Part shown: positions 1 through 64,000 of the stretch, in pieces | Position numbering within the stretch: the stretch's first letter is position 1 | How the letters are laid out: each line of letters opens with the position of its first letter | NCBI GenBank assembly: GCA_964399295.1 | Contig: CAYNQD010000002.1 | Span: 27,859-91,858, forward strand | Reading direction: 5' to 3' | Source: an uncultured Candidatus Saccharibacteria bacterium | GTDB lineage: Bacteria; Patescibacteriota; Minisyncoccia; Phycocordibacterales; UBA918 | Length of the DNA stretch: 64,000 bases | The notes under the pieces: model-generated | Seen by the model: only the letters and a program-made list of their open reading frames with translations | Told to the model about the DNA's origin: nothing | The model's database searches: none | Position numbers and translations under genes: made by a program

Positions 1-80
1 TTTTAGAGAAAAAAATAATAGTTATGCTTTAAAGTATAGAATATTTGAAAAAGAGATGCAGAGCTTTATCCCTAGAAAGT

Positions 81-122
81 AAAAAGGAGGGGCCGCGCCT
101 TCGGCGCGGCCCCTCCTTTTTA
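81..122. terminator. GC-rich perfect hairpin (stem aaaaaggaggggccgcgcc / ggcgcggcccctccttttt, loop ttcg) flanked by A-run and T-run; bidirectional intrinsic terminator just after the minus-strand recombinase stop
   Basis: Read directly from the sequence at 81-122. Confidence 0.7.
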
Positions 123-1037
123 CTTTCGTTTCGAATGAAACTTTTTATGCACCGCACGCAAATGAGCGTCAGTGACATGAGTATAAATTTGCGTGGTACC
201 AATATTGGCGTGTCCCAAGAGAGATTGCACGGAACGCAAGTCCGCGCCGTTACTTAAAAGATCAGTGGCAAAGCTGTGCCGAATGACGTGCGGAGTAACC
301 TTGCGCGTGATGCCGGCCTTGGCAGCATAATATTTAAAAAGTCTCTGCACCGTGCGCGGAGAAATTCTCGCCTCCTCACCCAGATGCGCTTTTTTTCCAT
401 AGCGAATGAAGAGAGCGCTTTCCATGTCCTTGCGCGCGTCTAAATAATTTTTTATAGCCGCGCGCGCTTCATCAGAAATAAACACCACTCGAATTTTGTC
501 GCCTTTTCCCCTAATAGAAAATTCATCACTCGACAAATCAATATCATCAATGTCCAGAGAACATAGTTCGGAAACGCGCAGTCCGGTTGAAAATAGCAAT
601 TCCAAAATCGCCAGGTCTCGCTTGCCTTTAAGGTTATTCGTTTCCGGAGCATCGAGTAACCTCGTCAATTCGGCCTGCGAAATCAAGTCCAATGACCGTT
701 CTGAGACTTTGGCTAACTCAATTCGCTCAGGAGACATTGATTCTACGTCGCGTTTACGCAAAAATTTGAGAAACGCCCGCAAAGCGACCAGGTAATAATT
801 CTGAGTGCGGCGTTTCATGGTTTCTGTTTTACTACCGATTTTGGCGCCGACTTGTCGATTTAGGTGCAGACGAAATTCCCTCACCAGTGTCTCGGTAATT
901 TGCCCTGGGTTCTCAAGGTGTCCAAAGTCAAAAAATCGGGAAAGGTAGCGGTCGTAGTTTTCCAAGGTCTTGGTGCTCCGCCCTTTCTCAATTTCTAGGT
1001 GCTCCAAAAATTGTCGTTTCAGTTCCTGTAAGTTCAT
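120..1037 (-). CDS. tyrosine site-specific recombinase, XerC/XerD family
   Basis: 305 aa. N-terminal core-binding region (LEHLEIEKGRSTKTLENY). C-terminal catalytic signature HVIRHSFATDLLSNGADLRSVQSLLGHANIGTTQIYTHV with the R..H..R..Y motif. Confidence 0.85.
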   Translation of the reverse strand: MNLQELKRQFLEHLEIEKGRSTKTLENYDRYLSRFFDFGHLENPGQITETLVREFRLHLNRQVGAKIGSKTETMKRRTQNYYLVALRAFLKFLRKRDVESMSPERIELAKVSERSLDLISQAELTRLLDAPETNNLKGKRDLAILELLFSTGLRVSELCSLDIDDIDLSSDEFSIRGKGDKIRVVFISDEARAAIKNYLDARKDMESALFIRYGKKAHLGEEARISPRTVQRLFKYYAAKAGITRKVTPHVIRHSFATDLLSNGADLRSVQSLLGHANIGTTQIYTHVTDAHLRAVHKKFHSKRK

Positions 1038-1214
1038 TACGGTAATTATACAACGCCAAGGACGACTTTTGACAAGCGGCGTAACTTACGGTGAAACTTG
1101 CATTTATCATTTTTTTATGCTATAATCAAAAGAACCTTCGCGGTTATAACCGTGTACTGCTTATAGGCACATTTGTGCGTATCTAATATAAGTAATGCAC
1201 TTCACGCATAAAAT

Positions 1215-1481
1215 ATGTTAACAAAAAGAGTAAAAGAAAATGTTTTAAAAAACAACCGTCGACACGACGCTGATACCGGTTCGCCGGAAGCTCAGGTGTC
1301 GTTACTTACCAGACAGATTGAAGAACTTTCCAATCACTTACGAAAACACAAAAAAGATTTTCATTCTCGCCGCGGCCTTTTGCAAATGGTAGCGGACAGA
1401 CGAAAGCACCTCAAGTATCTTGAGCGTAAAAATGAAAAGTCGTATCAGGCTTTGATTAAAAATCTCGGACTGAAGCGTTAA
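1215..1481 (+). CDS. rpsO: 30S ribosomal protein S15
   Basis: 88 aa with [13 protein letters not shown]...[18 protein letters not shown], characteristic of S15. Located upstream of pnp as in the conserved rpsO-pnp arrangement. Confidence 0.9.
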
Positions 1482-1483
1482 AA

Positions 1484-1520
1484 TAAAAAAAGCTCCACCC
1501 TCTGGAGCTTTTTTATTTTT
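1484..1520 (+). terminator. intrinsic terminator after rpsO (agctcca-ccctc-tggagct followed by ttttttatttt)
   Basis: Hairpin plus T-run immediately after the rpsO stop. Confidence 0.7.
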
Positions 1521-1582
1521 CAAGCTATAGTGTGAAAGGAAGACTTTTCAAAAAATTTTTAATAAATAATCCTTTAAATAAA

Positions 1583-2164
1583 ATGAGAATAATCAGACAT
1601 CCCGATCAGCGGGTCGCGGTTTTAATAGACACGCAGAATCTTTACCACAGCGCGAAGAATTTATACAAGTCAAAAGTCAATTTTGGAGCAGTGGTCAAAG
1701 CCGCGCTCGGCGATCGCAAATTGATCAGAGCTTTGTCTTACGTGGTAAACACAGAAGGCGGAGAAGAGAGTGCTTTTTTTGAAGCGCTCGAAAAAGTTGG
1801 TATTGAAATAAAAACCAAAGACTTACAAATTTTTTATGGTGGAGCCAAAAAGGCGGACTGGGATGTTGGCCTAGCCGTTGACGCCATCAAGTTGGCCAGC
1901 AAAGTTGATGCGATTGTTTTGGCTACCGGCGACGGAGATTTTATACCCTTAGTCGAATACGTAAAAAGTCTGGGTTGCCAAGTGGAGGTTATCACCTTTG
2001 GAAGATCTGCTTCATCGCGCTTGCGGGAAGTAGTGGATGATTTTATCGACATGGACGAATCTCCGCACGAATTTTTAATTGGCTACAAACCTGCAAAAAG
2101 AAAATACAGTGCCACGCGCAAAAAAATTAAAAAAGTAGTCGGTACTGATACCGATAATCTTTAA
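1583..2164 (+). CDS. NYN-domain (LabA-like) protein
   Basis: RVAVLIDTQNLYHSAKN...ATGDGDFIPLVEYVKSLGCQVEVITFG is typical of the NYN/LabA PIN-like fold. The first ATG at 1583 (MRIIRH) is preferred over the GTG at 1532. Confidence 0.7.
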   Translation: MRIIRHPDQRVAVLIDTQNLYHSAKNLYKSKVNFGAVVKAALGDRKLIRALSYVVNTEGGEESAFFEALEKVGIEIKTKDLQIFYGGAKKADWDVGLAVDAIKLASKVDAIVLATGDGDFIPLVEYVKSLGCQVEVITFGRSASSRLREVVDDFIDMDESPHEFLIGYKPAKRKYSATRKKIKKVVGTDTDNL

Positions 2165-2172
2165 GCAATAAC

Positions 2173-4290
2173 ATGCAAAGAAAAATATTTACCACTGAAC
2201 TGGGCGGAAAAACTTTAACGGCTGAATTTAATGATTTGACCACTCACGCCAACGGCTCCGTGATGATTAGTTATGGAGAAACCGTAATTCTAGTGACGGC
2301 CGTTATGGGAAAAAACAACAATCAAAATTTGCCATACTTTCCTTTGTCGGTTGAGTTTGAAGAAAAATTTTACGCGGCCGGACAGATCCTCGGCAGTCGT
2401 TTTATTCGGCGCGAAAGTCGTCCGAGTGATGAAGCGATTCTTTCCGCACGCATTGTTGACCGTACCATTCGTCCACTCTTTCCTTCACACCTGCGCGTTG
2501 ATGTGCAGATTGTCGTGACCGTATTGGCAATCGGGGAAGATGATCCTGACATACTGGGAGTACTTGGAGCCTCGCTCGCGCTTGGTGTCTCAGACATTCC
2601 TTGGCATGGGCCGGTGGCGGCCGTGCGCTTAGCCAGACAAAAAAACACCGGAGCGATTGTCATAAATCCCACTTACCAAGAAAGAAGTAGCGGCGACTTG
2701 GAGCTTGAAGTTTTGGCTTGTGGAAAAGAAGGGAAGATAAACATGATCGAAACCGCCGCCTTTGAAGTGAGCGAAGCGGACATAGTGAGCGCACTTGAAA
2801 GAACAACTCTTATTCATAAAGAGCTGGAAAATTTTCAACTAGACATCATCAGTCAACTGGGAAAGACCAAACGCCAAATCAAAAAAACAGAAACTCCCAG
2901 CGCGCTGATAAATCTTTTCCAAACATCCTTCGCCCAAAACTTACACGATACTATTTTCAGCAGTCGTGCCGGCAAAGATCATATATATGAATTGAAAGAA
3001 AATTTTCTGGCCGCGGTGGCTGAGATGGAAGAAGCGGTGGAAGTCAAAATCGCCGATCACTTTTTTGAAGAGATGATTGACTTGACGCTGCATAAAGGAG
3101 CGGTGGAAGGCGGGAAACGAGCAGACGGCAGGAACATGGACGAAGTGCGAGCACTCTACGCGCAAGCCGGCGGAGTCTCACCGGTACTTCATGGTTCCGG
3201 AATATTTTATCGTGGCGGCACGCGCATCTTTTCTGCTCTGACCCTGGGCGGTCCGGAAGCGGCGCAGATGATAGATACCATGGAAGATAGAGCTATCAAA
3301 AAACACTTCATGCACCACTACAACTTTCCTCCTTTTTCTGTCGGCGAGACAGGACGAGTCGGCGGTTTCAACAGACGCATGATCGGGCACGGCGCTCTGG
3401 CCGAAAAAGCTCTGTTGCCCGTCATACCCCTGAAAGAAAATTTTCCTTACACCATTCGCTTAGTATCAGAAACAATGTCCAGCAATGGCTCCAGCTCTAT
3501 GGGTTCGGTCTGCGCTTCTACCTTAGCCCTGATGGACGGAGGAGTACCGATTACTAGACCAGTGGCCGGCATCGCTTCGGGAGTAATGCTACACGAAGGG
3601 AAGTACGCGCTTTTGACCGACATTCAAGGGCCAGAAGATGAATTTGGCGATATGGATTTAAAAGTGGCTGGTACTGAAGCTGGAGTGACGGCTATGCAGA
3701 TGGATGTAAAGGTTGACGGAATCGCAATTTCTATATTGGGTGAGGCTTTGGAAAAAGCTCGCGCGGCGCGCATACATATATTGGATACAATGACAAAAGC
3801 CATCGCTACCCCGCGAGCCAATATTTCACCACGAGCACCGGAAATAATTTCCCTAAAAATCCTACCGGAACAAATCGGCCTAGTGATTGGCAGCGGTGGC
3901 AAGACCATCAACGGCATAAAAGCAGAAACCGGAGTGGAAGAAATTACCCTTGAAGAAGATGGTACGGTTTTTATTTCCGGTAAAAACGGTACTGCTGTCA
4001 AAGCTAGAGAAAAAATCCTCGCTCTCACCAAACGCTATGAAATCGGCGAGCGACTGAACGCTGCCATTACCAAAATCGCTACTTTTGGCGCCTTTGCCAG
4101 AATTGACGATCACAATGAAGGTTTGATTCATATTTCAGAAATTGCCTCTTTTCGAGTGGAGAATATTGATGACATCCTAAAAGTTGGTGATATTGTTCCT
4201 GTGATTGTTAGTAAAATTGAAGATGGTAAGATTGGATTATCAATCAAACAAGCCGACGCTGATTTTGCCACCAGAAGAAAGGATTCATAA
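2173..4290 (+). CDS. pnp: polyribonucleotide nucleotidyltransferase (PNPase)
   Basis: 705 aa. Two RNase PH-like domains followed by KH (IGLVIGSGGKTINGI) and S1 (GERLNAAITKIATFGAFARI) domains. Follows rpsO. Confidence 0.92.
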   Translation: MQRKIFTTELGGKTLTAEFNDLTTHANGSVMISYGETVILVTAVMGKNNNQNLPYFPLSVEFEEKFYAAGQILGSRFIRRESRPSDEAILSARIVDRTIRPLFPSHLRVDVQIVVTVLAIGEDDPDILGVLGASLALGVSDIPWHGPVAAVRLARQKNTGAIVINPTYQERSSGDLELEVLACGKEGKINMIETAAFEVSEADIVSALERTTLIHKELENFQLDIISQLGKTKRQIKKTETPSALINLFQTSFAQNLHDTIFSSRAGKDHIYELKENFLAAVAEMEEAVEVKIADHFFEEMIDLTLHKGAVEGGKRADGRNMDEVRALYAQAGGVSPVLHGSGIFYRGGTRIFSALTLGGPEAAQMIDTMEDRAIKKHFMHHYNFPPFSVGETGRVGGFNRRMIGHGALAEKALLPVIPLKENFPYTIRLVSETMSSNGSSSMGSVCASTLALMDGGVPITRPVAGIASGVMLHEGKYALLTDIQGPEDEFGDMDLKVAGTEAGVTAMQMDVKVDGIAISILGEALEKARAARIHILDTMTKAIATPRANISPRAPEIISLKILPEQIGLVIGSGGKTINGIKAETGVEEITLEEDGTVFISGKNGTAVKAREKILALTKRYEIGERLNAAITKIATFGAFARIDDHNEGLIHISEIASFRVENIDDILKVGDIVPVIVSKIEDGKIGLSIKQADADFATRRKDS

Positions 4291-4352
4291 AAAGAGCAGA
4301 AAAACACAGGTGTCTGGTCACAAACCACGCAATTCATGAGATACTAGTAGCA

Positions 4353-6149
4353 ATGAATAACCAAAAACCGCAAATAAAGAAATTATCCGGTCTCAGGACT
4401 TTTTCCTCCGACCAGACCAGAGAAAACAACCCAACCTCAGACGAAGATTCTCTGCAATCATCAATCAATAACGATTCAGAAATTCAGGGGGCCTTAGCGG
4501 TAAAAAAAGCGCCTGAGCCTGTGCCTCACTACAAAGCGCCGAAGAAAAATGTCATTAAAGAAAATATTGTAGTGGCGGAAAAATCAAAACCATTGCCGCC
4601 TCCGCCCGCGATGAACTCAAGCCGAGTTGATATTGCCAGTGAAAATGAAGATGCCGCTTCAGCTACCATCATTACCGATACTAAAAAAGACCGCTTTAGA
4701 CTTTTTCCGGCAATTGCTGATTCCATTAAAAAATGGATTGCTGACTACAAGAAAGCTCAGCAAATCAAAAAAATGCCTAAGTACACTGTCCCTGAAACCA
4801 CCAGAAGAAAAGGAGTAATTCAAAAGGCAACTTCCCAAACCGGCAAAACCACTACCGCCGATCACGAAACCATTCAAGACCGCATTCGGGAACGCCAAGA
4901 GCGAGCGGAGGAGAGTGAAAAAAATAAGAAAACCACCACCTGGACACCAAACACCGAGCCAGGATTCCCCTTGCTAGAAGATTCCAACGAACCTGATATC
5001 AGCATCAAGCCTCACACCGGTTTTGTTTCCAGTCAAAAGGAGATTGTCATTGATGATCTAAAATCCATAAAAACCGCTTCTATTGAAAAGACGGTTGTGC
5101 CGGTACCGGCGGTTGATTTGGAAGTGCGAACTAAAGGCCCGGTTTGGGAGACAGCTCTTGAGGATGTTCACTCTGTCAAAACAGTAAAAAACACCCCTTC
5201 AATACCGGACACCAAAAAGCCAGAAGACACAGCCAATAAAGTCGCGCCAAAACCAGAGGCCAAACAAGAAATAAAAACTGTAGCTACAGCCAAAACCGAA
5301 GCATCCACACCAAAGCCCGAGCCAATTCCCGCCCCACCCAAGATTGTGGCCATGATCCAGAGTCCAAAAGTTCCGCAGGTTGAGGTGGTGGCGGAACCTC
5401 CTGTTAATAATACTCCGTCGTCGAACATAGGCATTCAGATCAAGGAAATCCAGCAACAGAATAAACCGCCGTCCAAAAACTTATTATTTTCATCCAACAC
5501 CAATACTCTGGCTTTTGGTATTGCCAGTATCATTTTAATCTTGGGAATAGGCGCGTTCTTGGGCAATTTATGGCTCAAAAATTCACTAGAAACAAATATC
5601 ATTTCCGATGACAACACTCAAATCATAAATACTAAAGTTGATCTGGTCTTCCAGCCAGTAACCAGTCGCGCGGATTTTGTCGCCAAAATCCTCTCCGAAT
5701 ACAAAAGCAACCAAGGTCACGTAAAACAATTTGCTTTTACCACTACTGATGAAAATAAAAACCTCATTAAGCCCAGCTCTCTGCTCTTGTATCTAAACAT
5801 AAATCTTAACGTCAATTTTAGCCAATCCATTACTCATCTTTATTTTGGATCAATTAGAAATACCGAACCTTTTATTGCCATAAAAACCACTGATAGTGTT
5901 GCCAGTATTGGTGGAATGTTGCTGTGGGAAGAGACTATGCGCGATGACCTGGCTGAGATTTTTGAATTGTCCAACTCAGAAAATTCTGATTACAGATTTA
6001 GAGATGGCACTCTTAGTGGCATTGATGTTCGCGTACTAAAGAATAACAACGGTGAAGAAGAAATTATTTACGGTTTTACCGACAGCAACACCGTAATAAT
6101 CACTACCGATAGCAGCGCTCTGGGGGATTTAATTACTCTAACTAAATAA
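4353..6149 (+). CDS. hypothetical membrane-anchored protein. Low-complexity Pro/Lys/Thr-rich N-terminal half, single TM (FGIASIILILGIGAFLGNLWL), C-terminal domain of unknown function
   Basis: 598-aa ORF. Composition and the hydrophobic segment were read directly. No recognisable catalytic motif. Confidence 0.5.
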   Translation: MNNQKPQIKKLSGLRTFSSDQTRENNPTSDEDSLQSSINNDSEIQGALAVKKAPEPVPHYKAPKKNVIKENIVVAEKSKPLPPPPAMNSSRVDIASENEDAASATIITDTKKDRFRLFPAIADSIKKWIADYKKAQQIKKMPKYTVPETTRRKGVIQKATSQTGKTTTADHETIQDRIRERQERAEESEKNKKTTTWTPNTEPGFPLLEDSNEPDISIKPHTGFVSSQKEIVIDDLKSIKTASIEKTVVPVPAVDLEVRTKGPVWETALEDVHSVKTVKNTPSIPDTKKPEDTANKVAPKPEAKQEIKTVATAKTEASTPKPEPIPAPPKIVAMIQSPKVPQVEVVAEPPVNNTPSSNIGIQIKEIQQQNKPPSKNLLFSSNTNTLAFGIASIILILGIGAFLGNLWLKNSLETNIISDDNTQIINTKVDLVFQPVTSRADFVAKILSEYKSNQGHVKQFAFTTTDENKNLIKPSSLLLYLNINLNVNFSQSITHLYFGSIRNTEPFIAIKTTDSVASIGGMLLWEETMRDDLAEIFELSNSENSDYRFRDGTLSGIDVRVLKNNNGEEEIIYGFTDSNTVIITTDSSALGDLITLTK

Positions 6150-6153
6150 AATT

Positions 6154-6525
6154 ATGATCGACACCAACTACTACAAAAATGAACTGGAAACCAAACTCAT
6201 TAGAATTACTGACGAACTAAAAAGTATCGGTACTCACAATCCTCAGACTGACGACTGGACGGAAACTCCAAGCGAAGGTAGCGGTGAAGCAGACATTAAC
6301 GTGGAAGCTGATTTGAGTGAGGAATTGGAAGAAAGACGATCAACTCTAGCTCAATTGGAAATTGAGTATAGAAATATTAAAAGAGCTTTGGATAAAATTG
6401 CCCAAGGCACGTATGGACTATGTGAAATCTCCGGACTGGAAATTGAAGAGGCGCGGTTGAAGTTTAATCCGGCGGCTCGTACTTGCATGGCACACATGAA
6501 TGAAGAAGCTGAACTGACACTTTAA
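6154..6525 (+). CDS. DksA/TraR-family protein (coiled coil plus degenerate C-terminal zinc-finger region)
   Basis: 123 aa. Acidic coiled-coil region then GTYGLCEISGLEIEEARLKFNPAARTCMAH, resembling the DksA/TraR C-terminus with only 2 Cys retained. Confidence 0.5.
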   Translation: MIDTNYYKNELETKLIRITDELKSIGTHNPQTDDWTETPSEGSGEADINVEADLSEELEERRSTLAQLEIEYRNIKRALDKIAQGTYGLCEISGLEIEEARLKFNPAARTCMAHMNEEAELTL

Positions 6526-6533
6526 TATAAAAT

Positions 6534-8048
6534 ATGAGTGTTGCGTTAGTTTATACTGTTCAACCACACGTTCTTTCCGGTACCATTGTGCGCATTGAAG
6601 CAGACCTCACTCGCGGTCTGCATTCGTTTTCTATTGTTGGTTTGGCTGGAAAAGCTATCGAAGAATCAAAGGACCGCGTTAGTAGTGCCATCAAGCATTC
6701 CGGCTACGATTCACCAAAAAGTAAGAACCAAAAAATTATCATTTCGCTTTCACCGGCCGATTTAAAGAAAGAAGGGCCGCTGTTTGATCTGCCAATCGCT
6801 ATCGCTTATCTTGCCGCTGCCGGTGAAATTGAAAATGATCCGGATACTTTATACGTGGGCGAGCTGGGACTGGATGGAAACTTGCAACCAATTCGCGGCG
6901 TGCTCAATATAACCATGGCTGCCAAAAATAACGGCTACAAGAAAATTGTCGTCCCTTGGAACAACGCGGCTGAAGCAGCTTTGATTGCCGGCATTGATAT
7001 TTATCCAGCCAAGACCTTGAGCGAAGTGGTAAGACATTGTCACAAAGACCACCCCGAACACAAAATTATTCCTCCTCAGCCGATAACAAGGATTGACAAT
7101 AGTCACTGGAAGCAGGGCAAAGTGACTTTAGAGGATATCAAAGGACAGGAGAGTGCTAAGCGTGCGCTCATCATCGCCGCTTCCGGCAGACACAATGTGA
7201 TTTTGGTTGGCCCGCCTGGAACCGGAAAAACCATGCTCGCGCGTGCTTTTCAAGGTTTGTTGCCACCTTTGTCGCGAGAAGAAATTCTGGCTGTTACCGC
7301 TATTCATTCTCTAAGCGGCAGTGAAAAAGAAATTGTAGCCGCTCCGCCCTTTCGTGCGCCGCATCACACTGCTTCTCATACGGCTTTGGTTGGTGGTGGC
7401 ACCAATCCAAAACCCGGGGAAGTGACCTTGGCGCACAAGGGGGTACTTTTTATGGATGAGTTTCCTGAGTTTGAAAGACGCAGCTTGGACGCACTACGCC
7501 AACCACTGGAAGACCGTGTGGTTAGCATTTCCAGAATTCAAGGCAATGCTGTTTTTCCGGCTGATTTCATTTTGGTCGCAGCGATGAATCCTTATCGTGG
7601 CAGTGAAGACGGAACAACTGATCTGGCTAAAGCCATGCAGGAAACTTACAAAGGCAAAATCTCAGGACCAATTCTGGATCGTATTGATTTGTGGATTGAG
7701 GTACCGCATGTTGATTACGATACCTTAACCAACCTAAAGCGTACTCAAGGTGAAACCAAAGAAGCTCAAAACCAGATTCTGGCGGCGCGGCTTCATCAAG
7801 CCAACCGGCTTCAAGACCGCGGCATCACCACCAACGCCGAGATGACCAGTCGTGATATTGATTTTTGTATTACTTTAAATACTGACGTAGCTGATTTATT
7901 AAAACTTTCCTCAGAAAAACTCAATCTCTCCCCCCGAGGCTATCATCGCTTACTTAAGGTAGCCCGCACCATTGCTGACCTCGACAACCAAGAAGAGATT
8001 GAAACCAAACATGTATTTGAAGCTTTGCAGTATCGAGTGCCGGTGTAG
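6534..8048 (+). CDS. YifB/ComM-family Mg-chelatase-like AAA+ ATPase
   Basis: 504 aa. N-terminal Lon-protease-like domain (SFSIVGLAGKAIEESKDRV), Walker A VILVGPPGTGKTM, Walker B VLFMDEFPEF, C-terminal ChlI-like region. Confidence 0.88.
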   Translation: MSVALVYTVQPHVLSGTIVRIEADLTRGLHSFSIVGLAGKAIEESKDRVSSAIKHSGYDSPKSKNQKIIISLSPADLKKEGPLFDLPIAIAYLAAAGEIENDPDTLYVGELGLDGNLQPIRGVLNITMAAKNNGYKKIVVPWNNAAEAALIAGIDIYPAKTLSEVVRHCHKDHPEHKIIPPQPITRIDNSHWKQGKVTLEDIKGQESAKRALIIAASGRHNVILVGPPGTGKTMLARAFQGLLPPLSREEILAVTAIHSLSGSEKEIVAAPPFRAPHHTASHTALVGGGTNPKPGEVTLAHKGVLFMDEFPEFERRSLDALRQPLEDRVVSISRIQGNAVFPADFILVAAMNPYRGSEDGTTDLAKAMQETYKGKISGPILDRIDLWIEVPHVDYDTLTNLKRTQGETKEAQNQILAARLHQANRLQDRGITTNAEMTSRDIDFCITLNTDVADLLKLSSEKLNLSPRGYHRLLKVARTIADLDNQEEIETKHVFEALQYRVPV

Positions 8049-8050
8049 TA

Positions 8051-9037
8051 CTAAAAAGGATTTTTAGCGCCACGAACCTCGAAGTGAAGGTGCGGGCCGG
8101 TGGAGCGGCCGGTGTTTCCCATGGCGCCAATCACCTGACCTTGACCGACGTATTCACCCACTCCCACGCTATTGCTGGAGAGGTGAGCGTACAGAGTTTG
8201 TGCGCCGTTGTTGTGTTTTATAACAATATATTGCCCATAACCGCCATTCCAACCGGAACTCTTAGAAACAATAACTTCACCGGCACCAGCCGCCCTAACA
8301 GAAGAACCATGCGAACCAGCCAAATCAACCGCGTTATAACCATGCAAGCCTTGAGATTTTATAGCACCAGGAGCGGGATGTGTCCAAGCGCCGCCACCAG
8401 CTGAGGTGGAACCTGAGGTCTTGGTGGGAGAGGCCGCGGCTACCGCCGGCGCTGAGTGAATAGCTCCCCCCGGAATAACAACCATTGAGCCTACTTCCAA
8501 ATCATCAGCCGTCGCCAACTGGTTGTAGGCAAGGATTTCTTCAATATCACCTTCATATTTCTTAGCAATTGAACCTACAGTATCACCTTTTTTAACCACA
8601 TGCCGAACTCCCGCGATTGGCAAAATGACCAATGTCTGTCCGGCCCTGATACTGGTGGCTTTAGTGATGTCATTAGCCCACAAAATGGTATTGGCCGTCA
8701 CTCCGTACATGTCGGCAATATGAGACAGTGTGTCTCCTTCCCGAACGGTATAAATACTAATCTCGCCGGATGAGGTGCGATTGGAAGCAATGACATCTTC
8801 ACCCACCGGCCCCGAAGATACCAAAGCGCCGTCATAAGCAAAGACGCTAGCCCCACCCTGATGACCACTAACCAACAGGTCTGGGTTATTGGCAGCTGAT
8901 AGTAAGGAAACATCCGTCGGTAGGGCACTCACCAACGCTTCTGAAGATGGCGAAAATCCATTAGCGGTGGTTGTTGAACTTTCAAAAATACCCGCCTTAA
9001 CCGACAAGGGAATGACGATAACCAAAAAAACAAACAC
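8051..9037 (-). CDS. secreted LysM-domain M23-family metallopeptidase
   Basis: Signal peptide (MFVFLVIVIPLSVKAG). Two LysM repeats (YTVREGDTLSHIADMYGV; HVVKKGDTVGSIAKKYEG). C-terminal M23 signature HLHFEV plus GNTGRSTGPHLH. Confidence 0.85.
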   Translation of the reverse strand: MFVFLVIVIPLSVKAGIFESSTTTANGFSPSSEALVSALPTDVSLLSAANNPDLLVSGHQGGASVFAYDGALVSSGPVGEDVIASNRTSSGEISIYTVREGDTLSHIADMYGVTANTILWANDITKATSIRAGQTLVILPIAGVRHVVKKGDTVGSIAKKYEGDIEEILAYNQLATADDLEVGSMVVIPGGAIHSAPAVAAASPTKTSGSTSAGGGAWTHPAPGAIKSQGLHGYNAVDLAGSHGSSVRAAGAGEVIVSKSSGWNGGYGQYIVIKHNNGAQTLYAHLSSNSVGVGEYVGQGQVIGAMGNTGRSTGPHLHFEVRGAKNPF

Positions 9038-9199
9038 GTACTCAGCCAGTACTCGGTAATTTGAGTTATTGCTTACTTTATATGTCTTCTGATCCTTTTC
9101 AGTATTTATTTTTTCGGAATCAGATTCTTTTATTTTAGGTTTAATACAAAATCTATTAAGGACTCACCGCCACGCTGACACTACAGTATAAGGGAAACA

Positions 9200-9228
9200 A
9201 AAAGAGCTGAAGGCTCTTTTAAAAAACT
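9200..9228. terminator. hairpin aaagagc-tgaag-gctcttt flanked by A-run and T-run, in the middle of a divergent intergenic region
   Basis: Read from the sequence. Both flanking genes start (diverge) here, so the terminator implies an extra small transcript. Confidence 0.4.
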
Positions 9229-9471
9229 TAACCCGACTAATTCAAGGTACGTCTCTAATTTTACTAAACGCAATCATAATGGCAATTGACGAATTCACAT
9301 TTTTCTTAGAATTTTTTTTGGCCGGATTATGACCATGTTTTAAGCCAGATATTTAGCATTGACATATTATCCAAAAATCATCGTAATAAAAAGCGGTTAA
9401 AAAATATCCTACCAACGCGACTTTCAGGACTTCACCGACTGTCGTGTTATAGTAATGTTCTAAATATTTTT

Positions 9472-11424
9472 ATGAATGACAAACCTTATCTGGCCGGACT
9501 AAATCCCGCTCAACACCAAGCAGTTGTTACAACCGACGGCCCGCTTTTGGTTTTGGCTGGAGCTGGTTCCGGTAAAACCAAGGTCATAACGCACCGGATT
9601 GTTCACCTCATACATCAGGGAATAGCCCCTCATAATATTCTAGCAGTCACTTTTACCAACAAAGCCGCCAAAGAAATGCGTGAGCGGGTGGAAGCCTTAA
9701 TAAAAAAATATCCGCCGTCCGAAAGAGCGGCTTTTGACTCACTGCCTACCGTCACTACTTTTCACGCTTTGGGCGTGAGGATTCTTCGCGAGTACCACGA
9801 AATCCTTAATTTACCGCGTCATTTTACCATCTACGACCGCGCCGACAGTCTCAAAACCATAAAATCCGCTCTGGAAAAAGGTGATTATAATCCCAAAGAA
9901 TTTGAACCCCGAAAAATTCTCAGCAAAATTTCTAGGGCAAAAGGCGACGCAGAGACGGTAAGCGAATATAGAGAAGCCGCTAAAAATTTTACCGATCAGG
10001 TAACGGCTACTGTCTGGGGTTTTTATGAAGAAATTTTAAAAAAAGAGCACGCGTTGGATTTTGATGATCTTTTGACCAAGACATTATTTTTATTAAAAAA
10101 TTATCCGCAAGTAAAAAATGAGTTACAAAAAAAATATCAGTACGTTCACGTTGACGAATACCAGGACACCAACGCAGTGCAATTTTCCATTGCCAAAAAT
10201 TTGGTGGGAGAGAAACAAAATATCTGCGTGGTGGGCGACATTGACCAAAATATTTATTCCTGGCGCGGCGCGGACATAAAAAATGTTTTGCAATTTGAAA
10301 GAGAATTTTCCGGGGCCAAGACTATTCTTTTGGAAGAAAATTATCGTTCTACCAAAACCATCATCAACGCTTCCAACGAAATCATAGAAAAAAATAAAAA
10401 CCGCGTGCCCAAAGCCGTCTTTACCAGCAATGAAGAAGGAGAAAAAATAACCTTATATACAGCCATGACAGGGGTGGACGAGGCGGAATATATCGCCATG
10501 ACCGCTGATTCTTTGGTTAAGGGTGGCGTTAATCCCACCGACATCGCCGTACTGTATCGCACCAATTTTCAATCCAGAGCTTTGGAAGAAGCTTTCCTAA
10601 ATTATGGCGTGCCGTACCAACTTCTCGGCACAAAATTTTATGAACGCAAGGAGGTGAAAGATGTTTTATCTTATTTACGTTTGGCGCTAAATCCTGGTAG
10701 CACGGCTGATTTGGTGCGAGTTATAAATGAACCAGCGCGCGGGATTGGCAAAGTGACAATGCTCAAAGTGCTGGAAGGGAGGAGGTCGGAATTGACAGGA
10801 GCCACACTCGAAAAAGTCAGCCGTTTTGACCAGCTGATGTCGGACATTGCCGACGAGGCCCGTACCAAGCCTCTCTCTGAAACTTTAAAATTTATTATCC
10901 AAAGAACCGGTATCGAAACTGAATTAAAAAAGAATGGCACCGAAGACGATCTGTCTCGACTGGAAAACCTGCGGGAACTGGTTACTTTGGGCCAGCGTTA
11001 TGATGATATGGACCCGGAAGCGGCCATTGAGAGCCTACTTGAAACCGCCAGTCTGCAAAGCGATCAGGACGAATTGAAAGACAAAGAGGAATACGACGCC
11101 GTCCGCCTGATGACCATTCACGCCGCCAAAGGTCTGGAATTTGCTTACGTTTTTATTTCCGGTTTGGAGGAAGGTCTGTTTCCACACGAACGTCTGGACG
11201 ACACAGGAATTGACCACGAGGAAGAAAGGCGGCTTTTTTACGTGGCTTTGACCAGAGCCAGCAAAAAACTATTCTTGACTTACGCTCATTTGCGTACTAT
11301 TTATGGCAGTCAGCGGGTTAATGTGCCCTCATCCTTCCTAAACGACATCAGCACGGAACACATAGAAACCGCCAATCCCAAAGGTGGTAGTTCCGGTTAT
11401 GAAACCACCATTTTTCTGGACTAA
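9472..11424 (+). CDS. pcrA: ATP-dependent DNA helicase PcrA/UvrD
   Basis: 650 aa. LNPAQHQAVV..LAGAGSGKTKVITHRI (helicase motif I), DEYQDTN (motif II), and C-terminal motifs V/VI (TIHAAKGLEF, YVALTRA). Confidence 0.9.
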   Translation: MNDKPYLAGLNPAQHQAVVTTDGPLLVLAGAGSGKTKVITHRIVHLIHQGIAPHNILAVTFTNKAAKEMRERVEALIKKYPPSERAAFDSLPTVTTFHALGVRILREYHEILNLPRHFTIYDRADSLKTIKSALEKGDYNPKEFEPRKILSKISRAKGDAETVSEYREAAKNFTDQVTATVWGFYEEILKKEHALDFDDLLTKTLFLLKNYPQVKNELQKKYQYVHVDEYQDTNAVQFSIAKNLVGEKQNICVVGDIDQNIYSWRGADIKNVLQFEREFSGAKTILLEENYRSTKTIINASNEIIEKNKNRVPKAVFTSNEEGEKITLYTAMTGVDEAEYIAMTADSLVKGGVNPTDIAVLYRTNFQSRALEEAFLNYGVPYQLLGTKFYERKEVKDVLSYLRLALNPGSTADLVRVINEPARGIGKVTMLKVLEGRRSELTGATLEKVSRFDQLMSDIADEARTKPLSETLKFIIQRTGIETELKKNGTEDDLSRLENLRELVTLGQRYDDMDPEAAIESLLETASLQSDQDELKDKEEYDAVRLMTIHAAKGLEFAYVFISGLEEGLFPHERLDDTGIDHEEERRLFYVALTRASKKLFLTYAHLRTIYGSQRVNVPSSFLNDISTEHIETANPKGGSSGYETTIFLD

Positions 11425-11426
11425 TA

Positions 11427-12266
11427 ATGTATGTTCAAAATATGAGAAAAAGTCGGAGTGAAATTGATGATAAAGAAAAGTTTGTTCACAAGAAATCCTT
11501 GGGGCAAAACTTTTTGACCAGTGATGTGGTACCAAACTGGATGTGTGAGGCCGGGGAGGTGAGGGCTGGGGATACCGTTTTAGAAATTGGCCCCGGCACC
11601 GGCATGTTGACCAAGGCTATTTTGGCCAGAGGAGCCAGAGTAATCGCCATCGAAGCGGACGAAAGAGCTGTCGAGAGCCTTAATAACACCTTTTCCGACT
11701 TTATTAAAACCAAGCAACTAGTCATTCATCACGGCGACGCCAGAAAAATCACCCCTGAAAATTTAGGCCTAAAAAATCACAGCTTTAAGATTGTCGCTAA
11801 TATTCCTTATTATTTATCAGGTTTTTTACTGCGTTTATCCCTGGAAAACAAAATTCAGCCGCAAAATTTAACCTTCTTAATACAAAAAGAATTGGCCCAC
11901 CGCATTGCCAGAGATAAAAAAGAATCATTGTTGTCATTGTCAGTAAAGGTTTTTGGGCAACCGACCTACGTAAAAACAGTTACCAAAGGGCACTTCAACC
12001 CACAGCCAAAAGTCGATTCAGCGATTTTGCATATAAGTAACATCAACAATAATAATTTTGAAAATCTATCGAAAGAAACTTTCTTTAAAATTATCCATCT
12101 GGGCTTGGGAAATAAGCGCAAACAACTCCTTAGTAACTTAAGTCGTGATTATGACCGCGAAAATTTAACAAAAATTTTCCAACAATTAAACTTGCCGCTC
12201 GACCGCAGAGGAGAAGATTTGTCGCTTCAAGACTGGATACGATTGGTAAAAAACCTGGAAAACTAA
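11427..12266 (+). CDS. rsmA: 16S rRNA (adenine1518/1519-N6)-dimethyltransferase RsmA/KsgA
   Basis: KKSLGQNFL...VLEIGPGTGMLTKAIL...IVANIPYYLS are classic KsgA motifs. Confidence 0.9.
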   Translation: MYVQNMRKSRSEIDDKEKFVHKKSLGQNFLTSDVVPNWMCEAGEVRAGDTVLEIGPGTGMLTKAILARGARVIAIEADERAVESLNNTFSDFIKTKQLVIHHGDARKITPENLGLKNHSFKIVANIPYYLSGFLLRLSLENKIQPQNLTFLIQKELAHRIARDKKESLLSLSVKVFGQPTYVKTVTKGHFNPQPKVDSAILHISNINNNNFENLSKETFFKIIHLGLGNKRKQLLSNLSRDYDRENLTKIFQQLNLPLDRRGEDLSLQDWIRLVKNLEN

Positions 12267-12361
12267 TCTCTGTCTGGTTTCATCTAAAATTGTCTACATA
12301 ATATACACAGGTAGCTGTAAAGTTATACACTGATGTTATCTACACCTGATATAATGTTTCT

Positions 12362-13267
12362 ATGACGCAGAAATTTGATTCTAAAATTCTCGGGGCTTTT
12401 CTGATTGGTTTTGCTTTGGTTGCAGGCACGATTGTCATCAACAACCTGAATCGAACAGTTGTAGAATCTACAGACACAGACAGCACCGCTCTGGTGGCTA
12501 TCAATCAGGCTCCGCCACGAGTCTTGATTCCGGTAAAAGATTCAAACAACGACGGCCTTGAGGATTGGCAGGAGGAGTTTGTTAGCGCCAGCAAGATAGT
12601 ATTGTCTACCAGTTCGGAAGAATACACGCCTCCCGATACCGTTACCGGCCAATTGGGTACGGCCCTGATGCACAAGCTCCTATCTTCAAAGGTATATGCT
12701 CCGTTTGGTTCCAGTCCGGATCAAATCGTTGATGATTTGGTAAAAAACCTAAGCGCGCACGGCTCTGATAAAATCTATAACACCAGAGATATCACCATCA
12801 CTGATGACACTTCAAAAGAGGCGATACGTGTTTATGGCAATGCCTTAGCCTTAGCTATTTTAAACAACGGAATTGAGGGTACGGATAGCGAGCTATTCAT
12901 TTTGCAAAGAATCATTCACAATAATGATGCGGAGGGTATAGAAAGACTGGTGTTATTGGCAAAAATGTATCAAGACACCCGTGACGACACTATAAAAATA
13001 CCGGTACCAAGAACTTTCACCAAACAACACCTTGACCTAATCAACGTCTACAACGCTCTTTACGTAGACGTTGATTATATGTCAAAACTAACCGAAGATC
13101 CGGCTTTGTCCTTAATCAGAATTAAACGCTATGAAGACGACGCCAAAGGCTTATCTTTAGCCTTGCAAAATATATACCGTTCATTAGAACCACACACCGA
13201 TGCTTTTTCAATCGACGATCCGGCTGTTTTTTTTGTTAATTTTAGCCCTGATTTTAATAATCAATAA
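12362..13267 (+). CDS. hypothetical N-terminally membrane-anchored/secreted protein (first gene of the T4SS-like cluster)
   Basis: 301 aa. N-terminal TM/signal (ILGAFLIGFALVAGTIVI). A candidate -10 (tataat) lies just upstream at about 12345. Confidence 0.5.
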   Translation: MTQKFDSKILGAFLIGFALVAGTIVINNLNRTVVESTDTDSTALVAINQAPPRVLIPVKDSNNDGLEDWQEEFVSASKIVLSTSSEEYTPPDTVTGQLGTALMHKLLSSKVYAPFGSSPDQIVDDLVKNLSAHGSDKIYNTRDITITDDTSKEAIRVYGNALALAILNNGIEGTDSELFILQRIIHNNDAEGIERLVLLAKMYQDTRDDTIKIPVPRTFTKQHLDLINVYNALYVDVDYMSKLTEDPALSLIRIKRYEDDAKGLSLALQNIYRSLEPHTDAFSIDDPAVFFVNFSPDFNNQ

Positions 13268-13271
13268 AAAT

Positions 13272-14807
13272 ATGAGCACTTTCCATACATTTTTACAAAA
13301 AGGTTTAGTCTTTCTTTTTAGTTTGTGTTTGATGTTTGTTAGCGTTTATGTTCCGCAGCAACACCTTAATAACGTCCCCTCAGCTGAAGCTGGACTTGAC
13401 GCTACAGAACCAACCCAGATTAGAAATGAAATTCAACTTTTAGCCGTAAACGCTTGGACCTACGCGACTTCCATAGCCGCCATTGCTTTGGAATTAAAAG
13501 AATCTTGGCTTGACGGCATTGCCTGGGCGTTTGCTAAGGGCGTTATTGCCACCATGACGCGTAGCATTGTCAGATGGATAAATTCCGGCTTTCAAGGATC
13601 GCCGGCTTTTGTCCAGGATTTGCAAGCGCATTTACTGCGCGTGGGAGATATGATTTTTAATGAATTCGTGCATGAGATTGGCGCGGCCCCTTATGTTTGT
13701 GGACCTTTCCGCTTAAATTTACAAATAGCTTTGAGTACCAGCTACCAACACTACAACCGAGCCGGCTATCCCAGGGGCACTCCGAGGTGTACGATAAGCG
13801 GAGTAATGGCGAACTTGGAAAACTTTGTCAATGGTGCCTTTACTTCAGATGGCTGGGATCAATGGTTTAGAGTCACTACTCAGCCCAATGTCTACACTCC
13901 TTATGGTAGTTTTTTGACACTCCGGGGCGAGGCCGCTCTTAGGATAGGCAGTACCCAGCACAACGCCGGAGCGATTTTGAATTATGGTGATGGCTTTATG
14001 TCAAATGTTGTTTGTAGCACCATATCTGCTGTTGGATTTGATAAAGAACGATGTCTGGTCTCGACTCCTGGACACGTTATTAGTGAAACTTTAACCCACC
14101 ATTTGGGAGCTGGTTTGGAAAGTTGGATCGCGGCTGACGAAATCAATGAGATTATCGGGTCTTTGCTAGGACAATTGGCAAATAGGGCTTTGAGCGGAGC
14201 AGCCGGACTGTTGGGCTTGTCTGGGGGAACTGGTTATACCGATACGAGCTATGCTGGTTTTGATCCTCTTAATCAACGCCCATTCGTGGAACAATTGGTG
14301 TTTGAGCAAGAAGGTACTTCTAGCAGCACTCTTATCGCTGAAGCCACAAGAATGGTGCAGGCCGCTACCGCCATGGAGCAAGAATATCTTGACGTAGCAA
14401 ATGATTATAAAGCAGTGTTAATGTTTAGGAATACACCTGCTTCCATAGCAGCAGCGGCTCATATAACTAATTCCATAGAAAACCCGAATTTCCCTGGATC
14501 ACCAGCTTACAACTTGGCTAGAATAAATGCTCTTGTTGATGGAGTTAATAACGAAACTATCAGTTATGAACATGCTATCCAGGAGTTCAACACTCTTAAT
14601 CTCCATACTTCAAATGACCTCTCCTTAAAGGAAGGTGAGTGGAATCTGCTGCTTAGAGATTTGATATCAGACCAAATAGCCAGAGAAGGAGGTGTCGGTG
14701 CTACATCAAATATAGCGGACCTTAATCAGGTACAGCTGCTTGTCAATAGCGGCAGAAACAGAGAGGCGGTTAAGTTATTTAGCACCTTAATACCTTTCCT
14801 AAACTAA
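13272..14807 (+). CDS. hypothetical large secreted/membrane protein (T4SS-like cluster)
   Basis: 512 aa from the ATG at 13272, in frame with the track ORF. N-terminal hydrophobic signal (LVFLFSLCLMFVSVYV), a second hydrophobic helix, and several Cys. Confidence 0.5.
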   Translation: MSTFHTFLQKGLVFLFSLCLMFVSVYVPQQHLNNVPSAEAGLDATEPTQIRNEIQLLAVNAWTYATSIAAIALELKESWLDGIAWAFAKGVIATMTRSIVRWINSGFQGSPAFVQDLQAHLLRVGDMIFNEFVHEIGAAPYVCGPFRLNLQIALSTSYQHYNRAGYPRGTPRCTISGVMANLENFVNGAFTSDGWDQWFRVTTQPNVYTPYGSFLTLRGEAALRIGSTQHNAGAILNYGDGFMSNVVCSTISAVGFDKERCLVSTPGHVISETLTHHLGAGLESWIAADEINEIIGSLLGQLANRALSGAAGLLGLSGGTGYTDTSYAGFDPLNQRPFVEQLVFEQEGTSSSTLIAEATRMVQAATAMEQEYLDVANDYKAVLMFRNTPASIAAAAHITNSIENPNFPGSPAYNLARINALVDGVNNETISYEHAIQEFNTLNLHTSNDLSLKEGEWNLLLRDLISDQIAREGGVGATSNIADLNQVQLLVNSGRNREAVKLFSTLIPFLN

Positions 14808-14830
14808 CGCAAAATAAAGACTTACCAAAT

Positions 14831-17056
14831 ATGCTTAAAATAATACTAAGAAACAAAACTACATATTCACTACTACTGTCGGTAGCCTGTCTCTTGGTGT
14901 TGTTTATACCCATGCTGGCTTTAGGACAAGCAGACGGTGGTGCTGGAAAAAAAACCGAGGACGATTCCCTGATTCAGAATCTGCTTTGGGGACTTGTGAA
15001 TGGGGTTTTTGGTTTTCTCGTTTGGTTGTCCGGCAAGCTACTGGATACCGCCGTGACAACTTTTGTAATCGGCTTTGGAGAATTGTACAACACCAGTGGC
15101 TTAGGTTTTGCGGTAGACAATCTCTGGCGAGTGGTGCGTGACATCTTTAACCTTACCTTTATATTTGGCCTTGTTTACATCGGATTCAAGATGATTCTAA
15201 ACAGCGGAGACACCAACGCCAAAAGGTTGTTAATTAACATTATTATGGCTGCCCTTTTGGTAAACTTCAGTCTGTTCTTTACCAAGTTTATAATTGAATT
15301 CTCAAACGTGGCCGCCACTCAAGTGGCCAGTGCCTTTGATGCTGGCGGTGGGGATTATCAGGTATCTGGTAAGTTTATGAACGCAATGGGTTTATCCAGT
15401 ATATTTGCCGATGACGGCAGTATGACTAACGCTTTTGGCACCAACACCGGAAATGGCTATACTTATATTTTCGGAACTTTATTCTTATTTATTGTGACGG
15501 CCTTTGCCTTTTTTGCCGGCGGTATACTTCTGATGATTAGATTTGCCGTTCTAAATCTATACATGATTTTGTCTCCGATTATGTTTTTAGGTTGGGTATT
15601 TCCTTCTCTGGCCAGCTATTCGGCTACGTATTGGCGCAGTTTCCTAGGCCGTGCTTTCTATGCGCCCGCTTATCTACTGATGCTGTATTTCTGTTTCGTT
15701 GTTTTCAATGAATTTGCTGCTGTAACTAGGTCTGGCAGTCTTTCCAAAGTCCTAACCGATGCCAATAGCGCGCAGTCAGATTTTGCCTCTACCATTCCTT
15801 ATTTTGCTATCATGATTATATTCCTTCTGGCTTCAATTGTGATTGGCCAGAAAATGGGTGCTGAAGGTGGAGCTTACATGGTATCAATGGGTAAAGGCGC
15901 GGCCAGCCGTGGCGGAAGAATGTTAAAGCGAACTGCCGGTGCAGCTACTTTTGGCCTAACAGCCAAAGCTGGACGACAAGTGATTGGAGGCACAGCCAAT
16001 AAGATAGCTGAAAGTAAAGGTCTTCGAGAATGGGCTGCAAAAAGTAAAGCTGGAGAGACACTTCTTAAAGGTACTCGTAGGGTAGCAGATTCTTCTTTTG
16101 ACGCTAGAAAGATTGGTGGCATGGGAACCGCTCTTGGAATTGGTGAGGGAGCCAAGAGTGGTTACGCTACTCAAATTAAAGAGCAGAATAAGGCCGATGA
16201 AGAATTCTCCAATTCACTAACCAGAAAAACTAGGGGCTACGATGGCAAACTTACCGAAGACGCAGCCAAAGCGGTAGATAAAGCCTTAACTGAAGATAAA
16301 GAATTGCAAGGACTAAGAGATTTGCAGGGAACTGCCGATAAGAATATAGAAAACCTCACCACCAAGAAAACAGACACGGAGAAAGAAAAGGCGGAAAAAG
16401 AGACTGCGATAGCAGAAGCTAAGGAAGCTGGGAATACAGAAGCGCAAGAAAATCTTGAAAAAGAACTGTCTCATCTTGATAAAACCCTAACCAATCTAGA
16501 CAAAGACATAGCTAACGCTAATCAAATAAAAGACACTACCGCGAAAAATATTGAAAATCAAGAAAAGAAAATCAGTACCAAAGCCGAGGCGGACTACAAA
16601 TACGCCGATCGAATCGCTTTCCGAGAGCATCGTCGTGAGATAGCTGAATCCTGGAGAAATAGAGGAACGCTTGGAGCCGGCATTGCTGGAGGAGCAGCTG
16701 GAGTAGGAGCAGCCGGTTTGATTGCCAGCACCGCCGGATTAGCCGCTTTACCACTGGCTTTGACAATACTTTCCGGCGCAGCCGTTGGAGGAGCAGCTGG
16801 AGTAGGAGCAGCCAGGGGCTACGCCGAAAGAAACGACCGAAGCGCCATGAACCTCATGCAAAGATACGGACGACAAGGAGAAGATATCGCCAAAGTAGAC
16901 AAGGCCAACAATGACTTAAAAGTCATCCATGACAGGCTAAAAGCTATAGGAGGAGAAGGGGACAAAAAACAAACTTCATCTGACTCCGACAAGCAAACTC
17001 CACCCCCGCCACCACCAAATCCAGGTACAGGTACGGCCTCTACACCAAACCCATAA
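14831..17056 (+). CDS. VirB6/TrbL-like polytopic membrane protein with extended C-terminus
   Basis: 741 aa. About 8 predicted TM helices in the first 340 aa. Then a coiled-coil region (aa 440-570), a Gly/Ala-rich hydrophobic stretch (GIAGGAAGVGAAGLIASTAGLAALPLALTILSGAAVGGAAGVGAA) and a C-terminal PPPPPPNPGTGT tail. Sits three genes upstream of the VirB4-like gene. Confidence 0.45.
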   Translation: MLKIILRNKTTYSLLLSVACLLVLFIPMLALGQADGGAGKKTEDDSLIQNLLWGLVNGVFGFLVWLSGKLLDTAVTTFVIGFGELYNTSGLGFAVDNLWRVVRDIFNLTFIFGLVYIGFKMILNSGDTNAKRLLINIIMAALLVNFSLFFTKFIIEFSNVAATQVASAFDAGGGDYQVSGKFMNAMGLSSIFADDGSMTNAFGTNTGNGYTYIFGTLFLFIVTAFAFFAGGILLMIRFAVLNLYMILSPIMFLGWVFPSLASYSATYWRSFLGRAFYAPAYLLMLYFCFVVFNEFAAVTRSGSLSKVLTDANSAQSDFASTIPYFAIMIIFLLASIVIGQKMGAEGGAYMVSMGKGAASRGGRMLKRTAGAATFGLTAKAGRQVIGGTANKIAESKGLREWAAKSKAGETLLKGTRRVADSSFDARKIGGMGTALGIGEGAKSGYATQIKEQNKADEEFSNSLTRKTRGYDGKLTEDAAKAVDKALTEDKELQGLRDLQGTADKNIENLTTKKTDTEKEKAEKETAIAEAKEAGNTEAQENLEKELSHLDKTLTNLDKDIANANQIKDTTAKNIENQEKKISTKAEADYKYADRIAFREHRREIAESWRNRGTLGAGIAGGAAGVGAAGLIASTAGLAALPLALTILSGAAVGGAAGVGAARGYAERNDRSAMNLMQRYGRQGEDIAKVDKANNDLKVIHDRLKAIGGEGDKKQTSSDSDKQTPPPPPPNPGTGTASTPNP

Positions 17057-17065
17057 TAGATAAAT

Positions 17066-17575
17066 ATGCCAAATCAACAATTACAAGAAAGAATACAAGA
17101 ACTTGAACCTCTCTATCGAGAATACATCTTGAGTGATGATATCGCGGAAATTGCCAAGGAATTTTCGGAGGTGCACGGGTTTGATGAGACAAACGCCAAC
17201 CTGCTTGAGAATGGAATATTCTTATTTATGCTGTTTTTCATAAATAAGAAAACTTTAGTGGACTTTATTGTCAAGAATTGTAGATTAGAACAACACGAAG
17301 CGGCGGTTTTGGTGGAGGCTATCATCATGTCTGTACCAGACAATATTCGCGCCATGCAAACAAAGACCAGTCTGGTGATTTTCTCAGAAACTGATCCCAA
17401 AGATACTACCGAAAAGGAGATACTAGAGACCGAAACCTCAATCGAGTACTTAAATTCCATACGCACCATGCCGGCAGATAAACAGCAAAATAATGAAACT
17501 ACTCACACCAGCACTCAATCCGCCATCTTGAATGACAGACCACCATTCTCAAACACATCACAGCCAAAACAGTAA
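17066..17575 (+). CDS. hypothetical small acidic protein (T4SS-like cluster)
   Basis: 169 aa, no TM, acidic. Confidence 0.4.
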   Translation: MPNQQLQERIQELEPLYREYILSDDIAEIAKEFSEVHGFDETNANLLENGIFLFMLFFINKKTLVDFIVKNCRLEQHEAAVLVEAIIMSVPDNIRAMQTKTSLVIFSETDPKDTTEKEILETETSIEYLNSIRTMPADKQQNNETTHTSTQSAILNDRPPFSNTSQPKQ

Positions 17576-17621
17576 TCTTATTGTTTGCAACAAATAGTTG
17601 CCTATACACAAAATAATAATC

Positions 17622-17650
17622 ACTTTTCGTGCTAAAAGTGTATAATGTAT
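17622..17650 (+). promoter_or_regulatory. candidate extended -10 promoter (tgtataatg) for the VirB3-like/VirB4 genes
   Basis: TGnTATAAT at 17638-17646, about 20 nt upstream of the ATG at 17668. Confidence 0.35.
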
Positions 17651-17667
17651 TTTGTACGCAGACAAAT

Positions 17668-18078
17668 ATGAGATTTGAAGTTCCACAGTTTATTGATATT
17701 GAAGATAAGATTTTTGGGCCTCTTACTTGGCGTCAATTCCTGTACCTAGGAGGCGGAGTAGGTATGGGCGTGGTTTTATTTTTCATAAATAAATTATTGT
17801 TTCTTTTTGTTGGACTGCCGTTGGCTATTTTGGCCGGCGCGCTGGCTTTCTACCCTGTAAACAACCGGCCGTTCTCTTTTTTTCTGGAAGCGATATTCAA
17901 TTACCTAGGCAGCGATAAGCTGTACCTATGGAAACAAAAAGATGAAATTATCCATAAAAACCTTTTTACCCCCAGCACGGTAGGCGGAAATCCTCCAGAA
18001 AGCCCCAGCCGAACAATCAAAAACACCGCCTCGCTCGCTCGTCGCCTGGAATTAGAAGCTATTCAAAAAAAAGAATAA
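17668..18078 (+). CDS. PrgI/VirB3-like small membrane protein
   Basis: 136 aa from the ATG at 17668. Short cytoplasmic N-terminus then two hydrophobic helices (LYLGGGVGMGVVLFFINKLLFLFVGLPLAILAGALAFY). Directly upstream of the VirB4-like gene, as for VirB3-VirB4 pairs. Confidence 0.5.
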   Translation: MRFEVPQFIDIEDKIFGPLTWRQFLYLGGGVGMGVVLFFINKLLFLFVGLPLAILAGALAFYPVNNRPFSFFLEAIFNYLGSDKLYLWKQKDEIIHKNLFTPSTVGGNPPESPSRTIKNTASLARRLELEAIQKKE

Positions 18079-18079
18079 T

Positions 18080-18724
18080 ATGCCAAAATCAACCGCTGCC
18101 ACCCAACAATTTGTCGGTATTCGTGACATTAAAGATGGAATAGTAATTCTGAAATCAGGGCAAATGTGTACCATTCTTTTGGCTTCTTCCGTCAACTTCG
18201 CGCTCAAATCAATTGATGAACAGCAGGCGATTTTGCAGCAATTCCAGACTTTTCTTAACACTCTGGATTTTTCATTGCAGATTTACATTCAATCCCGACG
18301 CTTAAATATCGAGCCCTACATTGAGCTTCTAAAGACCAGAGAGGCCCACCAAGACAATGACCTTATGAGGATTCAGCTTCGCGAATACATTGAATTCATT
18401 CAAACGTTTACCAATGAGGTCGATATCATGAGCAAGAACTTTTTTGTGGTGGTCCCGTATTCTCCGATACCAGTTAATATCACCAAAGGAATAACGTCAC
18501 TGTTTTCCACCGCTCCCAAAACAAACACGCCAACGGAAATGCGTTTTGAAGAGCAGCGCACTCAGCTGGAGCAGAGAGTGGCCGTGGTCGAACAAGGATT
18601 GGGGCGGGTGGGGGTACGCACCACGCCGCTGAAGAACGATGATTTGGTGGAATTATTTTATCATACCTACAACCCGATTGACCCCGCAGGCTCAGCTCCC
18701 ACCTTTAACAAAGCGGACTTCTAA
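18080..18724 (+). CDS. VirB4-like ATPase, N-terminal domain ORF
   Basis: 214 aa. FVGIRDIKDGIVILKSGQMCTILLASSVNFALKSIDEQQAILQQFQTFLNTLDFSLQIYIQS matches the conserved N-terminal domain of Gram-positive-type VirB4/TraC/PrgJ-family ATPases. Ends 10 nt before the next ORF. Confidence 0.65.
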   Translation: MPKSTAATQQFVGIRDIKDGIVILKSGQMCTILLASSVNFALKSIDEQQAILQQFQTFLNTLDFSLQIYIQSRRLNIEPYIELLKTREAHQDNDLMRIQLREYIEFIQTFTNEVDIMSKNFFVVVPYSPIPVNITKGITSLFSTAPKTNTPTEMRFEEQRTQLEQRVAVVEQGLGRVGVRTTPLKNDDLVELFYHTYNPIDPAGSAPTFNKADF

Positions 18725-18734
18725 TACCAAAACC

Positions 18735-20525
18735 ATGAGCATATTTGACCAATTCAAACCGAATAACAACCAAACTCCAAAGATCAGCGATCAGCTCTTG
18801 ACTTTGGTCGACGTGGTGGCTCCTTCCGCCGTCAACATCACTCCACGAGGAATAAATTTAAGCGGGGTTGAGGCTAGAGTACTCTACGCTGTATCTTATC
18901 CTCACTATTTGAATGCCAGCTGGATGGAACCGGTCTTAAACATAGACAAGGAAATTGACGTTTCCATATACATTCACCCCATCGACACTGCTGAGAGCTT
19001 GAAAAAATTTCAAAAAAAAGTAGCTGAGGTGCAAAGCCAGATCAACATAAAAGCTGAGAAAGGCGAGGTTCGTGACCCGCAACTGGAAGCAGCCTACCGC
19101 AACCTGGAAGAACTGCGCGACCGACTACAACAAGCGGAAGAAAAACTTTTTAACGTCGGCTTTTACATTGCCATTTATGGTAATGATGAAAAAACTCTAA
19201 ATAAAGCTGAAAATGATATCAAGGGTATCTTGGACTCCAGACTGATTTACCTTAAGCCGGCTTTGTTTCAACAAGAGCCGGGTATGCAAAGTATTTTCCC
19301 CACGGCTACAGATAAGCTCTTGGTTCACAGCAAATTCAACTCCTCACCGCTATCAAGCTTCTTTCCTTTTACTTCTTTTGACCTCACTTCCGATACCGGT
19401 ATTCTTTATGGTATCAACCGCCACAATTCTTCCTTGGTTTTATTTGATCGTTTTTCTTTGACCAACTACAACTCAGTTACCTTCGCCACTTCCGGTGCTG
19501 GAAAATCTTACGCTCTGAAGCTCGAGATTTTGCGTTCGCTGATGTTTGGTACGGAAGTAATCGTACTTGATCCAGAACGAGAATATGAATATTTGGCCGA
19601 AGCTACCGGTGGACGTTTCTTTAATATTTCTCTGTCTTCAGATCACCACATCAATCCCTTTGACTTGCCACCGCCACAACCAGATGAAGACCCGAGAGAT
19701 GTGCTTCGGACTCATATTATTGAATTGATTGGTTTATTTAGACTGATGCTTGGGGGATTGGCGCCGGAAGAAGAGACTATTCTCGATCTCGCCATTCAGG
19801 AAACTTACGCCTTGCGTGACATCACCGGCGACGCTGATTTTTCAGAACAAGAGCCGCCGCTACTTTCAGACTTTGAGATGGTACTGGCCGGTATGGACGG
19901 CAGCAATTCACTGATTACCCGCCTGCAAAAGTACACTTCCGGTACCTGGTCTGGCTTTATGAACAAGCCCACCAACGTCGATATCAATCAAAAATTCGTG
20001 GTTTTCTCTTTGCGCGACATGGAAGACGAGCTAAAGACCATCGCCATGTACATCATCACCAACTTCATTTGGGGTTCTGTGCGCCGACGCATGACCAAAA
20101 GACTGTTAGTCATTGATGAGGCTTGGTGGATGATGAAATCAGAAGATACGGCTTCATTTTTATTCAGTCTAGCCAAGCGCGGTCGAAAATATTACTTGGG
20201 CATAGCCACCATCACTCAAGACGTGGACGATTTCTTACGCTCTCCCTACGGTGTACCAATGATTACCAACTCCTCAATTCAATTCCTAATGAAACAATCC
20301 GCCACCGCCATTGATAATATTCAAAAAACCTTCAACCTCACCGATGAAGAAAAGTTTTTGCTGCTGGAATCAAACGTAGGGGAGGGGATATTTTTTGCCG
20401 GCCTAAAACACGTAGCCGTAAAAGTAATCGCTTCCTACACTGAAGACCAAATCATCACCTCCGATCCATCACAACTTCTGCAAATCAAGAAAGCCAGAGA
20501 AGAATTGCAACTGTCCCGCTCATAA
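18735..20525 (+). CDS. VirB4/TrbE/CagE-like T4SS ATPase, ATPase domain ORF
   Basis: 596 aa from the ATG at 18735. Walker A FATSGAGKSYALK, Walker B LLVIDEAWWMM, and DPEREYEYL/GIATITQD motifs typical of VirB4-family ATPases. Confidence 0.75.
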   Translation: MSIFDQFKPNNNQTPKISDQLLTLVDVVAPSAVNITPRGINLSGVEARVLYAVSYPHYLNASWMEPVLNIDKEIDVSIYIHPIDTAESLKKFQKKVAEVQSQINIKAEKGEVRDPQLEAAYRNLEELRDRLQQAEEKLFNVGFYIAIYGNDEKTLNKAENDIKGILDSRLIYLKPALFQQEPGMQSIFPTATDKLLVHSKFNSSPLSSFFPFTSFDLTSDTGILYGINRHNSSLVLFDRFSLTNYNSVTFATSGAGKSYALKLEILRSLMFGTEVIVLDPEREYEYLAEATGGRFFNISLSSDHHINPFDLPPPQPDEDPRDVLRTHIIELIGLFRLMLGGLAPEEETILDLAIQETYALRDITGDADFSEQEPPLLSDFEMVLAGMDGSNSLITRLQKYTSGTWSGFMNKPTNVDINQKFVVFSLRDMEDELKTIAMYIITNFIWGSVRRRMTKRLLVIDEAWWMMKSEDTASFLFSLAKRGRKYYLGIATITQDVDDFLRSPYGVPMITNSSIQFLMKQSATAIDNIQKTFNLTDEEKFLLLESNVGEGIFFAGLKHVAVKVIASYTEDQIITSDPSQLLQIKKAREELQLSRS

Positions 20526-20538
20526 ACACCTATAATGT

Positions 20539-21375
20539 ATGGCTACTTATCCAAATTCAAATATACGCAACGTTAAAAAAGTTGACCGCCAAAGAATCAA
20601 TGATGATTGGGAATATTTGGAGGAGCCGGCTTTATCCCACAATCCCAGCACGGATGAACTGTTTAACAAGACCTACAAAAGCAGTGGTTTGCAAGCCACC
20701 ACCTCTTCCAATATCAGAAATCCTAAAAAAATTAACTCGGAGGCAGGAAACGATGCTACAACAAACACCTACAAAGCAAAATCATCTTACGGTCAAACAT
20801 ATAATGATTTTGATAGTTATGACGACGATTATGGACCGAAAGCAAAAGATAAAAAAGTAAAGATACCTGGCGGAAGAACTTCACCAATTCTTAGACTGAA
20901 AGCCAATATAGAAGCTTCCCGGATTATATTTTGGGTGGGTCAAAAATATATAATGCTCCAACTTCCTTTCGCGATTTTATCGATAATCGGTCTGGGAGCA
21001 TCACTTTACCTGTCGGGAGATTTTAGTAATTCCGGCAATTCCACGAGTACTGGTTTGGTTGATAGTGCCGTGAGCGCTGTGGTTGGTGCCACCGACATCG
21101 TCGTTAGGGGAGTAGCCAATTTCTTTGGAGCTGGTTATTTAACTTTTGCGCTATTTGCCATTCCTCACATGTTTGTTCTCTCCCTAGGAATTTTTGTCCT
21201 TATGACTGTTTATATTCAGTTTACAATGAAATCAATAAAACCCCTATCCGGCGACCACGCCAGCGCAAAGATAGGAACTTTCCTCCTAGCGATACTAGGC
21301 TTCGCCATTCCCATATTAAATTTATTTCCCATTATTTTATTCTGGATATTCACAGTTAGGAAATACCCAAAATAG
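20539..21375 (+). CDS. hypothetical membrane protein (disordered N-terminus, four C-terminal TM helices)
   Basis: 278 aa. The hydrophobic C-terminal half was read directly. Confidence 0.45.
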   Translation: MATYPNSNIRNVKKVDRQRINDDWEYLEEPALSHNPSTDELFNKTYKSSGLQATTSSNIRNPKKINSEAGNDATTNTYKAKSSYGQTYNDFDSYDDDYGPKAKDKKVKIPGGRTSPILRLKANIEASRIIFWVGQKYIMLQLPFAILSIIGLGASLYLSGDFSNSGNSTSTGLVDSAVSAVVGATDIVVRGVANFFGAGYLTFALFAIPHMFVLSLGIFVLMTVYIQFTMKSIKPLSGDHASAKIGTFLLAILGFAIPILNLFPIILFWIFTVRKYPK

Positions 21376-21422
21376 GTGGTTAAGGTGGTTTTTTTGGATT
21401 TTAGTTTGTTATTATAATAACC

Positions 21423-22379
21423 ATGAGATACTTTATATTAATTTTAGTCGCATTAATGCCTTTAGATTTTTCTAGTGCCCAGATTAGTTCTGAGCCCGGA
21501 CAAATGGGAGTGAGTATAGTTTTGGAAAACGACAATATTAAACCCTTCTCCGCCAACACCGCTTCTTTGGACAATTACTCTCTATCACTTCAAGTTACCA
21601 ACATCAGCTGGAAAATTGACGGCCGAACAATCCCTGAAGCCCAAAATCAAAGGTCTGTTGAATTCACTTCTAAAGACGTCGGTCAGACTACCACTATTGA
21701 AGTGACAGTTGAAACTTTTGAAAAACTCAACTTCTCAGCCAAAAGGATCGTTACACCCATCTATTTGGACATAATATTTGAACCCCAAACCAAAACCCCA
21801 AGTTTTTACAAAGGTCGAGCATTGCCTAGTATTTTTAGCACCGTAAATTTAACCGCCTTGGTCAACGGCACTCCAGACAATGCTAATAATTACATTTACA
21901 ACTGGTCACTAAATGACACCAATATCACCGGCGGTGCTTTGCGAGGAAAGTATAAAGTATCAACCGAAGTACCGGCCGGCTACCAAAACGTCATTGTCCT
22001 GTCTGTCAGCACTCTTGATGGCATACCAGTCGCCAGTCGCAGCTTGGCTCTTAGTTCCGTGGAGCCAAAATTATTATTTTATGAAACCAACACTCTGCAC
22101 GGAATCAAAAACATCCCCATCAGAGATTCCCTAAACCTAATCGGCAACAGCGTTAGCGTCAAAGCTGAGCCTTATTACATAGATATAAACACCTACAATA
22201 AGCCCGGGCTTTTGGAGTGGAAAGTTGATGGCATCAGAAGCCCGAGCAGCGGAAACAATCCTTACGAAGTAACGTTGTCTAAGCAAGGACTAAACGGAGT
22301 ATCTAATGTTAATTTTCACGTCCGAAATTTAAACAACTTTATACAAGGAACCCAAGGTAGCTTTAAGGTAAATTTTTAA
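21423..22379 (+). CDS. hypothetical secreted protein
   Basis: 318 aa. Signal peptide MRYFILILVALMPLDFSSAQ. Beta-rich, with two internally similar segments. Confidence 0.45.
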   Translation: MRYFILILVALMPLDFSSAQISSEPGQMGVSIVLENDNIKPFSANTASLDNYSLSLQVTNISWKIDGRTIPEAQNQRSVEFTSKDVGQTTTIEVTVETFEKLNFSAKRIVTPIYLDIIFEPQTKTPSFYKGRALPSIFSTVNLTALVNGTPDNANNYIYNWSLNDTNITGGALRGKYKVSTEVPAGYQNVIVLSVSTLDGIPVASRSLALSSVEPKLLFYETNTLHGIKNIPIRDSLNLIGNSVSVKAEPYYIDINTYNKPGLLEWKVDGIRSPSSGNNPYEVTLSKQGLNGVSNVNFHVRNLNNFIQGTQGSFKVNF

Positions 22380-22385
22380 AAATAT

Positions 22386-23564
22386 ATGAATAAGCCAATT
22401 TTTATCATTATCGGAGCAATCATTATTTTTATATTGGTTTTGGTTTGGGCGTATTTAATGTTTTTTGGCACCCCCAAAAACATGCAGGATATTTTTGCTG
22501 ATTTAAATTTTCAAGAAAACTTAGAGGATGTCTCTATTAATGTTGTTACTGAGGATACTGTCGTTAATGTAAACAGGCCAGCCCTACGCCAACTAACCAC
22601 CAGACTGGTAGCGGGCTTTCGTGAAATAGACGCACCACCAACCGCCGATTTACCAACAATATACTACACAGAAATGGGAACCGGACATATTTACGCCATC
22701 AATCTTGAGTCTGGCGAAGAAACGAGAATATCAGGTACCACGGTTGTCGGTGTCAACAGCGCTTCCATTTCACCAAAAGGTGATTACGTGGCTTACGGCA
22801 TTGCCAATAGCAGCAAAAACATTAAGCTACTACTTGGAGAAATTAGCACCAGCAGTGATTTGGTGGCGGAAGAAATCAGCACTACTATTGATAAATTTTG
22901 GATCAATGACAACGGTAATGAATTGCTTTACACCACCAGGGAAGAAATTGGTTTGGTGGCATATTCATACAACCTAGCCAATTCCACCAAGAGAAATGTC
23001 TTTTCATTACCTTATCACGAAGCGTTGATACAGTGGGGAAGCACGGCCACGGCAGCGCATTATGTTTATCCAAAGCCAGCTTATTTATTTGAGGGTTATT
23101 TATCCGAAATAACCGGCAATAAAATTAAGCGTTTGCCGGTTGATGGCTACGGATTTTCCGGTTTGGCCAACAAAGATATCGTGGCGTACAGCACTTTGGA
23201 CAGACAGGATGTTAAGAGCTACATCTACAACAAAACCAACAACACCCACAACCCATTCCCTCTACAAATTAATTTTATGCCAGAAAAGTGTATTATCTCT
23301 AAAAATAACAACAACCTAATCTGCGCCTACGACACCACCGCCAAAATGGCTGAATTCCCCGACAGCTGGTATCAGGGGGTGACTAGTTTTAAAGATTCGT
23401 TGTGGCTGGTTTCTGGAGATGCTCTGTCGGCCCAATTCCTAGTGGACACTTTCACCGCCAGCAATCGCGAGATTGATATTACCGATTTAAGCATTGGCAG
23501 CAGCGAACGAGCGGTTTATTTTATAAACAAAAACGATAACACTCTTTGGATGTATGAATTATAA
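22386..23564 (+). CDS. hypothetical secreted/signal-anchored protein
   Basis: 392 aa. N-terminal TM IFIIIGAIIIFILVLVWAYLMFF. Confidence 0.45.
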   Translation: MNKPIFIIIGAIIIFILVLVWAYLMFFGTPKNMQDIFADLNFQENLEDVSINVVTEDTVVNVNRPALRQLTTRLVAGFREIDAPPTADLPTIYYTEMGTGHIYAINLESGEETRISGTTVVGVNSASISPKGDYVAYGIANSSKNIKLLLGEISTSSDLVAEEISTTIDKFWINDNGNELLYTTREEIGLVAYSYNLANSTKRNVFSLPYHEALIQWGSTATAAHYVYPKPAYLFEGYLSEITGNKIKRLPVDGYGFSGLANKDIVAYSTLDRQDVKSYIYNKTNNTHNPFPLQINFMPEKCIISKNNNNLICAYDTTAKMAEFPDSWYQGVTSFKDSLWLVSGDALSAQFLVDTFTASNREIDITDLSIGSSERAVYFINKNDNTLWMYEL

Positions 23565-24261
23565 AACTTTACTACTATTTATAATTTTAGTCGCTCCGCT
23601 GTCGGCTTTGGCTCAGGGTTATGTGTCACTAGTTTCTATTCCTGGAGTTAGCGATCCGACAGGTGGGGGTTTTAACGACTACATAAACGCCCTCTACGTG
23701 CTGTCTATCAGTATTGCCGCCTTATTGGCTGTTATCAAGATAATCATCGCCGGCGTAAAGTGGATGTTGTCTGATGTCGTGACCAGCAAGCAAGAAGCTA
23801 AAAGTGACATCTGGGGAGCCACCATCGGCTTACTAGTCGTTATCTCGGCGGTTTTGGTACTAAATGTAATCAACCCACAGCTAATAGAGTCAGATATCGT
23901 ATTTACCAAGCCACACGAATTCCAATCACAGTCACCTACATTTAGCAAAACTCGGCCTGCTCTGAGCCCTGGTGATACAGAGACAGTTATGAAACTCGAA
24001 GACCATCAGAAGTGTGTACATGATATACAGGGAGAATGGTACGTAGAAACAGATGGTCTTAATAATTACCAATATTGGTGTATTAAAAAAGCCAATAAAG
24101 CTTTCTTGAACCCTGAGCAGTTTGCTTGCAACGCCACAACTCAGACCTGTGACTCTAACGACAAGTTTGCCTGTGAAAGTAATTTCAACGGTATATGGGA
24201 ATATCCTTATATAACTGATATGGGAACTGCACAATACTATAGGGCTAAGTGTGTTTATTAA
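23554..24261 (+). CDS. VirB2/TrbC-topology pilin-like protein with cysteine-rich C-terminal domain
   Basis: 235 aa. Signal peptide (..PLSALAQG) then two hydrophobic helices separated by a charged loop (..LLAVIKIIIAGVKWMLSDVVTSKQEAKSDIWGATIGLLVVISAVLVLNVINP), which is the classic T4SS pilin topology. C-terminal about 110 aa contains 8 Cys. Confidence 0.45.
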   Translation: MNYKTLLLFIILVAPLSALAQGYVSLVSIPGVSDPTGGGFNDYINALYVLSISIAALLAVIKIIIAGVKWMLSDVVTSKQEAKSDIWGATIGLLVVISAVLVLNVINPQLIESDIVFTKPHEFQSQSPTFSKTRPALSPGDTETVMKLEDHQKCVHDIQGEWYVETDGLNNYQYWCIKKANKAFLNPEQFACNATTQTCDSNDKFACESNFNGIWEYPYITDMGTAQYYRAKCVY

Positions 24262-24278
24262 CCACATCTAGTTTAGGC

Positions 24279-24317
24279 ACCAAAAGCCCCGCGCCTTAGG
24301 CGCGGGGCTTTTGGTGT
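24279..24317. terminator. bidirectional GC-rich hairpin terminator (caccaaaagccccgcgcc-ttag-gcgcggggcttttggtg)
   Basis: Lies between convergent stops of the pilin-like gene and yidC. Confidence 0.7.
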
Positions 24318-24352
24318 AGGGTAAAAGATATCCAAAGTTTACCAAACACCTC

Positions 24353-25087
24353 CTAACGATGATGTTTTTTGATGTGTAGTTCTTGCAAGATGGCCACGAT
24401 ATTACTGACAAAAAAGTAAAGGGCGATGGCGGCGGAAATGAAATAAGAAACAAAGAAAATTATCACCGGCATAACATAACGCATTTGCAATTGCATGTTA
24501 CGCATAAAGTCTTCCTTTAAGTCCGGAGCCTTATTTGGATCTCTGGGCGGTAAAGCCGGCATAGCGAGCTTTACCTGATAATACTGAGTCACTCCAGCCA
24601 ACAGCGCCAAAAAAACACTCTTGCCGGAAATATCAATCAAACCAAGAAAATCCATACTCACCATACCAGGTGCGGCCAAGAATGAGTACAAGAGGGCAGT
24701 GTTGATTTCCGGCAAAGCCACACCGCCGCCACTATAAACCGAAAAGTACAGCGCGATGATGATTGGTATTTGCAACAACATCAAAAATATAGTGGAAAAA
24801 GGCTTGATGCCGGATTCGCGATAAAGCTGCATCATTGCTAAGGCTTGTTGTTCGCGGTTGTCTTTGTGGGTTTCTTTTATTTCTTTTAGCTTTGGCTCGA
24901 TCTCACGCATCACACGCTGCGTGCGTGCGGACTTTATGGAAAGAGGGAGCAATATCAGCTTCAATACCACCACCATGGCAATGATAGCCAGACCAACATC
25001 TCCACCAGGAATAACTTCGATAAAAAATATCAACCCGTTATAAACCGGGTCGAAAAAAAATGTATGCCAAATATAATTCATGTCCAC
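24353..25087 (-). CDS. yidC: membrane protein insertase YidC (short form)
   Basis: 244 aa, 5 TM, conserved YidC/Oxa1 core. Canonical position downstream of rnpA. Confidence 0.8.
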   Translation of the reverse strand: MDMNYIWHTFFFDPVYNGLIFFIEVIPGGDVGLAIIAMVVVLKLILLPLSIKSARTQRVMREIEPKLKEIKETHKDNREQQALAMMQLYRESGIKPFSTIFLMLLQIPIIIALYFSVYSGGGVALPEINTALLYSFLAAPGMVSMDFLGLIDISGKSVFLALLAGVTQYYQVKLAMPALPPRDPNKAPDLKEDFMRNMQLQMRYVMPVIIFFVSYFISAAIALYFFVSNIVAILQELHIKKHHR

Positions 25088-25097
25088 TATTTTACCT

Positions 25098-25421
25098 TTA
25101 TTTTAATATCAGTCCAATTTCTTGTTCAAGAACAGCTAATAATTCTCTTTTGGTTAAATTTTTAATGTTGGGTTTGGCAATAACAATATAAACACCGGTT
25201 GTCTCCCCAGTCTTCAAACGACGCACCACCTCGTAAATACGTCTTTTTAAGCGATTTCTGTCGTACGCCTTTTTATAAACCTTTTTTCCCACCACCACCG
25301 CGCACAAAAACTGATCGTTTGGCGTAAATATCGTTGTGGTATAAGGATTATTTATTCTCTTGCCTTGTTTATAAAACTTGGAAAATAAAGAGGAGTTTAG
25401 ACGCTGCGCTTTTTTAAACAT
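25098..25421 (-). CDS. rnpA: ribonuclease P protein component
   Basis: 107 aa, basic, LNSSLFSKFYKQGKRINNPYTT...VGKKVYKKAYDRNRLKRRIYE is an RnpA-like pattern. Lies between rpmH and yidC. Confidence 0.8.
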   Translation of the reverse strand: MFKKAQRLNSSLFSKFYKQGKRINNPYTTTIFTPNDQFLCAVVVGKKVYKKAYDRNRLKRRIYEVVRRLKTGETTGVYIVIAKPNIKNLTKRELLAVLEQEIGLILK

Positions 25422-25504
25422 AAAAAACGATTATAACGCTGTTTTATCAAGCAAACAACCACCAAGGTCAAGACTTGGTGGTTGTTTGAGCTATACAAAA
25501 ACCC

Positions 25505-25654
25505 TTATTGGGCTTTTTTTACCGTCAATTGCGCTCGTCCTTTGCGTCGTCTGGACAATAGGACCTTGGCTCCGGAAGGAGTAGCTGAGCGCACCAAAAA
25601 ACCGTGGGTAGTCGCTCTTTTTCTCTTGCTTGGTTGATAAGTTCTTTTACTCAT
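25505..25654 (-). CDS. rpmH: 50S ribosomal protein L34
   Basis: Manual translation of the minus strand gives [49 protein letters not shown] (49 aa), a canonical L34. It is below the ORF-track size cutoff. Confidence 0.85.
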
Positions 25655-25730
25655 AAATAATATTAGCTATCTGCAAATTACCGACACACTATACATGATT
25701 GAATAAATAATTCAATAGGGCAGGGTACAA

Positions 25731-25808
25731 CCTTGCCCAATCACAAAGCCATTTGCGGAGGGCGGATATTGGGGTGGCGGGCGAAGCAAATGGCTTTGTG
25801 ATTGGGCA
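25731..25808 (+). repeat. GC-rich palindromic element, copy R1: 21-bp inverted-repeat stem (ttgcccaatcacaaagccatttgc / gcaaatggctttgtgattgggca) around core ggagggcggatattggggtggcgggcgaa
   Basis: Read directly. Related copies occur at 38374-38411 and 43354-43438 (core in inverted orientation). Confidence 0.6.
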
Positions 25809-25835
25809 GCTACGTGGTGATGACTAAACTCCAAA

Positions 25836-25855
25836 TTATGCACAAGTTATGCACA
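25836..25855 (+). promoter_or_regulatory. two direct TTATGCACA DnaA-box-like 9-mers (25836-25844, 25847-25855) upstream of dnaA
   Basis: One mismatch from the TTATCCACA consensus, 11-bp phasing. Followed by a tataat -10 at 25936-25941. Confidence 0.5.
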
Positions 25856-25964
25856 GTTGCGTTTTTTGATTTTTAAAAAAACCATACTTTTGGCAGTTTT
25901 TTAGAAAAAAATTTTACAGCTTCCAGAATGCGGGTATAATTCCTTGTATCTCTCTTTCATTGTT

Positions 25965-27350
25965 ATGAACCAAATTTCACATCCGCAACCAACCAACAGT
26001 ATAGTTCGCACCGAACATATTGATATAAAAAAATTATGGGATGACGCGTTGGTAAAAATTGAGCTTTCTATCACCCCAGCCAATTTCAAAACTTGGTTTC
26101 GTGATACTTATATTTTGACACTAGAAGACGGAACGATAAATTTGGCTGTACCGAGCGTTTTTGTGCGCGATTGGCTGCAAGATAAGTTTCAATCAATGAT
26201 TCTTAAAACTCTTCGCGATTTAACCCCCTACGTTCGCAGTGTTGAATACGAGGTTGTCCAGCGCACCGACAGAAGAACCGAGGGCAGCAAAACCCAGACC
26301 ATCAACGCGGCGTTGCCCTTAGAAGAATACTACATAAATAAAAGCGATAATTTAAATCCAAAATATTCTTTTGAAACTTTTGTGATTGGCCCGTACAACG
26401 CCCTGGCTCATACTGCCGCCAAAACCGTTAGCGAAAGGCCGGGAATTGCTTATAATCCGCTGTTTATTTACGGAAAAACCGGACATGGAAAGACCCACTT
26501 AATCCAAGCGGTTGGCAATCAGGTAAAAAAAACCGGCAAGAAAGTTTTTTACGTTACCAGTGAAAGATTTGCTGTAGACTACTTCAATTCTCTCCAAAGC
26601 GGAACCGCCAATAATTTTAAAGACAAATATCGGCAGTACGATGTTTTAATCATGGACGATGTTCAATTTTTGGCCAGCAAGGAAAAAACTCAAGAGGAAT
26701 TATTCCATCTTTTCAACGCCCTGCACGACACCAACAAACAGATTGTTTTCTCTAGCGATATACATCCAGCACTATTATCCGGACTGGAAGAAAGGCTACT
26801 GTCACGTTTTGCTCAAGGCATGATTGTAGATATTCCAGCACCGGATTTGGAATCCAGAGCGGCCATTTTAAAGGCTAAGGCGGCTCAAAACAGCATTACC
26901 TTATCTGACGATGTAGTTAATCATTTAGCCTACACCATTGAAGGCAATATTCGCGAACTGGAGGGGGCACTAAACACCATCATGTGCCAATCGCAACTCA
27001 TGGGCAAAACTCTGTCTCTGGATGAAGTGAAATCAATTATAAAAAATAGCTCCAAACCGAGAAAAACTTTAGCGGTTTCAGATGTAGTTGATAAGGTGGC
27101 TCGTTATTTTGACATTGACCAAGCCAGCATTTACGAAAAAACCAGACGAAAAGAAATTGTAAGGCCGAGGCAGATTATAATGTATATTTTGCGCGAGGAT
27201 TTTCAAGTTTCGTATCCAGCTATCGGTAAAAAACTAGGTGGCCGCGATCACACTACCGTCATCCATTCGTGTGAAAAAATCAAACTGGAATTAAAATCGA
27301 ATTCTGATCTGGAGGAGGAAATTACGCAAATTAGAATGCTTCTTAAGTAA
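25965..27350 (+). CDS. dnaA: chromosomal replication initiator protein DnaA
   Basis: Walker A GKTGHGKTHL, sensor/box VII, and C-terminal DNA-binding domain (QIIMYILREDF...IGKKLGGRDHTTVIHSCEKI). Start at the ATG at 25965, downstream of the -10 element. Confidence 0.92.
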   Translation: MNQISHPQPTNSIVRTEHIDIKKLWDDALVKIELSITPANFKTWFRDTYILTLEDGTINLAVPSVFVRDWLQDKFQSMILKTLRDLTPYVRSVEYEVVQRTDRRTEGSKTQTINAALPLEEYYINKSDNLNPKYSFETFVIGPYNALAHTAAKTVSERPGIAYNPLFIYGKTGHGKTHLIQAVGNQVKKTGKKVFYVTSERFAVDYFNSLQSGTANNFKDKYRQYDVLIMDDVQFLASKEKTQEELFHLFNALHDTNKQIVFSSDIHPALLSGLEERLLSRFAQGMIVDIPAPDLESRAAILKAKAAQNSITLSDDVVNHLAYTIEGNIRELEGALNTIMCQSQLMGKTLSLDEVKSIIKNSSKPRKTLAVSDVVDKVARYFDIDQASIYEKTRRKEIVRPRQIIMYILREDFQVSYPAIGKKLGGRDHTTVIHSCEKIKLELKSNSDLEEEITQIRMLLK

Positions 27351-27679
27351 TATGCTCACATGAGTTATAAACAAAAAACCAACTCTAAGTTGGTTTTTTG
27401 TTTATAACTCTTAGTAAACTATGAATAAGGGTCTTAAGAAATTGTGGGTAAATGGTAGTATAATGCGTATAAGTATCGGTACAGAAACCCAGTTACCCAC
27501 ATTACTTGATTTAAAAAGCAAAGATTATAAACTATCCACAACCTATACTTTTATTCACACCACTAACCCCAAACCAATTGTTGATTACTTTCCCAAAAAG
27601 ACAGTTCAAAATACAACATATTTTTGAGATATGCACACTTCCACACCCCTAATAATAAAGAGTAAAATGTGATTTAAAT
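27351..27679. promoter_or_regulatory. probable oriC: dnaA-dnaN intergenic region with a 21-bp perfect palindrome (27364-27410), at least four DnaA-box-like 9-mers (27443-27451 rc, 27493-27501, 27532-27540, 27551-27559) and AT-rich tracts
   Basis: Motifs read directly. Classic oriC position between dnaA and dnaN. Confidence 0.6.
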
Positions 27680-28777
27680 ATGGAAATAATAATCCCTCAT
27701 CCCCAGCTAATTAAAACTTTGGAATTGATCAGTCGTATCAGCACCAAGCATGTCACCTTGCCGGTTCTTCAATGTGCCCTAATTACTGCCACTGAAAGTG
27801 GTCTACTCATAAAAGCCACTAATTTGGAACTAAGCATTGAAGTAACTGTTCCTGCAAAAATAAATGAAACCGGAACCATTGCCGTGCCAATGACAACTTT
27901 TCTGCAAAGCATCCAGTATATAAATCAACCGGAAATTACCTTGCGCGACGAAGATGGTGTTTTGCTAATTGAATCAAAACAAACCAATACTTCAATCAAA
28001 TCAATTCCGTTTGAGGAATTTCCCAATATCTATCATTTGGAAAGCGAGGGGGTTAAGGTTAATCGGTCTTTGTTTGCTTTGGGTATAAAGACTTCCGCTT
28101 TCGCGGCTTCGCAATCTTCTATTAAGCCTGAGCTCGGCAGTGTTTATGTGCAGCAGAAAAAAGAACACTCTCTAACCTTTGTTTCTACGGACTCTTTTCG
28201 GTTGATGGAAAAGCAGGTGCCACAAAAAGGCGTAGTCTTAGAACATTCGTTTTTGGTGCCGCAAAAGAATGCTATTGAGTTGGCGCGGGTTTGTGATTTG
28301 TTGACTGAAGATCCTATTTTGACCATCACCGACAATCAGTGTGCTTTGAATTTTGTGAATGAAGGGGTTTATGTTACTTCCAGATTGGTGTCCGGTTCTT
28401 TTCCTGACTACGAACAAATAATCCCCAAAGAATACGTCACCCACGCTACGGTCTTAAAAAGTGATTTGTTGAACGCTTTTAAAAAGACTTCAGTTTTCTT
28501 GAATAAGTTTCAACAAGTATCTTTATCTTTAACTGACAATAATATTATTATCGCCTCGCAAAATAATGAAGTCGGACATATTACTGACACTGTGAAGGCA
28601 GTGATTGAGGGTGAAGAGTTGTCTTTGAATTTTAATCAGCAGTACCTGATCGAACCCTTGTCACACATAACCGACGACAGTGTGGTTTTGCATTTTGCCG
28701 GTATCGGTAGACCTTTGGTAATCAATGGGGTTTCTGATAATACTTTGCGTTATTTGGTGATGCCGATGAATCGTTAG
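27680..28777 (+). CDS. dnaN: DNA polymerase III beta sliding clamp
   Basis: 365 aa, three-domain clamp pattern, follows dnaA. Confidence 0.88.
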   Translation: MEIIIPHPQLIKTLELISRISTKHVTLPVLQCALITATESGLLIKATNLELSIEVTVPAKINETGTIAVPMTTFLQSIQYINQPEITLRDEDGVLLIESKQTNTSIKSIPFEEFPNIYHLESEGVKVNRSLFALGIKTSAFAASQSSIKPELGSVYVQQKKEHSLTFVSTDSFRLMEKQVPQKGVVLEHSFLVPQKNAIELARVCDLLTEDPILTITDNQCALNFVNEGVYVTSRLVSGSFPDYEQIIPKEYVTHATVLKSDLLNAFKKTSVFLNKFQQVSLSLTDNNIIIASQNNEVGHITDTVKAVIEGEELSLNFNQQYLIEPLSHITDDSVVLHFAGIGRPLVINGVSDNTLRYLVMPMNR

Positions 28778-28781
28778 TTTT

Positions 28782-29072
28782 ATGGCTAAAAGGCGCGGGG
28801 AAATTGTTGCGGTTAGGGATTTGTTTGAAAAGTATCGTAAAACCCTGCAAGCACCGCAAAAGACAGTAGAAATAGAATCCATAAGAGTAGTTGGGGAGTT
28901 GTTTAATGTTAAATTAACCGAACAGCAGGTAAAATATACGGTAGCAACCAAGACCTTATATATATCGGCTTCAAGTTTGATTAAGCAAGAATTGAAATTT
29001 CAACATGAGGTGATTTTAAAGGAACTTAAAAAGCGATTGGGTTTGAAAAATTCACCGCAGTGTATTTTGTAA
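28782..29072 (+). CDS. DUF721 (DciA-like) protein
   Basis: 96 aa. Its position immediately after dnaN and the pattern VGELFNVKLTEQQVKYTVATKTLYISASSLIKQELKFQHEVILKELKKRLG match DUF721 proteins found next to dnaN. Confidence 0.5.
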   Translation: MAKRRGEIVAVRDLFEKYRKTLQAPQKTVEIESIRVVGELFNVKLTEQQVKYTVATKTLYISASSLIKQELKFQHEVILKELKKRLGLKNSPQCIL

Positions 29073-29129
29073 CCCACGCGACATAAAAGCGGCGCGCCCG
29101 AAAGGCGCGCCGCTTTTATGTCGCGTGGG
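29073..29129. terminator. 27-bp-stem perfect palindrome (acccacgcgacataaaagcggcgcgcc-cgaaag-ggcgcgccgcttttatgtcgcgtgggt) between convergent stops
   Basis: Read directly. Shares an identical 32-nt core with the hairpin at 32692-32746. Confidence 0.75.
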
Positions 29130-31376
29130 TTACTCACCACTCACCTCCTCTGTACCTGTGCTGTTATTTGGCTCGTTAAGGCTGTAGGTTTCGTTTTTCC
29201 AGAGCTGGACGGCATATTCCCAATTCTCGTACTGATCGTCGGCGTAGGGGTTGCTGGGGGCAGGGCCAAGTGGGTCATTTTTGTTTACAAAATGAAGAAT
29301 GGTGTGGATGTTGTTGTAGATAGAACTAAAGTCAAGTTCTTGATTATTTTGCATCATTTCAAACAGGTGGGTGGTGTCTATGTATTCACCGCGAATAATT
29401 GGCTTTACACCCACTCGGTTTATGGTGGGTTTGGCGAAGTCTTCTTTGGGTAATTTCTCCAAAGCCAAATCCATATAATCACGCCACATCGGAGTAACAA
29501 TCAAGCCGGAAAGGCCGTTCATGGATGAGGGGGTATTATTTCCCACCCAGACACCAACCGCCAGATTGGGAGCGTATCCCATCAGCCAAGCGTCGTAGAA
29601 ATTGTTGGTACTACCAGTCTTGGAAGCCACGGAGCGGTTGGGAAAATTCACCAATGAATTCGCTCCCCAAAGCGGAGTACGAGCGACATTGTCCGACAAA
29701 ACATCACTAATCATCAGAGCGATATTTTTATCAAGAACGCGCTTGGTGGTGATGGAATTTTCTTCAATGACATTACCTCTGGTATCTTCTATTTTTAAAA
29801 TAGAGCGCGGCTCAGCCTTCGTTCCTTCGTTGGCAAAAACGCCGTAGGCATAGGTCATGTCTATCAATCTCACTTCACCACCACCCAACACAAGCGTTAG
29901 TCCGTAGCGTTCCGGATCTTTTAGGTTGGTGAGGCCCATGTCGGAAGCTAGTTTTATGGAATCATTAATACCCGCTAAATACAAAACTTTCACTGCCGGA
30001 ATATTGAGCGATTGAGCCAAAGCGTTTCTGAGATTGATAGGGCCGACGTATTTGTGGTTGTAGTTGCTTGGTGAATAACAGGGTGATTCAGAACTACCGC
30101 TGTTGGCCGGACAAAGCGGTGAAAATTGGGTTTTGACATCAAAAACCACCGTGTCCGGCAAATAACCTTTTTCAAAAGCTTTAGCGTAAATGAACGGCTT
30201 AATGGAAGACCCGGGCTGCCGTAAAGCCAAAGTCACGTTAAAATTACCATCAATATCTTCACTAAAATAATCCCGCGAACCGACCATTGTCAACAAATCT
30301 CCGGTTTTTGGATCAATAGCCACCAGACCGGCGTTGGTGGCGTTAAATCTTTCGATGTTGGTTAGTCCGCGTTCGTAGAGAATTCTTTCCGCTTCTTTTT
30401 GTAAGTCCCAATCAAGAGTGGTAATAACTTTCAAGCCGCGTTCCGACAAAACTTCCTCGCCGTATTTTTTAACCAACTGTTCGCGAATATACATGACAAA
30501 ATGCGGCGCGCGTATATTGCCGATGGCTTGCGGCTGAAAAACAACTTCAGTCGCAATAGCTTCGTCGTATTCTTCTTGGTTGATGAAGCTGTTTTTCAAC
30601 ATTCTTTCCAAGACCAGTCTTTGTCTTTTGTCTAGTTCGTTTCTGTTGTTTCCGTAAGGAGAAAGAAAGGTGGGAGCTTGCGGTAGGGAAGCGATGTAGG
30701 CTGATTCAGCTAAGTTTAGCTCTTTAGCGGATTTGCCAAAAAAAGACTGTGAGGCTTCTTCAACCCCGTAAACCGTTCCGCCGTAAGGAGATTCATTTAA
30801 ATAAATAGCTAGGATTTCATCCTTAGAAAAGTTTTTTTCCAATTTTATGGCCAAAATCCATTCTTTCACCTTACGTGTCAAAGTCTTTTCGTTTTGGAGG
30901 ATGGAGTTTTTTATGACTTGTTGGGTGATGGTGGAGCCTCCTTGTCCGCCTAGTAAATCGCCTTGGGTTAGGTTGACTACTACCGCCCTAATAATGGCTT
31001 TGGGTTCAATTCCAAAGTGGTTATAAAATTGATCGTCTTCAATGGCGATGGTGGCGTTTTTTATATGACGATTGATATTTTCAAATGGGACGATGGTTCT
31101 TTTTACATCTTGGTGGAGATCGTAGAGTAAAATTTCTCCGGTGCGGTCGTAAATTTTTGTGGACTGCAAAACCCGCCGCTCTTCAAAAGCGGATAAGTCA
31201 GGAATTTTTAGCGTTGATACCCAAATTAGAAAAACCGCCAACAAGACGATTGCTAGCGCAAAAATAATAATAAAAAGGTCGATAATGATGTTTTTAAAGC
31301 TGCGCGGCGCGCGTATGAATTTTTTTATTCCCATAATTCTGTTTATTTCCAATATATAGAACCAATAGTAGCACAA
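29130..31376 (-). CDS. bifunctional penicillin-binding protein 1A (glycosyltransferase plus transpeptidase)
   Basis: 748 aa. N-terminal TM, GT51 motifs (IEDDQFYNHFGIEPKAI; GGSTITQQVIKN), transpeptidase SxxK (SSIKPF), SxN and KTG (KTGST). Confidence 0.88.
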   Translation of the reverse strand: MCYYWFYILEINRIMGIKKFIRAPRSFKNIIIDLFIIIFALAIVLLAVFLIWVSTLKIPDLSAFEERRVLQSTKIYDRTGEILLYDLHQDVKRTIVPFENINRHIKNATIAIEDDQFYNHFGIEPKAIIRAVVVNLTQGDLLGGQGGSTITQQVIKNSILQNEKTLTRKVKEWILAIKLEKNFSKDEILAIYLNESPYGGTVYGVEEASQSFFGKSAKELNLAESAYIASLPQAPTFLSPYGNNRNELDKRQRLVLERMLKNSFINQEEYDEAIATEVVFQPQAIGNIRAPHFVMYIREQLVKKYGEEVLSERGLKVITTLDWDLQKEAERILYERGLTNIERFNATNAGLVAIDPKTGDLLTMVGSRDYFSEDIDGNFNVTLALRQPGSSIKPFIYAKAFEKGYLPDTVVFDVKTQFSPLCPANSGSSESPCYSPSNYNHKYVGPINLRNALAQSLNIPAVKVLYLAGINDSIKLASDMGLTNLKDPERYGLTLVLGGGEVRLIDMTYAYGVFANEGTKAEPRSILKIEDTRGNVIEENSITTKRVLDKNIALMISDVLSDNVARTPLWGANSLVNFPNRSVASKTGSTNNFYDAWLMGYAPNLAVGVWVGNNTPSSMNGLSGLIVTPMWRDYMDLALEKLPKEDFAKPTINRVGVKPIIRGEYIDTTHLFEMMQNNQELDFSSIYNNIHTILHFVNKNDPLGPAPSNPYADDQYENWEYAVQLWKNETYSLNEPNNSTGTEEVSGE

Positions 31377-31419
31377 ATTGTCTAGACAATTTAATACGAA
31401 TATATGGTACAGTTATTTC

Positions 31420-32661
31420 ATGAATTTAACAGCAGAACTACAAGCCCGTGGCTTTATAAATCAAGCCTCAAACGAGTCTTTAGAAATAATTTTCGATTCG
31501 GAGAAAAGAGTGGTTTATCATGGAATTGATCCAAGTGCCTCCTCCGCGCACGCCGGTAATTTTGTGCTTTGGATGTTTTTGAAGCATTTGGTCAATGCCG
31601 GACATCAGGTGGTGTTTTTGGTGGGTGGTGGCACGGGAATGATTGGTGATCCCAAGCCGGATTCGGAAAGGATTTTAAAATCGCAAGAAGATGTAAATGC
31701 TAATGTCACAAAAATAAAGCGGCAAGCCGAGCAATTTTTCGGCCGGGAAAAAGTTATTTTTGTCGATAATTATGATTGGCTGGGTTCGCTAAAATTACTG
31801 GATTTTTTGCGTGATATCGGCAAACATTTTACCGTTAATGAATTGGTTAAAAAAGACGCTATTTCCAGGCGATTGACTAGCGAAGTGGGTTTGTCTTACA
31901 CGGAGTTTGCTTACCCTTTGTTGCAAGCTTACGATTATTTAAATCTCTATAAAGAAAAAAACTGCACCTTGCAAATTGGTGGTTCTGATCAGTGGGGGAA
32001 TCTGGTGGCCGGAGTGGATTTGATTAGGCGAGTGGAAAAAGCTGTTGTTTATGCTGTGACAGCACCGCTGATTATTGATAAAGCCACCGGTAAGAAATTT
32101 GGCAAAAGTGAAGGTAATGCCATCTGGCTTGATCCGGAAAAAACCTCACCCTACGCTTTTTATCAGTTTTGGTTGAATGTTCCCGATGAAAGCGTGATTG
32201 AATATTTAAAACTCTTCACTTTTTTGCCGCTAGCAGAAATTTCCGGTTTGGAAGCGGAGGTGAAAAATAATCCGAGCGCTCGCATGGCACAAAAGAAACT
32301 AGCCGCCGCCGTGACAACTCTGGTGCATGGGGAAGATAAATGTGAGCAAGTGATAAAAGTCACCATGTGTCTGTTTGGAGAAACTTTAATCAAAGACTTA
32401 AGTACGGATGAGCTTATGGTACTGAGAGACAGCGCACCGCTTGCCAGCGTGGCTGAAGATTCTTTATTGCTGGACTCTTTGGTCGAGTCTGGTTTGGTAA
32501 GTAGCAAGCGCGAAGCTAGAACCTTTATAGAAACCGGCGCGGTGGCGGTAAATGGAGTAAAGATAACCGACATTGATTATCGAATCAAAAAAGCCATTGA
32601 TGGTGAATTGGTCCACTTGAAGCGCGGTAAGAAGCAGGTGGTGGTGTTGGCGGTGGGGTAG
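31420..32661 (+). CDS. tyrS: tyrosine--tRNA ligase
   Basis: HIGH-class motif (HAGN), KMSKS-like KFGKSEGNAIWLD, C-terminal S4-like domain. The ATG at 31420 is preferred over the TTG at 31378. Confidence 0.88.
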   Translation: MNLTAELQARGFINQASNESLEIIFDSEKRVVYHGIDPSASSAHAGNFVLWMFLKHLVNAGHQVVFLVGGGTGMIGDPKPDSERILKSQEDVNANVTKIKRQAEQFFGREKVIFVDNYDWLGSLKLLDFLRDIGKHFTVNELVKKDAISRRLTSEVGLSYTEFAYPLLQAYDYLNLYKEKNCTLQIGGSDQWGNLVAGVDLIRRVEKAVVYAVTAPLIIDKATGKKFGKSEGNAIWLDPEKTSPYAFYQFWLNVPDESVIEYLKLFTFLPLAEISGLEAEVKNNPSARMAQKKLAAAVTTLVHGEDKCEQVIKVTMCLFGETLIKDLSTDELMVLRDSAPLASVAEDSLLLDSLVESGLVSSKREARTFIETGAVAVNGVKITDIDYRIKKAIDGELVHLKRGKKQVVVLAVG

Positions 32662-32691
32662 GTGGAAAATATATTTATATGGGTACAAAAA

Positions 32692-32746
32692 GGTAAAGTA
32701 AAAGCGGCGCGCCCGAAGGGCGCGCCGCTTTTACTTTACCTTTTCT
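32692..32746. terminator. long palindromic hairpin (ggtaaagtaaaagcggcgcgcc-cgaag-ggcgcgccgcttttactttacc) between tyrS and the acidic ORF
   Basis: Read directly. Its core is identical to the 29073-29129 hairpin. Confidence 0.75.
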
Positions 32747-33016
32747 CTACATTTCATCTACGTCATCAAAGGTATCAAAATCAACATCTTCCGCATCTTC
32801 TTCTAAGGATTCTTCCTCATCCTCCTCATCAGCTTCCTCCTCTTTTTTATCCTCGTCCTCAGTTTCCTCAATTAAACCAAAACCTTCTATCTCATCAGCT
32901 CCTCCAACTACTTCATCGCTCACTTCATCCAATAAATCGTCATCTAAACCGGTTTCCTCGTCTGGATTTTCTAACTCTTCCTCAGTCTCTTCATCATCAT
33001 TGCGTAAAAATATCAT
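32747..33016 (-). CDS. hypothetical highly acidic protein (more than 50% Asp/Glu)
   Basis: 89-aa ORF in an otherwise non-coding 440-bp gap. The stop abuts the palindromic terminator. No clear Shine-Dalgarno. Confidence 0.4.
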   Translation of the reverse strand: MIFLRNDDEETEEELENPDEETGLDDDLLDEVSDEVVGGADEIEGFGLIEETEDEDKKEEEADEEDEEESLEEDAEDVDFDTFDDVDEM

Positions 33017-33102
33017 ATTTATATTTTAATCTTATTTTTATTACGATTGGTTGTAACAAAGTTAAGCACATATTTCAATACGTCAGTGCTCATGGGAGGA
33101 TT

Positions 33103-33582
33103 TTACCTGCCAATGCCATTATGTGCAAGACAGGTAATCCCGACCGCGATAGCGTCGTATTCATCATCCAAGGCACTACTCGGTACATTCTTGACCAACC
33201 TTTTAACCATATCAATAACCGCTTTTTTATCACTTTTGCCATAGCCGGTAGTAGCAATCTTGATTTCCTGCGGGCCAAATTCAAAAACGGCGCAACCGTG
33301 TTTCTTGGCCAAATAAATAATCGCACCGCGAGCTTGAGCGACACCGATAGCGGTCTTTATGTTTTTGTTAAAAAACAGAGTTTCAATGGCTACGGTGTCA
33401 GGATCGTGTGTGGCAATAAGTTCTTCAATGGCACAGCCGATGGCTAGGATGCGTTCATTCAAATCATCAGTTTTGTTGGTTTCCAGACATTCCGAATAAC
33501 GCAAGATTTCTCCAGTTTTATCTTTTTCCAAAATAGCGACACCAACCCGATCGTATCCTGGGTCTATGGCTAGTACTTTCAT
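33103..33582 (-). CDS. ruvC: crossover junction endodeoxyribonuclease RuvC
   Basis: MKVLAIDPGYDRVGVAILE... shows RuvC catalytic acidic residues in an RNase H-like fold. Confidence 0.88.
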   Translation of the reverse strand: MKVLAIDPGYDRVGVAILEKDKTGEILRYSECLETNKTDDLNERILAIGCAIEELIATHDPDTVAIETLFFNKNIKTAIGVAQARGAIIYLAKKHGCAVFEFGPQEIKIATTGYGKSDKKAVIDMVKRLVKNVPSSALDDEYDAIAVGITCLAHNGIGR

Positions 33583-33602
33583 AAAATATAATTTGTGTAT
33601 TG

Positions 33603-34142
33603 TTAAGCCGGTTCGTCGGCGGTGGTGAAGATATCTTGAATGTCGTCTTGTTCTTCGATTTGTTCTATCAAATTGGCTAATTTATTGCCGTCTTCATCTG
33701 ATAGTTCAATGGGAGAATTTGGTAGGTAGAGGTTGTTGTTTTTGGTAAAAGCCCAAGCGGCTGAGCCTGGTGCACCAAGTTGATATCCGGATTTGGAAAA
33801 AATATGTTTTATTTCTTGGCTGGTGCGATTGTTGTTGTTGGTAACGGCGGTGATGAGAATAGCTGTGCCGCCGGGGCCGAAAGCTTCAAAAAGGACTTCT
33901 TGCAGATCGGCACTTTCGGCCCCGCTACCCTTGGCCACCGCGCGGTCGATATTTTCTTTTGGCATAGAATCTTTCTTCGCTCTTTCGATGACAGCCGCCA
34001 AGCCGGGGGAATTGATATCACCTTTAGCTTTTACTGATTCCATAGTAATAAGCAAGGAATGTTTGGAAAAAATTTTACTCCTTTGCGCGTCGGTAGCGGC
34101 TTTTTTGTGTTTGATTTTTGACCATTTATTATGTCCGGACAT
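33603..34142 (-). CDS. YebC/PmpR-family DNA-binding regulator (short form)
   Basis: MSGHNKWSKIKHKKAATDAQRSKIFSK...FEAFGPGGTAILI is the conserved YebC N-terminal pattern. 179 aa, shorter than typical. Lies between ruvB and ruvC. Confidence 0.75.
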   Translation of the reverse strand: MSGHNKWSKIKHKKAATDAQRSKIFSKHSLLITMESVKAKGDINSPGLAAVIERAKKDSMPKENIDRAVAKGSGAESADLQEVLFEAFGPGGTAILITAVTNNNNRTSQEIKHIFSKSGYQLGAPGSAAWAFTKNNNLYLPNSPIELSDEDGNKLANLIEQIEEQDDIQDIFTTADEPA

Positions 34143-34205
34143 ATTTCTAAAATTTATTAAATCTTTTAAATATTAAATATACAGCGGGGGTTGTGGGTGA
34201 GGGGT

Positions 34206-35207
34206 TTAATTAGCATAAGGGTTTTCCTGTAAGTGAGCCATGGCTTTTCCGGTGGTCACTCGACCGCGGGGAGTTCTTTCCAGTAGGCCCTGCCTAATTA
34301 GGTAAGGTTCTACCACATCCTCAATGGTGGATTGTTCTTCACCGGTAGCAGCAGCGATAGTGTTTAGGCCCACTGGCCCGCCGTTGAATTTATTGATAAT
34401 TGCGTCCAGTACCGCTCTATCTGGCGCGCCAAGACCGAGGTTGTCGATCTCAAGCAGATTGAAAGTTTTTTCTATAATATCATTATTAAGCTCTCCGCCT
34501 TCAAGTTGGGCCATGTCGCGGCAGCGTTTTAGCAGATAATTGGCGGTTCGCGGAGTGGCTCGACAGCGGCCGGCGATGCTGAGCATGGTGTCAGAGTCAG
34601 TGGTGACATTGAGGATTTGAGCCGAATGAGAAAGAATAGTGGCAATTTCCTGATGGCTATAAAATTCAAGCCGGAACGTTCCGCCTGAAAAGCGGGAGCG
34701 CAGCGGCGCGGAAAGCATGGAAATACGCGTCGTGGCGGCTACCAAAGTGAAGGGTGGCAAGTCGAGCTGTACGGTGCGAGCTGATGGTCCTTTTCCGATA
34801 ATTATATCCAGTACTCCAGATTCCATGGCTGGATAAAGCACCTCCTCGATACTTTTAGATAGGCGATGGATTTCATCAATAAACAGCACGTCGCCAGGAG
34901 AAAGGTTGGTCAAAATGGCCGCCAAATCACCAACGCGTTCGATGGCCGGGCCGGAAGTGATGCGCATGTTGGTGCCTAGTGTCTTGGCGACCAGGTGAGC
35001 CAGGGTGGTTTTGCCAAGTCCCGGCGGGCCGTAGAGCAAAATATGTTCAGCGGCGTGTCCGCGCTCGCGAGCGGCGGTGAGAAGAATGCGCAGATTTTCT
35101 TTGATTTTTGTCTGGCCGATATAATCTTCCCAGGTTTGAGGACGGAGAGTCTGATCGAGATTGCTGCTCTCATCCTTGGTAATTTGATTTTTAGCAACGT
35201 GTGACAT
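34206..35207 (-). CDS. ruvB: Holliday junction branch migration ATPase RuvB
   Basis: Walker [15 protein letters not shown], Walker [11 protein letters not shown], and C-terminal winged helix. Confidence 0.92.
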
Positions 35208-35537
35208 GACGCTATTCTAGCAGATTTTAGGGTGTTTGGGTTAAGGCCCCTATGCTAATCAAACCAACAAACTCTTCACTGCCAAAAGTGATCGTCCCAG
35301 CTTCCGATTTAAATACTGCGCAAAAGTAAAGGCCAGTACGGCCGACTATAGTCGAGACATGAGTCCCGAATAGCTTTGAGCCAAAGTCTCGTGTATTTTC
35401 ATATGTGCTTTTAGTTGTTCGTTCACTGTTTCAATCAGTGGAGGTTTGTACTACCTATGTTTTAATACATCTTTTTGCTAGGTCAATTTAGGTATATGGG
35501 TCGCGGTCAAAATATGGCCAAATGTAGATTAGAAGAC

Positions 35538-35909
35538 TTACTTCACCAAAAATGTGACCAGATCACCACGGTCACTATAGTAGGAGTGATTAAATTCTAT
35601 TACGTCTGTAAATACCTCTAAAAGATTTAGATCAACTTCTCGTAAGTTAATATTTTCTGCTACACCTTCTACTTCGGCACGCTCCTGTGCTTTACGTAAT
35701 GCTTCAGGCGACCAATCCGTACCCGTAGCAGTCATTCCACGTTTAGCGAGTTTCATCACAGCATCACCAGTACCGCAACCTAGATCAATAGCATTCTTTT
35801 TCTCGTTCTCAACTTTATTTAAAATAAGATCCAGTAAAATTTCATTCATTGGATTGTAGTCTCGACCAGCTTTAAATCCCTCATCCCATTTGGTTTGTTT
35901 TTCATTCAT
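35538..35909 (-). CDS. truncated class I SAM-dependent methyltransferase-like protein
   Basis: Motif I LGCGTGDAVMKLA and post-I acidic residue are present but the product is only about 123 aa. Start set at the ATG at 35909, because the longer track ORF would read through an intrinsic terminator at 35941-35982. Confidence 0.45.
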   Translation of the reverse strand: MNEKQTKWDEGFKAGRDYNPMNEILLDLILNKVENEKKNAIDLGCGTGDAVMKLAKRGMTATGTDWSPEALRKAQERAEVEGVAENINLREVDLNLLEVFTDVIEFNHSYYSDRGDLVTFLVK

Positions 35910-35940
35910 AATAGTAAAGTTATTGTATAGAAGCTTAAGA

Positions 35941-35982
35941 AAAAAAGAAACCCTGGAATACATTCGTAAAACAGGGTTCCAG
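35941..35982 (-). terminator. minus-strand intrinsic terminator (stem aaccctg/cagggtt, then T-run on the minus strand)
   Basis: Hairpin plus T-tract read on the minus strand, immediately after the stop of the GNAT-like remnant ORF. Confidence 0.5.
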
Positions 35983-36159
35983 TTACAACAGAAGGGCCAT
36001 CTGGTACTTGTCGACATGTTCACCATTCACAAGTGCACAACGATATAGAGTACCTTCGTTTTGGAAACCAAACCTCAAAAATTTTGGTACCGAAGCCATA
36101 GCCGGAGGCGTGTTTTTGGTGACGTGGCTCTTTGGCTCTTGGTGGGAGATAAGTTATCT
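35983..36159 (-). pseudogene. GNAT acetyltransferase C-terminal remnant
   Basis: Minus-strand open frame of 58 codons (39 from the ATG) ending ..FGFQNEGTLYRCALVNGEHVDKYQMALLL*, which matches the conserved C-terminal GNAT pattern. No upstream remainder of the domain. Confidence 0.35.
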
Positions 36160-36282
36160 GTATTTGGCCGGGGGACTTATATTAATAGTGATGTCTTTTC
36201 TTTTGTGGTTTGTGGCAAGAAGGAAAATTTAGAGGCAAAGCTATTGACAAAAAAAATATCTATGCTAGGATAGACGTTAATT

Positions 36283-36575
36283 AATTGTTCTCAAGGGCCA
36301 AATCACTTTCTGGGTTGTTTGGAGGCGTATTTTTAAATTCAAGTCAGTTTTTCTAGACGATAACTCTCTAAGCAACCGGGGTACGTTGCGAGGCTTTTTT
36401 GGCTCTCACCTTTTGAGTGAGGGTGCTGAAAATTCTCTTAGCGCGGTATCCACTTTCAATGCGGAAGCTTTGCTTAGAGAGTTATCTTCTCGAAAATAGT
36501 AAAGAACTAAACAACTCCCTGACTATATCATAGCCAAAATAAAAAACAGCTTGACCGTAGCTGTTTTTTATTTTT
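36283..36575 (+). ncRNA. candidate structured non-coding RNA locus of unknown class
   Basis: Sigma70-like promoter (ttgaca 36245-36250, 17 bp, taggat). About 290-nt body with a 17-bp long-range inverted repeat (gataactctctaagcaa at 36363 / ttgcttagagagttatc at 36471) enclosing local hairpins. Strong terminator aacagcttgaccgtagctgtt plus T-run at 36546-36575. No ATG-initiated ORF longer than 24 codons. Confidence 0.35.
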
Positions 36576-36588
36576 GAGATCATGACTT

Positions 36589-38358
36589 TTATAAGTCTGC
36601 GGTGTGTTTAAGAAAAATATCGTCATCTTTTTTATCGGCCGACGATTCTTCCTGGGCTGACACTGTCGGGTGGGGTAATTCGACTACTCGCTCCAGTTCC
36701 TCAAGTGAAGTTATTCCGCGTACTACTTTTTCAATACCATCTTCTATCATGGTGGGGATTCCTTGCGGTTTGGCGGCTTCTAGTATGGTGTGTTCACGGG
36801 GGTCTCTGATGACCGCTTCTTCTACTGCTTCATCCATCAAAATCGCTTCAAATATTCCCACACGGCCGTTGTAGCCGGTCATCCCGCAGTTGGTACAGCC
36901 TTTGGCTCGGTAGAGTTGAAGCGGTTCTTTGATTTCCGGTTTGGCCGGATGGTTTTTTAATATATTTTTTATCAAAAATATTTCATTCTCGCTGGCTTGG
37001 TAGGATTGTCTGCAATTTAAGCAAAGTTTTCGCGTCAATCTTTGTCCCATCATTATGTTGACGGCGCTGCCGATTATTCTTGGGTCAATTCCCAAGTCAA
37101 TCAAACGCGGGAAGCCACCCACGGCGTTGTTTGTGTGAAGGGTAGAGAATACCAAGTGACCGGTTTGCGCGGCGTGGATGGCGGTTTCGGCCACTTCATG
37201 ATCGCGAATCTCACCAATCATGATAATGTCGGGGTCTTGACGCAAGATGGCGCGCAGTCCGGAAGCAAAGGTGTAATCGTCTCCGGTCTGGGTTTGGACG
37301 ATACCGTCAAGTTTGTATTCCACCGGATTTTCAATGGTAATAATTTTCACTCCTTCTTTGTGGGCTTCCTTGAGAAAAGTATAGAGAGCGGTGGTTTTTC
37401 CGGAGCCGGTGGGGCCGGTGGTTATGATTAGTCCGTTTGGTTTTTTTATTTCTTGAACAACTACTCTCTTGAGAATCGGATTGAGGTCGATATTTTCAAG
37501 CGCAAAGGTGGCGATGCTGGGATCAAGCAGACGCATTACCATAGACTCACCGGCAGCGCCTGGTATCACTGAAACACGCACTTCAATCTCGCGATCAATC
37601 ACGACAAAAGTAAATCTACCGTCCTGCGCCTCCAGTCTTTTGTTTAGAGCCATGCCGGCCAATAATTTCAATCTGGACATCAGGCGGTCGTAGATGTAGC
37701 GGTCTATATCGTAAATATCATGCAATACTCCGTCAAGACGATAACGTATTCTAACCACAAATTCTTCCGGCTCAATGTGGATGTCGGAAGCGGAAAGGCT
37801 GATTGCTCCGGCAAACAACATCTCAATGGTTTCGGTGACGCGGCGGGAATTGTTTATGGTCGCGATTTTGTTTAGTTCATTGATGGCGTCTTCTTTATTT
37901 TTTATATTACTCATAAACTTGGCAATATCTTCGGTGTCGATATCAAAAACTCCTTTTTTACGAGCAGAAGATTCTATTAGGTCGGCATATCTGGCCCAGG
38001 CATGTTCCAAGCTGCTGGAAGAACACATATAAACCTGGATATTTTGCCGGTCGTTTTGTATTTCGGATAAGGCGCTTAGGGTAATGGGGTCGTTTGGGTT
38101 TTTGACCGCTATGGAAATGAGATTGTGGGTAAAATCAAATATTACCAATTTCGCCTCCCGGGCTTTGGCCTCAGGATAGAGAGCTACCGCTTCCGGATTG
38201 ATGGTGTAGCCATGAAGATTGATGTAATCAAAACCGTATTGTGGTGCCAGGGTTTGAATCAATTTCTCCTCTTCGCTTTTTCTTAAATCGTCAATCCTAA
38301 CGTTAGAAAATTCATCGTTGAATTTAATCATACTGGAAAAAGTATAGCATGGTCCCAA
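36589..38358 (-). CDS. pilB: type IV pilus assembly ATPase PilB (GspE family)
   Basis: 589 aa. N-terminal GspII_E_N domain, Walker A ITTGPTGSGKTT, Asp box and His box, tetracysteine CLNC...CTNC. Confidence 0.85.
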   Translation of the reverse strand: MGPCYTFSSMIKFNDEFSNVRIDDLRKSEEEKLIQTLAPQYGFDYINLHGYTINPEAVALYPEAKAREAKLVIFDFTHNLISIAVKNPNDPITLSALSEIQNDRQNIQVYMCSSSSLEHAWARYADLIESSARKKGVFDIDTEDIAKFMSNIKNKEDAINELNKIATINNSRRVTETIEMLFAGAISLSASDIHIEPEEFVVRIRYRLDGVLHDIYDIDRYIYDRLMSRLKLLAGMALNKRLEAQDGRFTFVVIDREIEVRVSVIPGAAGESMVMRLLDPSIATFALENIDLNPILKRVVVQEIKKPNGLIITTGPTGSGKTTALYTFLKEAHKEGVKIITIENPVEYKLDGIVQTQTGDDYTFASGLRAILRQDPDIIMIGEIRDHEVAETAIHAAQTGHLVFSTLHTNNAVGGFPRLIDLGIDPRIIGSAVNIMMGQRLTRKLCLNCRQSYQASENEIFLIKNILKNHPAKPEIKEPLQLYRAKGCTNCGMTGYNGRVGIFEAILMDEAVEEAVIRDPREHTILEAAKPQGIPTMIEDGIEKVVRGITSLEELERVVELPHPTVSAQEESSADKKDDDIFLKHTADL

Positions 38359-38373
38359 TACTAATTAAAAATC

Positions 38374-38411
38374 TTACCCAACTCCACACTGTTTGCGACG
38401 GGCGGAGCAAA
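38374..38411 (+). repeat. GC-rich palindromic element, short copy R3 (cacactgtttgc-gacgggcggag-caaaccgtgtg)
   Basis: Shares the stem-end (CTGTTTGC/GCAAAC) and GGGCGGAG core with R1 and R2. Confidence 0.45.
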
Positions 38412-38519
38412 CCGTGTGTGGGTTTGTGGCCGGAGCTATTGTTTTATTCAAAAACTCAGGTATAGTAAATTACGGTTTCAAGTTAGTTATTTTTCAATAT
38501 TGGTTTGGAGGATGATGTG

Positions 38520-38789
38520 ATGAACAAGATAAAAGTAATTTTGTCTGTCTTCGGTTTAAGTATTGTTTTGGCCGGTTGCGCCGCTCCTATGGTGGCGCAA
38601 ATGGCTCTTAGCGGGGCTTCCATAGTAGGCACTAACGCGCTCTTTGGCAGAAGTTCCAGAGGGTCGATGGAAGATCGCAAGCAGGTTCTCTGTGCTCGTC
38701 TCGAACAAGATTCGCGAGACAAGGGCTGGTCAGAGGAGCAGGTCAGGGATAAATTAGAATCCTATAAATGCCGGAAGGGATTCTACTAA
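38520..38789 (+). CDS. small lipoprotein, hypothetical
   Basis: RBS ggagga 8 nt upstream of the ATG at 38520. Lipobox VLAGC. Confidence 0.55.
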   Translation: MNKIKVILSVFGLSIVLAGCAAPMVAQMALSGASIVGTNALFGRSSRGSMEDRKQVLCARLEQDSRDKGWSEEQVRDKLESYKCRKGFY

Positions 38790-38824
38790 AAATGACTTAT
38801 GGTGTTTAGTACCGCAATTGATTT

Positions 38825-39298
38825 TTGATTGCGGTACGTTTGACTATGAATAAAAAATACACGATTTTTGATTTGACTGAACTGAAAGCTTTGGCGACTC
38901 TGCTGGTGAATGATTTTCTTTCTAAAATCAAAACCTCAGACCAAGCTACTGTGGTGGCTTTGTCGGGAGATTTGGGGGCTGGTAAGACGGCTTTGGTTAA
39001 GCTGGTGGCAAAGGAGCTTGGTATTTTTGAAACCATAACCAGCCCCACTTTCAATATTATAAAGCTGTATCAAATCACCGGTCATGAAAAATTTAAACAA
39101 CTGGTACACATTGACGCGTACAGAATCGACGATATTTCTGAATTGCGACCTTTGCGTTTTGCTGAATTTTTAAACGACAAGAATAATTTGGTTTGCATTG
39201 AGTGGCCCGAAAAAATAAAAGCAGTTTTGCCGGCGGATACTATAAATATTTCCATAAAAATTTTGCCGGCGGAAGAAAGAGAAATTACTTTCAACTGA
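38825..39298 (+). CDS. tsaE: tRNA threonylcarbamoyladenosine biosynthesis protein TsaE
   Basis: P-loop ALSGDLGAGKTALVK and the TsaE signature ITSPTFNIIKLY. Confidence 0.8.
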   Translation: MIAVRLTMNKKYTIFDLTELKALATLLVNDFLSKIKTSDQATVVALSGDLGAGKTALVKLVAKELGIFETITSPTFNIIKLYQITGHEKFKQLVHIDAYRIDDISELRPLRFAEFLNDKNNLVCIEWPEKIKAVLPADTINISIKILPAEEREITFN

Positions 39299-39308
39299 AT
39301 ACTGATTT

Positions 39309-41744
39309 TTGTCTAGTGCGAGATGGTCAAAAAATCAGTATACTGATGTTATGTCCGTTTCTAAAAAAAATAAAGACCGTTTAGTGATATTGGATGCTCA
39401 CGCTATCTTGCACCGAGCGTATCATGCTCTACCGGATTTTACCTCTCCTAGCGGCGAGCCAACCGGAGCTTTGTATGGGGTGGTAGCTATGCTTCTAAAA
39501 ATAGTTGAAGACTTTGACCCGAAATATATCGTGGCTTGTTTTGATTTGCCAGAACCAACCTACCGCCACGATGCTTTTGCCGACTACAAAGGAAAACGAG
39601 AAAAAACCGACGAATCTTTAGTGGCTCAGATTATTCGCTCACGGGATATTTTTACGGCTTTTGGTATTCCTTTATACGAACAAGTTGGTTTTGAAGCGGA
39701 TGATTTGCTCGGTACTATCGCCAAGCAAACCGAAAGCCTACCAAATCTGGAAGTAATTATTGCTTCCGGCGACATGGACACCATGCAGTGCGTGGACGGC
39801 AAGAGAGTGCGAGTATACACTTTAAAAAAGGGAATTAAAGACACTATTATCTATGACGAAAAAGCGGTGAAAGAACGTTTTGGTTTCCTGCCCAGATTGA
39901 TTCCTGATTACAAAGGTTTGCGTGGGGACGCTTCAGACAATATCCCAGGCATTGTCGGTATAGGTGAGAAGACAGCCACTGAGCTAATCACCAAATTTGG
40001 CAGCGTTGACGCTATTTATAAAAAATTAAAAAAAGACGAAGCGGCTTTCGTGGCAGCCGGCATCAAGCCGAGAATTATTGGTTTACTAAAAGCCGGCGAA
40101 GAAGAGGCACAGTTTTCAAAAATGCTGGCCACGATACGGGTGGACGTACCGATAACTTTTTCGCTGCCAGACAAGTCTTGGCGAGAGGGGATTGAGATAG
40201 AAAAAATCGCCGTCCTATTTAGCGAGCTCGGATTCAAAACGCTGATGTTGAGAATGAAAACCATCTTAAAAATTGATTCAGATATTTCTCTGGCGGAACA
40301 GATTCAAAATATAGATAAGAACGAGGTTGAGCAAGCTGGTATTTTGCTGTGGTTGCTTGAAAGCGAAAGAACCAACTCTGGTTTGAATGACATCATTGAT
40401 TATGGACGCTCCAGATTTGATAGTGGCGATTTTACGGAAATAAAAAAACAGCTTTTGGATCAGGTGGAAAAACATCAAAAATTAAAAGCAGTTTATGAAA
40501 ATATAGAACTGCCGCTTAGGGCGGTGGTGGCAAAAATGAGTGAATTCGGTATTAAATTAAATGTTGATTATTTGCGAGTTTTATCCAAGAAAATGCATGA
40601 AGAACTGGCAATTTTGCAGGCTGATATCTACAAAGCTGCGGATATGGAATTTAATATCAATTCACCAAAACAGCTGGGAGAGGTTTTGTTTGACAAGCTT
40701 GGCTTGAAACCAAAAAACCAGAAAAAGACCGCCGGCGGACAGCGTTCGACCAAAGAATCCGAATTGGAAAAACTAAAAACCGCCCATGAAATTATTCCCA
40801 AATTATTACGCTATCGTGAATTGCAAAAATTAGTTTCTACCTATGTCGATACTTTGCCTGAGGAGGTCGGTGCGGACGGCCGCGTTCACACTACTTTTTT
40901 GCAGACTGGTACGACCACAGGACGGGTTTCTTCCAAAGACCCAAATTTGCAAAATATTCCCATTCGCACCGAAGAAAGTCGGTCGATCAGGCGAGCATTT
41001 GTGGCTAGTGAAGGATTTCAAATGGTGGGAATTGATTATTCACAAATTGAACTCCGAATTGCCGCTATTATGTCTAAAGACATGAAGATGATAGATATTT
41101 TCAGACGTGGCGAGGACGTGCATACTGGAGTGGCGGTGCGAGTTTTTGGAGTGAATGCTGATGAGGTAACCAGTGAAATGCGCCGCAAAGCCAAGATAAT
41201 AAATTTTGGTATTCTTTACGGCATGGGTGTAAATGCTTTGCGGGCTAATTTGGGAGAGGATACCAGCCGCGAGGAAGCGCAGACATTTTTCAACGCTTAT
41301 TTTCATACTTTCACCCGCTTGGCTGAATATTTGGAAGAGACAAAAGAATTTGCTAGAAATCATGGCTACACCGAAACTTTATTCGGGCGGCAACGCCATT
41401 TTCCGGGAATAAAATCTTCCGCTCCTTTTATAAAAGCGCAAGCTGAAAGAATGGCCATCAATGCGCCGATTCAAGGTACGGCCGCCGACGTGATGCGGAT
41501 AGCCATGAATAATGTTTATAGTTATCTGGATTTGGAAAACAAACTTGATGATGTCAGAATGTTGCTACAGGTGCATGATGAATTGGTTTTTGAAATCAAG
41601 ACTGAGTTGGTGGATGAAGTGGTACCAAAATTGGTGGCTATTATGGAAGGGGTTCTGGCTGATAAAGAAAATCATGGAGTGCCGATAAAAGTGGATGTGG
41701 CGATTGGTTTGAATTGGGCGGATTTGGAGGATAAGAAATTTTAG
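39309..41744 (+). CDS. polA: DNA polymerase I
   Basis: 811 aa. 5'-3' exonuclease domain (LILDAHAILHRAYHA), polymerase motifs A (MVGIDYSQIELRI), B (RRKAKIINFGILYGMG) and C (VHDELVFE). Confidence 0.9.
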   Translation: MSSARWSKNQYTDVMSVSKKNKDRLVILDAHAILHRAYHALPDFTSPSGEPTGALYGVVAMLLKIVEDFDPKYIVACFDLPEPTYRHDAFADYKGKREKTDESLVAQIIRSRDIFTAFGIPLYEQVGFEADDLLGTIAKQTESLPNLEVIIASGDMDTMQCVDGKRVRVYTLKKGIKDTIIYDEKAVKERFGFLPRLIPDYKGLRGDASDNIPGIVGIGEKTATELITKFGSVDAIYKKLKKDEAAFVAAGIKPRIIGLLKAGEEEAQFSKMLATIRVDVPITFSLPDKSWREGIEIEKIAVLFSELGFKTLMLRMKTILKIDSDISLAEQIQNIDKNEVEQAGILLWLLESERTNSGLNDIIDYGRSRFDSGDFTEIKKQLLDQVEKHQKLKAVYENIELPLRAVVAKMSEFGIKLNVDYLRVLSKKMHEELAILQADIYKAADMEFNINSPKQLGEVLFDKLGLKPKNQKKTAGGQRSTKESELEKLKTAHEIIPKLLRYRELQKLVSTYVDTLPEEVGADGRVHTTFLQTGTTTGRVSSKDPNLQNIPIRTEESRSIRRAFVASEGFQMVGIDYSQIELRIAAIMSKDMKMIDIFRRGEDVHTGVAVRVFGVNADEVTSEMRRKAKIINFGILYGMGVNALRANLGEDTSREEAQTFFNAYFHTFTRLAEYLEETKEFARNHGYTETLFGRQRHFPGIKSSAPFIKAQAERMAINAPIQGTAADVMRIAMNNVYSYLDLENKLDDVRMLLQVHDELVFEIKTELVDEVVPKLVAIMEGVLADKENHGVPIKVDVAIGLNWADLEDKKF

Positions 41745-41747
41745 TTT

Positions 41748-42452
41748 ATGTTGGCGGTATTTTACGGTAGTGATCAAATTAAAGTTCGAGAAGAAGCTCA
41801 TAATTATATTGATAATTTAATCAAAGATGATCAGCTCTTGGTGCGATTGGAACCTGACAATTACGAAGCCGGACAACTTTTAAATTTGAGCGCGGCGGCG
41901 GTTTTGTTTGGTCTACCGCCGATTTATCTGCTTGATACTTTTTCCAATCAGGTTGATTTGTATTCTGAGCTGCTTGAGCATCTGGAGGACTTGGCGTCAT
42001 CAGATTATATTTTTGTGGTGATAGAAAAGGAACTAAACGCCAATAGCAAAAAACTTTTTACTAAACACACCGACAAGCTCATAGAACTAAAAAAGGCGGC
42101 AGGGGATTATAAATTCAATATATTTAGTTTGGCGGAAGCTTTGTCAAATAAAGATAAGCGCCGGCTGTGGGTGCTTTTGCAAGAGGCGAAAAAAAACAAT
42201 CTTTCCTCGGAGGAAATTATTGGCACTTTGTGGTGGCAGTTGAAAACCCTGCGGCTGGCCTTGCTTACTGGCTCATCCACGGAAGCCGGCGTGAAAGATT
42301 TTCCCTACAACAAAGCCAAGCGCGCCTTGAGAAATTTTAAAACCGGCGAGATTGAAGACTTGTCTTTCAAATTATTAAAACTTTACCATGATGGTCATGC
42401 CGGCAAGAGGGATATTGATTTGGCGCTTGAGGAATGGGTGTTGACCCTGTAG
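41748..42452 (+). CDS. putative DNA polymerase III delta subunit (HolA-like)
   Basis: 234 aa. Pattern of an N-terminal Rossmann-like domain plus a C-terminal helical domain (NIFSLAEALSNKDKRRLWVLLQEA..) resembles HolA. Weak. Confidence 0.35.
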   Translation: MLAVFYGSDQIKVREEAHNYIDNLIKDDQLLVRLEPDNYEAGQLLNLSAAAVLFGLPPIYLLDTFSNQVDLYSELLEHLEDLASSDYIFVVIEKELNANSKKLFTKHTDKLIELKKAAGDYKFNIFSLAEALSNKDKRRLWVLLQEAKKNNLSSEEIIGTLWWQLKTLRLALLTGSSTEAGVKDFPYNKAKRALRNFKTGEIEDLSFKLLKLYHDGHAGKRDIDLALEEWVLTL

Positions 42453-42458
42453 AATTCA

Positions 42459-43163
42459 GTGATGTCGAATTTACTGCAAAGAGCTTTTGTTGATAATCGA
42501 GACCGATTATTTTTCTTGGTCAATGACGCTTTGGCAATAATCACTATTATTTCCATAATCACGCTGGTACTGGAAACAGTTCCGTCTTTGGAAAAATATT
42601 CAACCTGGTTTTTGATTATCGAATGGGTGACGGTGGTATTTTTTCTGGCGGAGTATGTCGGCCGCTTGTACGTGGCTACGCCAAAACGCAAGTATGCGCT
42701 TAGTTTTTTGGGAATAATTGATTTGGTGGCTATTTTACCGACTATTCTTGGACTCGGTAATTTCACTTTTTTGAAATCTGCTCGCGCGGTGCGGTTAATC
42801 CGACTTTTGCGAATGTTTAGATTATTAAAAATTACCCGCATGCCAAAGGGTACTGATCCGGAAGAATCACTGGGCGTTTTTGGATTTAATATTTTGATTT
42901 ATTTCGTTGTGCTACTTTTTGGTTTATTGGTTACCGGTACTTTGATTTATTTGGCAGAATCATTGGCGGAAAGTATACCAGCTGGTATGTTGTGGTCTTT
43001 GAAAATATTTATGGGTATTACGGTGACTGAGCCACAGGCCGGAGTGGGAATGGTGATTTTTGTCATCACCAAATTCATCGGTCTTTTACTACTCGGCCTC
43101 TTGGTGGGAGTGGTTGGCAATGTATTTAATTGGCTGCTTTTGGGAGGCAAAAAAGTGGTATAG
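42459..43163 (+). CDS. voltage-gated ion channel family protein (Ion_trans)
   Basis: S4-like arginine repeat ARAVRLIRLLRMFRLLK, multiple TM segments, and a pore-like segment. Confidence 0.55.
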   Translation: MMSNLLQRAFVDNRDRLFFLVNDALAIITIISIITLVLETVPSLEKYSTWFLIIEWVTVVFFLAEYVGRLYVATPKRKYALSFLGIIDLVAILPTILGLGNFTFLKSARAVRLIRLLRMFRLLKITRMPKGTDPEESLGVFGFNILIYFVVLLFGLLVTGTLIYLAESLAESIPAGMLWSLKIFMGITVTEPQAGVGMVIFVITKFIGLLLLGLLVGVVGNVFNWLLLGGKKVV

Positions 43164-43206
43164 ACACTTCCACCCCTCCCCAGCCAAACGTCTTACTAGT
43201 TTTTTG

Positions 43207-43279
43207 TGCGCCCACTAGGGATCGAACCTAGGACCTTCTCCTTAAAAGGGAGCTGCTCTACCGGCTGAGCTATGGGCGC
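43207..43279 (-). tRNA. tRNA-Lys (anticodon TTT)
   Basis: Manual fold: acceptor GCGCCCA/TGGGCGC, D-arm, anticodon loop CTTTTAA, T-loop TTCGATC. No encoded CCA. Confidence 0.85.
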
Positions 43280-43353
43280 ATATATTGGTTTTTGTGGCAA
43301 CACTTTACCATATTACATGAGTAAATCAAATAAAAATAGAGGCTTCAGTGCTA

Positions 43354-43438
43354 ATTGCCCCCACAGCAACTCACTATTTGCTCCGCCCTCCGCCCCAATA
43401 ACCGCCCTACGCAAACAGTGAGTTGCTGTGGGGGCAAT
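43354..43438 (-). repeat. GC-rich palindromic element, copy R2: 27-bp stem (1 mismatch) around core ctccgccctccgccccaataaccgccctacg, the reverse complement of the R1-type core
   Basis: Read directly. On the minus strand it aligns with R1 along its length, with a conserved GGGCGG(A/T)TATTGGGG(T/C)GG(C/A)GGGCG core. Confidence 0.6.
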
Positions 43439-43476
43439 AGATTACCAACAGATTATTTGTTAAGCTAACAAACACC

Positions 43477-43932
43477 ATGAAACAAGTTATTTTGCACGAC
43501 ATCAGGAGTAATTATAATGTTGGTGCGATTTTTAGGACTGCTGACGCGACCGCGGTTTCCAAAATTTATTTGACCGGATATACGCCCGCGCCGCAGGATC
43601 GTTTTGGGCGGGAGGTGGCTGAGATTAGTAAAACCGCTTTGGGTGCGGAAAATTTTGTGTCTTGGGAACAGGTGGAGGACATTTTGTCTTTGCTGGAAAA
43701 ATTAAAAAACGCCGGCTCCAAAATTGTGGCCATTGAACAATCAGAAAATTCAGTTTCACTTTATGATTTTAAAGTACCGGATAATGTCGTTTATATTTTG
43801 GGTTCGGAGACGGCAGGTCTGTCGAAAGAAATTATCAGTGCGGCGGATATGGTTGTGGAAATACCGATGAGCGGCCGAAAAGAATCATTGAATGTCTCGG
43901 TAACGGCGGGGGTGGTGTTGTATCATATATAG
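43477..43932 (+). CDS. TrmH/SpoU-family RNA 2'-O-methyltransferase
   Basis: 151 aa. SpoU motifs NYNVGAIFRTADATAV...ILGSETAGLS...IPMSG..SLNVSVTAG. Confidence 0.8.
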   Translation: MKQVILHDIRSNYNVGAIFRTADATAVSKIYLTGYTPAPQDRFGREVAEISKTALGAENFVSWEQVEDILSLLEKLKNAGSKIVAIEQSENSVSLYDFKVPDNVVYILGSETAGLSKEIISAADMVVEIPMSGRKESLNVSVTAGVVLYHI

Positions 43933-43935
43933 ATT

Positions 43936-45438
43936 ATGTTTGTTTGGCTTTCTTCTACTCCCAAGTTGGCTTTATATTTTTTAAGCGGGATTTTGTTGGG
44001 GGTGGGATTTGTCTGGAGTCAATTATGGATTTTAGTTTTTTTGGGAATATTTTTATACTTACTGATTCTTAGTAGGACAGAATCTTTAAAACCAGTTTTG
44101 TTGGGAAGTTTTATTACCTTTACCGTCAAAACTCTTTTTGCCACTTCGGTCTTCTGGAGCGTTTATCCGATTACCTGGCTGGAGCTTGATTTGGGTTTGT
44201 GGGAACTGCCCATCATTGGTCTGTACTGGATTTCCATATCTGCGTTTATTGGTTTGGGTGGAGTGGTGGGTGGTTTTTTGATTTGGTTTGCGCACCAGAA
44301 AGTTCAGGTGGCTTTTTTTGCAATACTATTACCATTCATTTTTATTGCTAGCGAAATCTTTGGTTCGCTGATGTTTTCTATTTTGACTTATGGTGAAGGC
44401 GGCTCAATAAATACTGCCTATAGTCTTGGGTATATCGGCTATTTACTGGGAGAGCATAATTGGCTGGTGCAAACGGCGGTTTTTGGCGGGGTTTATATTT
44501 TAACAGCGCTGGCGGTGTTGCTTGGATTTTTATTTTGGCTTTTATACGAGCAGACCTCCAGGAAAATATTTTTCTATATCAGTGTTGCTGTGTTGGTGGT
44601 ATTGTACTCAACTGCCAACGTGCCAATCTTAGAAACAGAAGCGGGAAATAACCACAAAACAACAATCGCGATTGTTGATACTGAATTTGTCGGAGATTTT
44701 CATAAAATGGAAAACCACAAAGAATACAAACGCGAGCAAATTCTTGAAGCGGTGGCGTTTGCTCTGAAGCTGGAACCGGATTATGTGCTTTTGCCTGAGA
44801 ACTCAGAGTTCAACAATCTCAATTTAGTCGCCAAAGGCGCTTACGATTTATTTCGTTTTCAGTATGGAAATCCAAGCGTTGTTCTCATTGACAGCGGAGC
44901 CGCTTTTTTGAGTAGCGACAAAACCGCGGTCGTCAGAGCAACTATCTATGATGGGATAAATAAAACCGGCTGGGCGGTGGACAAGCAATACCTGGTGCCG
45001 CAAGGTGAGTTTATGCCCCATGTCTACCTCGGAGCTTTAAACATCTTGGGGCGGGAAAGTACTTTAAAAAATATAGAAGCCAAACTTTATTTTCGTCCGG
45101 GTCCTTTAGCTAGCCAGGTAGAATTGCCAGCGGTTATTCCGGCGGTACTGTTTTGTTTTGAGAGTGTTGACCCTTATGGTGTGCGGCGCTTGCTGAAAGC
45201 CAGGCCGGGTATTCCTTTTGTCGCTCATCCCATCTCTCACGCTTGGTTTCACCAGTCAGAAGCATTGCATCGTCAGCTTGACACTATGTTGAAAATTCAA
45301 GCTATCTGGAATCAAACCACCATCATCAGCGCCGGCAATATGGCCAGTGGCCTGATGTATACAAAAAAAGGGAAGACAGTCGTGCCGGTTGAAGCTGGAG
45401 TTGGAGAAAGGTGGCGAGTTAGTTTGGTGTCTTTGTAG
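43936..45438 (+). CDS. putative apolipoprotein N-acyltransferase (Lnt-like: N-terminal polytopic domain plus C-terminal CN-hydrolase)
   Basis: 500 aa. About 7 N-terminal TM helices. C-terminal nitrilase-like domain with candidate catalytic Glu (LLPENSEF) and Cys (VLFCFESVD). Confidence 0.5.
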   Translation: MFVWLSSTPKLALYFLSGILLGVGFVWSQLWILVFLGIFLYLLILSRTESLKPVLLGSFITFTVKTLFATSVFWSVYPITWLELDLGLWELPIIGLYWISISAFIGLGGVVGGFLIWFAHQKVQVAFFAILLPFIFIASEIFGSLMFSILTYGEGGSINTAYSLGYIGYLLGEHNWLVQTAVFGGVYILTALAVLLGFLFWLLYEQTSRKIFFYISVAVLVVLYSTANVPILETEAGNNHKTTIAIVDTEFVGDFHKMENHKEYKREQILEAVAFALKLEPDYVLLPENSEFNNLNLVAKGAYDLFRFQYGNPSVVLIDSGAAFLSSDKTAVVRATIYDGINKTGWAVDKQYLVPQGEFMPHVYLGALNILGRESTLKNIEAKLYFRPGPLASQVELPAVIPAVLFCFESVDPYGVRRLLKARPGIPFVAHPISHAWFHQSEALHRQLDTMLKIQAIWNQTTIISAGNMASGLMYTKKGKTVVPVEAGVGERWRVSLVSL

Positions 45439-46708
45439 GGAGTTGATTTAATTCTTCTTGTACGACTTCAGCATCACTCCAAACAGTCTTGGTGCCGTTT
45501 GCACCCATAATGTACGGATCAGTGCCTTTGCCGGAAACAATGACATAGCCTCCGTCTGGAGCTTTTTCCAAAGCTACTCTAATCGCTTCCCGTCTATCCA
45601 TTATTATTTCCAGCTTGTCTTTGTCTGTTATTCCCTTGGCCATCTGCTCGACTATCGAGCGCGGGTCTTCGTCGTAGGGATCTTCGTTGGTGAGAATTAT
45701 TTGATCGCAATATTTGTCGGCAATTGCGCCCATTTCCGGCCTTTTCCAGCTATCGCGCCCGCCGCCGGTGTTGCCAAGGACACAAACTTTTGTGATGTCA
45801 GGAAAGGCTTGATAAAGCTTCTCTAGCGAATCGGTAGTGTGAGCATAGTCGACAATCGCGGTAATATTTTTTTCAGCGTTTTTGGGACTGGAAAATTTTT
45901 CCACCCGACCGGCGATTTTTGTGATGTTTCTAAAAGCTTTGTCGATGGTGAAATAAGAAATTCCGAAAGCTCGGGCGAGAGTGATGACGGAGAGGATGTT
46001 GTAGACATTAAATAGGCCAATCAAAGGTACACGGATGGTGGTGTCATTAAAAACCAAACTAACGCTTTCCCGGTGCAATGAATATAGTGACAAATCATTA
46101 AGCGAGTAGGGAATATTGTATTCAACATCAAAATTCAAAAAATCCTGCCCGTGTTCGTCGTCGATGTTGGCCACTATAAAACGCGGGCGTTTGATTGAAT
46201 TTTCCACGGTCTTAGCGATATCGAGCTTGGCTTTTTTGTATTTTTCAAAAGAACCATGGGACTCGATGTGTTCGGGGGTAAGATTGGTAAAGATGAGAGC
46301 GTCCAGTTCTAAAAACTGATGGCGGAATTGTCTGGAGCCTTCGGAAGTGATTTCGACAACGGCGTGCGTGCAGCCAGCCTCAACCGCCCGCCGCAAAAAA
46401 CGTTGCACAAAAAATCGCCCCGGCATAGTCATTTTAAATAAGTTTCGCTCCACGTCTTCGCCAATCTTGAATTGGATGGTTGAAAGCGAGGCGACTTTGT
46501 GGCCTTCGGCTTCCAGAACGCGGGTCATGAGCTCGGTGACTGTTGATTTTCCTTTGGTACCGGTCACGCCAATGATGAAGATTTCCTTGGATGGGTGTTT
46601 GTACCAGCGGTCGGCCAGATAAGCCAGTGCGTAATGATAATGGGGAAGAACTAGATTTAACAAAGGTTTCGGAATCAATTTCTTTAAAAACAGTATAAGC
46701 TGTGACAT
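45419..46708 (-). CDS. Mur ligase family protein (MurE-like UDP-MurNAc-dipeptide ligase)
   Basis: P-loop IIGVTGTKGKSTVT, VVEITSEG, FTNLTPEHIESHG, and C-terminal domain. Confidence 0.6.
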   Translation of the reverse strand: MSQLILFLKKLIPKPLLNLVLPHYHYALAYLADRWYKHPSKEIFIIGVTGTKGKSTVTELMTRVLEAEGHKVASLSTIQFKIGEDVERNLFKMTMPGRFFVQRFLRRAVEAGCTHAVVEITSEGSRQFRHQFLELDALIFTNLTPEHIESHGSFEKYKKAKLDIAKTVENSIKRPRFIVANIDDEHGQDFLNFDVEYNIPYSLNDLSLYSLHRESVSLVFNDTTIRVPLIGLFNVYNILSVITLARAFGISYFTIDKAFRNITKIAGRVEKFSSPKNAEKNITAIVDYAHTTDSLEKLYQAFPDITKVCVLGNTGGGRDSWKRPEMGAIADKYCDQIILTNEDPYDEDPRSIVEQMAKGITDKDKLEIIMDRREAIRVALEKAPDGGYVIVSGKGTDPYIMGANGTKTVWSDAEVVQEELNQLPTKTPN

Positions 46709-46757
46709 GTATATAGTATACGAGTAATCACCCTTTTTGCCAAAAGATAAGGGGTTT

Positions 46758-47345
46758 TTAAGGAATTGGAATCTGCTTCAATACCGCCTGGACTAGGGTT
46801 TTGGTGTCGTCGGTATTATTCATTTTTATGACATAGGAACGAGCTTCTTTGGGATCGTAGCCCAGAGTGATGAGAGCGTCGATGGCATCAATCTGCGTGG
46901 CGGACAATTGCCCACTGGCGAGGGAAGTGTCGGTCTCAAAAGCCGGCAGCGAATCAATTTTTCCCGACAAGTAATTTACAATACTCACCGCTGTTTTTTT
47001 GCCGATGCCGGAGAGTTTGTGGAGCTGGTCTGCGTCTTGCGCTAGGGCTGAGTTGTACAGCAGTCGAGTATCGGCTTGATTTAAAATACCAAGCGCGGAC
47101 TTCGGCCCGATCTTGGGAATGTTTAGCAGCAGCTCAAAATAAATCAATTCGGTTTGTTCGGTGAAGCCATACAAATCAAGAGCGGTTTCGCGGACAGCCA
47201 AATACGTATACAAAAAAACAGTTTCATTGAGAATGAATTGGCGGCGGCTGGTGTTGGTGTAGACTTGGTAGCCGATTTTGTTTACCATGACCACGATACT
47301 GTTGTCGGTGATGGCGGAGACTGTTCCTTCAAGTTGGCGAATCAT
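46758..47345 (-). CDS. ruvA: Holliday junction DNA helicase RuvA
   Basis: 195 aa. OB-fold N-terminus (MIRQLEGTV...VNKIGYQVY), HhH domain, C-terminal RuvB-interaction domain. Confidence 0.85.
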   Translation of the reverse strand: MIRQLEGTVSAITDNSIVVMVNKIGYQVYTNTSRRQFILNETVFLYTYLAVRETALDLYGFTEQTELIYFELLLNIPKIGPKSALGILNQADTRLLYNSALAQDADQLHKLSGIGKKTAVSIVNYLSGKIDSLPAFETDTSLASGQLSATQIDAIDALITLGYDPKEARSYVIKMNNTDDTKTLVQAVLKQIPIP

Positions 47346-47392
47346 AAATGTGTTTGTATTGTATCTAAAAGTGGGGATTTTGTAAGTAGTGT

Positions 47393-48304
47393 TTAATTAA
47401 GTGAGGTCAGGTAATTCTTGTCTGTTCCATCCAAAATTCGTTCGTGTTTTTCTTGTAAAATTTTGGTGATGGCACCGATTTTGCCGTCGCTGATTTGGCG
47501 TGCGTCCACTTCTTTTACATGAGCAATGAAAGAAGATGTTCCGCAGGCAAAAATTTCTTCCGCGGTATATAGCTCGGTCAAATCTATGCTTCGGGCTTGG
47601 TGGGGGATGTTTAGGTCTTTAGCTAGTTCCAGAATTGTTTGCCGATTGATTCCTTCCAGTAGGTCTGAGGCGGTGTCGGGAGTGACGAGCACGCCGCGAC
47701 TAACGATAAAAATATTGGCCGCGCTTAATTCACACACGTGTCCCTGAGTATCAAGAAAAATACAATCATCATAACCACTATCCAAAGCGTCTTGTTTGGC
47801 CAAAACGGAATTCACGTAAGCACCGTTGACCTTGGCTCTGGAAGGGATAACATAATCTGGTATTCGCCTCCACACGCTGGTCTTGAGCCGCATGCCGTTT
47901 TGGGGAACGATGGGCAAGGCTTCGTACACAAAAATACTTAAAGTGGTATTGAGGCCGCGCGAGCGAGTGCCTGGCACCAGCTCATCAACATGGATAGTGG
48001 CGCGCACAAAAACATTCTCGGTCAAATTATTGGCCGCTATCAATTCCGTCACCACTTTTAAAAATTTTTCGTAAGTCCATTTGGGCTCAAAGGTGTCGAT
48101 GCCGATGATGCGGGCGGAATTGATTAGGCGGCGATAGTGGTCGGGTAGGCGAAAAGCAGCCGCGCCGTCACTGGTCATGACGACGGGGAAGACGGTGTAG
48201 ACGCTTAGTCCGTAAAGCACCGCCGCCGAGGCGATGTTTAAATTGGCGGTTTCTGTCGGGATTATTTTGTCTTTGAAGTAAGCTTTGATGTAAAGTTTTG
48301 CCAT
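47393..48304 (-). CDS. class IV aminotransferase (branched-chain amino acid / D-amino acid aminotransferase family)
   Basis: Fold-type IV PLP enzyme pattern. Start set at the internal ATG at 48304 (MAKLYIK) and could extend to 48400. Confidence 0.7.
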   Translation of the reverse strand: MAKLYIKAYFKDKIIPTETANLNIASAAVLYGLSVYTVFPVVMTSDGAAAFRLPDHYRRLINSARIIGIDTFEPKWTYEKFLKVVTELIAANNLTENVFVRATIHVDELVPGTRSRGLNTTLSIFVYEALPIVPQNGMRLKTSVWRRIPDYVIPSRAKVNGAYVNSVLAKQDALDSGYDDCIFLDTQGHVCELSAANIFIVSRGVLVTPDTASDLLEGINRQTILELAKDLNIPHQARSIDLTELYTAEEIFACGTSSFIAHVKEVDARQISDGKIGAITKILQEKHERILDGTDKNYLTSLN

Positions 48305-48413
48305 TGCCTTAAGATTAACATTTTTCTTGGGGAGTGAGAATGGTGTCTTTCCAGCAAAAAAAGTTGCTTTTTTGTCGCTAATACCGTATAGTGCTGTCAC
48401 TTAAATAAAACAT

Positions 48414-48677
48414 ATGCCGATAACAAAAGGAGCCAAAAAAGCCCATATTCAATCAGAAAAAAAGCGCGTGTATAATATTCGTCGCAAGAGTGTGTTGAGT
48501 GATGTGGTCAAAGATGTAAATAAAGCGGTGCTAGCGGGAGATGCTACCAAAGCTAAAGAGTTGTTACCAAAAGCCTACAAAGCGATTGATAAGGCCGCAA
48601 AGCGAGGAGTTATTAAAGACAATACCGCTGCCCGCAAGAAGTCGCGTTTGACCGCTAGAGTAAAGTCAGTTAAGTAG
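48414..48677 (+). CDS. rpsT: 30S ribosomal protein S20
   Basis: 87 aa, basic. AKKAHIQSEKKRVYNIRRKS is a canonical S20 N-terminus. Confidence 0.88.
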   Translation: MPITKGAKKAHIQSEKKRVYNIRRKSVLSDVVKDVNKAVLAGDATKAKELLPKAYKAIDKAAKRGVIKDNTAARKKSRLTARVKSVK

Positions 48678-48686
48678 TATTAAAGT

Positions 48687-48712
48687 AAAACCACCCGCAA
48701 GGGTGGTTTTTT
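48687..48712 (+). terminator. intrinsic terminator after rpsT (ccacccgcaagggtgg plus tttttt)
   Basis: Hairpin plus T-run. Confidence 0.75.
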
Positions 48713-48771
48713 GAAAGAAAGGATAGAGCTGGCTTTATTAAAGTAATTGTGGTACAATTAGGGTATAACTT

Positions 48772-49017
48772 ATGGAATCACAATTATTGGAAATTATTGC
48801 TCAAGAGCTAGGTGTGGAGCCGGCTACGGCTGTTATTGTTTTGGTGGTTTTGGCGATTTGGTCAACGGTTTGGAAAGGTTTGGCGCTGTGGCGTGCTGCT
48901 GAGCTCAGACAAAAATGGTGGTTTGTGGCTCTATTGTTCGTCAATACTTTTGGCCTTTTGGAAATAATCTATCTCTTTTTCATTACCAAAAAAGTCAAAA
49001 GCGAGGAGTTGAAGTAG
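48772..49017 (+). CDS. small two-TM membrane protein, hypothetical
   Basis: 81 aa, two hydrophobic helices. Confidence 0.45.
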   Translation: MESQLLEIIAQELGVEPATAVIVLVVLAIWSTVWKGLALWRAAELRQKWWFVALLFVNTFGLLEIIYLFFITKKVKSEELK

Positions 49018-49049
49018 GGGTATTATTTCCCTTAGTTTTTGGTGGAAAG

Positions 49050-49092
49050 AAAAGAGGCACGGCGCCTTTGGTGCCGTGCCTCTTTTCTTTAA
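49050..49092. terminator. bidirectional hairpin terminator (aagaggcacggcgcc-tttg-gtgccgtgcctctt) between convergent genes
   Basis: Read directly. Confidence 0.65.
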
Positions 49093-49103
49093 TTGGTTAA
49101 TAA

Positions 49104-49820
49104 TTATTTCTTAGTAAAGACAACCAGGCCGGAATCATCACGCAAAAGTAGTACCAAATCACCGTCTTCGGTAAATACAAAGTGTGAAGTGTTGGCAATC
49201 ATGCCTGAAAACTCTGCTTCCTGTGAACCTTCGCAGTACATCATGGTCGAGGCTAGTGGCCCGAAAGTGATGGTTTTTTCAGCTTCTACGGTGTAGCCGC
49301 CGCTAAAACCATTACAATCTGTTTTTCCATAAACTCGCCCTGCTGCGGGATCAAAGGTCAAAGTAAACGCACCAGCCTCATTGGGGGTGATCACTTCATC
49401 GTCATTCATTTGAGTCTCTTGCCAAACCCACTCATGGTCGGACAAGCCGGTTTCATCCAAAGTGACAGACGCTTCTACTTCTGTACTACCAACAAACAAT
49501 CGCTCCTCGCCCATAGAGAGACTTATCTCATCGCCTTTATTCCACAGTTCCAAGCCAGTTTCTTCGTTGACATAGCGTGCTCCAGAAGCAGAAATTGCCT
49601 GTGTAAAGACTAGGTCAACGTAATCAAGTCCGTTTAGGGTCGCGGTCTCGTCTTCGTTATTAAAAGTGACGGTGATGGCTTCACCATTATCTGCGTTGGT
49701 AAAGGTAAACGCCGCTGGGGTTGTTTCGGGTGCTATTTGTTTATCTTCCGCGCGGTCTCTGGTTATCCAAACAACCGCTACTAAAACCACTAGGGCTAAA
49801 ATTATAATTTTTATTTTCAT
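49104..49820 (-). CDS. secreted META-domain (HslJ-like) protein
   Basis: Signal/TM N-terminus. C-terminal GKTDCNGFSGGYTVEAEKTITFGPLASTMMYCEG pattern is typical of META/HslJ domains. Confidence 0.55.
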   Translation of the reverse strand: MKIKIIILALVVLVAVVWITRDRAEDKQIAPETTPAAFTFTNADNGEAITVTFNNEDETATLNGLDYVDLVFTQAISASGARYVNEETGLELWNKGDEISLSMGEERLFVGSTEVEASVTLDETGLSDHEWVWQETQMNDDEVITPNEAGAFTLTFDPAAGRVYGKTDCNGFSGGYTVEAEKTITFGPLASTMMYCEGSQEAEFSGMIANTSHFVFTEDGDLVLLLRDDSGLVVFTKK

Positions 49821-49902
49821 AGACTTTCATTGTACCAATTTTAACGGCGGCCTATTCCATAATTATAAACATCTTCTTTATGTGCTAAAATGTGGGTTAC
49901 GC

Positions 49903-50571
49903 ATGGACGATAAACAATCCTATCTTTCTAACTTCAAAAAGCTGCCGGCTGTAGATAAAACGCAGTTGGTCTTGAGTGCCTTTATAAAACTCTCGCTCGT
50001 GTTGGCGCTTATTTTTGCAGTTGTGGAAAAAGAGTGGACGACGGTCTTCGTGTGTGTCATTGCTCTTTTGGTAACGCTATTTCCTTTGTATCTGGAGCGC
50101 AACCACCGTTTTTATATTCCCATAGGTTTTGAGTTTATCATTGTTCTTTTTGTTTGCATGACGCTTTTTCTGGGAGAGGTGCATGGCTTCTACACGCATT
50201 TTTGGTGGTGGGACATCGTCTTGCATACCGGCTCTGGTTTGACTTTCGGTTTTCTTGGCTTTCTCGTTTTGTATTCACTACACTTAAATGGCAAGTTTCA
50301 GGTATCTCCGGCACTCATTGCTTTTTTGGCTTTCTCGGTGTCTTTGGCGACAGGTGTGGTGTGGGAAATATTTGAATTTTCCATGGATTCTCTTTTTGGT
50401 TTTAATATGCAAAAGAGCGGTCATCTTGATACGATGTGGGACTTGATCGTAAATACGTTTGGGGCTTTCGTCGCTTCATCTTATGGCTACATCTTCATGC
50501 GTCACCGCAAGCGCGGCCTGGGTATCTTTCATTATTATCTTGATAGCTACCTTTCAAGGAAGAAAGGTTAG
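49903..50571 (+). CDS. hypothetical polytopic membrane protein
   Basis: 222 aa from the ATG at 49903. About 6 TM helices. The upstream part of the track ORF overlaps the convergent gene and is rejected. Confidence 0.5.
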   Translation: MDDKQSYLSNFKKLPAVDKTQLVLSAFIKLSLVLALIFAVVEKEWTTVFVCVIALLVTLFPLYLERNHRFYIPIGFEFIIVLFVCMTLFLGEVHGFYTHFWWWDIVLHTGSGLTFGFLGFLVLYSLHLNGKFQVSPALIAFLAFSVSLATGVVWEIFEFSMDSLFGFNMQKSGHLDTMWDLIVNTFGAFVASSYGYIFMRHRKRGLGIFHYYLDSYLSRKKG

Positions 50572-50671
50572 TGTCGGAACTCAATCAATGGACAAATCGT
50601 TTTAAGATTTATCTACTAAATAAAGTGGAGAAGTAAACTTCTCCGAATCTTAATCAAGTTGGAGGGAGGAG

Positions 50672-50797
50672 TTAGGACTCCTCCTCTTCATCCTCCTCCT
50701 CTTCTACCCAAAATCCATCCCCTTCTCCGCAGAAGGGGCACTCTTGTTCACCGGCGTGGATCCATTGCCCACAACCACTGCACTGTTGTGTGTTCAT
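50672..50797 (-). CDS. small zinc-ribbon protein with acidic tail (41 aa)
   Basis: Manual minus-strand translation gives MNTQQCSGCGQWIHAGEQECPFCGEGDGFWVEEEEDEEEES. Two CxxC pairs. RBS gggagag 5 nt upstream. Absent from the ORF track (below 60 aa). Confidence 0.5.
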   Translation of the reverse strand: MNTQQCSGCGQWIHAGEQECPFCGEGDGFWVEEEEDEEEES

Positions 50798-51007
50798 ACT
50801 ACTCTCCCTACACCAACGCTCGTCTTCACCATGAAGACCGTCAACGGGTGCCTAAATTTAGGATTAAAAATACAATCTATCTTTTAGATAATTATAATCT
50901 TAATCCTAAATCCAGGTTGGAGTTGTGAAATAACTAATCTCTACAGAGTTTCAAACTTTCGCTTAAAACCCTGATAAAGTGTATTAAAATAGTACATTTT
51001 TATATTT

Positions 51008-51745
51008 ATGGAAATAAATGAAACTTTAGAAAGCATTGGTTTGCAAAAACAAGAGATAAAATTATATCTAGACCTGTTAGAACACGGCCATTCTACCGTT
51101 GCTGAATTGGCAAGGAGGACAAACTTGCATCGACCTTACGTGTATAAAGCTTTGCCTCATCTAATCAAAAAGAAGCTTGTAACCAAAGGCCCGTTTGGTA
51201 AACGTACTTTGTACATGGCGGAATCACCCGAAAAATTGGAAGTGGCTTTGGAAGAAGCAAAGCATAAAATACAAAAAATCATTCCTGAACTCCAAAGCAT
51301 GTATGTCACTGTAGGTAAAAGACCGATAGTAAAATACTTAACGGGAATTGAAGGTATTGAAACGGTATTTGCCGATATCATGACAGTGCTGAAAAAAGAA
51401 GATGTTTATTATCGTTACAGCAGTGTTTCAAAGTCTGTGTGGAATACTTATTTTAAAAAGAATTACTTACCCAAAGGCTACAAACAAAAAATTACCGAAA
51501 AAAATATCGGCAGATTGGTAATCTGCGGTGAGGCACAAGCTGGTATTTTGCAAAAAGAGATTGATGTTAGTGTCAAAATTATACCGGAAAAATTTGATCA
51601 GTTTGAGGATAATATCGTCCATATCGTCTACGCCAACAAAGTCGCTTTTATTGATTACGAAACAGAAACAGCCATTATTATCGAAAGTAAACGCTTCGCT
51701 AATTTTCAAAAGAAGATATTTTTGTTGTTATACCGAAAATTATAA
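51008..51745 (+). CDS. TrmB-family transcriptional regulator
   Basis: N-terminal wHTH (LQKQEIKLYLDLLEHGHSTVAELARRTNLHRPYVYKALPHLIKKKLV) with C-terminal extension. Confidence 0.65.
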   Translation: MEINETLESIGLQKQEIKLYLDLLEHGHSTVAELARRTNLHRPYVYKALPHLIKKKLVTKGPFGKRTLYMAESPEKLEVALEEAKHKIQKIIPELQSMYVTVGKRPIVKYLTGIEGIETVFADIMTVLKKEDVYYRYSSVSKSVWNTYFKKNYLPKGYKQKITEKNIGRLVICGEAQAGILQKEIDVSVKIIPEKFDQFEDNIVHIVYANKVAFIDYETETAIIIESKRFANFQKKIFLLLYRKL

Positions 51746-51778
51746 TAGAAACAGATAAATCTATTCTATATTAGAGTT

Positions 51779-52426
51779 TCATTTTCCCTTCAAAATAATC
51801 TCACTTACTTCCATATTTTTGGGTAGATCCAAAATTTGTTTTATCAGTTTTGCCACGGCTGCCGGGTCCATATAGTGTTCATCTTTGACATCAAAGATGA
51901 ACACTTTTTTAAAAAAGTTGGTTTTTATGCCATCAGGACAAAAACTAATGACTCGACACGGAGTATCTTTTAATTCTTCCTGTAGACTTTTTGTATAACC
52001 TCTCGCTGCCCATTTTGAAGCCGAATACACAGGCTCGTTATTTTTTACGGTCTCGGTATCGCAAATCACATTTAAAATATCCGTTTGATCATTTTTGATG
52101 CGCTCAAATAGGTTTGATACTAGGAGTAGGGGAGCCTTGAGATTTGTGGACATTAGTCTTTTTATCTCGTCTTCAGTGATACTGTCGAAACTTTCGCGAC
52201 TATAAATACCAATGCAATTTATGATGTGTTCTAGCGGCTCGTTCATTTTTAGAATTTCCTGAGCAGCCTTTTCAATCTCCGTTCCCTCGCGCAAAGATAA
52301 AGAGATATTTGCATCGGCATATTCAGATTTATTTCGAGAGATATTTACAACGGTCTTACCGGCTTCTTTATATAGTTTTGCCACCTGAAGTCCGAGTCCG
52401 TCGCTAGCGCCTGTTATTACAATCAT
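51779..52426 (-). CDS. SDR-family oxidoreductase
   Basis: TGASDGLG Rossmann motif and YSASK (YxxxK) catalytic motif. Confidence 0.8.
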   Translation of the reverse strand: MIVITGASDGLGLQVAKLYKEAGKTVVNISRNKSEYADANISLSLREGTEIEKAAQEILKMNEPLEHIINCIGIYSRESFDSITEDEIKRLMSTNLKAPLLLVSNLFERIKNDQTDILNVICDTETVKNNEPVYSASKWAARGYTKSLQEELKDTPCRVISFCPDGIKTNFFKKVFIFDVKDEHYMDPAAVAKLIKQILDLPKNMEVSEIILKGK

Positions 52427-52465
52427 AAGTTGAATTATATCAATATTAAAAGAGTGTTTTCTTAT

Positions 52466-52810
52466 TTACTCCACATTTCCTTCCGGTCCGATACCCCAAA
52501 AACTGTCCACTGGAGAGTTTTCGATAATTTTACTACCACCAGTCTTTTTCAGGATATCACATACGTCTTGATGTTGTGTTGCTTTCGCGCACAGTATTTC
52601 TTCCATCACGGCGACTCTTTCTTCACGCCATGTCGGTGGTAGTTTGTCTTTATTCGCGTCCGATATTTCCTTAACCAAATAGGGACTTTTTGCCAACAAG
52701 ACAATGTTTGCTACGCTTCTATGACTCGCAGAGAATTTTTTCCATTGAAACGCGTGTTCTGCGTTTGGAAAGCCTTTTCTTAACAAATAACAATAAATAC
52801 ATATTGACAA
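52466..52810 (-). pseudogene. NADAR-domain (YbiA-like) protein, N-terminally truncated
   Basis: ..NAEHAFQWKKF.. and SFWGIG motifs are present. About 25 N-terminal residues of the domain are missing and are not recoverable in other frames. Confidence 0.4.
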
Positions 52811-52863
52811 ACGATAAATAGTAAATTAAGCTGTATTTATTAACAATACATAAAGAATCATTT

Positions 52864-53349
52864 ATGAAAAGAAGCTTAATTATATTTCTTCAGGTTGTCA
52901 TTTTTTTCGTTGGTATCGGCGTACTTGCTCTTATGCTCGTAGGGCCACACTTTGAGGGTAGAAATGCCGATGCCACGCTCTTTGAGATTTATTTCAAAGA
53001 CCCATTTCTGGCGTATGTGTATGTAGCGTCCATTGCGTTTTTTGTGGCGTTGTATCAGGCGTTTAAATTGCTCGGATATATCTGGCAAAATAAGGTATTC
53101 TCGGGAGCGGCCGTAAATACTTTGCGGACTATCAAATATTGCGCGCTGTCTCTAATCGGGTTTATCGTTGGAGCGGAAGGTTATCTTTTTGTCGTACAGC
53201 GCAAGGTGGAGGAGGATATTGCGGGTGGGGTAATGATGGGTCTGGTGCTGATTTTTATTTCTTCCGTGGTGGCCACTGCTGCGGCTGTGTTTGAAAAAAC
53301 TTTGCAGAACGCCGCCGATATAAAATCAGAAAACGATTTAACTGTATAA
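52864..53349 (+). CDS. DUF2975-like membrane protein
   Basis: 161 aa, 4 TM. Immediately followed by an XRE-family regulator, the typical DUF2975 partner arrangement. Confidence 0.5.
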   Translation: MKRSLIIFLQVVIFFVGIGVLALMLVGPHFEGRNADATLFEIYFKDPFLAYVYVASIAFFVALYQAFKLLGYIWQNKVFSGAAVNTLRTIKYCALSLIGFIVGAEGYLFVVQRKVEEDIAGGVMMGLVLIFISSVVATAAAVFEKTLQNAADIKSENDLTV

Positions 53350-53353
53350 CCGT

Positions 53354-53557
53354 ATGGCAATTATAATCAACATAGACGTGATGTTGGCAAAAAGAAAAAT
53401 GAGTGTCACTGAGCTGGCGGAAAAGGTAGGTATCACCATGGCCAATATTTCCGTACTGAAAAACGGCAAGGCTAAAGCCGTTCGACTATCGACCTTGGAA
53501 GCAATTTGCAAAGCGCTAGACTGCCAACCGGGGGATATTTTGGAGTATAAAAGGTAG
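53354..53557 (+). CDS. XRE-family helix-turn-helix transcriptional regulator
   Basis: 67 aa. MSVTELAEKVGITMANISVLKNGKAKAVRLSTLEAICKAL is a Cro/C1-type HTH. Confidence 0.8.
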   Translation: MAIIINIDVMLAKRKMSVTELAEKVGITMANISVLKNGKAKAVRLSTLEAICKALDCQPGDILEYKR

Positions 53558-53601
53558 TTCAAAGTAATCTGTGGGCATGTCATAATGCTACACTATATAT
53601 T

Positions 53602-55086
53602 ATGTACCGGACTTTAAAACAATATTTTGGCTACGATGAATTTAGGCCTTTGCAGAAAGAAATTATTGAGCGTGTGCTGGAGAAAAAGGATTGCTTGGTT
53701 TTGATGCCGACTGGCGGTGGGAAGTCACTTTGTTTTCAGTTGCCGGCATTGTTGCAAGCAGGAATTACCGTTGTGGTTTCGCCGCTGATTTCGCTGATGA
53801 AAGATCAGGTTGACGCGCTCTTGGGAAACGGCATCAACGCCGCACTCATCAACAGCTCCCTCACTTCAGACGAAATTGACAATGTAATTCAAAAAGCCCG
53901 CAGTGGTGAAATTAAAATTTTGTATATTACCCCGGAACGACTGGCGCTCGCTTCGTTTGAAGCAATTTTGCGTACGTTGCCGGTGGGGCTATTTGCGATT
54001 GATGAGGCGCATTGCATCTCTGAGTGGGGCCACGACTTCAGGCCAGATTACCGCAACCTCAAATCACTACGGCAAAAATTTCCAAACGTACCGATTATCG
54101 CGCTGACAGCGACAGCAACCGAAAAAGTGCGGGCGGATATCGTGCGGCAGCTGGCTTTGCCTAGTCCTAATATTTTTACCTCCAGTTTCAATCGGCAAAA
54201 TCTTAGCTATGAAGTCTTGCCCAAAAAAGATTCGTTTAGAACTATTTTGTCGTTAGTGTCTTTATATAAAGATGAAAGCATTATTGTTTATTGTTTTTCG
54301 CGCAAAGACACCGAAACAATTGCGGAGAAGCTCAATAAGCAAGGATACAAAGCCGGCACCTATCACGCCGGACTAAGTGCCGATGCTCGCCGAGATAATC
54401 AAGAAAAATTTATTCGCGACGAAATCCAGATAATGGTGGCCACAATTGCTTTTGGAATGGGAATTGATAAGCCGGACGTGCGTTTGGTTATTCATCATAG
54501 TCTGCCGAAATCAATTGAGGGTTATTATCAAGAGACAGGCAGGGCTGGGCGAGACGGATTGTCAGCCCGCTGCGTGCTTTTGTTTTCCATGGCGGATAAA
54601 TTTAAACACGACTACTTCATCGACCAGCTGGCTGATGGAGAAGAAAAGGCGCAAGTCCAAGACAATCTAAATCAGTCGGTGCGGTATGGTTATCTCGGCA
54701 GCTGCCGCCGAAAATTTCTACTCAGTTATTTTAACGAAAACTACACGGAAGCAAATTGCGGGAATTGTGATCAGTGCGTCGTGCCGACACCGCTCGTATT
54801 GCAAAAAATGAGCAGCGAAAAAAGCCCAACCAAAACACCGGCAGTCTTCTCTGCCGAAAATAGCAACTACGACGGAGCGCTCTTTGAAAAATTGCGGCAG
54901 GTGCGGACAGCTGAAGCCGGTCGTCAGCGGGTAGCACCCTACATGATTTTTGGCGACAAAACTCTCAGAGAAATGGCGATACACAAACCACAGACCAAAG
55001 AAGCTTTTCTAAACATCAGCGGCGTCGGCGAAAAGAAATTGGCGCAATTTGGCGAGTTGTTTATGGCGGCGATTAGGGAGCACTAA
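53602..55086 (+). CDS. recQ: ATP-dependent DNA helicase RecQ
   Basis: Motif I LMPTGGGKSLCFQLPA, DEAH (AIDEAHCISEWGHDFRPDY), Zn-binding Cys cluster (CGNCDQC), and C-terminal HRDC. Confidence 0.88.
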   Translation: MYRTLKQYFGYDEFRPLQKEIIERVLEKKDCLVLMPTGGGKSLCFQLPALLQAGITVVVSPLISLMKDQVDALLGNGINAALINSSLTSDEIDNVIQKARSGEIKILYITPERLALASFEAILRTLPVGLFAIDEAHCISEWGHDFRPDYRNLKSLRQKFPNVPIIALTATATEKVRADIVRQLALPSPNIFTSSFNRQNLSYEVLPKKDSFRTILSLVSLYKDESIIVYCFSRKDTETIAEKLNKQGYKAGTYHAGLSADARRDNQEKFIRDEIQIMVATIAFGMGIDKPDVRLVIHHSLPKSIEGYYQETGRAGRDGLSARCVLLFSMADKFKHDYFIDQLADGEEKAQVQDNLNQSVRYGYLGSCRRKFLLSYFNENYTEANCGNCDQCVVPTPLVLQKMSSEKSPTKTPAVFSAENSNYDGALFEKLRQVRTAEAGRQRVAPYMIFGDKTLREMAIHKPQTKEAFLNISGVGEKKLAQFGELFMAAIREH

Positions 55087-55243
55087 GGTATACTTATTTA
55101 TTATTAAGTTATCCAATACAAAATATTTTTACTGAATATTCTCTTTCATCAAATATATCTGACCATTCCTCACTATTTTTTAATCCAAAAAATTCCGCGC
55201 ATGCTTGCACTGGGGTAGTTCATTTGATAAAGTTGAATTTATG

Positions 55244-55414
55244 AAACTTCTAGTATTTAAAATCGTACTCGCCATAAATACGGCCGCGCTAGCTATACTT
55301 TTTGCAGTATGGTGGAACAACGGTCGCGAGGACACGTGGTTTTTTATAACAATGGGGATAATTGTTTTGTCATCATTTTTGTATGTATCACCTCGTAAGA
55401 AAGATGGGGAATAA
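55244..55414 (+). CDS. hypothetical small two-TM membrane protein
   Basis: Short ORF with two hydrophobic segments. Weak. Confidence 0.25.
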   Translation, partial: KLLVFKIVLAINTAALAILFAVWWNNGREDTWFFITMGIIVLSSFLYVSPRKKDGE

Positions 55415-55462
55415 TAGGATTCGCTTGAGGTATTCTAACACAAAACTACCAAATTGTCAATG

Positions 55463-55549
55463 CGGAGAGAGAGGGATTCGAACCCTCGAGGAGCTTTCAC
55501 CCCTAACGGTTTTCAAGACCGCCGCCTTCAACCACTCAGCCATCTCTCC
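55463..55549 (-). tRNA. tRNA-Ser (anticodon TGA), long variable arm
   Basis: Manual fold: GGAGAGA acceptor, anticodon loop CTTGAAA, long variable arm, T-loop TTCGAAT. Confidence 0.8.
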
Positions 55550-55648
55550 GTGATTATTTAATTTTCTGCAATTCTCTTAATATTAGTAGAGCTTTGGCGT
55601 ATTATCCATTAATTCAGAATAGTCGCTATCGCTCCTTTCTTCATTGAA

Positions 55649-55690
55649 CACTCAGCCATCTCTCCATTATTATTTAGTTTTTTAATTCTC
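55649..55690. repeat. partial direct duplication of the tRNA-Ser 5' end plus adjacent flank (cactcagccatctctcc + attattatttagtttttt)
   Basis: The 17-mer is identical to tRNA positions 55533-55549, and the following flank is similar to the sequence after the real tRNA (55550-55575). Confidence 0.5.
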
Positions 55691-55750
55691 CAACGATCTC
55701 TATATTAACGGCATCCCGTTAGCAACAGATACTACCAAATTAGTTGAAAA

Positions 55751-56254
55751 ATGTACAATGTCCTATGCTATAATTCTTGCAACATGGAACCATCAGCACG
55801 AGCCATCACCTGGGAAGCCCCGGATCATCATCATACGGAAAAGGGAAGTGATTGGTATTTTTCGTTTATTATTGTAGTGATAGCGGCCGTTATCGCGGCT
55901 TTGCTGTTTAATAACACCCTATTTGCTTTGTTGTTGGGCGTGTCGGGATTGGCTTTGCTTATTGTGGCCAATAAAAAGCCTTTGGTCATACCTTTTGGTG
56001 TGACCGTACGCGGCATAAGGGTTGACGACCACCTTTATCCCTACCCAACCTTAAAATCGTACCATATTGATGAGGACGACGTAAATGGCCCTCAGTTGTT
56101 GGTGTTGACCAAGCACCACTTCATGCCTCTGCTGGTTTTGCCCATTCCGCCTGAATATGTGGACGACATCGAAAGCATTTTGAAAGGCCGATTGAAAGAG
56201 GAATTTCTGGAAGAATCTTTCTTTGTTAAGGTACTGGAAAGATTTGGATTTTAG
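55751..56254 (+). CDS. hypothetical membrane protein (two TM plus C-terminal PH-like region, YdbS/bPH_2-like)
   Basis: TM pair FSFIIVVIAAVIAALLF / LFALLLGVSGLALLIV followed by a soluble domain. The start may be the internal ATG at 55784. Confidence 0.4.
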   Translation: MYNVLCYNSCNMEPSARAITWEAPDHHHTEKGSDWYFSFIIVVIAAVIAALLFNNTLFALLLGVSGLALLIVANKKPLVIPFGVTVRGIRVDDHLYPYPTLKSYHIDEDDVNGPQLLVLTKHHFMPLLVLPIPPEYVDDIESILKGRLKEEFLEESFFVKVLERFGF

Positions 56255-56398
56255 GGTATACTGCTCTGCGAAGAAAGTCACTTCTGATTTTCTTTCAAAT
56301 AAGTATATTCGCTCTACTGTCTCCTCGGCTAAGGCCTTGGAGGCGAGAGCTGCACTCGAAGCTTAAATAAAAATAAACTTTTATTTAGTCTCTCGTTT

Positions 56399-56470
56399 GC
56401 TCTCGTAGTTTAATGGATAAAATGCTGGTTTGCGGTACCAGCGCTCCAGGTTCGATTCCTGGCGAGAGCA
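56399..56470 (+). tRNA. tRNA with anticodon GCG (tRNA-Arg by anticodon, unusual)
   Basis: Manual fold: acceptor GCTCTCG/CGAGAGC, D-arm, anticodon stem CTGGT/ACCAG with loop TTGCGGT, T-arm CCAGG-TTCGATT-CCTGG. Confidence 0.5.
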
Positions 56471-56819
56471 CAACCAAGGCCGATGCCGGGAACCCCCATA
56501 TTCTGAGCCATATCTTAGGATTGCGAGTTTCCAAAATCGGTTCGATTCCTGGAGATATTTCAATAGATTTTTTTGGTGCGAAATTTTGTCTTGATCCAGA
56601 TTATAAGAAAATTTAGGTTGGTCAATTTTTCCCTCCAGAAACTCGCTCTTTTCTGTCTGGTAGTTTGATTTGTCCGGCCGGAGAAAATTTATTTCACTAA
56701 AAATAGCAATTTCTGAATACTAAGAGAACCATTTGTCATCTAGGTGTTTTGTGTGGTTATTTGTTTCCACTGTAAATTTTAAAGTAACTTAACTCCTAAT
56801 TAAATGCTATCATACACCC

Positions 56820-57155
56820 ATGACTCATTTAACAAAAAAATCCTGTGTGCCTTGCGAGGGCGGGGCGGTGGCTTTAGATAGGGTGGAAGTAGAAGGTTTT
56901 TTACCCATAGTGCCAAAGTGGCAGGTGGATGAAAAGTACCAAAAAATTTCTAGGACTTTAGCATTTGAAAATTGGAAGGCGGTGATGGCGGCGGTGAATC
57001 AAATTTCTGATTTGGCGGAAACTGAAAATCATCATCCCGATCTGCAAGTCTCTTATTCCAAATTGAAAATCGAGCTACAAACCCACGCCCTTGGCGGTTT
57101 GTCAGAAAATGATTTTATTTTGGCAGCGAAGATTGATGAGTTGGCAGCGAGGTAG
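56820..57155 (+). CDS. pterin-4a-carbinolamine dehydratase (PCD/DCoH)
   Basis: ETENHHPDL signature ([EDKH]-x(3)-H-[HN]-P motif). Confidence 0.8.
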   Translation: MTHLTKKSCVPCEGGAVALDRVEVEGFLPIVPKWQVDEKYQKISRTLAFENWKAVMAAVNQISDLAETENHHPDLQVSYSKLKIELQTHALGGLSENDFILAAKIDELAAR

Positions 57156-57195
57156 TATTTTTAGATGGTAAATAAATTTATAATAGCGAGTTTTT

Positions 57196-58491
57196 ATGAA
57201 AATAAATTTTCAAGATTCAGGTACTAAGATGCGGAAAGCGGCAAGTTCACTTCAGGCTTATCTTGAAAGGCTGAATGAGGTGCATGAGTTGAATAATTAT
57301 GAAGCCGCGGAGTCTTCCATCAATCTGCCATTTGATGAGATGTTGCTTAAAGAGGTGGAAAATTTGGCGGCAAAAAAAGTGACTTCCAAGCTGCGCTATA
57401 TTTTTGTGGTGGGGATTGGCGGGTCAAACCTTGGCACCAAAGCCGTTTACGACGCGTTGTATGGATACCGAGATTTGCTCCAGGAAAATCGTCCACAAAT
57501 GATTTTTGTTGATACCAACAACACCACTTTGCTAAATTTCTATAGCGAAAATCTGATTCCGTCGCTAGCTAGCGAGGAAGAATATTTGCTAATAACAATC
57601 AGCAAATCGGGCGGAACTACTGAAACCATAGTCAACACCGAGATTTTGCTTGATGCTCTCAGAGAGCGTTTTGGTGCGATTGAGGAAAGAACGGTGGTGA
57701 TTACGGATGAGGGTTCGGCATTTTGGCTAGGAGCGGAAAAAGCCCAAATCGCGCGTTTGTCTATACCAAAAATGGTTGGTGGTCGGTATTCGGTTTTTTC
57801 CGCAGTCGGGCTTTTTCCGCTCCTAGTTCTTGGATTTGACATCAAAGCTTTTCGTCAAGGAGCGGAAGATATGCTCAGGCATTGTATAAGCGCGGATTAT
57901 TCTGAAAATCAGGCTTTACTCAGTGCTTCGTTTTTGTATCTGGCTTATCTGGAAGGCAAAACCATCAACGATAATTTTATTTTCAACAGTGAACTGGAAT
58001 CGTTGGGTAAGTGGTATCGGCAGTTGTTGGGGGAGAGTATCGGCAAAGAGTATAATCTGGTTGGTGAGAAAGTGGCGGCAGGCATTACACCCACAGTATC
58101 AATTGGTTCTACTGATCTGCATTCGGTCGCGCAGCTGTACTTGGGCGGGCCAAAAGATAAAGTCACCACTTTTATTTATAGTCGTCCCGACAAAGATATT
58201 GACATACCTAACAATCGTGTGTTTGACAAAATTGCAGATATGATAGATGGTAAAACTACAAACAATATCATGGAGGCCATTTTGGGTGGTACAAAAATCG
58301 CCTACAAAAATAACCACCTACCTTTCATGGAAGTGGAACTGGAAGGAGTCACTCCTTATGAGCTGGGAGCTTTTATGCAGTTTAAAATGATTGAGGTCAT
58401 GTACTTGGGTAAATTGTTGGAACTGAATCCTTTTGACCAACCCAATGTTGAATCATATAAAGTTGAAACTAAGCGCTTGCTACAAGAATAA
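57196..58491 (+). CDS. pgi: glucose-6-phosphate isomerase
   Basis: SIS-domain motifs VVGIGGSNLGTKAV and ISKSGGTTETI, and C-terminal PGI region. Confidence 0.85.
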   Translation: MKINFQDSGTKMRKAASSLQAYLERLNEVHELNNYEAAESSINLPFDEMLLKEVENLAAKKVTSKLRYIFVVGIGGSNLGTKAVYDALYGYRDLLQENRPQMIFVDTNNTTLLNFYSENLIPSLASEEEYLLITISKSGGTTETIVNTEILLDALRERFGAIEERTVVITDEGSAFWLGAEKAQIARLSIPKMVGGRYSVFSAVGLFPLLVLGFDIKAFRQGAEDMLRHCISADYSENQALLSASFLYLAYLEGKTINDNFIFNSELESLGKWYRQLLGESIGKEYNLVGEKVAAGITPTVSIGSTDLHSVAQLYLGGPKDKVTTFIYSRPDKDIDIPNNRVFDKIADMIDGKTTNNIMEAILGGTKIAYKNNHLPFMEVELEGVTPYELGAFMQFKMIEVMYLGKLLELNPFDQPNVESYKVETKRLLQE

Positions 58492-58517
58492 TTGAAGCAT
58501 GATATCATACAGGGGAA

Positions 58518-58901
58518 ATGCGATTATTGGGAATTGATTACGGAAAGAAAAGAGTAGGCATATCTGTTACCGACGAACAGGGTATGATGGCTTTTCCGCA
58601 TGGTGTTATAAAAAACGACAGCCAACTTTTGCAGGAAATTGTCTCAATAATAAATGAAAAAAAAGTTACCAAGATAATTATTGGTTATTCTTTAGATAGA
58701 GAAGGCAAGCCAAATGAGATACACAGTGCCGCCGAAGAATTGATAACCGACCTAACCCTGGAAACCGGATTACCAATACACATGGAGCCAGAACAATACA
58801 CCACTCAAGCGGCGCTTAGAATTCAGGGTCGAAATGACATGACTGATGCTTCCGCTGCCACGATTATTTTAGAAAACTTTATCGCGCGTAGTAAAAATTA
58901 A
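58518..58901 (+). CDS. ruvX: Holliday junction resolvase-like RuvX/YqgF
   Basis: MRLLGIDYGKKRVGISVTD is the YqgF N-terminal motif. 127 aa. Confidence 0.85.
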   Translation: MRLLGIDYGKKRVGISVTDEQGMMAFPHGVIKNDSQLLQEIVSIINEKKVTKIIIGYSLDREGKPNEIHSAAEELITDLTLETGLPIHMEPEQYTTQAALRIQGRNDMTDASAATIILENFIARSKN

Positions 58902-58904
58902 AAT

Positions 58905-59237
58905 ATGGAATACATTACCTATAACGATTTTGCAAAATTAGAAATTAAAATTGGTACGATTGAAACGGTAGATATCGTGCCTGAGACCGACCGCTTGCTT
59001 AGGCTCATGGTTGATTTTGGTGAGGAAGACACTCGGCAAATTGTGTCCGGCATAAGAACTCATTTTGAAAATATTGAAGATTTGGTTGGTTTGCAGTGTG
59101 TGTTTGTTACCAATCTTGAACCGCGAGAAATTAAAGGTTTGATTAGTCACGGCATGATTTTGGCGGTTAGCACGGACGAAGCCTTTAGTCTGCTGGTTCC
59201 TCAAGTACCGATAGCTGTCGGAGCGAGAATCAAATAA
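58905..59237 (+). CDS. tRNA-binding protein (Trbp111/CsaA-like OB-fold)
   Basis: FAKLEIKIGTIETVDIVPETDRLLRLMVDFGEE..RQIVSGI is the Myf/EMAP-II-like tRNA-binding domain pattern. Confidence 0.75.
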   Translation: MEYITYNDFAKLEIKIGTIETVDIVPETDRLLRLMVDFGEEDTRQIVSGIRTHFENIEDLVGLQCVFVTNLEPREIKGLISHGMILAVSTDEAFSLLVPQVPIAVGARIK

Positions 59238-59241
59238 CTCC

Positions 59242-59847
59242 ATGTCAAACCTAGTACCGAGTGAGAAAATAAATGCCGAAATGAAGGAAGTAACCAAAGA
59301 GTCGACCGGCCTGCTTCGTTCTCGTTATGGATTGTGGTTTTTGGGACTGGTGTCTTTCGTGGAGTCCATGCTGCCAGTGCCGATTGTGACCGATCCCTTT
59401 ATGATGGCTTACATTATGTTGCATAGAAAACGAGTGGTGTTGGCAGTGGCGGTAACAATCATCACTTCTTTGTTGGGAGGTTTGGCTGCCTACATAATCG
59501 CGGCTTTTTTCATTGACGCGATTTTGAATTTTCTTTCAGCGGATGCCGTCGGAGAATTTAACAACATCAGAGATCAGTTTCAGGGCAGTTCTTTCATATT
59601 GGGTTTTCTGGGAGCAATTACTCCGATACCGTTCACGCTGGCGGCTATGGTGGCTGGTGCCATGAAGAGTAATATTTTGTTGTTTTCACTGGGCGTGATA
59701 ATCGGGCGGGGCATTCGCTACGGAATTGCCGCTTACCTAACCTACCATTACGGCGATGAAGCCATAAAAATTATTCATAAAAATATAAAACCAATCACGA
59801 TTACCGCTTTTGTGTTGGCGGCGGTTTATCTGTGGCTCATTATGTGA
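59242..59847 (+). CDS. YqaA/DedA-like (VTT-domain) membrane protein
   Basis: LGLVSFVESMLPVPIVTDPFMMAYIML and the TM pattern. Confidence 0.6.
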   Translation: MSNLVPSEKINAEMKEVTKESTGLLRSRYGLWFLGLVSFVESMLPVPIVTDPFMMAYIMLHRKRVVLAVAVTIITSLLGGLAAYIIAAFFIDAILNFLSADAVGEFNNIRDQFQGSSFILGFLGAITPIPFTLAAMVAGAMKSNILLFSLGVIIGRGIRYGIAAYLTYHYGDEAIKIIHKNIKPITITAFVLAAVYLWLIM

Positions 59848-59943
59848 GTTGTTGGGTTTTTTGTGTTCAAGGCAGCGTATAATAGGTGTATGAATGTTTT
59901 TTCCGTGTTAACTAAAATCTTTCCGCCGCCAAGTTTTTTGTCG

Positions 59944-60984
59944 ATGCCAAGCGTGGGGGTGGACATATCTGATACGTCAATGAAGTACGTTTCTTTTCAT
60001 CCTTCGCTGCGGCAAAATCGCTTTAAAGTCTTGGATAAATGGGGAAATATCGACATTCCAAAAGATGTTTTAGAAAGGGGAGAAATTATTGAACCCAAGG
60101 CCATGGTTGAAGCTTTGAAGAAATTTAAAGACAAAACCGGCGCAGAATATATCCGTGTCTCCTTGCCGGAGGAAAGGGCTTATATATTTGAAACTGAAAT
60201 CAAGCGAAACATTCCCGCCAAAGAAATACGTAGTTTGCTTGAATTTCGGCTGGAAGAAAATGTTCCTATCTCGGCGCGGGATGCTATTTTTGATTATGAA
60301 ATTTTGCCCAGTAGCAAAAGTGACAATCAAGCCCAGGTAGTGGTGTCGGCGTATCAAAGAGAGACCGTTCTAAAATACCACGACGTTTGTCGGGAGGCTG
60401 GCCTAACTCCGCTCTCTTTTGAAGTGGAAGGGCAGGCTATGGCGCGGGCGCTGGTACCCAATTCTTTTGACGGTGTGGTGATGTTGCTTGATTTTGGAAA
60501 AACCAGAACCGGAGTAGGGATTGTCAATCAAGGGCAACTTTTGTACACGTCAACGATTGATATTGGCGGTAAGCAACTGTCGCAAGTCTTGCGAAAGGCG
60601 TTGGGTGATTTGTCGGAAAATGAACTAATGGATTTAAAAAATACTTACGGACTAATTGGCGATTTGGACGACGCGAGAATTTACGAAGCACTTATTTCCA
60701 CGGTTTCGGTAATAAAAGATGAAATTGCTGTCAGGATGCAGTACTGGCATCAAAGAGACAAAAACCGCTCAGCCAGAAGAATAAAGAAAATTATCGTTTG
60801 TGGCGGTAGCGCAAATTTGCGCGGTCTGCCGGAGTACTTAACGGAAGCGTTGGGGGTCGGTTGTGTCAGAGGCAATGTCTGGGAGAATGCTTTTAACACC
60901 AAAATGCTAATTCCACCAATTGAAAAACGCTATTCATTCGGATACGCTACTGCCATTGGCTTGGCCCTAAAAAATACCATTTAG
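59944..60984 (+). CDS. pilM: type IV pilus assembly protein PilM (actin-like ATPase)
   Basis: VGVDISDTSMKYVSF N-terminal motif plus actin-like fold motifs (LLDFGKTRTGVGIV; IIVCGGSANLRGLPEYL). Start uncertain. ATG at 59944 chosen; a tataat sits at 59877. Confidence 0.65.
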   Translation: MPSVGVDISDTSMKYVSFHPSLRQNRFKVLDKWGNIDIPKDVLERGEIIEPKAMVEALKKFKDKTGAEYIRVSLPEERAYIFETEIKRNIPAKEIRSLLEFRLEENVPISARDAIFDYEILPSSKSDNQAQVVVSAYQRETVLKYHDVCREAGLTPLSFEVEGQAMARALVPNSFDGVVMLLDFGKTRTGVGIVNQGQLLYTSTIDIGGKQLSQVLRKALGDLSENELMDLKNTYGLIGDLDDARIYEALISTVSVIKDEIAVRMQYWHQRDKNRSARRIKKIIVCGGSANLRGLPEYLTEALGVGCVRGNVWENAFNTKMLIPPIEKRYSFGYATAIGLALKNTI

Positions 60985-60986
60985 TT

Positions 60987-61535
60987 ATGATAAATCTAAT
61001 TCCCGCCGCCGCCAAAAAGAAGATAGTTGCTGAGTATTGGGTCAGGGTGGTTTCGGTGTGGCTGTTTATTATCAGCATTATTCTTTTGGTAATTTCGTTG
61101 TTGTTATTGCCGGTTTATGTTTTGGTAAATTCTCACGTCGAGGCCTATGCGTCTGAAGCTAATGAAGCCATCGCCAAAGTAGCGGAATATGATTTATCGG
61201 CTTCGGTTTTGACTCTGGCCAATACTCAGGCGCAAATGTTGGTGGGGGCAGGGCAGATCAAGCAATTTTCCGAATTGGTCAAAACTTTAAATTCCCTGCA
61301 AGGCGAGGATATTATTATTACCGAACTTGATTTCAAAAGGTCAGGGTTAAAATTAGATACGGTTAATATAAAAGGAAACGCCGCAACCAGACAATCGCTT
61401 TCTGATTTTCGGGATGTGTTATTGCTGTTGCCTGAAGTATCGGAGGTGGATTTGCCTTTATCAAATTTGGCCAAAGATAAAGATATCTTATTTTCCCTAA
61501 TCGTGATTTTAAGTGACGGTGAAATTATTATATGA
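60987..61535 (+). CDS. pilN: type IV pilus assembly protein PilN
   Basis: MINLIP N-terminus, single TM, periplasmic coiled region. Follows pilM. Confidence 0.65.
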   Translation: MINLIPAAAKKKIVAEYWVRVVSVWLFIISIILLVISLLLLPVYVLVNSHVEAYASEANEAIAKVAEYDLSASVLTLANTQAQMLVGAGQIKQFSELVKTLNSLQGEDIIITELDFKRSGLKLDTVNIKGNAATRQSLSDFRDVLLLLPEVSEVDLPLSNLAKDKDILFSLIVILSDGEIII

Positions 61536-62047
61536 GTACAAAAACCAAAAACGTTTTCGTTATCGCTATCATTCTGATATTTTTTTCAGTGGGAATTTGT
61601 TCTTTTCTCTTGTATGAAATAAAAAAGCAGGGCTTGTTGCTTGAGGAGCAGGTGGCGATACTAAATGAAAACAACAACAAAGAAGCGGCTTTTCTAAACA
61701 TAAAGCGCACCGTACAGGAGACAGAGGCTGAGCGCCAAGAAATTGCCGGTAAGTTTTTTGTCACCGAAAATCACACCATCACTTTTCTAAATGAAATTGA
61801 CAAATTGGCTCTGGCTGGCGGATTTTCTATCGAGACAAAATCTCTGGATGAGGTTTTTAATTCGGAGAAGAAATTGGAATTTGTGAAGGTAAGTTTCGCC
61901 TATAGTGGTTTGAAGGAGAAGGTTTTAGATTTTACCGAATTGATGGAAAATATTCCTTATTATTCCTATGTTGAGTCGGTGTCATTTAAAAAAATATCCG
62001 ACAATAACTGGGAAGGTAAAATTACTATTTTAATAAGTGTTCAATAA
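61532..62047 (+). CDS. pilO: type IV pilus assembly protein PilO-like
   Basis: N-terminal TM, coiled coil, C-terminal domain. Overlaps the pilN stop (operon). Confidence 0.55.
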   Translation: MSTKTKNVFVIAIILIFFSVGICSFLLYEIKKQGLLLEEQVAILNENNNKEAAFLNIKRTVQETEAERQEIAGKFFVTENHTITFLNEIDKLALAGGFSIETKSLDEVFNSEKKLEFVKVSFAYSGLKEKVLDFTELMENIPYYSYVESVSFKKISDNNWEGKITILISVQ

Positions 62048-62049
62048 TT

Positions 62050-62517
62050 ATGATAGAAGAAAGTACAATTAAAAAAATGGTAAATATCATCAAGCGTCCG
62101 CACGGCAATAGTGTTTTTGATAATCAAATTATGCACATAGAAAGGGAGTGGTCGGCGGGAGTGATTTTCGGACTGTCACTTTTTTTGACGGGTATTTGGT
62201 GGAGCGTGGTTTCTTTTATGCAATACAGTTCGGTGGAAGTGGGGGGTAATGAAAATGCTGATGTTGACCGGGTGGTGTATCGGGCAAGCCTAGTGGAAAA
62301 GGCTTTAAGCGATTTTGAAAAAAAGGAGGAGATATATAAAAATCTGCATGGTAAGTTGACTTCTCAAAATTTTGTTCCAGCTGCCGCTACTGTCTCGCCA
62401 TTGATTGATTCACCAAACGAAAATCCGGAAACAGAAACAACCACCCTGTCCGCCCCCGAGCCAGCGGAACAGATCGAACTCGATGAAAGCGAAGCAATGC
62501 CGGAGCTGGCTGGGTAG
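62050..62517 (+). CDS. hypothetical membrane protein in the pilMNO operon (possible PilP-like accessory)
   Basis: Single TM, acidic C-terminal tail. Confidence 0.4.
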   Translation: MIEESTIKKMVNIIKRPHGNSVFDNQIMHIEREWSAGVIFGLSLFLTGIWWSVVSFMQYSSVEVGGNENADVDRVVYRASLVEKALSDFEKKEEIYKNLHGKLTSQNFVPAAATVSPLIDSPNENPETETTTLSAPEPAEQIELDESEAMPELAG

Positions 62518-62673
62518 GAGATAAAATAAAAAAATCAGCCAGGCTTTGATTTATCAAAGCCTATCTGGGAGTCAGTTATTTTGTGCGGGTTAAGGTGTCT
62601 CTTGGATTCACCTAAGGTCAATGAAGACAAACTCCAATCCATCAATTAAGGGAAAAATGGCAAGAAATTAGTA

Positions 62674-62748
62674 TGGTGTCCCCAGGAGGAATCGAACCCC
62701 CACCAAGAGCTTAGAAGTCTCCGGTTCTATCCATTAAACTATGGGGAC
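62674..62748 (-). tRNA. tRNA-Arg (anticodon TCT), CCA encoded
   Basis: Manual fold: acceptor GTCCCCA/TGGGGAC, anticodon loop CTTCTAA, T-loop TTCGATT. Confidence 0.75.
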
Positions 62749-62814
62749 ATAATTTGGACTTGGTTAGAATAGCAAAAAAAAGAGAAAGAGGGAATAGTGT
62801 GTTAAAATTATCCC

Positions 62815-63237
62815 ATGCAAAATTTAAATTTTTCAAAAATCATAACCGCGCCAAAAGAAAAAGTTTGGGCGACTATGCTTGAGGATGCGACTTATCGCGA
62901 ATGGACAGCTATTTTTAATCCGGGTTCATATTATGAAGGTGATTGGGAGCAGGGCAAGGCCATGAAATTCTTAGGTCCCGAGGGCGGCGGTATGTTTGCC
63001 GAAATTGTGGAAAACAGGCGGCATGAGGTTGTCTCCATTAAGCATTTGGGAATGATTGAAAATGGTGTCGAAAATCCATGGGAAGCCGAAGTGTATGAAA
63101 ACTACACCTTTACGGACAAAGATGGTGGTACGGAAGTAGTGGTTGATTTAATCAATATTCCAGACGAATACAAATCATATTTTGAAGAAACCTGGCCGCA
63201 GGCGCTTGATAAACTGAAGGAGATAGTGGAGCGGTAG
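62815..63237 (+). CDS. SRPBCC-superfamily protein (AHSA1/START-like)
   Basis: IITAPKEKVWATMLEDATYREWTAIFNPGSYYEGDWEQG is the Aha1-C/polyketide-cyclase-like pattern. Confidence 0.6.
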   Translation: MQNLNFSKIITAPKEKVWATMLEDATYREWTAIFNPGSYYEGDWEQGKAMKFLGPEGGGMFAEIVENRRHEVVSIKHLGMIENGVENPWEAEVYENYTFTDKDGGTEVVVDLINIPDEYKSYFEETWPQALDKLKEIVER

Positions 63238-63383
63238 AAGATTATATTAGGATATCTTTCAACTAAACACACCCATTTAAAATTGGGTGTGTTTTGTTAG
63301 AAAACGGAAAAACGCACCAGCTTTGGCGTTTCCTTTTGTACCAGTTAGTCTGCTATACCAATACAAAAATTTATCTGATTTTA

Positions 63384-63833
63384 TTATGCAATTTTCAAAA
63401 TATCTCCATTCAAAATGATTGGTTGCATGCCGAGCATTTCTTCTTTGTAAGCTGAGGTTGTTGGCATTTCATTTAGAATAAAAACTTTCTTCCCTGTTCC
63501 ATACGCATATCCCATTTCAAGAAAAGTATTACCACCAATATAATTTGGTATACCTTTCTTTTCATAATTTGTAATTAAAATACATTCGCTGTCGTCGATT
63601 TTTCTAAAGTGGGCATTGATAGCTTTTCCTTTCTTTCTCCAAACTTCATGATCTGGTGGAAAAGCGTCAACTCCACCATTTCTATCAAAGAAAGCTCCGA
63701 CTGAAGTGTCATCTCCTTTCGTTTCAAATTCTAATTCGGGAGCAATAACAGAATGACCCGCATTCTCTAGTTCTTTTTTAAGCGCGGTAAATTTTTCATA
63801 AAAAGCCATTGATGAACAGATGCATATTTTCAT
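63384..63833 (-). CDS. nucleoside 2-deoxyribosyltransferase-like (Rossmann/flavodoxin-like) protein
   Basis: ICICSSMAFYEK...ILITNYEKKG..NYIGGNTFLEMGYAYGTGKKVFILNE resembles nucleoside deoxyribosyltransferase / DNPH1-like superfamily members. Weak. Confidence 0.35.
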   Translation of the reverse strand: MKICICSSMAFYEKFTALKKELENAGHSVIAPELEFETKGDDTSVGAFFDRNGGVDAFPPDHEVWRKKGKAINAHFRKIDDSECILITNYEKKGIPNYIGGNTFLEMGYAYGTGKKVFILNEMPTTSAYKEEMLGMQPIILNGDILKIA

Positions 63834-63837
63834 AAAT

Positions 63838-64000
63838 TTATTTCAAAGATTTTATACTCATATTAAAAGATTGCTCGTTTGCTACTTCAAAAGTAATTTC
63901 TTTTTGCCATTTACTTTTGTTAAATTCAATCTTGACTCTCTCTGTGGCTATTGGCACTCGCTCATCATCTTTTGCAAAACAAACCAACAAGATTTTTGCT
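63838..64000 (-). CDS. partial CDS (C-terminal 53 codons) of an unknown protein continuing beyond the window end
   Basis: Open minus-strand frame ending ...NMSIKSLK* with the stop at 63838-63840, 4 nt upstream of the next gene start. Confidence 0.35.
   Translation of the reverse strand, partial: AKILLVCFAKDDERVPIATERVKIEFNKSKWQKEITFEVANEQSFNMSIKSLK

Follow-up and report, generated by a model that had tools for sequence, protein, structure and literature searches.

Does a T4SS-like gene cluster beside a probable replication origin represent a mobile element, or a system that belongs to the chromosome in which it sits? The stretch of DNA analysed here (the window, 64,000 nucleotides) contains such a cluster, and an earlier note had described it as eleven co-directional genes at 12362-24261, set between rsmA and rpmH-rnpA-yidC-dnaA. 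The ORF calls bear this out: 11 ORFs, all on the + strand, are separated by intergenic gaps of -11 to 92 bp and flanked by ksgA/rsmA on one side and a convergent yidC-rnpA-rpmH on the other. KsgA, YidC, RnpA, DnaA and DnaN were all identified in the flanks by a Pfam scan. The features of the cluster and its origin-proximal flank are:

12362..13267, + strand: g1, 301 aa, N-terminal membrane anchor and extracytoplasmic four-helix bundle
13272..14807, + strand: g2, 511 aa, signal/anchor, Cys-containing N-module and helical C-terminal domain
14831..17056, + strand: g3, 741 aa, polytopic membrane protein of extended VirB6/TrbL-like type (profile evidence)
17066..17575, + strand: g4, 169 aa, one hydrophobic segment; small filler whose place between VirB6 and PrgI is conserved
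17629..18078, + strand: g5, PrgI/VirB3-like two-helix membrane protein (PF12666)
18080..18724, + strand: g6, 214 aa, TrsD/TraD-like, the VirB4 N-terminal domain as its own polypeptide
18735..20525, + strand: g7, 596 aa, VirB4-family ATPase of monoderm (MPF-FATA-related) type (NCBIfam/Pfam profiles)
20539..21375, + strand: g8, 278 aa, low-complexity N-terminal half and 3-4 C-terminal transmembrane helices
21423..22379, + strand: g9, 318 aa, secreted, tandem Ig-like beta domains
22386..23564, + strand: g10, 392 aa, TolB-like beta-propeller (extracytoplasmic, membrane-anchored; conserved Cys pair)
23554..24261, + strand: g11, 235 aa, VirB2/TrbC-like T4SS pilin domain with a Cys-rich C-terminal extension (PF18895)
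24293..24308, + strand: terminator-like hairpin after g11, the last gene (consensus scan, weak evidence)
25505-25654, - strand: rpmH
27443..27559, unstranded: probable oriC, a cluster of four DnaA-box-like 9-mers within the AT-rich spacer between dnaA and dnaN

The cluster is very probably a chromosomal, vertically inherited Patescibacteria-clade T4SS that arose from monoderm MPF-FATA conjugation machinery, in its Paceibacteria version. Its end probably lies ~3 kb from oriC. The GC content at 27200-27599 is 0.34, the cumulative GC-skew has its minimum at ~27.6-28 kb, and DnaA-box-like matches across the window number 30 against 16.2 expected, with two further 9-mers of this kind at 25836-25855.

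The ATPase g7 scores 352.8 bits against the NCBIfam model NF045971 (conju_CD1110), above the cut-off of 325, and 94 bits against PF19044, and also matches AAA_10 and DUF87. Its Walker A (FATSGAGKS, 19482-19508) and Walker B (VIDEAWW, 20109-20129) motifs were both located, and Paceibacteria proteins are 84-94% identical to it. Profile HMM searches of 18080-20525 thus found significant VirB4-family similarity, as the earlier note had proposed; the single VirB4 that it had drawn across this region is in fact two proteins, g6 and g7. The g6 protein matches NF041427 TrsD (1.5e-6) and the N-terminal parts of VirB4_plasma (2.2e-9) and CD1110 (9e-6), and its homologues carry a precomputed PF26593 TraC-like annotation. 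g6 stops at TAA 18722-18724 and g7 starts at ATG 18735. A frameshift as the origin of this break was rejected, since relatives share the two-gene arrangement: a separate g6-type ORF of 206-226 aa exists in 79 of 81 loci.

Directly upstream, the proposed PrgI/VirB3-like protein was confirmed, with g5 reaching 41.7 bits against PF12666 (gathering score 27). Its true start is likely ATG 17668, which gives 136 aa, and 80 of 83 loci have a homologue, its length clustering at 132-149 aa. The VirB6/TrbL-like protein and the pilin predicted in the same note also find support, but the assignments of the window proteins themselves fall short of curated thresholds. g3 has at least six hydrophobic segments, followed in its C-terminal part by a coiled-coil/hydrophilic region and a Pro-rich tail; alone, it had no Pfam match in our scan. 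A profile of 29 g3 homologues had TrwI, the VirB6 of R388, as its top PDB match (7o3v_F, E=0.007, 247 residues), PF04610 TrbL is matched by 8 of the 29 (best 2e-8), and a precomputed PF19590 TrbL_3 annotation exists for a 741-aa protein that occupies the g3 position on a contig with an identical g2. g11 consists of a signal peptide and two TM helices followed by a hypervariable Cys-rich tail; it matches PF18895 with E=1.4e-5, though its 25.6 bits miss the cut-off of 26.6 by 1 bit, and the Mbov_0395 pilin-like model with 1e-3. In the family alignment the pilin core is conserved and the tail variable. There is usually one pilin of this type per locus, and two in ~8 loci.

The remaining large proteins had been described as lacking recognisable domains, which does not hold for g9 and g10 at the level of profile-based fold assignment. 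g9 begins with a signal-like segment, and its profile matches the Ig-like domains of Hoc (3shs_A) with E=3.8e-5 and an LPXTG surface protein with E=0.005. It is present in 71 of 83 loci, invariably right after VirB4/g8, and is a candidate wall-spanning or adhesive component. g10, found in 72 of 83 loci, has a TM segment at residues 1-31 and matches TolB chains from E=8e-4 upward, with a weak TIGR02800 match (0.011). g4 and g8 gave no family match in profile searches and evolve fast: g8 is detected in 20 of 83 loci and g4 by tblastn in just 6 of 83, with relatives carrying an ORF of 109-166 aa at the g4 position. A pilin identity for g8 is not supported by the cluster pilin HMM. No VirB8-like component was found, nor a VirB1-like one in the cluster.

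The start of g2 at 13272 is fixed by an identical 511-aa protein (P0121). Its N-terminal module is conserved (WINSGFxGxPxF, ADEINEI) and its C-terminal helical domain variable; in the paralogues P0122-P0124 the N-module is fused to right-handed beta-helix domains. A fold search with the predicted g2 structure, a poor model (pLDDT 61.6), gave no match. For g1, an NTF2 fold was ruled out, as the protein is a four-helix bundle; synteny suggests that it belongs to the apparatus. In a close relative where the block is split, g1 and g2 remain beside ksgA, and the apparatus may therefore comprise only nine genes. It is uncertain whether g1 and g2 are parts of the machine.

The mobile-element question also involves a recombinase gene near the left end of the window:

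120-1037, - strand: Xer-like tyrosine recombinase/integrase (Pfam scan)

The cluster could be a mobile T4SS that inserted by the origin, namely an integrated conjugative element (ICE) or a recent remnant of one, with relaxase, coupling protein and integrase lying outside it or decayed. The VirB4 family is indeed typed on conjugation systems of ICEs and plasmids (CD1110 of CTn2), and a tyrosine recombinase is present, contrary to the earlier statement that no integrase is in view. That enzyme, however, is Xer-like and lies 11 kb from the cluster beyond the housekeeping genes for PNPase, ComM, UvrD and KsgA. As had been stated, no relaxase or VirD4/T4CP domain occurs in any Pfam-scanned ORF of the window, the scan covering all ORFs except seven close to its right end, which are 127-201 aa long. 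No att-like flanking direct repeats were found around the cluster, and its GC and GC3 equal those of the flanks. The block occupies the same UvrD-KsgA ... YidC-RnpA-DnaA-DnaN site in the same order in 83 related Paceibacteria loci from ~80 species, and the closest homologues all come from Paceibacteria/Parcubacteria MAGs. VirB4 divergence follows that of housekeeping genes: median identity to the window across the 83 loci is 71% for VirB4, 65% for UvrD, 60% for DnaA and 40% for DnaN, and conservation of VirB4 above the other three points to strong purifying selection. On this sequence evidence, the kept synteny, VirB4 conservation and flank-like composition exclude a recent ICE, in line with the earlier argument, and the reading is largely refuted and extremely improbable.

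Two other readings concern what a resident machine would do, and the second bears on type IV pilus genes in the window:

36589-38358: PilB-type ATPase, type IV pilus (Pfam scan)
59863-60984: PilM, type IV pilus (Pfam scan)

A DNA-uptake machine like archaeal Ced (VirB4/HerA-like CedB plus pilin-like proteins) could import DNA of the host to supply nucleotides to Patescibacteria, which lack nucleotide biosynthesis (PMC10633639). We consider this unlikely. The cluster does have pilin-like and polytopic membrane partners without relaxase or T4CP, and MPF-FATA, within which its VirB4 clade falls, also takes in the archaeal systems (PMC12102498), but the CedB match (NF041017, 41 bits, 9.5e-11) is weak and far under the cut-off of 700, whereas the conjugative CD1110 family is above its own, and CedA-like proteins were not identified. 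In Southlakia, natural transformation needs T4P/ComEC, and comEC is dispensable while the T4SS is essential (PMC12857230); this argues against nucleotide acquisition by the known DNA-uptake route and leaves room for T4SS-mediated import. Very unlikely, in our view, is an apparatus mainly for adhesion, in which VirB4 builds a VirB2-type pilus and nothing is translocated, attachment to the host being the task of the variable Cys-rich pilin head and of the Ig-like and beta-propeller proteins. The hypervariable pilin C-terminal domain, the conserved surface proteins adjoining the pilin and the absence of a coupling ATPase among the scanned ORFs would fit. The channel components VirB6 and VirB3 are nevertheless kept under selection, and the type IV pilus, whose genes the window carries, is the demonstrated adhesion organelle of Saccharibacteria (PMC12857230).

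For the resident T4SS that we favour, homology suggests how it might work. VirB6-like g3 and PrgI/VirB3-like g5 would form a membrane translocon that docks the two-piece VirB4, in which g6 supplies the TrsD-like N-domain and g7 the ATPase. VirB4 would power membrane extraction of the Sec-inserted pilin g11, which could then polymerise into a pilus or conduit across the wall. Outside the membrane, g9 (Ig repeats), g10 (beta-propeller, anchored) and the pilin's variable Cys-rich tail probably stabilise the structure and touch the host cell. As no relaxase or coupling protein is encoded with the cluster, the substrate is probably not relaxase-piloted DNA; more probably, proteins or other material pass between these bacteria and the host cell that they rely on. 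A VirD4 homologue is possible elsewhere in the genome, and DNA transfer would therefore be possible. The origin-proximal site provides high gene dosage. Function in Paceibacteria is inferred, essentiality being known solely from one Saccharibacterium.

The Patescibacteria-clade T4SS, already known as a conserved feature of ultra-small Patescibacteria, was published in 2025, with MPF-FATA ancestry and no relaxase (Quinonero-Coronel et al., Microb Genom; PMC12102498). Southlakia epibionticum cannot grow as an epibiont without the orthologous cluster, which has the same core order (Wang et al., 2023, Cell; PMC10633639; reviewed in PMC12857230). Our interpretation matches these conclusions and is in that sense right, not new; the earlier proposal of a host-resident, T4SS-derived apparatus of ultra-small episymbionts agrees with them as well. 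Novelty is modest: fold-level calls for g1, g9 and g10, the variable pilin C-terminal domain, and the separability of g1/g2 from the core.

The effector or toxin T4SSs Bordetella Ptl and Brucella VirB export proteins with no coupling protein encoded alongside them (PMC12102498; PMC12857230), as would be the case here, but they are of diderm MPF-T type and have VirB7/9/10 cores. The monoderm MPF-FATA systems (CTn2 CD1110; PrgH-PrgI-PrgJ of pCF10; TrsC-TrsD-TrsE of pGO1/pSK41) share with our cluster the CD1110-family VirB4, PrgI, a separate TrsD before VirB4 as in pGO1, and the absence of outer-membrane core components. Unlike them, it lacks an in-cluster relaxase, T4CP, VirB1-type hydrolase and VirB8-like protein, has a VirB2-like pilin not seen in Gram-positive systems (PMC12102498), and is chromosomal and vertically inherited instead of mobile. 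SEML1_0006-0019 of Southlakia epibionticum ML1 is likewise origin-proximal, has the same core order VirB6 ... PrgI - TrsD-like - VirB4 as well as PF18895 pilins, and contains neither a relaxase nor a coupling protein that can be recognised. The Southlakia pilins are short and form an array of six, and that cluster also encodes an NTF2-like protein and, downstream of virB4, a lysozyme/peptidase. Ours differs in having a single pilin, whose variable tail is long, accompanied by an Ig-repeat protein and a beta-propeller, and in lacking a hydrolase within the cluster; only in Southlakia was essentiality shown. The closest counterpart is the described Paceibacteria arrangement, with its dnaA/dnaN/rnpA/ksgA/rpmH neighbourhood and its TrsD/PrgI/VirB6/VirB2 complement (PMC12102498). 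For most Patescibacteria the same paper reports T4CP homologues, encoded at a distance from virB4. Our cluster has the same MPF-FATA VirB4, separate TrsD, PrgI/VirB3, VirB6 and VirB2-like pilin near virB4, no relaxase or T4CP nearby and the same neighbourhood, without essential difference.

Eleven open reading frames occupy positions 12362–24261, all on the + strand and with intergenic gaps of −11 to 92 bp. A T4SS-like cluster had been described here in an earlier note, and this could be confirmed, with VirB4 and PrgI matches above their cut-offs. The ORFs, numbered g1–g11 from 5′ to 3′, and the neighboring genes are:

9472–11424: UvrD/PcrA, upstream of the cluster
11427–12266: KsgA/RsmA, upstream of the cluster
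12362–13267, + strand: g1, predicted four-helix bundle
13272–14807, + strand: g2, conserved N-terminal module with variable C-terminus
14831–17056, + strand: g3, putative VirB6-like protein
17066–17575, + strand: g4
17629–18078, + strand: g5, PrgI/VirB3-like protein
18080–18724, + strand: g6, TrsD-like protein
18735–20525, + strand: g7, VirB4-family ATPase
20539–21375, + strand: g8
21423–22379, + strand: g9, protein with Ig-like repeats
22386–23564, + strand: g10, TolB-like β-propeller
23554–24261, + strand: g11, VirB2-like pilin
24353–25087, − strand (opposite to the cluster): YidC, downstream
25098–25421, − strand: RnpA, downstream
25505–25654, − strand: L34 (rpmH), downstream
25944–27350: DnaA, beyond rpmH
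27680–28777: DnaN, beyond DnaA

Four DnaA-box-like 9-mers are clustered at 27443–27559 in the AT-rich dnaA–dnaN spacer (GC 0.34), two more are found at 25836–25855, and the cumulative GC skew has its minimum at ≈27.6–28 kb. The box cluster and the skew minimum place the end of the T4SS cluster ≈3 kb from the probable origin. No Shine-Dalgarno sequence could be recognized in the 20 nt upstream of the start for any of the 11 genes (contexts from 12342 to 24261), and Rfam searches at gathering thresholds returned only four tRNAs in the window, none of them in the cluster.

The T4SS operon occupies the + strand left of the inferred oriC (27443–27559), as do the large ORFs called from 1532 up to it, with an M23/LysM peptidase gene (− strand) as the sole exception. 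The operon and these + strand upstream ORFs are therefore head-on to the leftward replication fork, and only yidC-rnpA-rpmH are co-oriented with it, an arrangement that is kept in related loci. Head-on transcription is unusual for a highly conserved and probably essential operon.

The 596 aa product of g7 scored 352.8 bits with the NCBIfam model NF045971 ("VirB4-like conjugal transfer ATPase, CD1110 family"; cut-off 325 bits) and 94 bits with Pfam PF19044 (P-loop_TraG), while the F-type TraC and VirB4_CagE models scored lower. The Walker A (FATSGAGKS, 19482–19508) and Walker B (VIDEAWW, 20109–20129) motifs read in the earlier note are both intact. Directly upstream of the motor genes, g5 matches PrgI (PF12666) with 41.7 bits, where the gathering score is 27, and PrgI is present in 80 of 83 related loci. 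Two features that mark T4SS membership are thus found in the cluster: a VirB4-family ATPase whose Walker A and Walker B are intact, and a small VirB3/PrgI-like membrane partner beside it.

The 214 aa protein g6 is encoded by its own gene, with a TAA stop 10 bp ahead of the VirB4 ATG. It matches the TrsD/TraD model NF041427 (1.5e-6) as well as the N-terminal 100–140 residues of full-length VirB4 models, and a stand-alone TrsD-like ORF of 206–226 aa is found in 79 of 81 relatives. For these reasons VirB4 is taken as naturally split in this cluster. A frameshifted or pseudogenised VirB4 was rejected because of the separate ORF in the relatives and the proper ATG that follows its stop. The best 120 of at least 8000 homologs of g7 are 84–94% identical, and every source-named protein among these 120 is from Paceibacteria/Parcubacteria. 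The best curated family, CD1110, is the MPF-FATA prototype, and judging from these matches g7 would be closest to Patescibacteria homologs within the MPF-FATA radiation.

The polytopic g3 (741 aa) has no Pfam match by itself. Among PDB entries, a profile of 29 homologs matched TrwI, the R388 VirB6, best (E = 0.007 over 247 residues), and 8 of the 29 match Pfam TrbL/VirB6 (PF04610; best 2e-8). A precomputed TrbL_3 match (PF19590) is also recorded for a 741 aa protein at the same position on a contig carrying the identical g2. We therefore accept g3 as a probable "extended VirB6", with the caveat that the window sequence itself falls below curated thresholds.

The VirB2-like g11 matches T4SS_pilin (PF18895) with 25.6 bits (E = 1.4e-5), one bit under the gathering score, and also a mycoplasma ICE pilin-like family. 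An alignment of the cluster pilins shows a signal peptide, a YxPLxxIPG motif and two transmembrane helices, as typical of VirB2/TrbC pilins. The core is conserved across relatives, followed by a hypervariable and often Cys-rich C-terminal extension of 60–250 residues that is nearly wholly different between species. A single pilin of this kind is the rule among relatives, with two in about eight of them, and the order of the pilin and β-propeller genes flips between sub-lineages. As g8 does not match the cluster pilin HMM, it was ruled out as a second pilin. No VirB8-like bitopic protein with an NTF2 fold was found by family models or, in the case of g1, by predicted fold: none of the cluster ORFs matched VirB8 or PrgL in Pfam or NCBIfam, and g1 is predicted to fold as a four-helix bundle rather than the NTF2 fold of VirB8.

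Among the remaining proteins, g9 is secreted with Ig-like repeats, and its profile matches the Ig domains of T4 Hoc (3.8e-5). The membrane-anchored g10 is a TolB-like β-propeller, the profile of which matches many TolB chains (8e-4 upward). Both g4 and g8 are fast-evolving and could not be assigned to a family. g2, of which an identical protein is already in NCBI, combines a strongly conserved Cys-containing N-terminal module with a variable C-terminus. Its AlphaFold model was poor (pLDDT 61.6, pTM 0.38), no PDB entry came below E = 1 in Foldseek, and its profile had no matches among PDB sequences. In paralogs of a close relative the N-terminal module is fused to right-handed β-helix domains. 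In the Nomurabacteria genome CP060227/JACKGB01 (loci L085:8001–11265 and L001:6309–15541), g2 is a 783 aa fusion to a Pel9A-like β-helix, and two further N-module paralogs of 873–880 aa are found, one at a separate site (locus L086:8001–10643) and one of them also carrying a β-helix. From these sequences, the g2 N-module proteins look like a polymorphic C-terminal-domain family.

For comparison we used 80 loci out of 588 relatives found in a genome-collection scan, together with three from assemblies. All 80 genome-collection loci are Patescibacteria MAGs, and the cluster is at the same chromosomal site in 83 of 83 loci. The gene order UvrD-KsgA-g1-g2-g3-(g4)-PrgI-TrsD-VirB4-(g8)-g9-{g10, pilin}-YidC-RnpA-DnaA-DnaN-PBP1 is near-invariant. 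Conservation in the neighborhood is highest for VirB4, which over the compared loci has a median identity to the window of 71%, above UvrD (65%), DnaA (60%), TrsD (54%), PrgI (49%), YidC (48%) and DnaN (40%). Close homologs all come from Paceibacteria/Parcubacteria MAGs (Nomurabacteria, Kaiserbacteria, "Paceibacterota"), some of which wrongly carry the label "uncultured Saccharibacteria", given by an automated pipeline. The ancestral block has been split in two in the closest complete relative (CP060227/JACKGB01), with M23/LysM-UvrD-KsgA-g1-g2 beside EF-G/EF-Tu/S10 and g3 through pilin-YidC-dnaA elsewhere. The upstream boundary of the cluster is thus soft, and since g1 and g2 stay with KsgA they may have no structural role in the machine.

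Could the cluster be the remnant of an ICE? A single integrase is present in the window, contrary to the earlier note, but this Xer-like gene (120–1037, − strand) lies 11 kb from the cluster, with PNPase, ComM, the M23/LysM peptidase, UvrD and KsgA in between. For relaxase and VirD4 the note was borne out: no relaxase or VirD4/TcpA domain, the relaxase and type IV coupling protein expected of an ICE, was seen in any Pfam-scanned ORF of the 64-kb window, a scan that left out seven ORFs of 127–201 aa near the right end (58518–63833). Neither adjacent integrase, att repeats, foreign composition nor patchy distribution was found. The only direct repeats flanking the cluster are chance-level matches of 16–31 nt within coding regions, and the GC content (0.430) resembles that of the flanks (0.442 and 0.421), as does GC3. 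With the constant site in all loci, this supports the earlier view that the cluster is not a recent conjugative or integrative element, and the conservation pattern fits a vertically inherited core function and not an ICE.

A 598 aa ORF (4353–6149, + strand) was rejected as a hidden coupling ATPase, as its GK[ST], the one such motif otherwise unexplained, sits in low-complexity sequence and matches by chance, and it has a single TM. It had no Pfam, NCBIfam or PDB-sequence match. The protein has a long low-complexity/disordered N-terminal part, a TM at about residues 385–405 and a C-terminal extracytoplasmic domain, and is conserved beside DksA/ComM in two related loci (L035 and L085).

Ced-like DNA import is not favored either, as the CedB model NF041017 has a cut-off of 700 bits and gave 41, CedB together with CedA/A1/A2 was not found, and searches without a dedicated model gave no CedA-like matches. 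Nor do we favor pure adhesion. Relaxase-piloted DNA export is unlikely because there is no relaxase and no adjacent T4CP; protein export or another contact-dependent exchange is the favored reading. By homology, g3 and PrgI would form a membrane platform energized by the split VirB4 (g6 and g7), and the pilin g11 would be pulled out of the membrane to build a pilus or conduit. On the outer side of the membrane, the proteins g9 and g10 and the variable pilin tail could then serve to cross the wall and/or to contact the host.

Three genes upstream of g1 lies a LysM + M23 peptidase gene (8051–9037, − strand), and among the related loci with a long enough flank at least 12 have the same gene ahead of UvrD. 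It could be a VirB1-type wall hydrolase, a function associated with virB4 in Paceibacteria (PMC12102498). Encoded separately in the window are a PilB-type type IV pilus ATPase (T2SSE with an MshEN domain; 36589–38358, − strand) and PilM (59863–60984, + strand), so that the cell has both T4P and T4SS surface machines. Two ORFs without Pfam match (43936–45438 and 41748–42452, both + strand) gave weak NCBIfam matches, one of them, at 1.2e-16 and under the cut-off, to an Lnt-like protein (apolipoprotein N-acyltransferase) and the other to a truncated-looking DNA polymerase III delta (holA; 1.1e-13).

A more far-reaching reading, which we regard as rather improbable, is that the Paceibacteria version is a distinct sub-architecture in which a conserved extracellular kit serves as host-recognition/contact module on a VirB4 motor that is more tightly constrained than DnaA. 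The kit would consist of the anchored β-propeller g10, the Ig-repeat g9 and one pilin whose Cys-rich head is hypervariable, possibly also of the sensor-like four-helix-bundle g1 and the g2 family. The latter, with swappable C-terminal domains including polysaccharide-binding/lyase-like β-helix versions, would supply candidate polymorphic substrates or surface tips. If so, the system would be essential for host exchange, either for taking material from the host cell or for delivering effectors.

The feature is already known, and both the finding and the interpretation of the earlier note reproduce published knowledge. A large part of bacterial diversity falls to the Patescibacteria, whose members live on other microbes. 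Few envelope machines are conserved in them, and the T4SS is among these; with its essentiality in the only species tested, it is a prime candidate for the host interface. In a survey of 3,035 Patescibacteria genomes VirB4 was found in 2,417, nearly all in one clade nested in MPF-FATA, with TrsD, PrgI/VirB3, VirB6 and VirB2-like pilins encoded near virB4, relaxases almost absent and T4CP homologs usually distant (Quinonero-Coronel et al., 2025, PMC12102498). In Paceibacteria the neighborhood contains dnaA, dnaN, rnpA, ksgA and rpmH, for which the authors suggest an origin-linked dosage effect (PMC12102498). In a 2025 review such systems are listed as a new T4SS-superfamily branch (PMC12857230). 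The cluster shares with this clade the separate TrsD-like gene and PF18895 pilin near virB4, the lack of an adjacent relaxase or T4CP, and the chromosomal position near dnaA/dnaN/rnpA/ksgA/rpmH. For a Paceibacteria genome the window bears out what has been published and by itself opens no new question. It offers a cleanly delimited, well-conserved locus of 9–11 genes. What is added here is the soft upstream boundary, the conservation of VirB4 above DnaA and the difference in gene set from Southlakia.

In Southlakia epibionticum the orthologous origin-proximal cluster SEML1_0006-0019 is essential for epibiotic growth according to Tn-seq, which has been shown in Southlakia only (Wang et al., 2023, PMC10633639). 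The authors of that study likewise remarked that relaxase and coupling protein are missing. Both clusters share the core order VirB6 ... PrgI - TrsD-like - VirB4 and PF18895 pilins. The Paceibacteria set has one long-tailed pilin, an Ig-repeat protein and a β-propeller, whereas Southlakia has six short pilins and a lysozyme/peptidase.

Follow-up and report, generated by a model that had tools for sequence, protein, structure and literature searches.

The T4SS ATPase VirB4 is made as one polypeptide in R388 (TrwK), in F (TraC) and in the CD1110 family of Firmicutes. In some conjugative systems VirB3–VirB4 fusion proteins are known, which draw in fused form on three modules, PrgI/VirB3, an N-terminal subdomain and the ATPase. 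The N-terminal domains of R388 VirB4 contact VirB3 and VirB8 and join dimers (PMC12857230). In the Staphylococcus conjugative plasmids pGO1 and pSK41, of an MPF-FATA subclass, a VirB3-like gene is followed by one for a protein of ~220 aa, TrsD (TraD), and then by one for an ATPase of ~600–670 aa, TrsE (TraE). In pSK41 a 135-aa gene, annotated as hypothetical, occupies the trsC position, trsD encodes 227 aa, and a gap of 14 nt separates it from the gene for the 672-aa TrsE.

Of the T4SS components in Patescibacteria, those homologous to TrsD are the most abundant. A 2025 survey found 2,272 of them, 1,664 of which adjoin virB4, and noted a remote resemblance to the N-terminus of VirB4 (Quinonero-Coronel et al. 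2025, PMC12102498). Guglielmini et al. (2014), cited for the homology between TrsD and VirB4, do not mention TrsD by name in their main text, and the observation is therefore credited here to the survey. The TrsD homologue of Southlakia epibionticum is listed as essential, whilst the homologues of Gracilibacteria do not adjoin virB4, so that trsD-like genes need not travel with virB4; TrsD has no known function (PMC12102498).

The 64-kb stretch of DNA analysed here (the window) contains a prgI gene followed by two ORFs, ORF1 and ORF2 (Table 1). The gene order is that of pGO1 and pSK41, the gap between the two ORFs being 10 nt rather than the 14 nt of pSK41. The three modules that are joined in VirB3–VirB4 fusion proteins are thus all separate in the window, and the VirB4 that is one polypeptide in R388, F and the CD1110 family is here made as two. 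The pair is very probably a genuine and anciently fixed two-gene VirB4 ATPase of the chromosomal T4SS in a member of the Patescibacteria (class Paceibacteria, near Nomurabacteria), and its two products would rebuild the VirB3–VirB4 module. On this reading the first N-terminal subdomain of VirB4 comes from ORF1, and the remaining N-terminal region and the P-loop ATPase from ORF2. A natural split of this sort had been called unusual in the first-pass annotation of the locus. It is instead what Patescibacteria have as a rule, as do Gram-positive conjugation systems of the pGO1/pSK41 class, and was already contained in the survey (PMC12102498). The split is therefore ordinary for the lineage and of a known kind, the window being a typical example.

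Table 1. Features of the T4SS cluster in the window
Feature	Coordinates	Strand	Basis
VirB6/TrbL-like polytopic membrane protein, 741 aa	14831..17056	+	PF19590 TrbL_3 (precomputed)
prgI: PrgI family (VirB3-like) small membrane protein, 149 aa	17629..18078	+	PF12666
ORF1: stand-alone TrsD-like / 'TraC-like' protein, 214 aa	18080..18724	+	PF26593 (tables), fold
Spacer from ORF1 TAA to ORF2 ATG, 10 nt, taccaaaacc	18725..18734	.	sequence
ORF2: VirB4-type T4SS ATPase without the first N-terminal subdomain, 596 aa	18735..20525	+	conju_CD1110
Possible VirB2-like pilin gene, 235 aa, at the cluster end (weak call)	23554..24261	+	NF045849

Reading frames and protein families

The positions, lengths and intervening gap first given for the two ORFs, and their placement in different frames, were confirmed. 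ORF1 opens with an ATG 1 nt after the prgI stop and closes with a TAA at 18722–18724; ORF2, in frame +1 relative to ORF1, has an ATG of its own. A longer form of ORF2 in a mechanical ORF list, of 628 aa from an ATG at 18639 and overlapping ORF1 by 86 nt, was rejected. The true start is taken to be at 18735, since the conserved N-terminus of the relatives (M-G/S-I/L-F/L-D) aligns there and the upstream start is absent in most of them.

ORF1 belongs to a family which is far from a chance grouping, as it yielded 5210 homologues in a word-indexed search and 2179 representatives in an exhaustive one. The best 120 of the 5210 are without exception 203–216 aa long and each carry PF26593, a family named TraC-like which is also listed in precomputed tables for a protein identical to ORF1. 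Among the best 150 of the 2179 representatives, at 50% identity, only two are fused. Despite the entry in the precomputed tables, a local search of ORF1 against Pfam-A returned nothing with an E of 0.1 or lower, for which differing model versions may be responsible, and a full-text literature search for PF26593 gave no match. Amongst NCBIfam models, ORF1 matched VirB4_plasma (positions 102–245, E 2e-9), conju_CD1110 (positions 2–101, E 9e-6) and the TrsD/TraD family NF041427 (E 1.5e-6), the last with 28.2 bits, under its cut-off of 200 bits. ORF1 is a homologue of TrsD/TraD lying outside the narrow Staphylococcus/Enterococcus family NF041427. In position and size it agrees with TrsD-like proteins, which are of ~200–230 aa and are encoded between a VirB3-like gene and a VirB4-type ATPase gene. 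The pSK41 TrsD aligns over its whole length with the ORF1 family profile (hhalign probability 86%, E 5e-6), and TrsE is collinear with ORF2 from the N-termini (E 2e-36), at a distance reflected in identities of 20% for ORF1 and TrsD and 24% for ORF2 and TrsE.

The AlphaFold2 model of ORF1 (pLDDT 91) was compared with the PDB using Foldseek. The top 14 matches were R388 TrwK/VirB4 chains (E 2e-4 to 3e-3, probability 1.00, TM 0.5–0.62) and the next match had an E of 0.27, so that only TrwK/VirB4 was significant. The output does not give the TrwK residue range of the match; the part of TrwK predicted to have a fold like that of ORF1 is the N-terminal one. A profile search of PDB sequences returned no VirB4, but only a chance match (E 0.33), and the link between ORF1 and VirB4 consequently rests on the fold and the weak profile matches. 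ORF1 also aligns with residues 1–209 of P0152, a fused 797-aa VirB4, at 43% identity. ORF1 corresponds to the first N-terminal subdomain of VirB4. With a Kyte–Doolittle maximum of 1.48 and no transmembrane-like segment, it is predicted to be a soluble protein.

ORF2 scored 352.7 bits against the NCBIfam model NF045971 conju_CD1110 (cut-off 325), over positions 176–732 of 752, and matched VirB4_plasma over positions 275–892 of 894. In Pfam it matched PF19044 (P-loop_TraG; E 8e-27, 94.3 bits against a cut-off of 25.8), and also AAA_10 and DUF87. The Walker motifs are intact, with Walker A, SGAGKS, at aa 253–258 (nt 19491–19508) and Walker B, VIDEAW, at aa 459–464 (nt 20109–20126). The alignment with P0152 covers residues 232–796, at 55% identity. 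ORF2 lacks a complete N-terminal domain, beginning at conju_CD1110 position 176 or P0152 residue 232, and the absent region is ORF1: jointly the two ORFs span positions 2 to 732 of the 752 in the conju_CD1110 model. Some 240 non-ATPase residues nevertheless precede the P-loop domain of ORF2. The break in VirB4 lies within the N-terminal region, ~175–210 residues in, rather than where the N-terminal and ATPase domains meet.

These comparisons bear on how the pair was first described. The recognition of VirB4 N-terminal sequence in ORF1, made from a stretch that is indeed present there (DGIVILKSGQMCTILLASSVNFALKSIDEQQAILQQFQTFLNTLDFSLQIYIQ), was right, the NCBIfam matches being weak, the fold clear and the alignment with P0152 concordant. 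The P-loop ATPase domain assigned to ORF2 is borne out by PF19044 and conju_CD1110. The description of the pair as an N-terminal domain ORF plus an ATPase ORF oversimplifies, as ORF1 provides only the first ~175–210 residues and ORF2 retains the ~240 that precede the ATPase.

Gene neighbourhood and arrangements of the modules

ORF2 is encoded alongside inner-membrane components of a T4SS, with prgI immediately upstream and the TrbL_3 gene further upstream in the same orientation. The prgI product matched PF12666 (PrgI) with an E of 1.7e-10 and 41.7 bits (cut-off 27), and contains a hydrophobic segment (Kyte–Doolittle 19-residue maximum 2.55). PF19590 is taken from a precomputed table for a gene identical to the TrbL_3 gene; local Pfam and NCBIfam scans of its product gave no significant match. 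The product of the possible pilin gene matched NF045849 (Mbov_0395 family pilin-like conjugal transfer protein) with an E of 1e-3, its 18.8 bits falling short of the required 40. The genes yidC, dnaA and dnaN lie within 0.1–3.5 kb of the end of the cluster. The T4SS described in Patescibacteria (PMC12102498) shares with this one the TrsD homologue next to virB4, a PrgI/VirB3 protein, a VirB6-like protein, a possible VirB2-like pilin and a chromosomal location near dnaA, and no substantive difference between the two is apparent. Systems of that clade are characterised as chromosomal, close to dnaA and lacking a relaxase. In pSK41, by contrast, the genes sit on a plasmid that is conjugative and also encodes a relaxase and a coupling protein, whilst the present cluster is chromosomal and adjoins dnaA. 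When the relaxase, coupling protein (T4CP) and CHAP hydrolase of pSK41 were used as tblastn queries, an insensitive probe, no match was found in the window.

The modules occur elsewhere in a range of fused and free forms. All three are free in the window, in pSK41 and in plasmids of the Bacillus group. PrgI is fused to the N-terminal subdomain in a 349-aa protein of an Embleya plasmid, and to both the subdomain and the ATPase in a 942-aa protein of a Vescimonas plasmid. The subdomain and the ATPase are joined in a C. sporogenes plasmid, and also in a 797-aa protein of three Colwellbacteria MAGs, which belong to the same clade as split forms. In haloarchaea the subdomain stands at the end of an otherwise unrelated protein of 1075 aa, and many stand-alone homologues of ORF1 have long disordered tails, bringing them to totals of up to 300–440 aa. 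In pCLJ of C. botulinum, compared with the 97%-identical C. sporogenes plasmid, 25 gapped positions break the collinear protein in a Lys-rich linker.

The junction and its explanations

The junction was compared across 35 loci, those of 34 related species and of the window, at identities of 32–82%; the closest relatives are MAGs of Nomurabacteria, Paceibacteria and Kaiserbacteria. All 35 have a separate ORF1 stop followed by an ORF2 ATG at the same place, so that the split whose presence in orthologous loci had been put forward as a check is found in every one of the 34 related species. The frame of ORF2 relative to ORF1 is 0, +1 and +2 at 12, 11 and 12 loci, respectively, the spacing ranges from −4 to +21 nt, the ORF1 stop codon is TAA at 25 loci, TAG at 6 and TGA at 4, and no slippery sequence is common to them. 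The order prgI–ORF1–ORF2 and its tight spacing are kept in the relatives. In fused relatives the junction corresponds to a protein linker (residues 210–231 of P0152), which is unconserved; whether it would be a conserved one had been raised as a check in the first-pass annotation. The frames, spacing and linker are documented here, the junction not being described in PMC12102498. In the window itself, inspection of the sequence revealed no homopolymer run at the junction, which is identical in four independent assemblies from four different SRA runs. In the two longer of these both genes are called in full, at 214 aa and 596 aa, and the prgI call is also present in independent assemblies. Purifying selection acts on both ORFs: pN is 0.12–0.25 for ORF1 and 0.07–0.13 for ORF2, against a pS of 0.77–0.92, which is saturated. 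The rate of evolution of ORF1 is about double that of ORF2.

Since the junction is conserved in every relative frame, is identical across assemblies and separates two ORFs under purifying selection, the split is taken to be genuine. Of the options first raised this one stands, whilst a frameshift or pseudogene and an assembly error are rejected on the evidence of the 34 species, the assemblies and the selection. The collinearity of ORF1 and ORF2 with fused VirB4, in different frames only 10 nt apart, would suit a single virB4 of ~810 aa, broken by a recent frameshift or indel or by an error of sequencing or assembly, and such breaks do exist in pCLJ and in ORF2 of locus L006. It is, however, exceedingly improbable that this locus is another, given that the stop and restart recur in all the other species in three relative frames, that at 12 of the loci no single-base indel could join the ORFs, and that ORF2 has its own conserved N-terminal motif. 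Programmed recoding, by ribosomal frameshifting or stop-codon read-through, could produce a fused VirB4 at least part of the time; the ORFs are very close, and at the 12 loci where they share a frame they are parted by a stop and one to seven codons. Recoding signals keep their position and frame, whereas here the frames are evenly spread, the ORFs may overlap by 4 nt or lie as much as 21 nt apart, TAA, TAG and TGA all serve as stops and ORF2 has its own ATG throughout. With neither frame nor spacing nor stop codon kept constant, recoding was rejected as very unlikely.

A further explanation accepts two genes but holds that ORF1, though derived from the VirB4 N-terminus, has become an accessory or regulatory T4SS protein in its own right and is not a mere stand-in for the subdomain missing from ORF2. 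The faster evolution of ORF1, the tailed stand-alone homologues, the haloarchaeal domain and the Gracilibacteria homologues away from virB4, for a protein without known function (PMC12102498), all favour such independence. It is nonetheless improbable, because the region missing from ORF2 is exactly what ORF1 provides, because fused forms occur in the same clade in Colwellbacteria, and because gene order and tight spacing are conserved.

A proposed two-chain VirB4 assembly

If the pair is a two-gene VirB4, prgI, ORF1 and ORF2, tightly packed at 1 nt and 10 nt apart, would be co-transcribed and probably translationally coupled. The coupling is suggested only by the spacing, as no Shine–Dalgarno-like motif is evident by eye in the 10-nt spacer. 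The two proteins may be expected to cooperate, ORF1 binding both ORF2 and the VirB3-like PrgI non-covalently at the membrane. Such an assembly would restore the VirB3–VirB4 anchoring module which elsewhere is a single or fused chain. The T4SS of Patescibacteria has been reported to be essential for epibiotic growth, and the ATPase that energises it would be made of two chains. The natural split and its fused variants thus offer a ready means of studying how VirB4 uses its N-terminal domain to anchor the ATPase to VirB3.

It is tempting, if rather unlikely, to see the linker after the first N-terminal subdomain as a place where genes have repeatedly been split and joined, each of the free and fused states described above occurring in nature, with the free subdomain as a detachable adaptor and the split as regulatory rather than neutral. 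If so, the timing of ATPase docking on the membrane channel could depend on how much of the subdomain is present or on how it binds.

In annotation, the pair is best given as a TrsD-like protein (VirB4 N-terminal subdomain) plus VirB4, neither flagged as a frameshifted pseudogene nor merged. At locus L006, the frameshift inside ORF2 falls at a run of nine A.

A VirB4-type ATPase and a separate N-terminal subdomain

Judged by its sequence, ORF2 is a VirB4-type ATPase. It matches the Pfam families P-loop_TraG (E 8e-27), AAA_10 and DUF87, its Walker A (SGAGKS, aa 253-258) and Walker B (VIDEAW, aa 459-464) motifs are intact, and it scores 352.7 bits against the NCBIfam model conju_CD1110 (cut-off 325), covering only positions 176-732 of 752. 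ORF1 matches positions 2-101 of this model (E 9e-6). In the Mycoplasma-type VirB4 model of NCBIfam (894 positions), ORF1 occupies 102-245 (E 2e-9) and ORF2 275-892. ORF1 matches the part missing from ORF2. A match of ORF1 to the NCBIfam TrsD/TraD family (E 1.5e-6) falls far under the family cut-off. The local Pfam-A scan gave no match for ORF1, in disagreement with precomputed tables, which list the identical protein under PF26593 ('TraC-like'), Pfam's entry for the family; many members of the ORF1 family carry the JGI label 'VirB4 component'.

Since a sequence-profile search of the PDB with ORF1 found no match, a comparison of folds was needed. From 86 diverse homologues, AlphaFold2 gave a confident model of ORF1 (pLDDT 91, pTM 0.81). 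When this model was compared with the PDB by Foldseek, each of the best 14 matches was a TrwK/VirB4 chain of the R388 type IV secretion system (T4SS; probability 1.00, TM 0.5-0.62). The first match of any other kind, at E 0.27, is noise. No transmembrane-like segment was found in ORF1. The first-pass annotation had recognised VirB4 N-terminal sequence in ORF1, where the peptide that it quoted is located, and this identification is borne out by the two VirB4-type model matches and by the fold.

The coordinates first proposed for both ORFs are also correct. A mechanical ORF list starts ORF2 at an upstream ATG, 18639; this was rejected because the conserved M-(G/S)-(I/L)-(F/L)-D N-terminus of the relatives aligns with 18735, and most of them lack an earlier start.

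Features of the window and of the comparison loci
Feature	Location	Strand	Remarks
Genes without family	13200-14807, 17066-17575, 20539-21375, 21423-22379, 22386-23564		five in cluster
TrbL_3 (VirB6-like) protein	14831-17056		upstream of PrgI gene
PrgI-family (VirB3-like) membrane protein	17629-18078		ends 1 nt upstream of ORF1
ORF1	18080-18724	+	ATG start, TAA stop, 214 aa
Spacer ORF1/ORF2	18725-18734		10 nt
ORF2	18735-20525	+	ATG at 18735, 596 aa, frame +1 relative to ORF1
Pilin-like match, weak	23554-24261		last of co-directional cluster
yidC	24353-25087	-
dnaA	25944-27350
dnaN	27680-28777
PrgI + subdomain	L037 3590-4639		Embleya plasmid, 349 aa
PrgI + subdomain + ATPase	L044 3135-5963		Vescimonas plasmid, 942 aa
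Subdomain + ATPase	L045 3360-5960		C. sporogenes plasmid, 866 aa; likewise Colwellbacteria
Subdomain at C-terminus of 1075-aa protein	L038 1523-4750		Salinibaculum (haloarchaeal) plasmid, beside DUF87 ATPase
P0152, fused relative			797 aa; in three Candidatus Colwellbacteria MAGs

A genuine split

The first-pass annotation left three explanations for the two reading frames: a genuine split, a frameshift or pseudogene, and an assembly error. It also proposed a look at orthologous loci. One genome per species was scanned, and this yielded 34 loci whose identity to ORF1 is 32-82%; they come from Paceibacteria, Kaiserbacteria and MAGs labelled Saccharibacteria or Parcubacteria. In all 34 a stop codon closes the ORF1 homologue at the corresponding place, and the homologue of ORF2 opens with its own ATG. 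With the window counted in (35 loci), the frame of ORF2 relative to ORF1 is 0, +1 and +2 in 12, 11 and 12 cases, the spacing ranges from 4 nt of overlap to a gap of 21 nt, and ORF1 ends in TAA (25), TAG (6) or TGA (4). A frameshift, a sequencing error or programmed recoding at the junction was rejected, as none would yield such evenly spread frames, variable spacing and mixed stops. Furthermore, in assemblies from four different sequencing runs the 214-aa protein recurs unchanged and the junction is identical. Against nine relatives tested, non-synonymous differences per site are 0.12-0.25 for ORF1 and 0.07-0.13 for ORF2, and synonymous sites are saturated (0.77-0.92); both ORFs are therefore under purifying selection. 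The split is genuine, and the pseudogene and assembly readings fall. All of the best 120 of 5210 ORF1 homologues are 203-216 aa long. When 1.84 billion cluster representatives were searched exhaustively, 2179 ORF1 relatives were found, and only two among the best 150 are fused to the ATPase.

How an error looks is shown by Parcubacteria bacterium OLB19 (JZEL01000020.1; L006 4925-4945), in which the ORF2 homologue is frameshifted at a run of nine A; tblastn recovers it as two pieces (query 1-95 and 90-595) whose frames differ. This break, which likely reflects either a sequencing error or true pseudogenization, differs from the split in the window in lying inside ORF2 and in a single genome.

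The expectation that a natural split would be unusual is wrong for this lineage. The arrangement is a typical member of a Patescibacteria system already described. Quinonero-Coronel et al. 2025 (PMC12102498) found the TrsD homologue to be the commonest T4SS component there (2,272, of which 1,664 are VirB4-associated) and list the Southlakia epibionticum homologue as essential. The staphylococcal conjugative plasmid pSK41 has the same gene order: a 135-aa gene (at the trsC position, annotated only as 'hypothetical'), trsD (227 aa), a 14-nt gap and the TrsE ATPase (672 aa). The ORF1 family profile aligns over the full length of pSK41 TrsD (hhalign probability 86%, E 5e-6), and ORF2 and TrsE are collinear, starting at their N-termini. 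What is added here is only a documentation of the junction and of how the fused and split architectures vary.

Position of the junction and its fusions

In the fused P0152, ORF1 aligns to residues 1-209 (43% identity) and residues 26-589 of ORF2 align to 232-796 (55%). The junction therefore falls in a linker of about 20 residues, which is unconserved. The fused relative P0208 has a Pro/Ala-rich linker of about 110 residues. Many stand-alone ORF1 homologues (P0189, P0226 and similar) reach 300-440 aa: their conserved domain of 200 residues is followed by a long low-complexity C-terminal tail in which Pro, Ala, Gln and Thr abound. ORF2 keeps about 240 residues before its P-loop domain, and in the Pfam TraC N-terminal model ORF1-type proteins cover positions 41-179, the start of ORF2-type proteins extending up to 371. 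The break does not coincide with the boundary between N-terminal domain and ATPase.

The ORF1-type subdomain also occurs fused to PrgI, to the ATPase or to both; the haloarchaeal 1075-aa protein has no Pfam match. C. botulinum pCLJ (L036 3860-6485) and the C. sporogenes locus are 97% identical, and their nucleotide alignment has gaps at 25 positions; pCLJ carries two genes (257 and 620 aa, 11-nt overlap) in place of one. The point at which the proteins diverge is a Lys-rich linker and coincides with the ancient split; the difference resembles a recent fission or fusion.

According to a review (PMC12857230), VirB4 in the R388 structure uses its N-terminal domains to link the protomers within each dimer; these domains are membrane-embedded and touch VirB3 and VirB8. 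These contacts, and the fusions that join the same parts in other systems, suggest that ORF1 bridges PrgI and ORF2 through non-covalent contacts. The tight gene spacing would keep production of the three proteins matched.

The surrounding gene cluster

The co-directional T4SS-like cluster (12362-24261) ends about 90 nt from yidC. Since yidC, dnaA and dnaN follow directly, it is chromosomal and beside the region of the likely replication origin. In this position it resembles the clusters of some Patescibacteria (PMC12102498). According to the same paper, clusters of this kind often lie near dnaA and usually lack a relaxase. Of the five family-less genes, the first four have no family match in Pfam or NCBIfam and the fifth (22386-23564) has none in NCBIfam; the sole match among them is a faint TolB beta-propeller in 22386-23564. 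Because the gene at 13200-14807 shares 68 nt with the ORF before it (12362-13267), it may in fact begin further downstream. The TrbL_3 protein has a long C-terminal extension past its membrane part, rich in Lys, Glu, Ala and Thr, with a coiled-coil-like look and the tail PPPPPPNPGTG.

Follow-up and report, generated by a model that had tools for sequence, protein, structure and literature searches.

A gene in the 64-kb stretch of DNA analysed here (the window, taken at its full length) encodes what we regard, with somewhat better than even confidence, as the VirB2-like pilin of a chromosomal, origin-proximal T4SS in a Paceibacteria-type bacterium, bearing a variable, oxidatively folded head at the cell surface. 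T4SS loci near dnaA with VirB2-like pilins have already been published for Patescibacteria (PMC12102498, PMC10633639), including a survey (Quinonero-Coronel et al. 2025, PMC12102498), and we found no mention of a fused C-terminal cysteine-rich head on such pilins in the literature searched. New here are the even cysteine parity of the extension, its six invariant cysteines, its rate of evolution, the highest in the locus, the absence of Pfam, PDB or viral fold relatives, and its two-module look.

Architecture of the putative pilin precursor

At the positions given in the earlier note, 23554..24261, the forward strand has an ORF that runs from ATG to stop at exactly those coordinates and encodes 235 aa. 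Its features are the following.

23554..24261, forward strand: whole ORF, VirB2-like T4SS pilin with a C-terminal cysteine-rich domain (235 aa plus stop)
23554..23616, forward strand: putative Sec-type signal peptide, aa 1-21 (MNYKTLLLFIILVAPLSALA/QG; from hydropathy, with an inferred AxA cleavage site)
23617..23679, forward strand: mature N-terminal segment, aa 22-42 (from its motif and charge averages)
23680..23769, forward strand: hydrophobic helix 1, aa 43-72 (YINALYVLSISIAALLAVIKIIIAGVKWML; from hydropathy; AF2 helix 39-73)
23770..23808, forward strand: short charged loop, aa 73-85 (SDVVTSKQEAKSD; from charge averages and AF2)
23809..23883, forward strand: hydrophobic helix 2, aa 86-110 (from hydropathy; AF2 helix 79-106)
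23884..23973, forward strand: flexible linker, aa 111-140 (AF2 pLDDT <50 at aa 113-127; composition)
23974..24093, forward strand: head module A, aa 141-180, beta-alpha-beta-beta (AF2 pLDDT 91-96)
24094..24258, forward strand: head module B, aa 181-235 (from alignment; AF2 pLDDT about 58-76)

The hydrophobic N terminus ends at an AxA-type site (LSALA/QG), whose small residues at -3 and -1 are conserved in a 19-sequence alignment. The mature N-terminal segment carries the conserved motif LVxIPGVxDP...(F)NxYIN and averages 0.4 K+R and 2.1 D+E over 120 homologues; the segment is acidic, and its predicted location is extracellular. The two hydrophobic stretches (about aa 43-72 and 86-110) reach Kyte-Doolittle window values of up to 2.5-2.6 and flank a charged loop of 13-17 aa (KWMLSDVVTSKQEAKSD); the first holds the invariant K62. 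In the same 120 homologues the loop (aa 69-85) has a mean K+R of 3.2, compared with the low value of the mature N-terminal segment and with 1.0 after the second helix, which is the positive-inside pattern expected for a hairpin with its termini out and its loop in. The loop would be cytoplasmic while the protein resides in the membrane and, in a filament of the VirB2 type, would point into the lumen. Hydropathy, the AF2 helices and the K+R distribution thus agree on the signal peptide and the two helices around a short charged loop that had been described earlier.

The tail that was said to follow the second helix is present but measures 125 aa rather than about 110, with about 30 aa of linker and about 95 aa predicted to be folded. 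P, S, T and Q make up 47% of the linker, and both its length and its sequence vary among homologues. The AF2 model, which had been proposed as a check, consists of a helical hairpin, a disordered linker with pLDDT below 50, and a folded head.

Family, operon and reality of the fusion

As judged by profile matching, the protein is probably a member of PF18895, the "T4SS_pilin" family of VirB2-like proteins in Patescibacteria. The match (E=1.4e-5, aa 40-106, profile positions 5-71 of 71) has helix 1 at its core, and its score of 25.6 bits lies just below the gathering cut-off of 26.6, which the homologues P0006 (29.1 bits) and P0071 (31.8 bits) exceed; at E<=0.01 the family is matched by 117 of 120 homologues. 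TrbC/VirB2 (PF04956) is matched weakly by 35 of the 120 (best E=1.7e-4, all below the 27.9-bit cut-off) and DUF4134 by 24, while the window pilin itself gives no PF04956 match at E<=0.01. Aligned to A. fabrum VirB2 by hhalign, it reaches only 17% probability, with a weak echo in which LAVIKIIIAGVKWMLSD pairs with VirB2 LAVLGIVAIGISWMFGR. Profile searches of PDB sequences found no solved pilin, their matches being spurious. A further weak match (E=1e-3, aa 42-107) is to a pilin-like protein of Mollicutes ICEs (NF045849, Mbov_0395 family), at 18.8 bits far under the cut-off of 40; that family is another two-helix protein of a monoderm T4SS, of about 80 aa and without a C-terminal domain. The VirB2/TrbC-type arrangement recognized in the earlier note is supported by the PF18895 matches and by the position of the gene in a conserved T4SS operon, whose genes and origin-side flank are listed below.

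14831..17056, forward strand: multi-pass membrane protein, VirB6/TrbL-like by position (no Pfam match in the window protein)
17629..18078, forward strand: PrgI family protein, VirB3-like (PF12666, E=1.7e-10)
18080..18724, forward strand: TrsD/TraC-like protein (NCBIfam NF041427 and NF045975; orthologues PF26593)
18735..20525, forward strand: VirB4-like ATPase (PF19044 at 1e-26, AAA_10)
20539..23564, forward strand: three conserved uncharacterised genes, p278, p318 and p392 (no Pfam or NCBIfam family)
24353..25087, reverse strand: yidC
25098..25421, reverse strand: rnpA
25944..27350, forward strand: dnaA

The operon comprises the VirB6-like, PrgI/VirB3, TrsD and VirB4 genes, the three unknowns and, as its final gene, the pilin, which is the only pilin gene within the window. 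Orthologues of the VirB6-like protein in loci L004 and L005 give a weak match to PF19590 (TrbL_3), and the TrsD/TraC-like protein resembles the N-terminal domain of VirB4 placed on a gene of its own. The start of VirB4 is likely the ATG at 18735 (the longest ORF opens at 18639), as judged from 597-aa orthologues. A frameshift in VirB4 or an overlap with trsD was considered and rejected, since this in-frame ATG gives the 596-597 aa of the orthologues. Among the three unknowns, p278 has a multi-TM region at its C terminus, p318 a signal peptide, and p392 an N-terminal TM segment with a weak hint of a beta-propeller. The start of the pilin gene overlaps the stop of p392 by 11 nt, and likewise in L004 and L005, that is, at all loci examined. 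Scans of the operon genes detected no relaxase or coupling protein and no TraF/S26-like maturation peptidase or other protease family. Downstream, a terminator-like site (24293..24308) scores no better than the shuffled expectation. The flank at 24353..27350 holds yidC, rnpA and dnaA, in an order kept in homologous loci. Elsewhere in the window, a PilB-like ATPase (36589..38358) lies 12 kb from the pilin gene.

The order PrgI-TrsD-VirB4-p278-p318-p392-pilin, followed by yidC on the reverse strand and on to dnaA, recurs in nearly all of 50 species-representative loci, taken from about 50 Paceibacteria-type species genomes; L004 and L005 keep it as well. Within these loci, the C-terminal extension is at least 65 aa long in 47 of 50; of the other three, two have truly short pilins and one breaks off at the pilin gene. 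The median extension is 150 aa in the species loci and 139 aa in the top 120 homologues. The extension is therefore the rule in the Paceibacteria-type lineage and not an oddity, and the unit of interest is the whole family. Short, head-less pilins stand at the orthologous loci L032 and L049, so that the head would be dispensable for basic function.

These data bear directly on whether a short pilin and a separate cysteine-rich secreted protein became one ORF through an error of sequencing or assembly, or whether the ORF arose by chance. Sequencing runs SRR16797978, SRR16797981 and SRR16797999 carry this genome. An identical 235-aa ORF occurs in at least three independent assemblies, from three sequencing runs, the extended ORF is continuous in the 47 species loci as well as in almost every one of the 120 top homologues, and a profile of the head finds almost solely pilin-fused copies (see below). 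We rejected an artefact on these grounds and regard its likelihood as negligible. Neither of the objections that the earlier note had foreseen, a topology without support and a fusion produced by a sequencing error, holds.

Cysteines, modules and divergence of the head

Six cysteines are present in the pilin, at aa 154, 176, 192, 199, 207 and 233. The earlier note counted eight, although the fragments that it quoted also contain six. Cysteine makes up 4.9% of the tail, versus 0.57% in the window's long ORFs. All six residues are invariant in the 19 homologues of the subfamily, against about 24% identity in the rest of the C-terminal domains, and the number of cysteines in the extension is even in 53 of 53 ORF matches from the species genomes and in 118 of 120 homologues. 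The N-terminal 110 aa lack cysteine in 100 of the 120. Because the cysteines are invariant, even-numbered and confined to the exported part, the extension fits the class of extracytoplasmic disulfide-bonded domains. The pattern thus strongly supports the existence of disulfides in the head, which most probably pair 154-176, 192-199 and 207-233. The cysteine-rich extracellular domain announced earlier is then genuine, conserved and extracytoplasmic, as the cysteine parity and the recurrence of the ORF in independent assemblies indicate; its cysteine count had to be revised.

The head looks like two related, disulfide-stapled alpha/beta modules. Module A places C154 in its helix and C176 in its last strand, both invariant, within the motif C-x3-5-GG-x-W...C; minimal homologues with two cysteines consist of this unit alone. 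Module B contains the four other invariant cysteines, and its core, from the helix with C207 to the last strand with C233, resembles module A (hhalign, P=4.5e-5). An iterated HMM of module B picks up 78 of 172 family members. Homologues with one module (2 Cys) and with several (10-18 Cys) both occur.

The conservation of the locus is strongly graded. Median identities to the window proteins over the 50 species loci are 85% for DnaA, 84% for VirB4 and 65% for the pilin core, and p278, p318 and p392 are 27-38% identical to their orthologues; for the C-terminal domain, tblastn gives matches at E<1e-3 in 0 of 50 loci. Subfamily members share 74% identity in the core and 24% in the head, and the extensions sort into 43 BLAST clusters. 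No other part of the locus evolves as fast as the extension. The idea that close relatives often swap heads as cassettes is not supported: where the cores of two pilins are at least 90% identical, their heads belong to one cluster in 99% of cases, so that rapid divergence by vertical descent, with a replacement now and then, is the better fit.

Searches for relatives of the head found no Pfam family in the C-terminal domain or in the extensions of long homologues at E<=1, and Foldseek searches of the PDB (C-terminal domain and full length) and of BFVD returned nothing below E of about 0.8; the top matches, to a KH domain and a brazzein-like protein, were dismissed as noise (TM 0.2-0.4). The C-terminal domain alone gave no candidates in a word-indexed protein database, a result at the sensitivity limit of that search. 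An exhaustive search of 1.84 billion representatives with the head profile, which carries out the domain-alone search proposed earlier, yielded 15 matches, 14 of them fused to pilins. Since nearly all matches are pilin-fused, the head does not appear to circulate as a free secreted protein.

This distribution also weighs on the idea that the head is a pro-domain or a released factor, cleaved off during maturation and either discarded or set free as a small, disulfide-rich effector, toxin or signal, with the hairpin serving as a vehicle for export and anchoring. Pilin processing has precedents in the C-terminal processing of RP4 TrbC and the cyclisation of VirB2. The disordered linker is a plausible protease site, the heads are independent folding units that vary in copy number, small acidic cysteine-rich secreted domains are typical of effectors (the head has a pI of 4.7), and L032 and L049 have working head-less pilins at this locus. 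However, the scanned operon genes include no protease family, the linker, variable in length and sequence, shows no visible conserved cleavage motif, and the head is found almost always fused to a pilin. We consider release of the head improbable.

Proposed function and relation to known systems

Under the pilin reading that we prefer, the precursor would enter the membrane via Sec/YidC, and signal peptidase I would cut after ALA21, as the sequence suggests. The two helices would form a hairpin that keeps its Lys-rich loop on the cytoplasmic side and exposes both termini to the exterior, a topology to which the charge distribution and, independently, the disulfide evidence point. Outside the cell, the head of about 95 aa would fold at the end of its flexible linker of about 30 aa into two modules with three disulfides. 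Oxidation could come from machinery of the MdbA/VKOR type; MdbA-like oxidoreductases and VKOR are enriched in CPR (PMC6744442). A search of the 64-kb window turned up no oxidoreductase gene, one for thioredoxin/DsbA-type CxxC motifs returned nothing relevant, and in L005 a thioredoxin gene adjoins the cluster. By analogy, VirB4 and the VirB3- and VirB6-like proteins would extract the hairpin and polymerise it into a pilus or a wall-spanning conduit, with the termini on the outer surface as in F and T pili and the filament coated with heads. Both display on a pilus and host binding are putative. Given a highly conserved machine core and an extremely fast-evolving head, the head most likely serves as a contact surface for a host or another external partner, and it may be through this outer disulfide-bonded domain that the host cell is touched. 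Because the head has no recognizable binding fold, an adhesion role is one that we purely infer. From F-pilus geometry, we roughly estimate a surface of about 6-9 nm2 per subunit, and packing a 10-14 kDa domain on every subunit of a VirB2-type filament might be borderline even with the linker.

Alternatively, the protein could be a membrane-anchored surface or channel component, or a short collar in the T4SS, whose tethered head extends into the cell wall and there binds peptidoglycan or the S-layer, or docks to p318 or p392. Monoderm T4SSs generally lack pili (PMC12102498, PMC10633639, PMC12857230); a T4SS pilus has been seen in no Patescibacterium (PMC12102498, PMC12857230), and a recent review treats one as a possibility (PMC12857230). 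A flexible linker of this length would suit a tether, the overlap with p392, a TM-anchored extracellular protein, suggests stoichiometric co-production, and the fast evolution of p278, p318 and p392 is what co-evolving partners might show. Yet the hairpin core is very conserved (65-98% identity; K62, G67 and D74 invariant), as would be expected of a self-packing polymer subunit more than of a simple anchor. Moreover, the family's matches are to pilin models and not to anchor families, and an internal docking partner offers no obvious drive toward 43 head clusters. We judge an anchor or collar to be rather unlikely.

Like the published T4SS pilins of Patescibacteria, the protein has a hairpin that probably falls into PF18895, is encoded with a monoderm-type gene set (PrgI/VirB3, TrsD, VirB4, VirB6-like) and adjoins dnaA, rnpA and ksgA, with no relaxase or coupling protein seen. 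Those pilins are small and are often encoded in arrays, with 2-11 divergent paralogues, above all in Saccharimonadia and Microgenomatia (PMC12102498, PMC10633639); the pilins of the T4SS cluster in Southlakia epibionticum, a pilin array, are essential (Wang et al. 2023, PMC10633639). Here, in contrast, the window has one pilin gene, and variability is concentrated in its fused cysteine-rich head.

Canonical conjugative pilins measure about 70-80 aa when mature and carry no extra domain. With VirB2 (Ti plasmid), TrbC (RP4) and TraA (F), the protein shares a signal peptide, two hydrophobic helices around a short basic loop, and genes for VirB3, VirB4 and VirB6 homologues alongside. It differs from them (PF04956) in the lack of significant homology, in the 125 aa that follow helix 2, in its monoderm-like rather than diderm host, and in that cyclisation or a maturation peptidase is not evident.

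Type IV pilins provide an analogy only: they also combine a conserved hydrophobic polymerisation module with a variable, globular head that is exposed on the filament surface and stabilised by a disulfide close to the C terminus. Fold and biogenesis are unrelated, and the operon around the gene is of the T4SS and not the T4P kind. A type IV pilin was rejected as an identity because there is no class III signal of the PilD-cleaved form G|F/M-x-x-x-E, the signal being of the type I AxA kind, and because there are two TM helices instead of one. We propose, tentatively and with well under even confidence, that the VirB2-type pilin of Paceibacteria independently reached the "conserved stalk plus variable disulfide-bonded head" of type IV pilins, with hypervariable heads coating a T4SS filament or conduit and setting the host that is docked or drawn on, while Saccharimonadia and Microgenomatia use arrays of short pilins.

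The T4SS of Patescibacteria is the only one shown to be essential for the growth of its bearer (PMC10633639, PMC12857230). Most Patescibacteria are uncultured, and how they recognize and exploit their hosts is the question on which the pilin head bears. The motor of Paceibacteria-type genomes equals DnaA in its conservation, and a single pilin carries the fastest-evolving domain of the locus. This would be the first class of VirB2-family pilins with an appended globular domain, and it bears on how much decoration the lattice of a conjugative-type pilus tolerates. The head is a candidate specificity determinant and, as a soluble domain of about 95 aa, a tractable one for binding, antibody and structural work.

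The terminal gene of a conserved T4SS operon

The pilin ORF occupies the position assigned to it in the earlier note, on the + strand (ATG at 23554, stop at 24261; 235 aa). A highly conserved T4SS operon, composed as follows and with ksgA upstream, ends with this gene.

Genes of the T4SS operon in the window
14831..17056, +, VirB6/TrbL-like multi-pass protein
17629..18078, +, PrgI/VirB3-like protein
18080..18724, +, TrsD/TraC-like protein
18735..20525 (likely), +, VirB4-like ATPase
20539..23564, +, p278, p318 and p392 (278, 318 and 392 aa), without known family
23554..24261, +, pilin, final operon gene

The pilin start overlaps the p392 stop by 11 nt, and 3' of the pilin lie yidC and rnpA (- strand), then dnaA (25944..27350) and dnaN. 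This gene order is kept beside two full-length homologues in NCBI genomes (L004 and L005) and in nearly all of 50 GTDB species-representative genomes. The locus is the origin-proximal Patescibacteria T4SS locus described by Quinonero-Coronel et al. 2025 (PMC12102498). The pilins of the equivalent cluster are essential in Southlakia epibionticum (PMC10633639), and a recent review regards a T4SS pilus in these monoderms as an "intriguing possibility" (PMC12857230).

The VirB4 N-domain-like protein has a gene of its own, which is also the case in other monoderm T4SSs. The longest VirB4 ORF (18639..20525) shares 86 nt with the TrsD/TraC-like gene; a frameshift was considered and rejected, given the in-frame ATG at 18735, from which VirB4 measures 596 aa (orthologues, 597 aa). 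The three proteins between VirB4 and the pilin are syntenic and fast-evolving (27-38% identity), and neither Pfam nor NCBIfam gave a family match for them. A multi-TM region forms the C-terminal part of p278, p318 carries a signal peptide, and p392 combines an N-terminal TM with a faint hint of a TolB beta-propeller (E=0.011).

Other genes of the window deserve mention. A LysM plus M23 peptidase gene (8051..9037, -) lies ~3 kb upstream of the operon; a cell-wall hydrolase of this kind has been proposed as a VirB1 substitute in Patescibacteria (PMC12102498). Type IV pilus machinery is present in the genome as well, as indicated by a gene 12 kb from the T4SS locus (36589..38358, -) for a PilB/T2SSE-type ATPase that carries an MshEN domain. 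A MliC (lysozyme-inhibitor) plus META domain protein (49104..49820, -) and a small Ion_trans-family channel (42459..43163, +) are unusual accessories for so reduced a genome.

An exported CPR pilin with a disulfide-bonded head

The hairpin part of the pilin (the core) matches PF18895, "T4SS_pilin" (aa 40-106, E=1.4e-5, 25.6 bits, one bit short of the 26.6 cut-off). A database search yielded 367 homologues, those with a named source coming from Candidatus Paceibacterota, Nomurabacteria, Kaiserbacteria and Parcubacteria; PF18895 was matched by 117 of the best 120, TrbC/VirB2 (PF04956) weakly by 35 and DUF4134 by 24. By sequence comparison, direct ties to characterised pilins are weak: hhalign against Agrobacterium VirB2 gave a probability of 17%, aligning pilin LAVIKIIIAGVKWMLSD to LAVLGIVAIGISWMFGR at an equal topological position, and PDB sequence-profile searches returned no pilin among their matches. 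We therefore place the protein in the CPR T4SS pilin family, a strongly supported membership, rather than in canonical VirB2/TrbC.

Hydropathy reveals three hydrophobic stretches (aa 1-29, ~43-72 and ~86-110), the first being signal-peptide-like and ending at LSALA before QG, and the latter two separated by the charged loop KWMLSDVVTSKQEAKSD. Across 120 homologues, K+R averages 3.2 for the loop, 0.4 for the mature N-segment and 1.0 beyond helix 2. This distribution and, separately, the parity of the cysteines support both the previously proposed signal-peptide-plus-two-helix arrangement and a termini-out topology. Mid hydrophobic helix 1 (AVIKIII) stands K62 (23737..23739), a lysine invariant in all of the best 120 homologues. 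Basic residues of conjugative pili make lipid-headgroup or inter-subunit contacts, and K62 could do the same.

The 125-aa tail beyond helix 2 contains six cysteines (aa 154, 176, 192, 199, 207 and 233) and not the eight originally counted, a content of 4.9% versus 0.57% in the window's long ORFs. The number of cysteines in the extension is even in 53/53 ORF matches from species genomes (0, 2, 4, 6, 8, 10, 12, 16 or 18) and in 118 of the best 120 database homologues; in 100 of these 120, the N-terminal 110 aa are Cys-free. Within a 19-member subfamily, all six are invariant in heads otherwise ~24% identical. Unless the cysteines are paired and oxidised, this even-Cys rule is difficult to account for, so the tail must lie outside the cytoplasm; export with the C terminus outside is strongly supported, as is a disulfide-bonded, modular and hypervariable head. 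Enrichment of an MdbA-like oxidoreductase and of VKOR has been reported for CPR (PMC6744442); neither was found within the 64-kb window. In Nomurabacteria CP060227 (locus L005), a thioredoxin-family gene (665..1159, -) directly upstream of the T4SS cluster may encode an oxidoreductase folding the Cys-rich head; the window showed no counterpart.

In the AlphaFold2 prediction, a disordered linker rich in P/S/T/Q (aa 113-127, pLDDT <50) precedes an alpha/beta region that is folded from ~aa 141 onward. Modelled alone, the head comprises a beta-alpha-beta-beta module A (aa 141-180, pLDDT 91-96), with C154 in the first helix and C176 in the strand after it, and a second, lower-confidence alpha/beta module B (aa 181-235), with C207 in the second helix, C233 in the final strand, and C192 and C199 N-terminal to that helix. 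The sequences indicate that the modules are related (hhalign of A against the B core, P=4.5e-5, aligned on xxC-x3-5-GG-x-W). Two-Cys homologues (L027, L041 and P0030) consist of a single unit, and P0006 and P0025 carry extra copies, with up to 18 cysteines among homologues. From the Cys positions, the module relationship and these single- and multi-unit homologues, we infer the pairing 154-176, 207-233 and 192-199.

Origin and divergence of the head

Three independent sequencing runs yielded contigs with the identical 235-aa ORF. An exhaustive search of 1.84 billion representative proteins with a head-only profile gave 15 matches, 14 of them pilin fusions with the match starting at aa 128-145; the head is therefore not a free-standing gene joined by error, and a fusion artefact is refuted. 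A weak match to the profile (E=7e-4, 4 stretches) is P0122, a lipoprotein-like, non-pilin protein of 326 aa from the representative library, made up of repeats of CxxxGGTWTDDxxDxYYCxCP; the C-x3-GG-x-W...C unit may thus be a small, general disulfide module that is also present in non-pilin proteins.

Beyond helix 2, the median length is 139 aa in the best 120 of the 367 homologues and 150 aa (range, 2-358) in ORFs recovered from the 50 species loci. L032 (5923..6297) and L049 (5962..6330) encode, in the same place of the operon, genuine short pilins of 119-122 aa, Cys-free and only ~100-140 nt from yidC, so the core is self-sufficient and the head an optional extra; these natural head-less variants would make useful controls. 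A third short ORF, in L050, is short simply because the locus end cuts it.

Median identities to the window proteins across species loci are 85% for DnaA, 84% for VirB4, 66% for YidC, 65% for the pilin core, 38% for p318, 37% for p392 and 27.5% for p278; the pilin head gave tblastn matches at E<1e-3 in 0/50 loci. VirB4 is as conserved as DnaA over ~45 species-representative genomes, which is uncommon in secretion-system genes and consistent with an essential, housekeeping-like role.

The extensions of 162 family members form 43 BLAST clusters, the largest of which (71 members) includes the window pilin. An iterated module B HMM reaches 78/172 family members; the others have different Cys-containing domains, such as one of ~190 aa with four cysteines and an RFQTxHYPR motif. 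Both members fall in one head cluster in 99% of pairs with core identity of at least 90% and in 73% at 80-90%. Frequent exchange of head cassettes is not supported by the close-core pairs, and since head type tracks core similarity, the pattern is one of very rapid vertical divergence in which heads are now and then replaced.

Possible roles of the head

In F and T pili, both termini are at the outer surface and the loop faces the lumen. By analogy, the hairpin would be pulled from the membrane and polymerised by VirB4, VirB3 and VirB6, and the filament or conduit would be covered by heads on 30-aa tethers, which would form the surface that touches the host. We lean slightly toward this reading. 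F-pilus geometry leaves, as a rough estimate, ~6-9 nm2 per subunit, so that packing one ~10-kDa head on each would be borderline but not impossible. Alternatively, the protein could stay anchored in the membrane or form part of a collar, with its head docking on the wall, p318 or p392; we consider this unlikely, though less so than cleavage of the head as a pro-domain or released factor, which seems improbable.

The T4SS locus and its VirB2-like pilins were already known. In the literature searched, which omits most subscription journals, neither the even-Cys, hypervariable appended head nor its near-universal presence in Paceibacteria-type loci is mentioned. PF18895 dominates freshwater-specific structure clusters, 69 in all (preprint 10.1101/2025.04.23.650224), which fits the diversity found here. 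The head does not define a new system; it is a concrete, testable candidate for a host-contact determinant of an essential, poorly understood machine.
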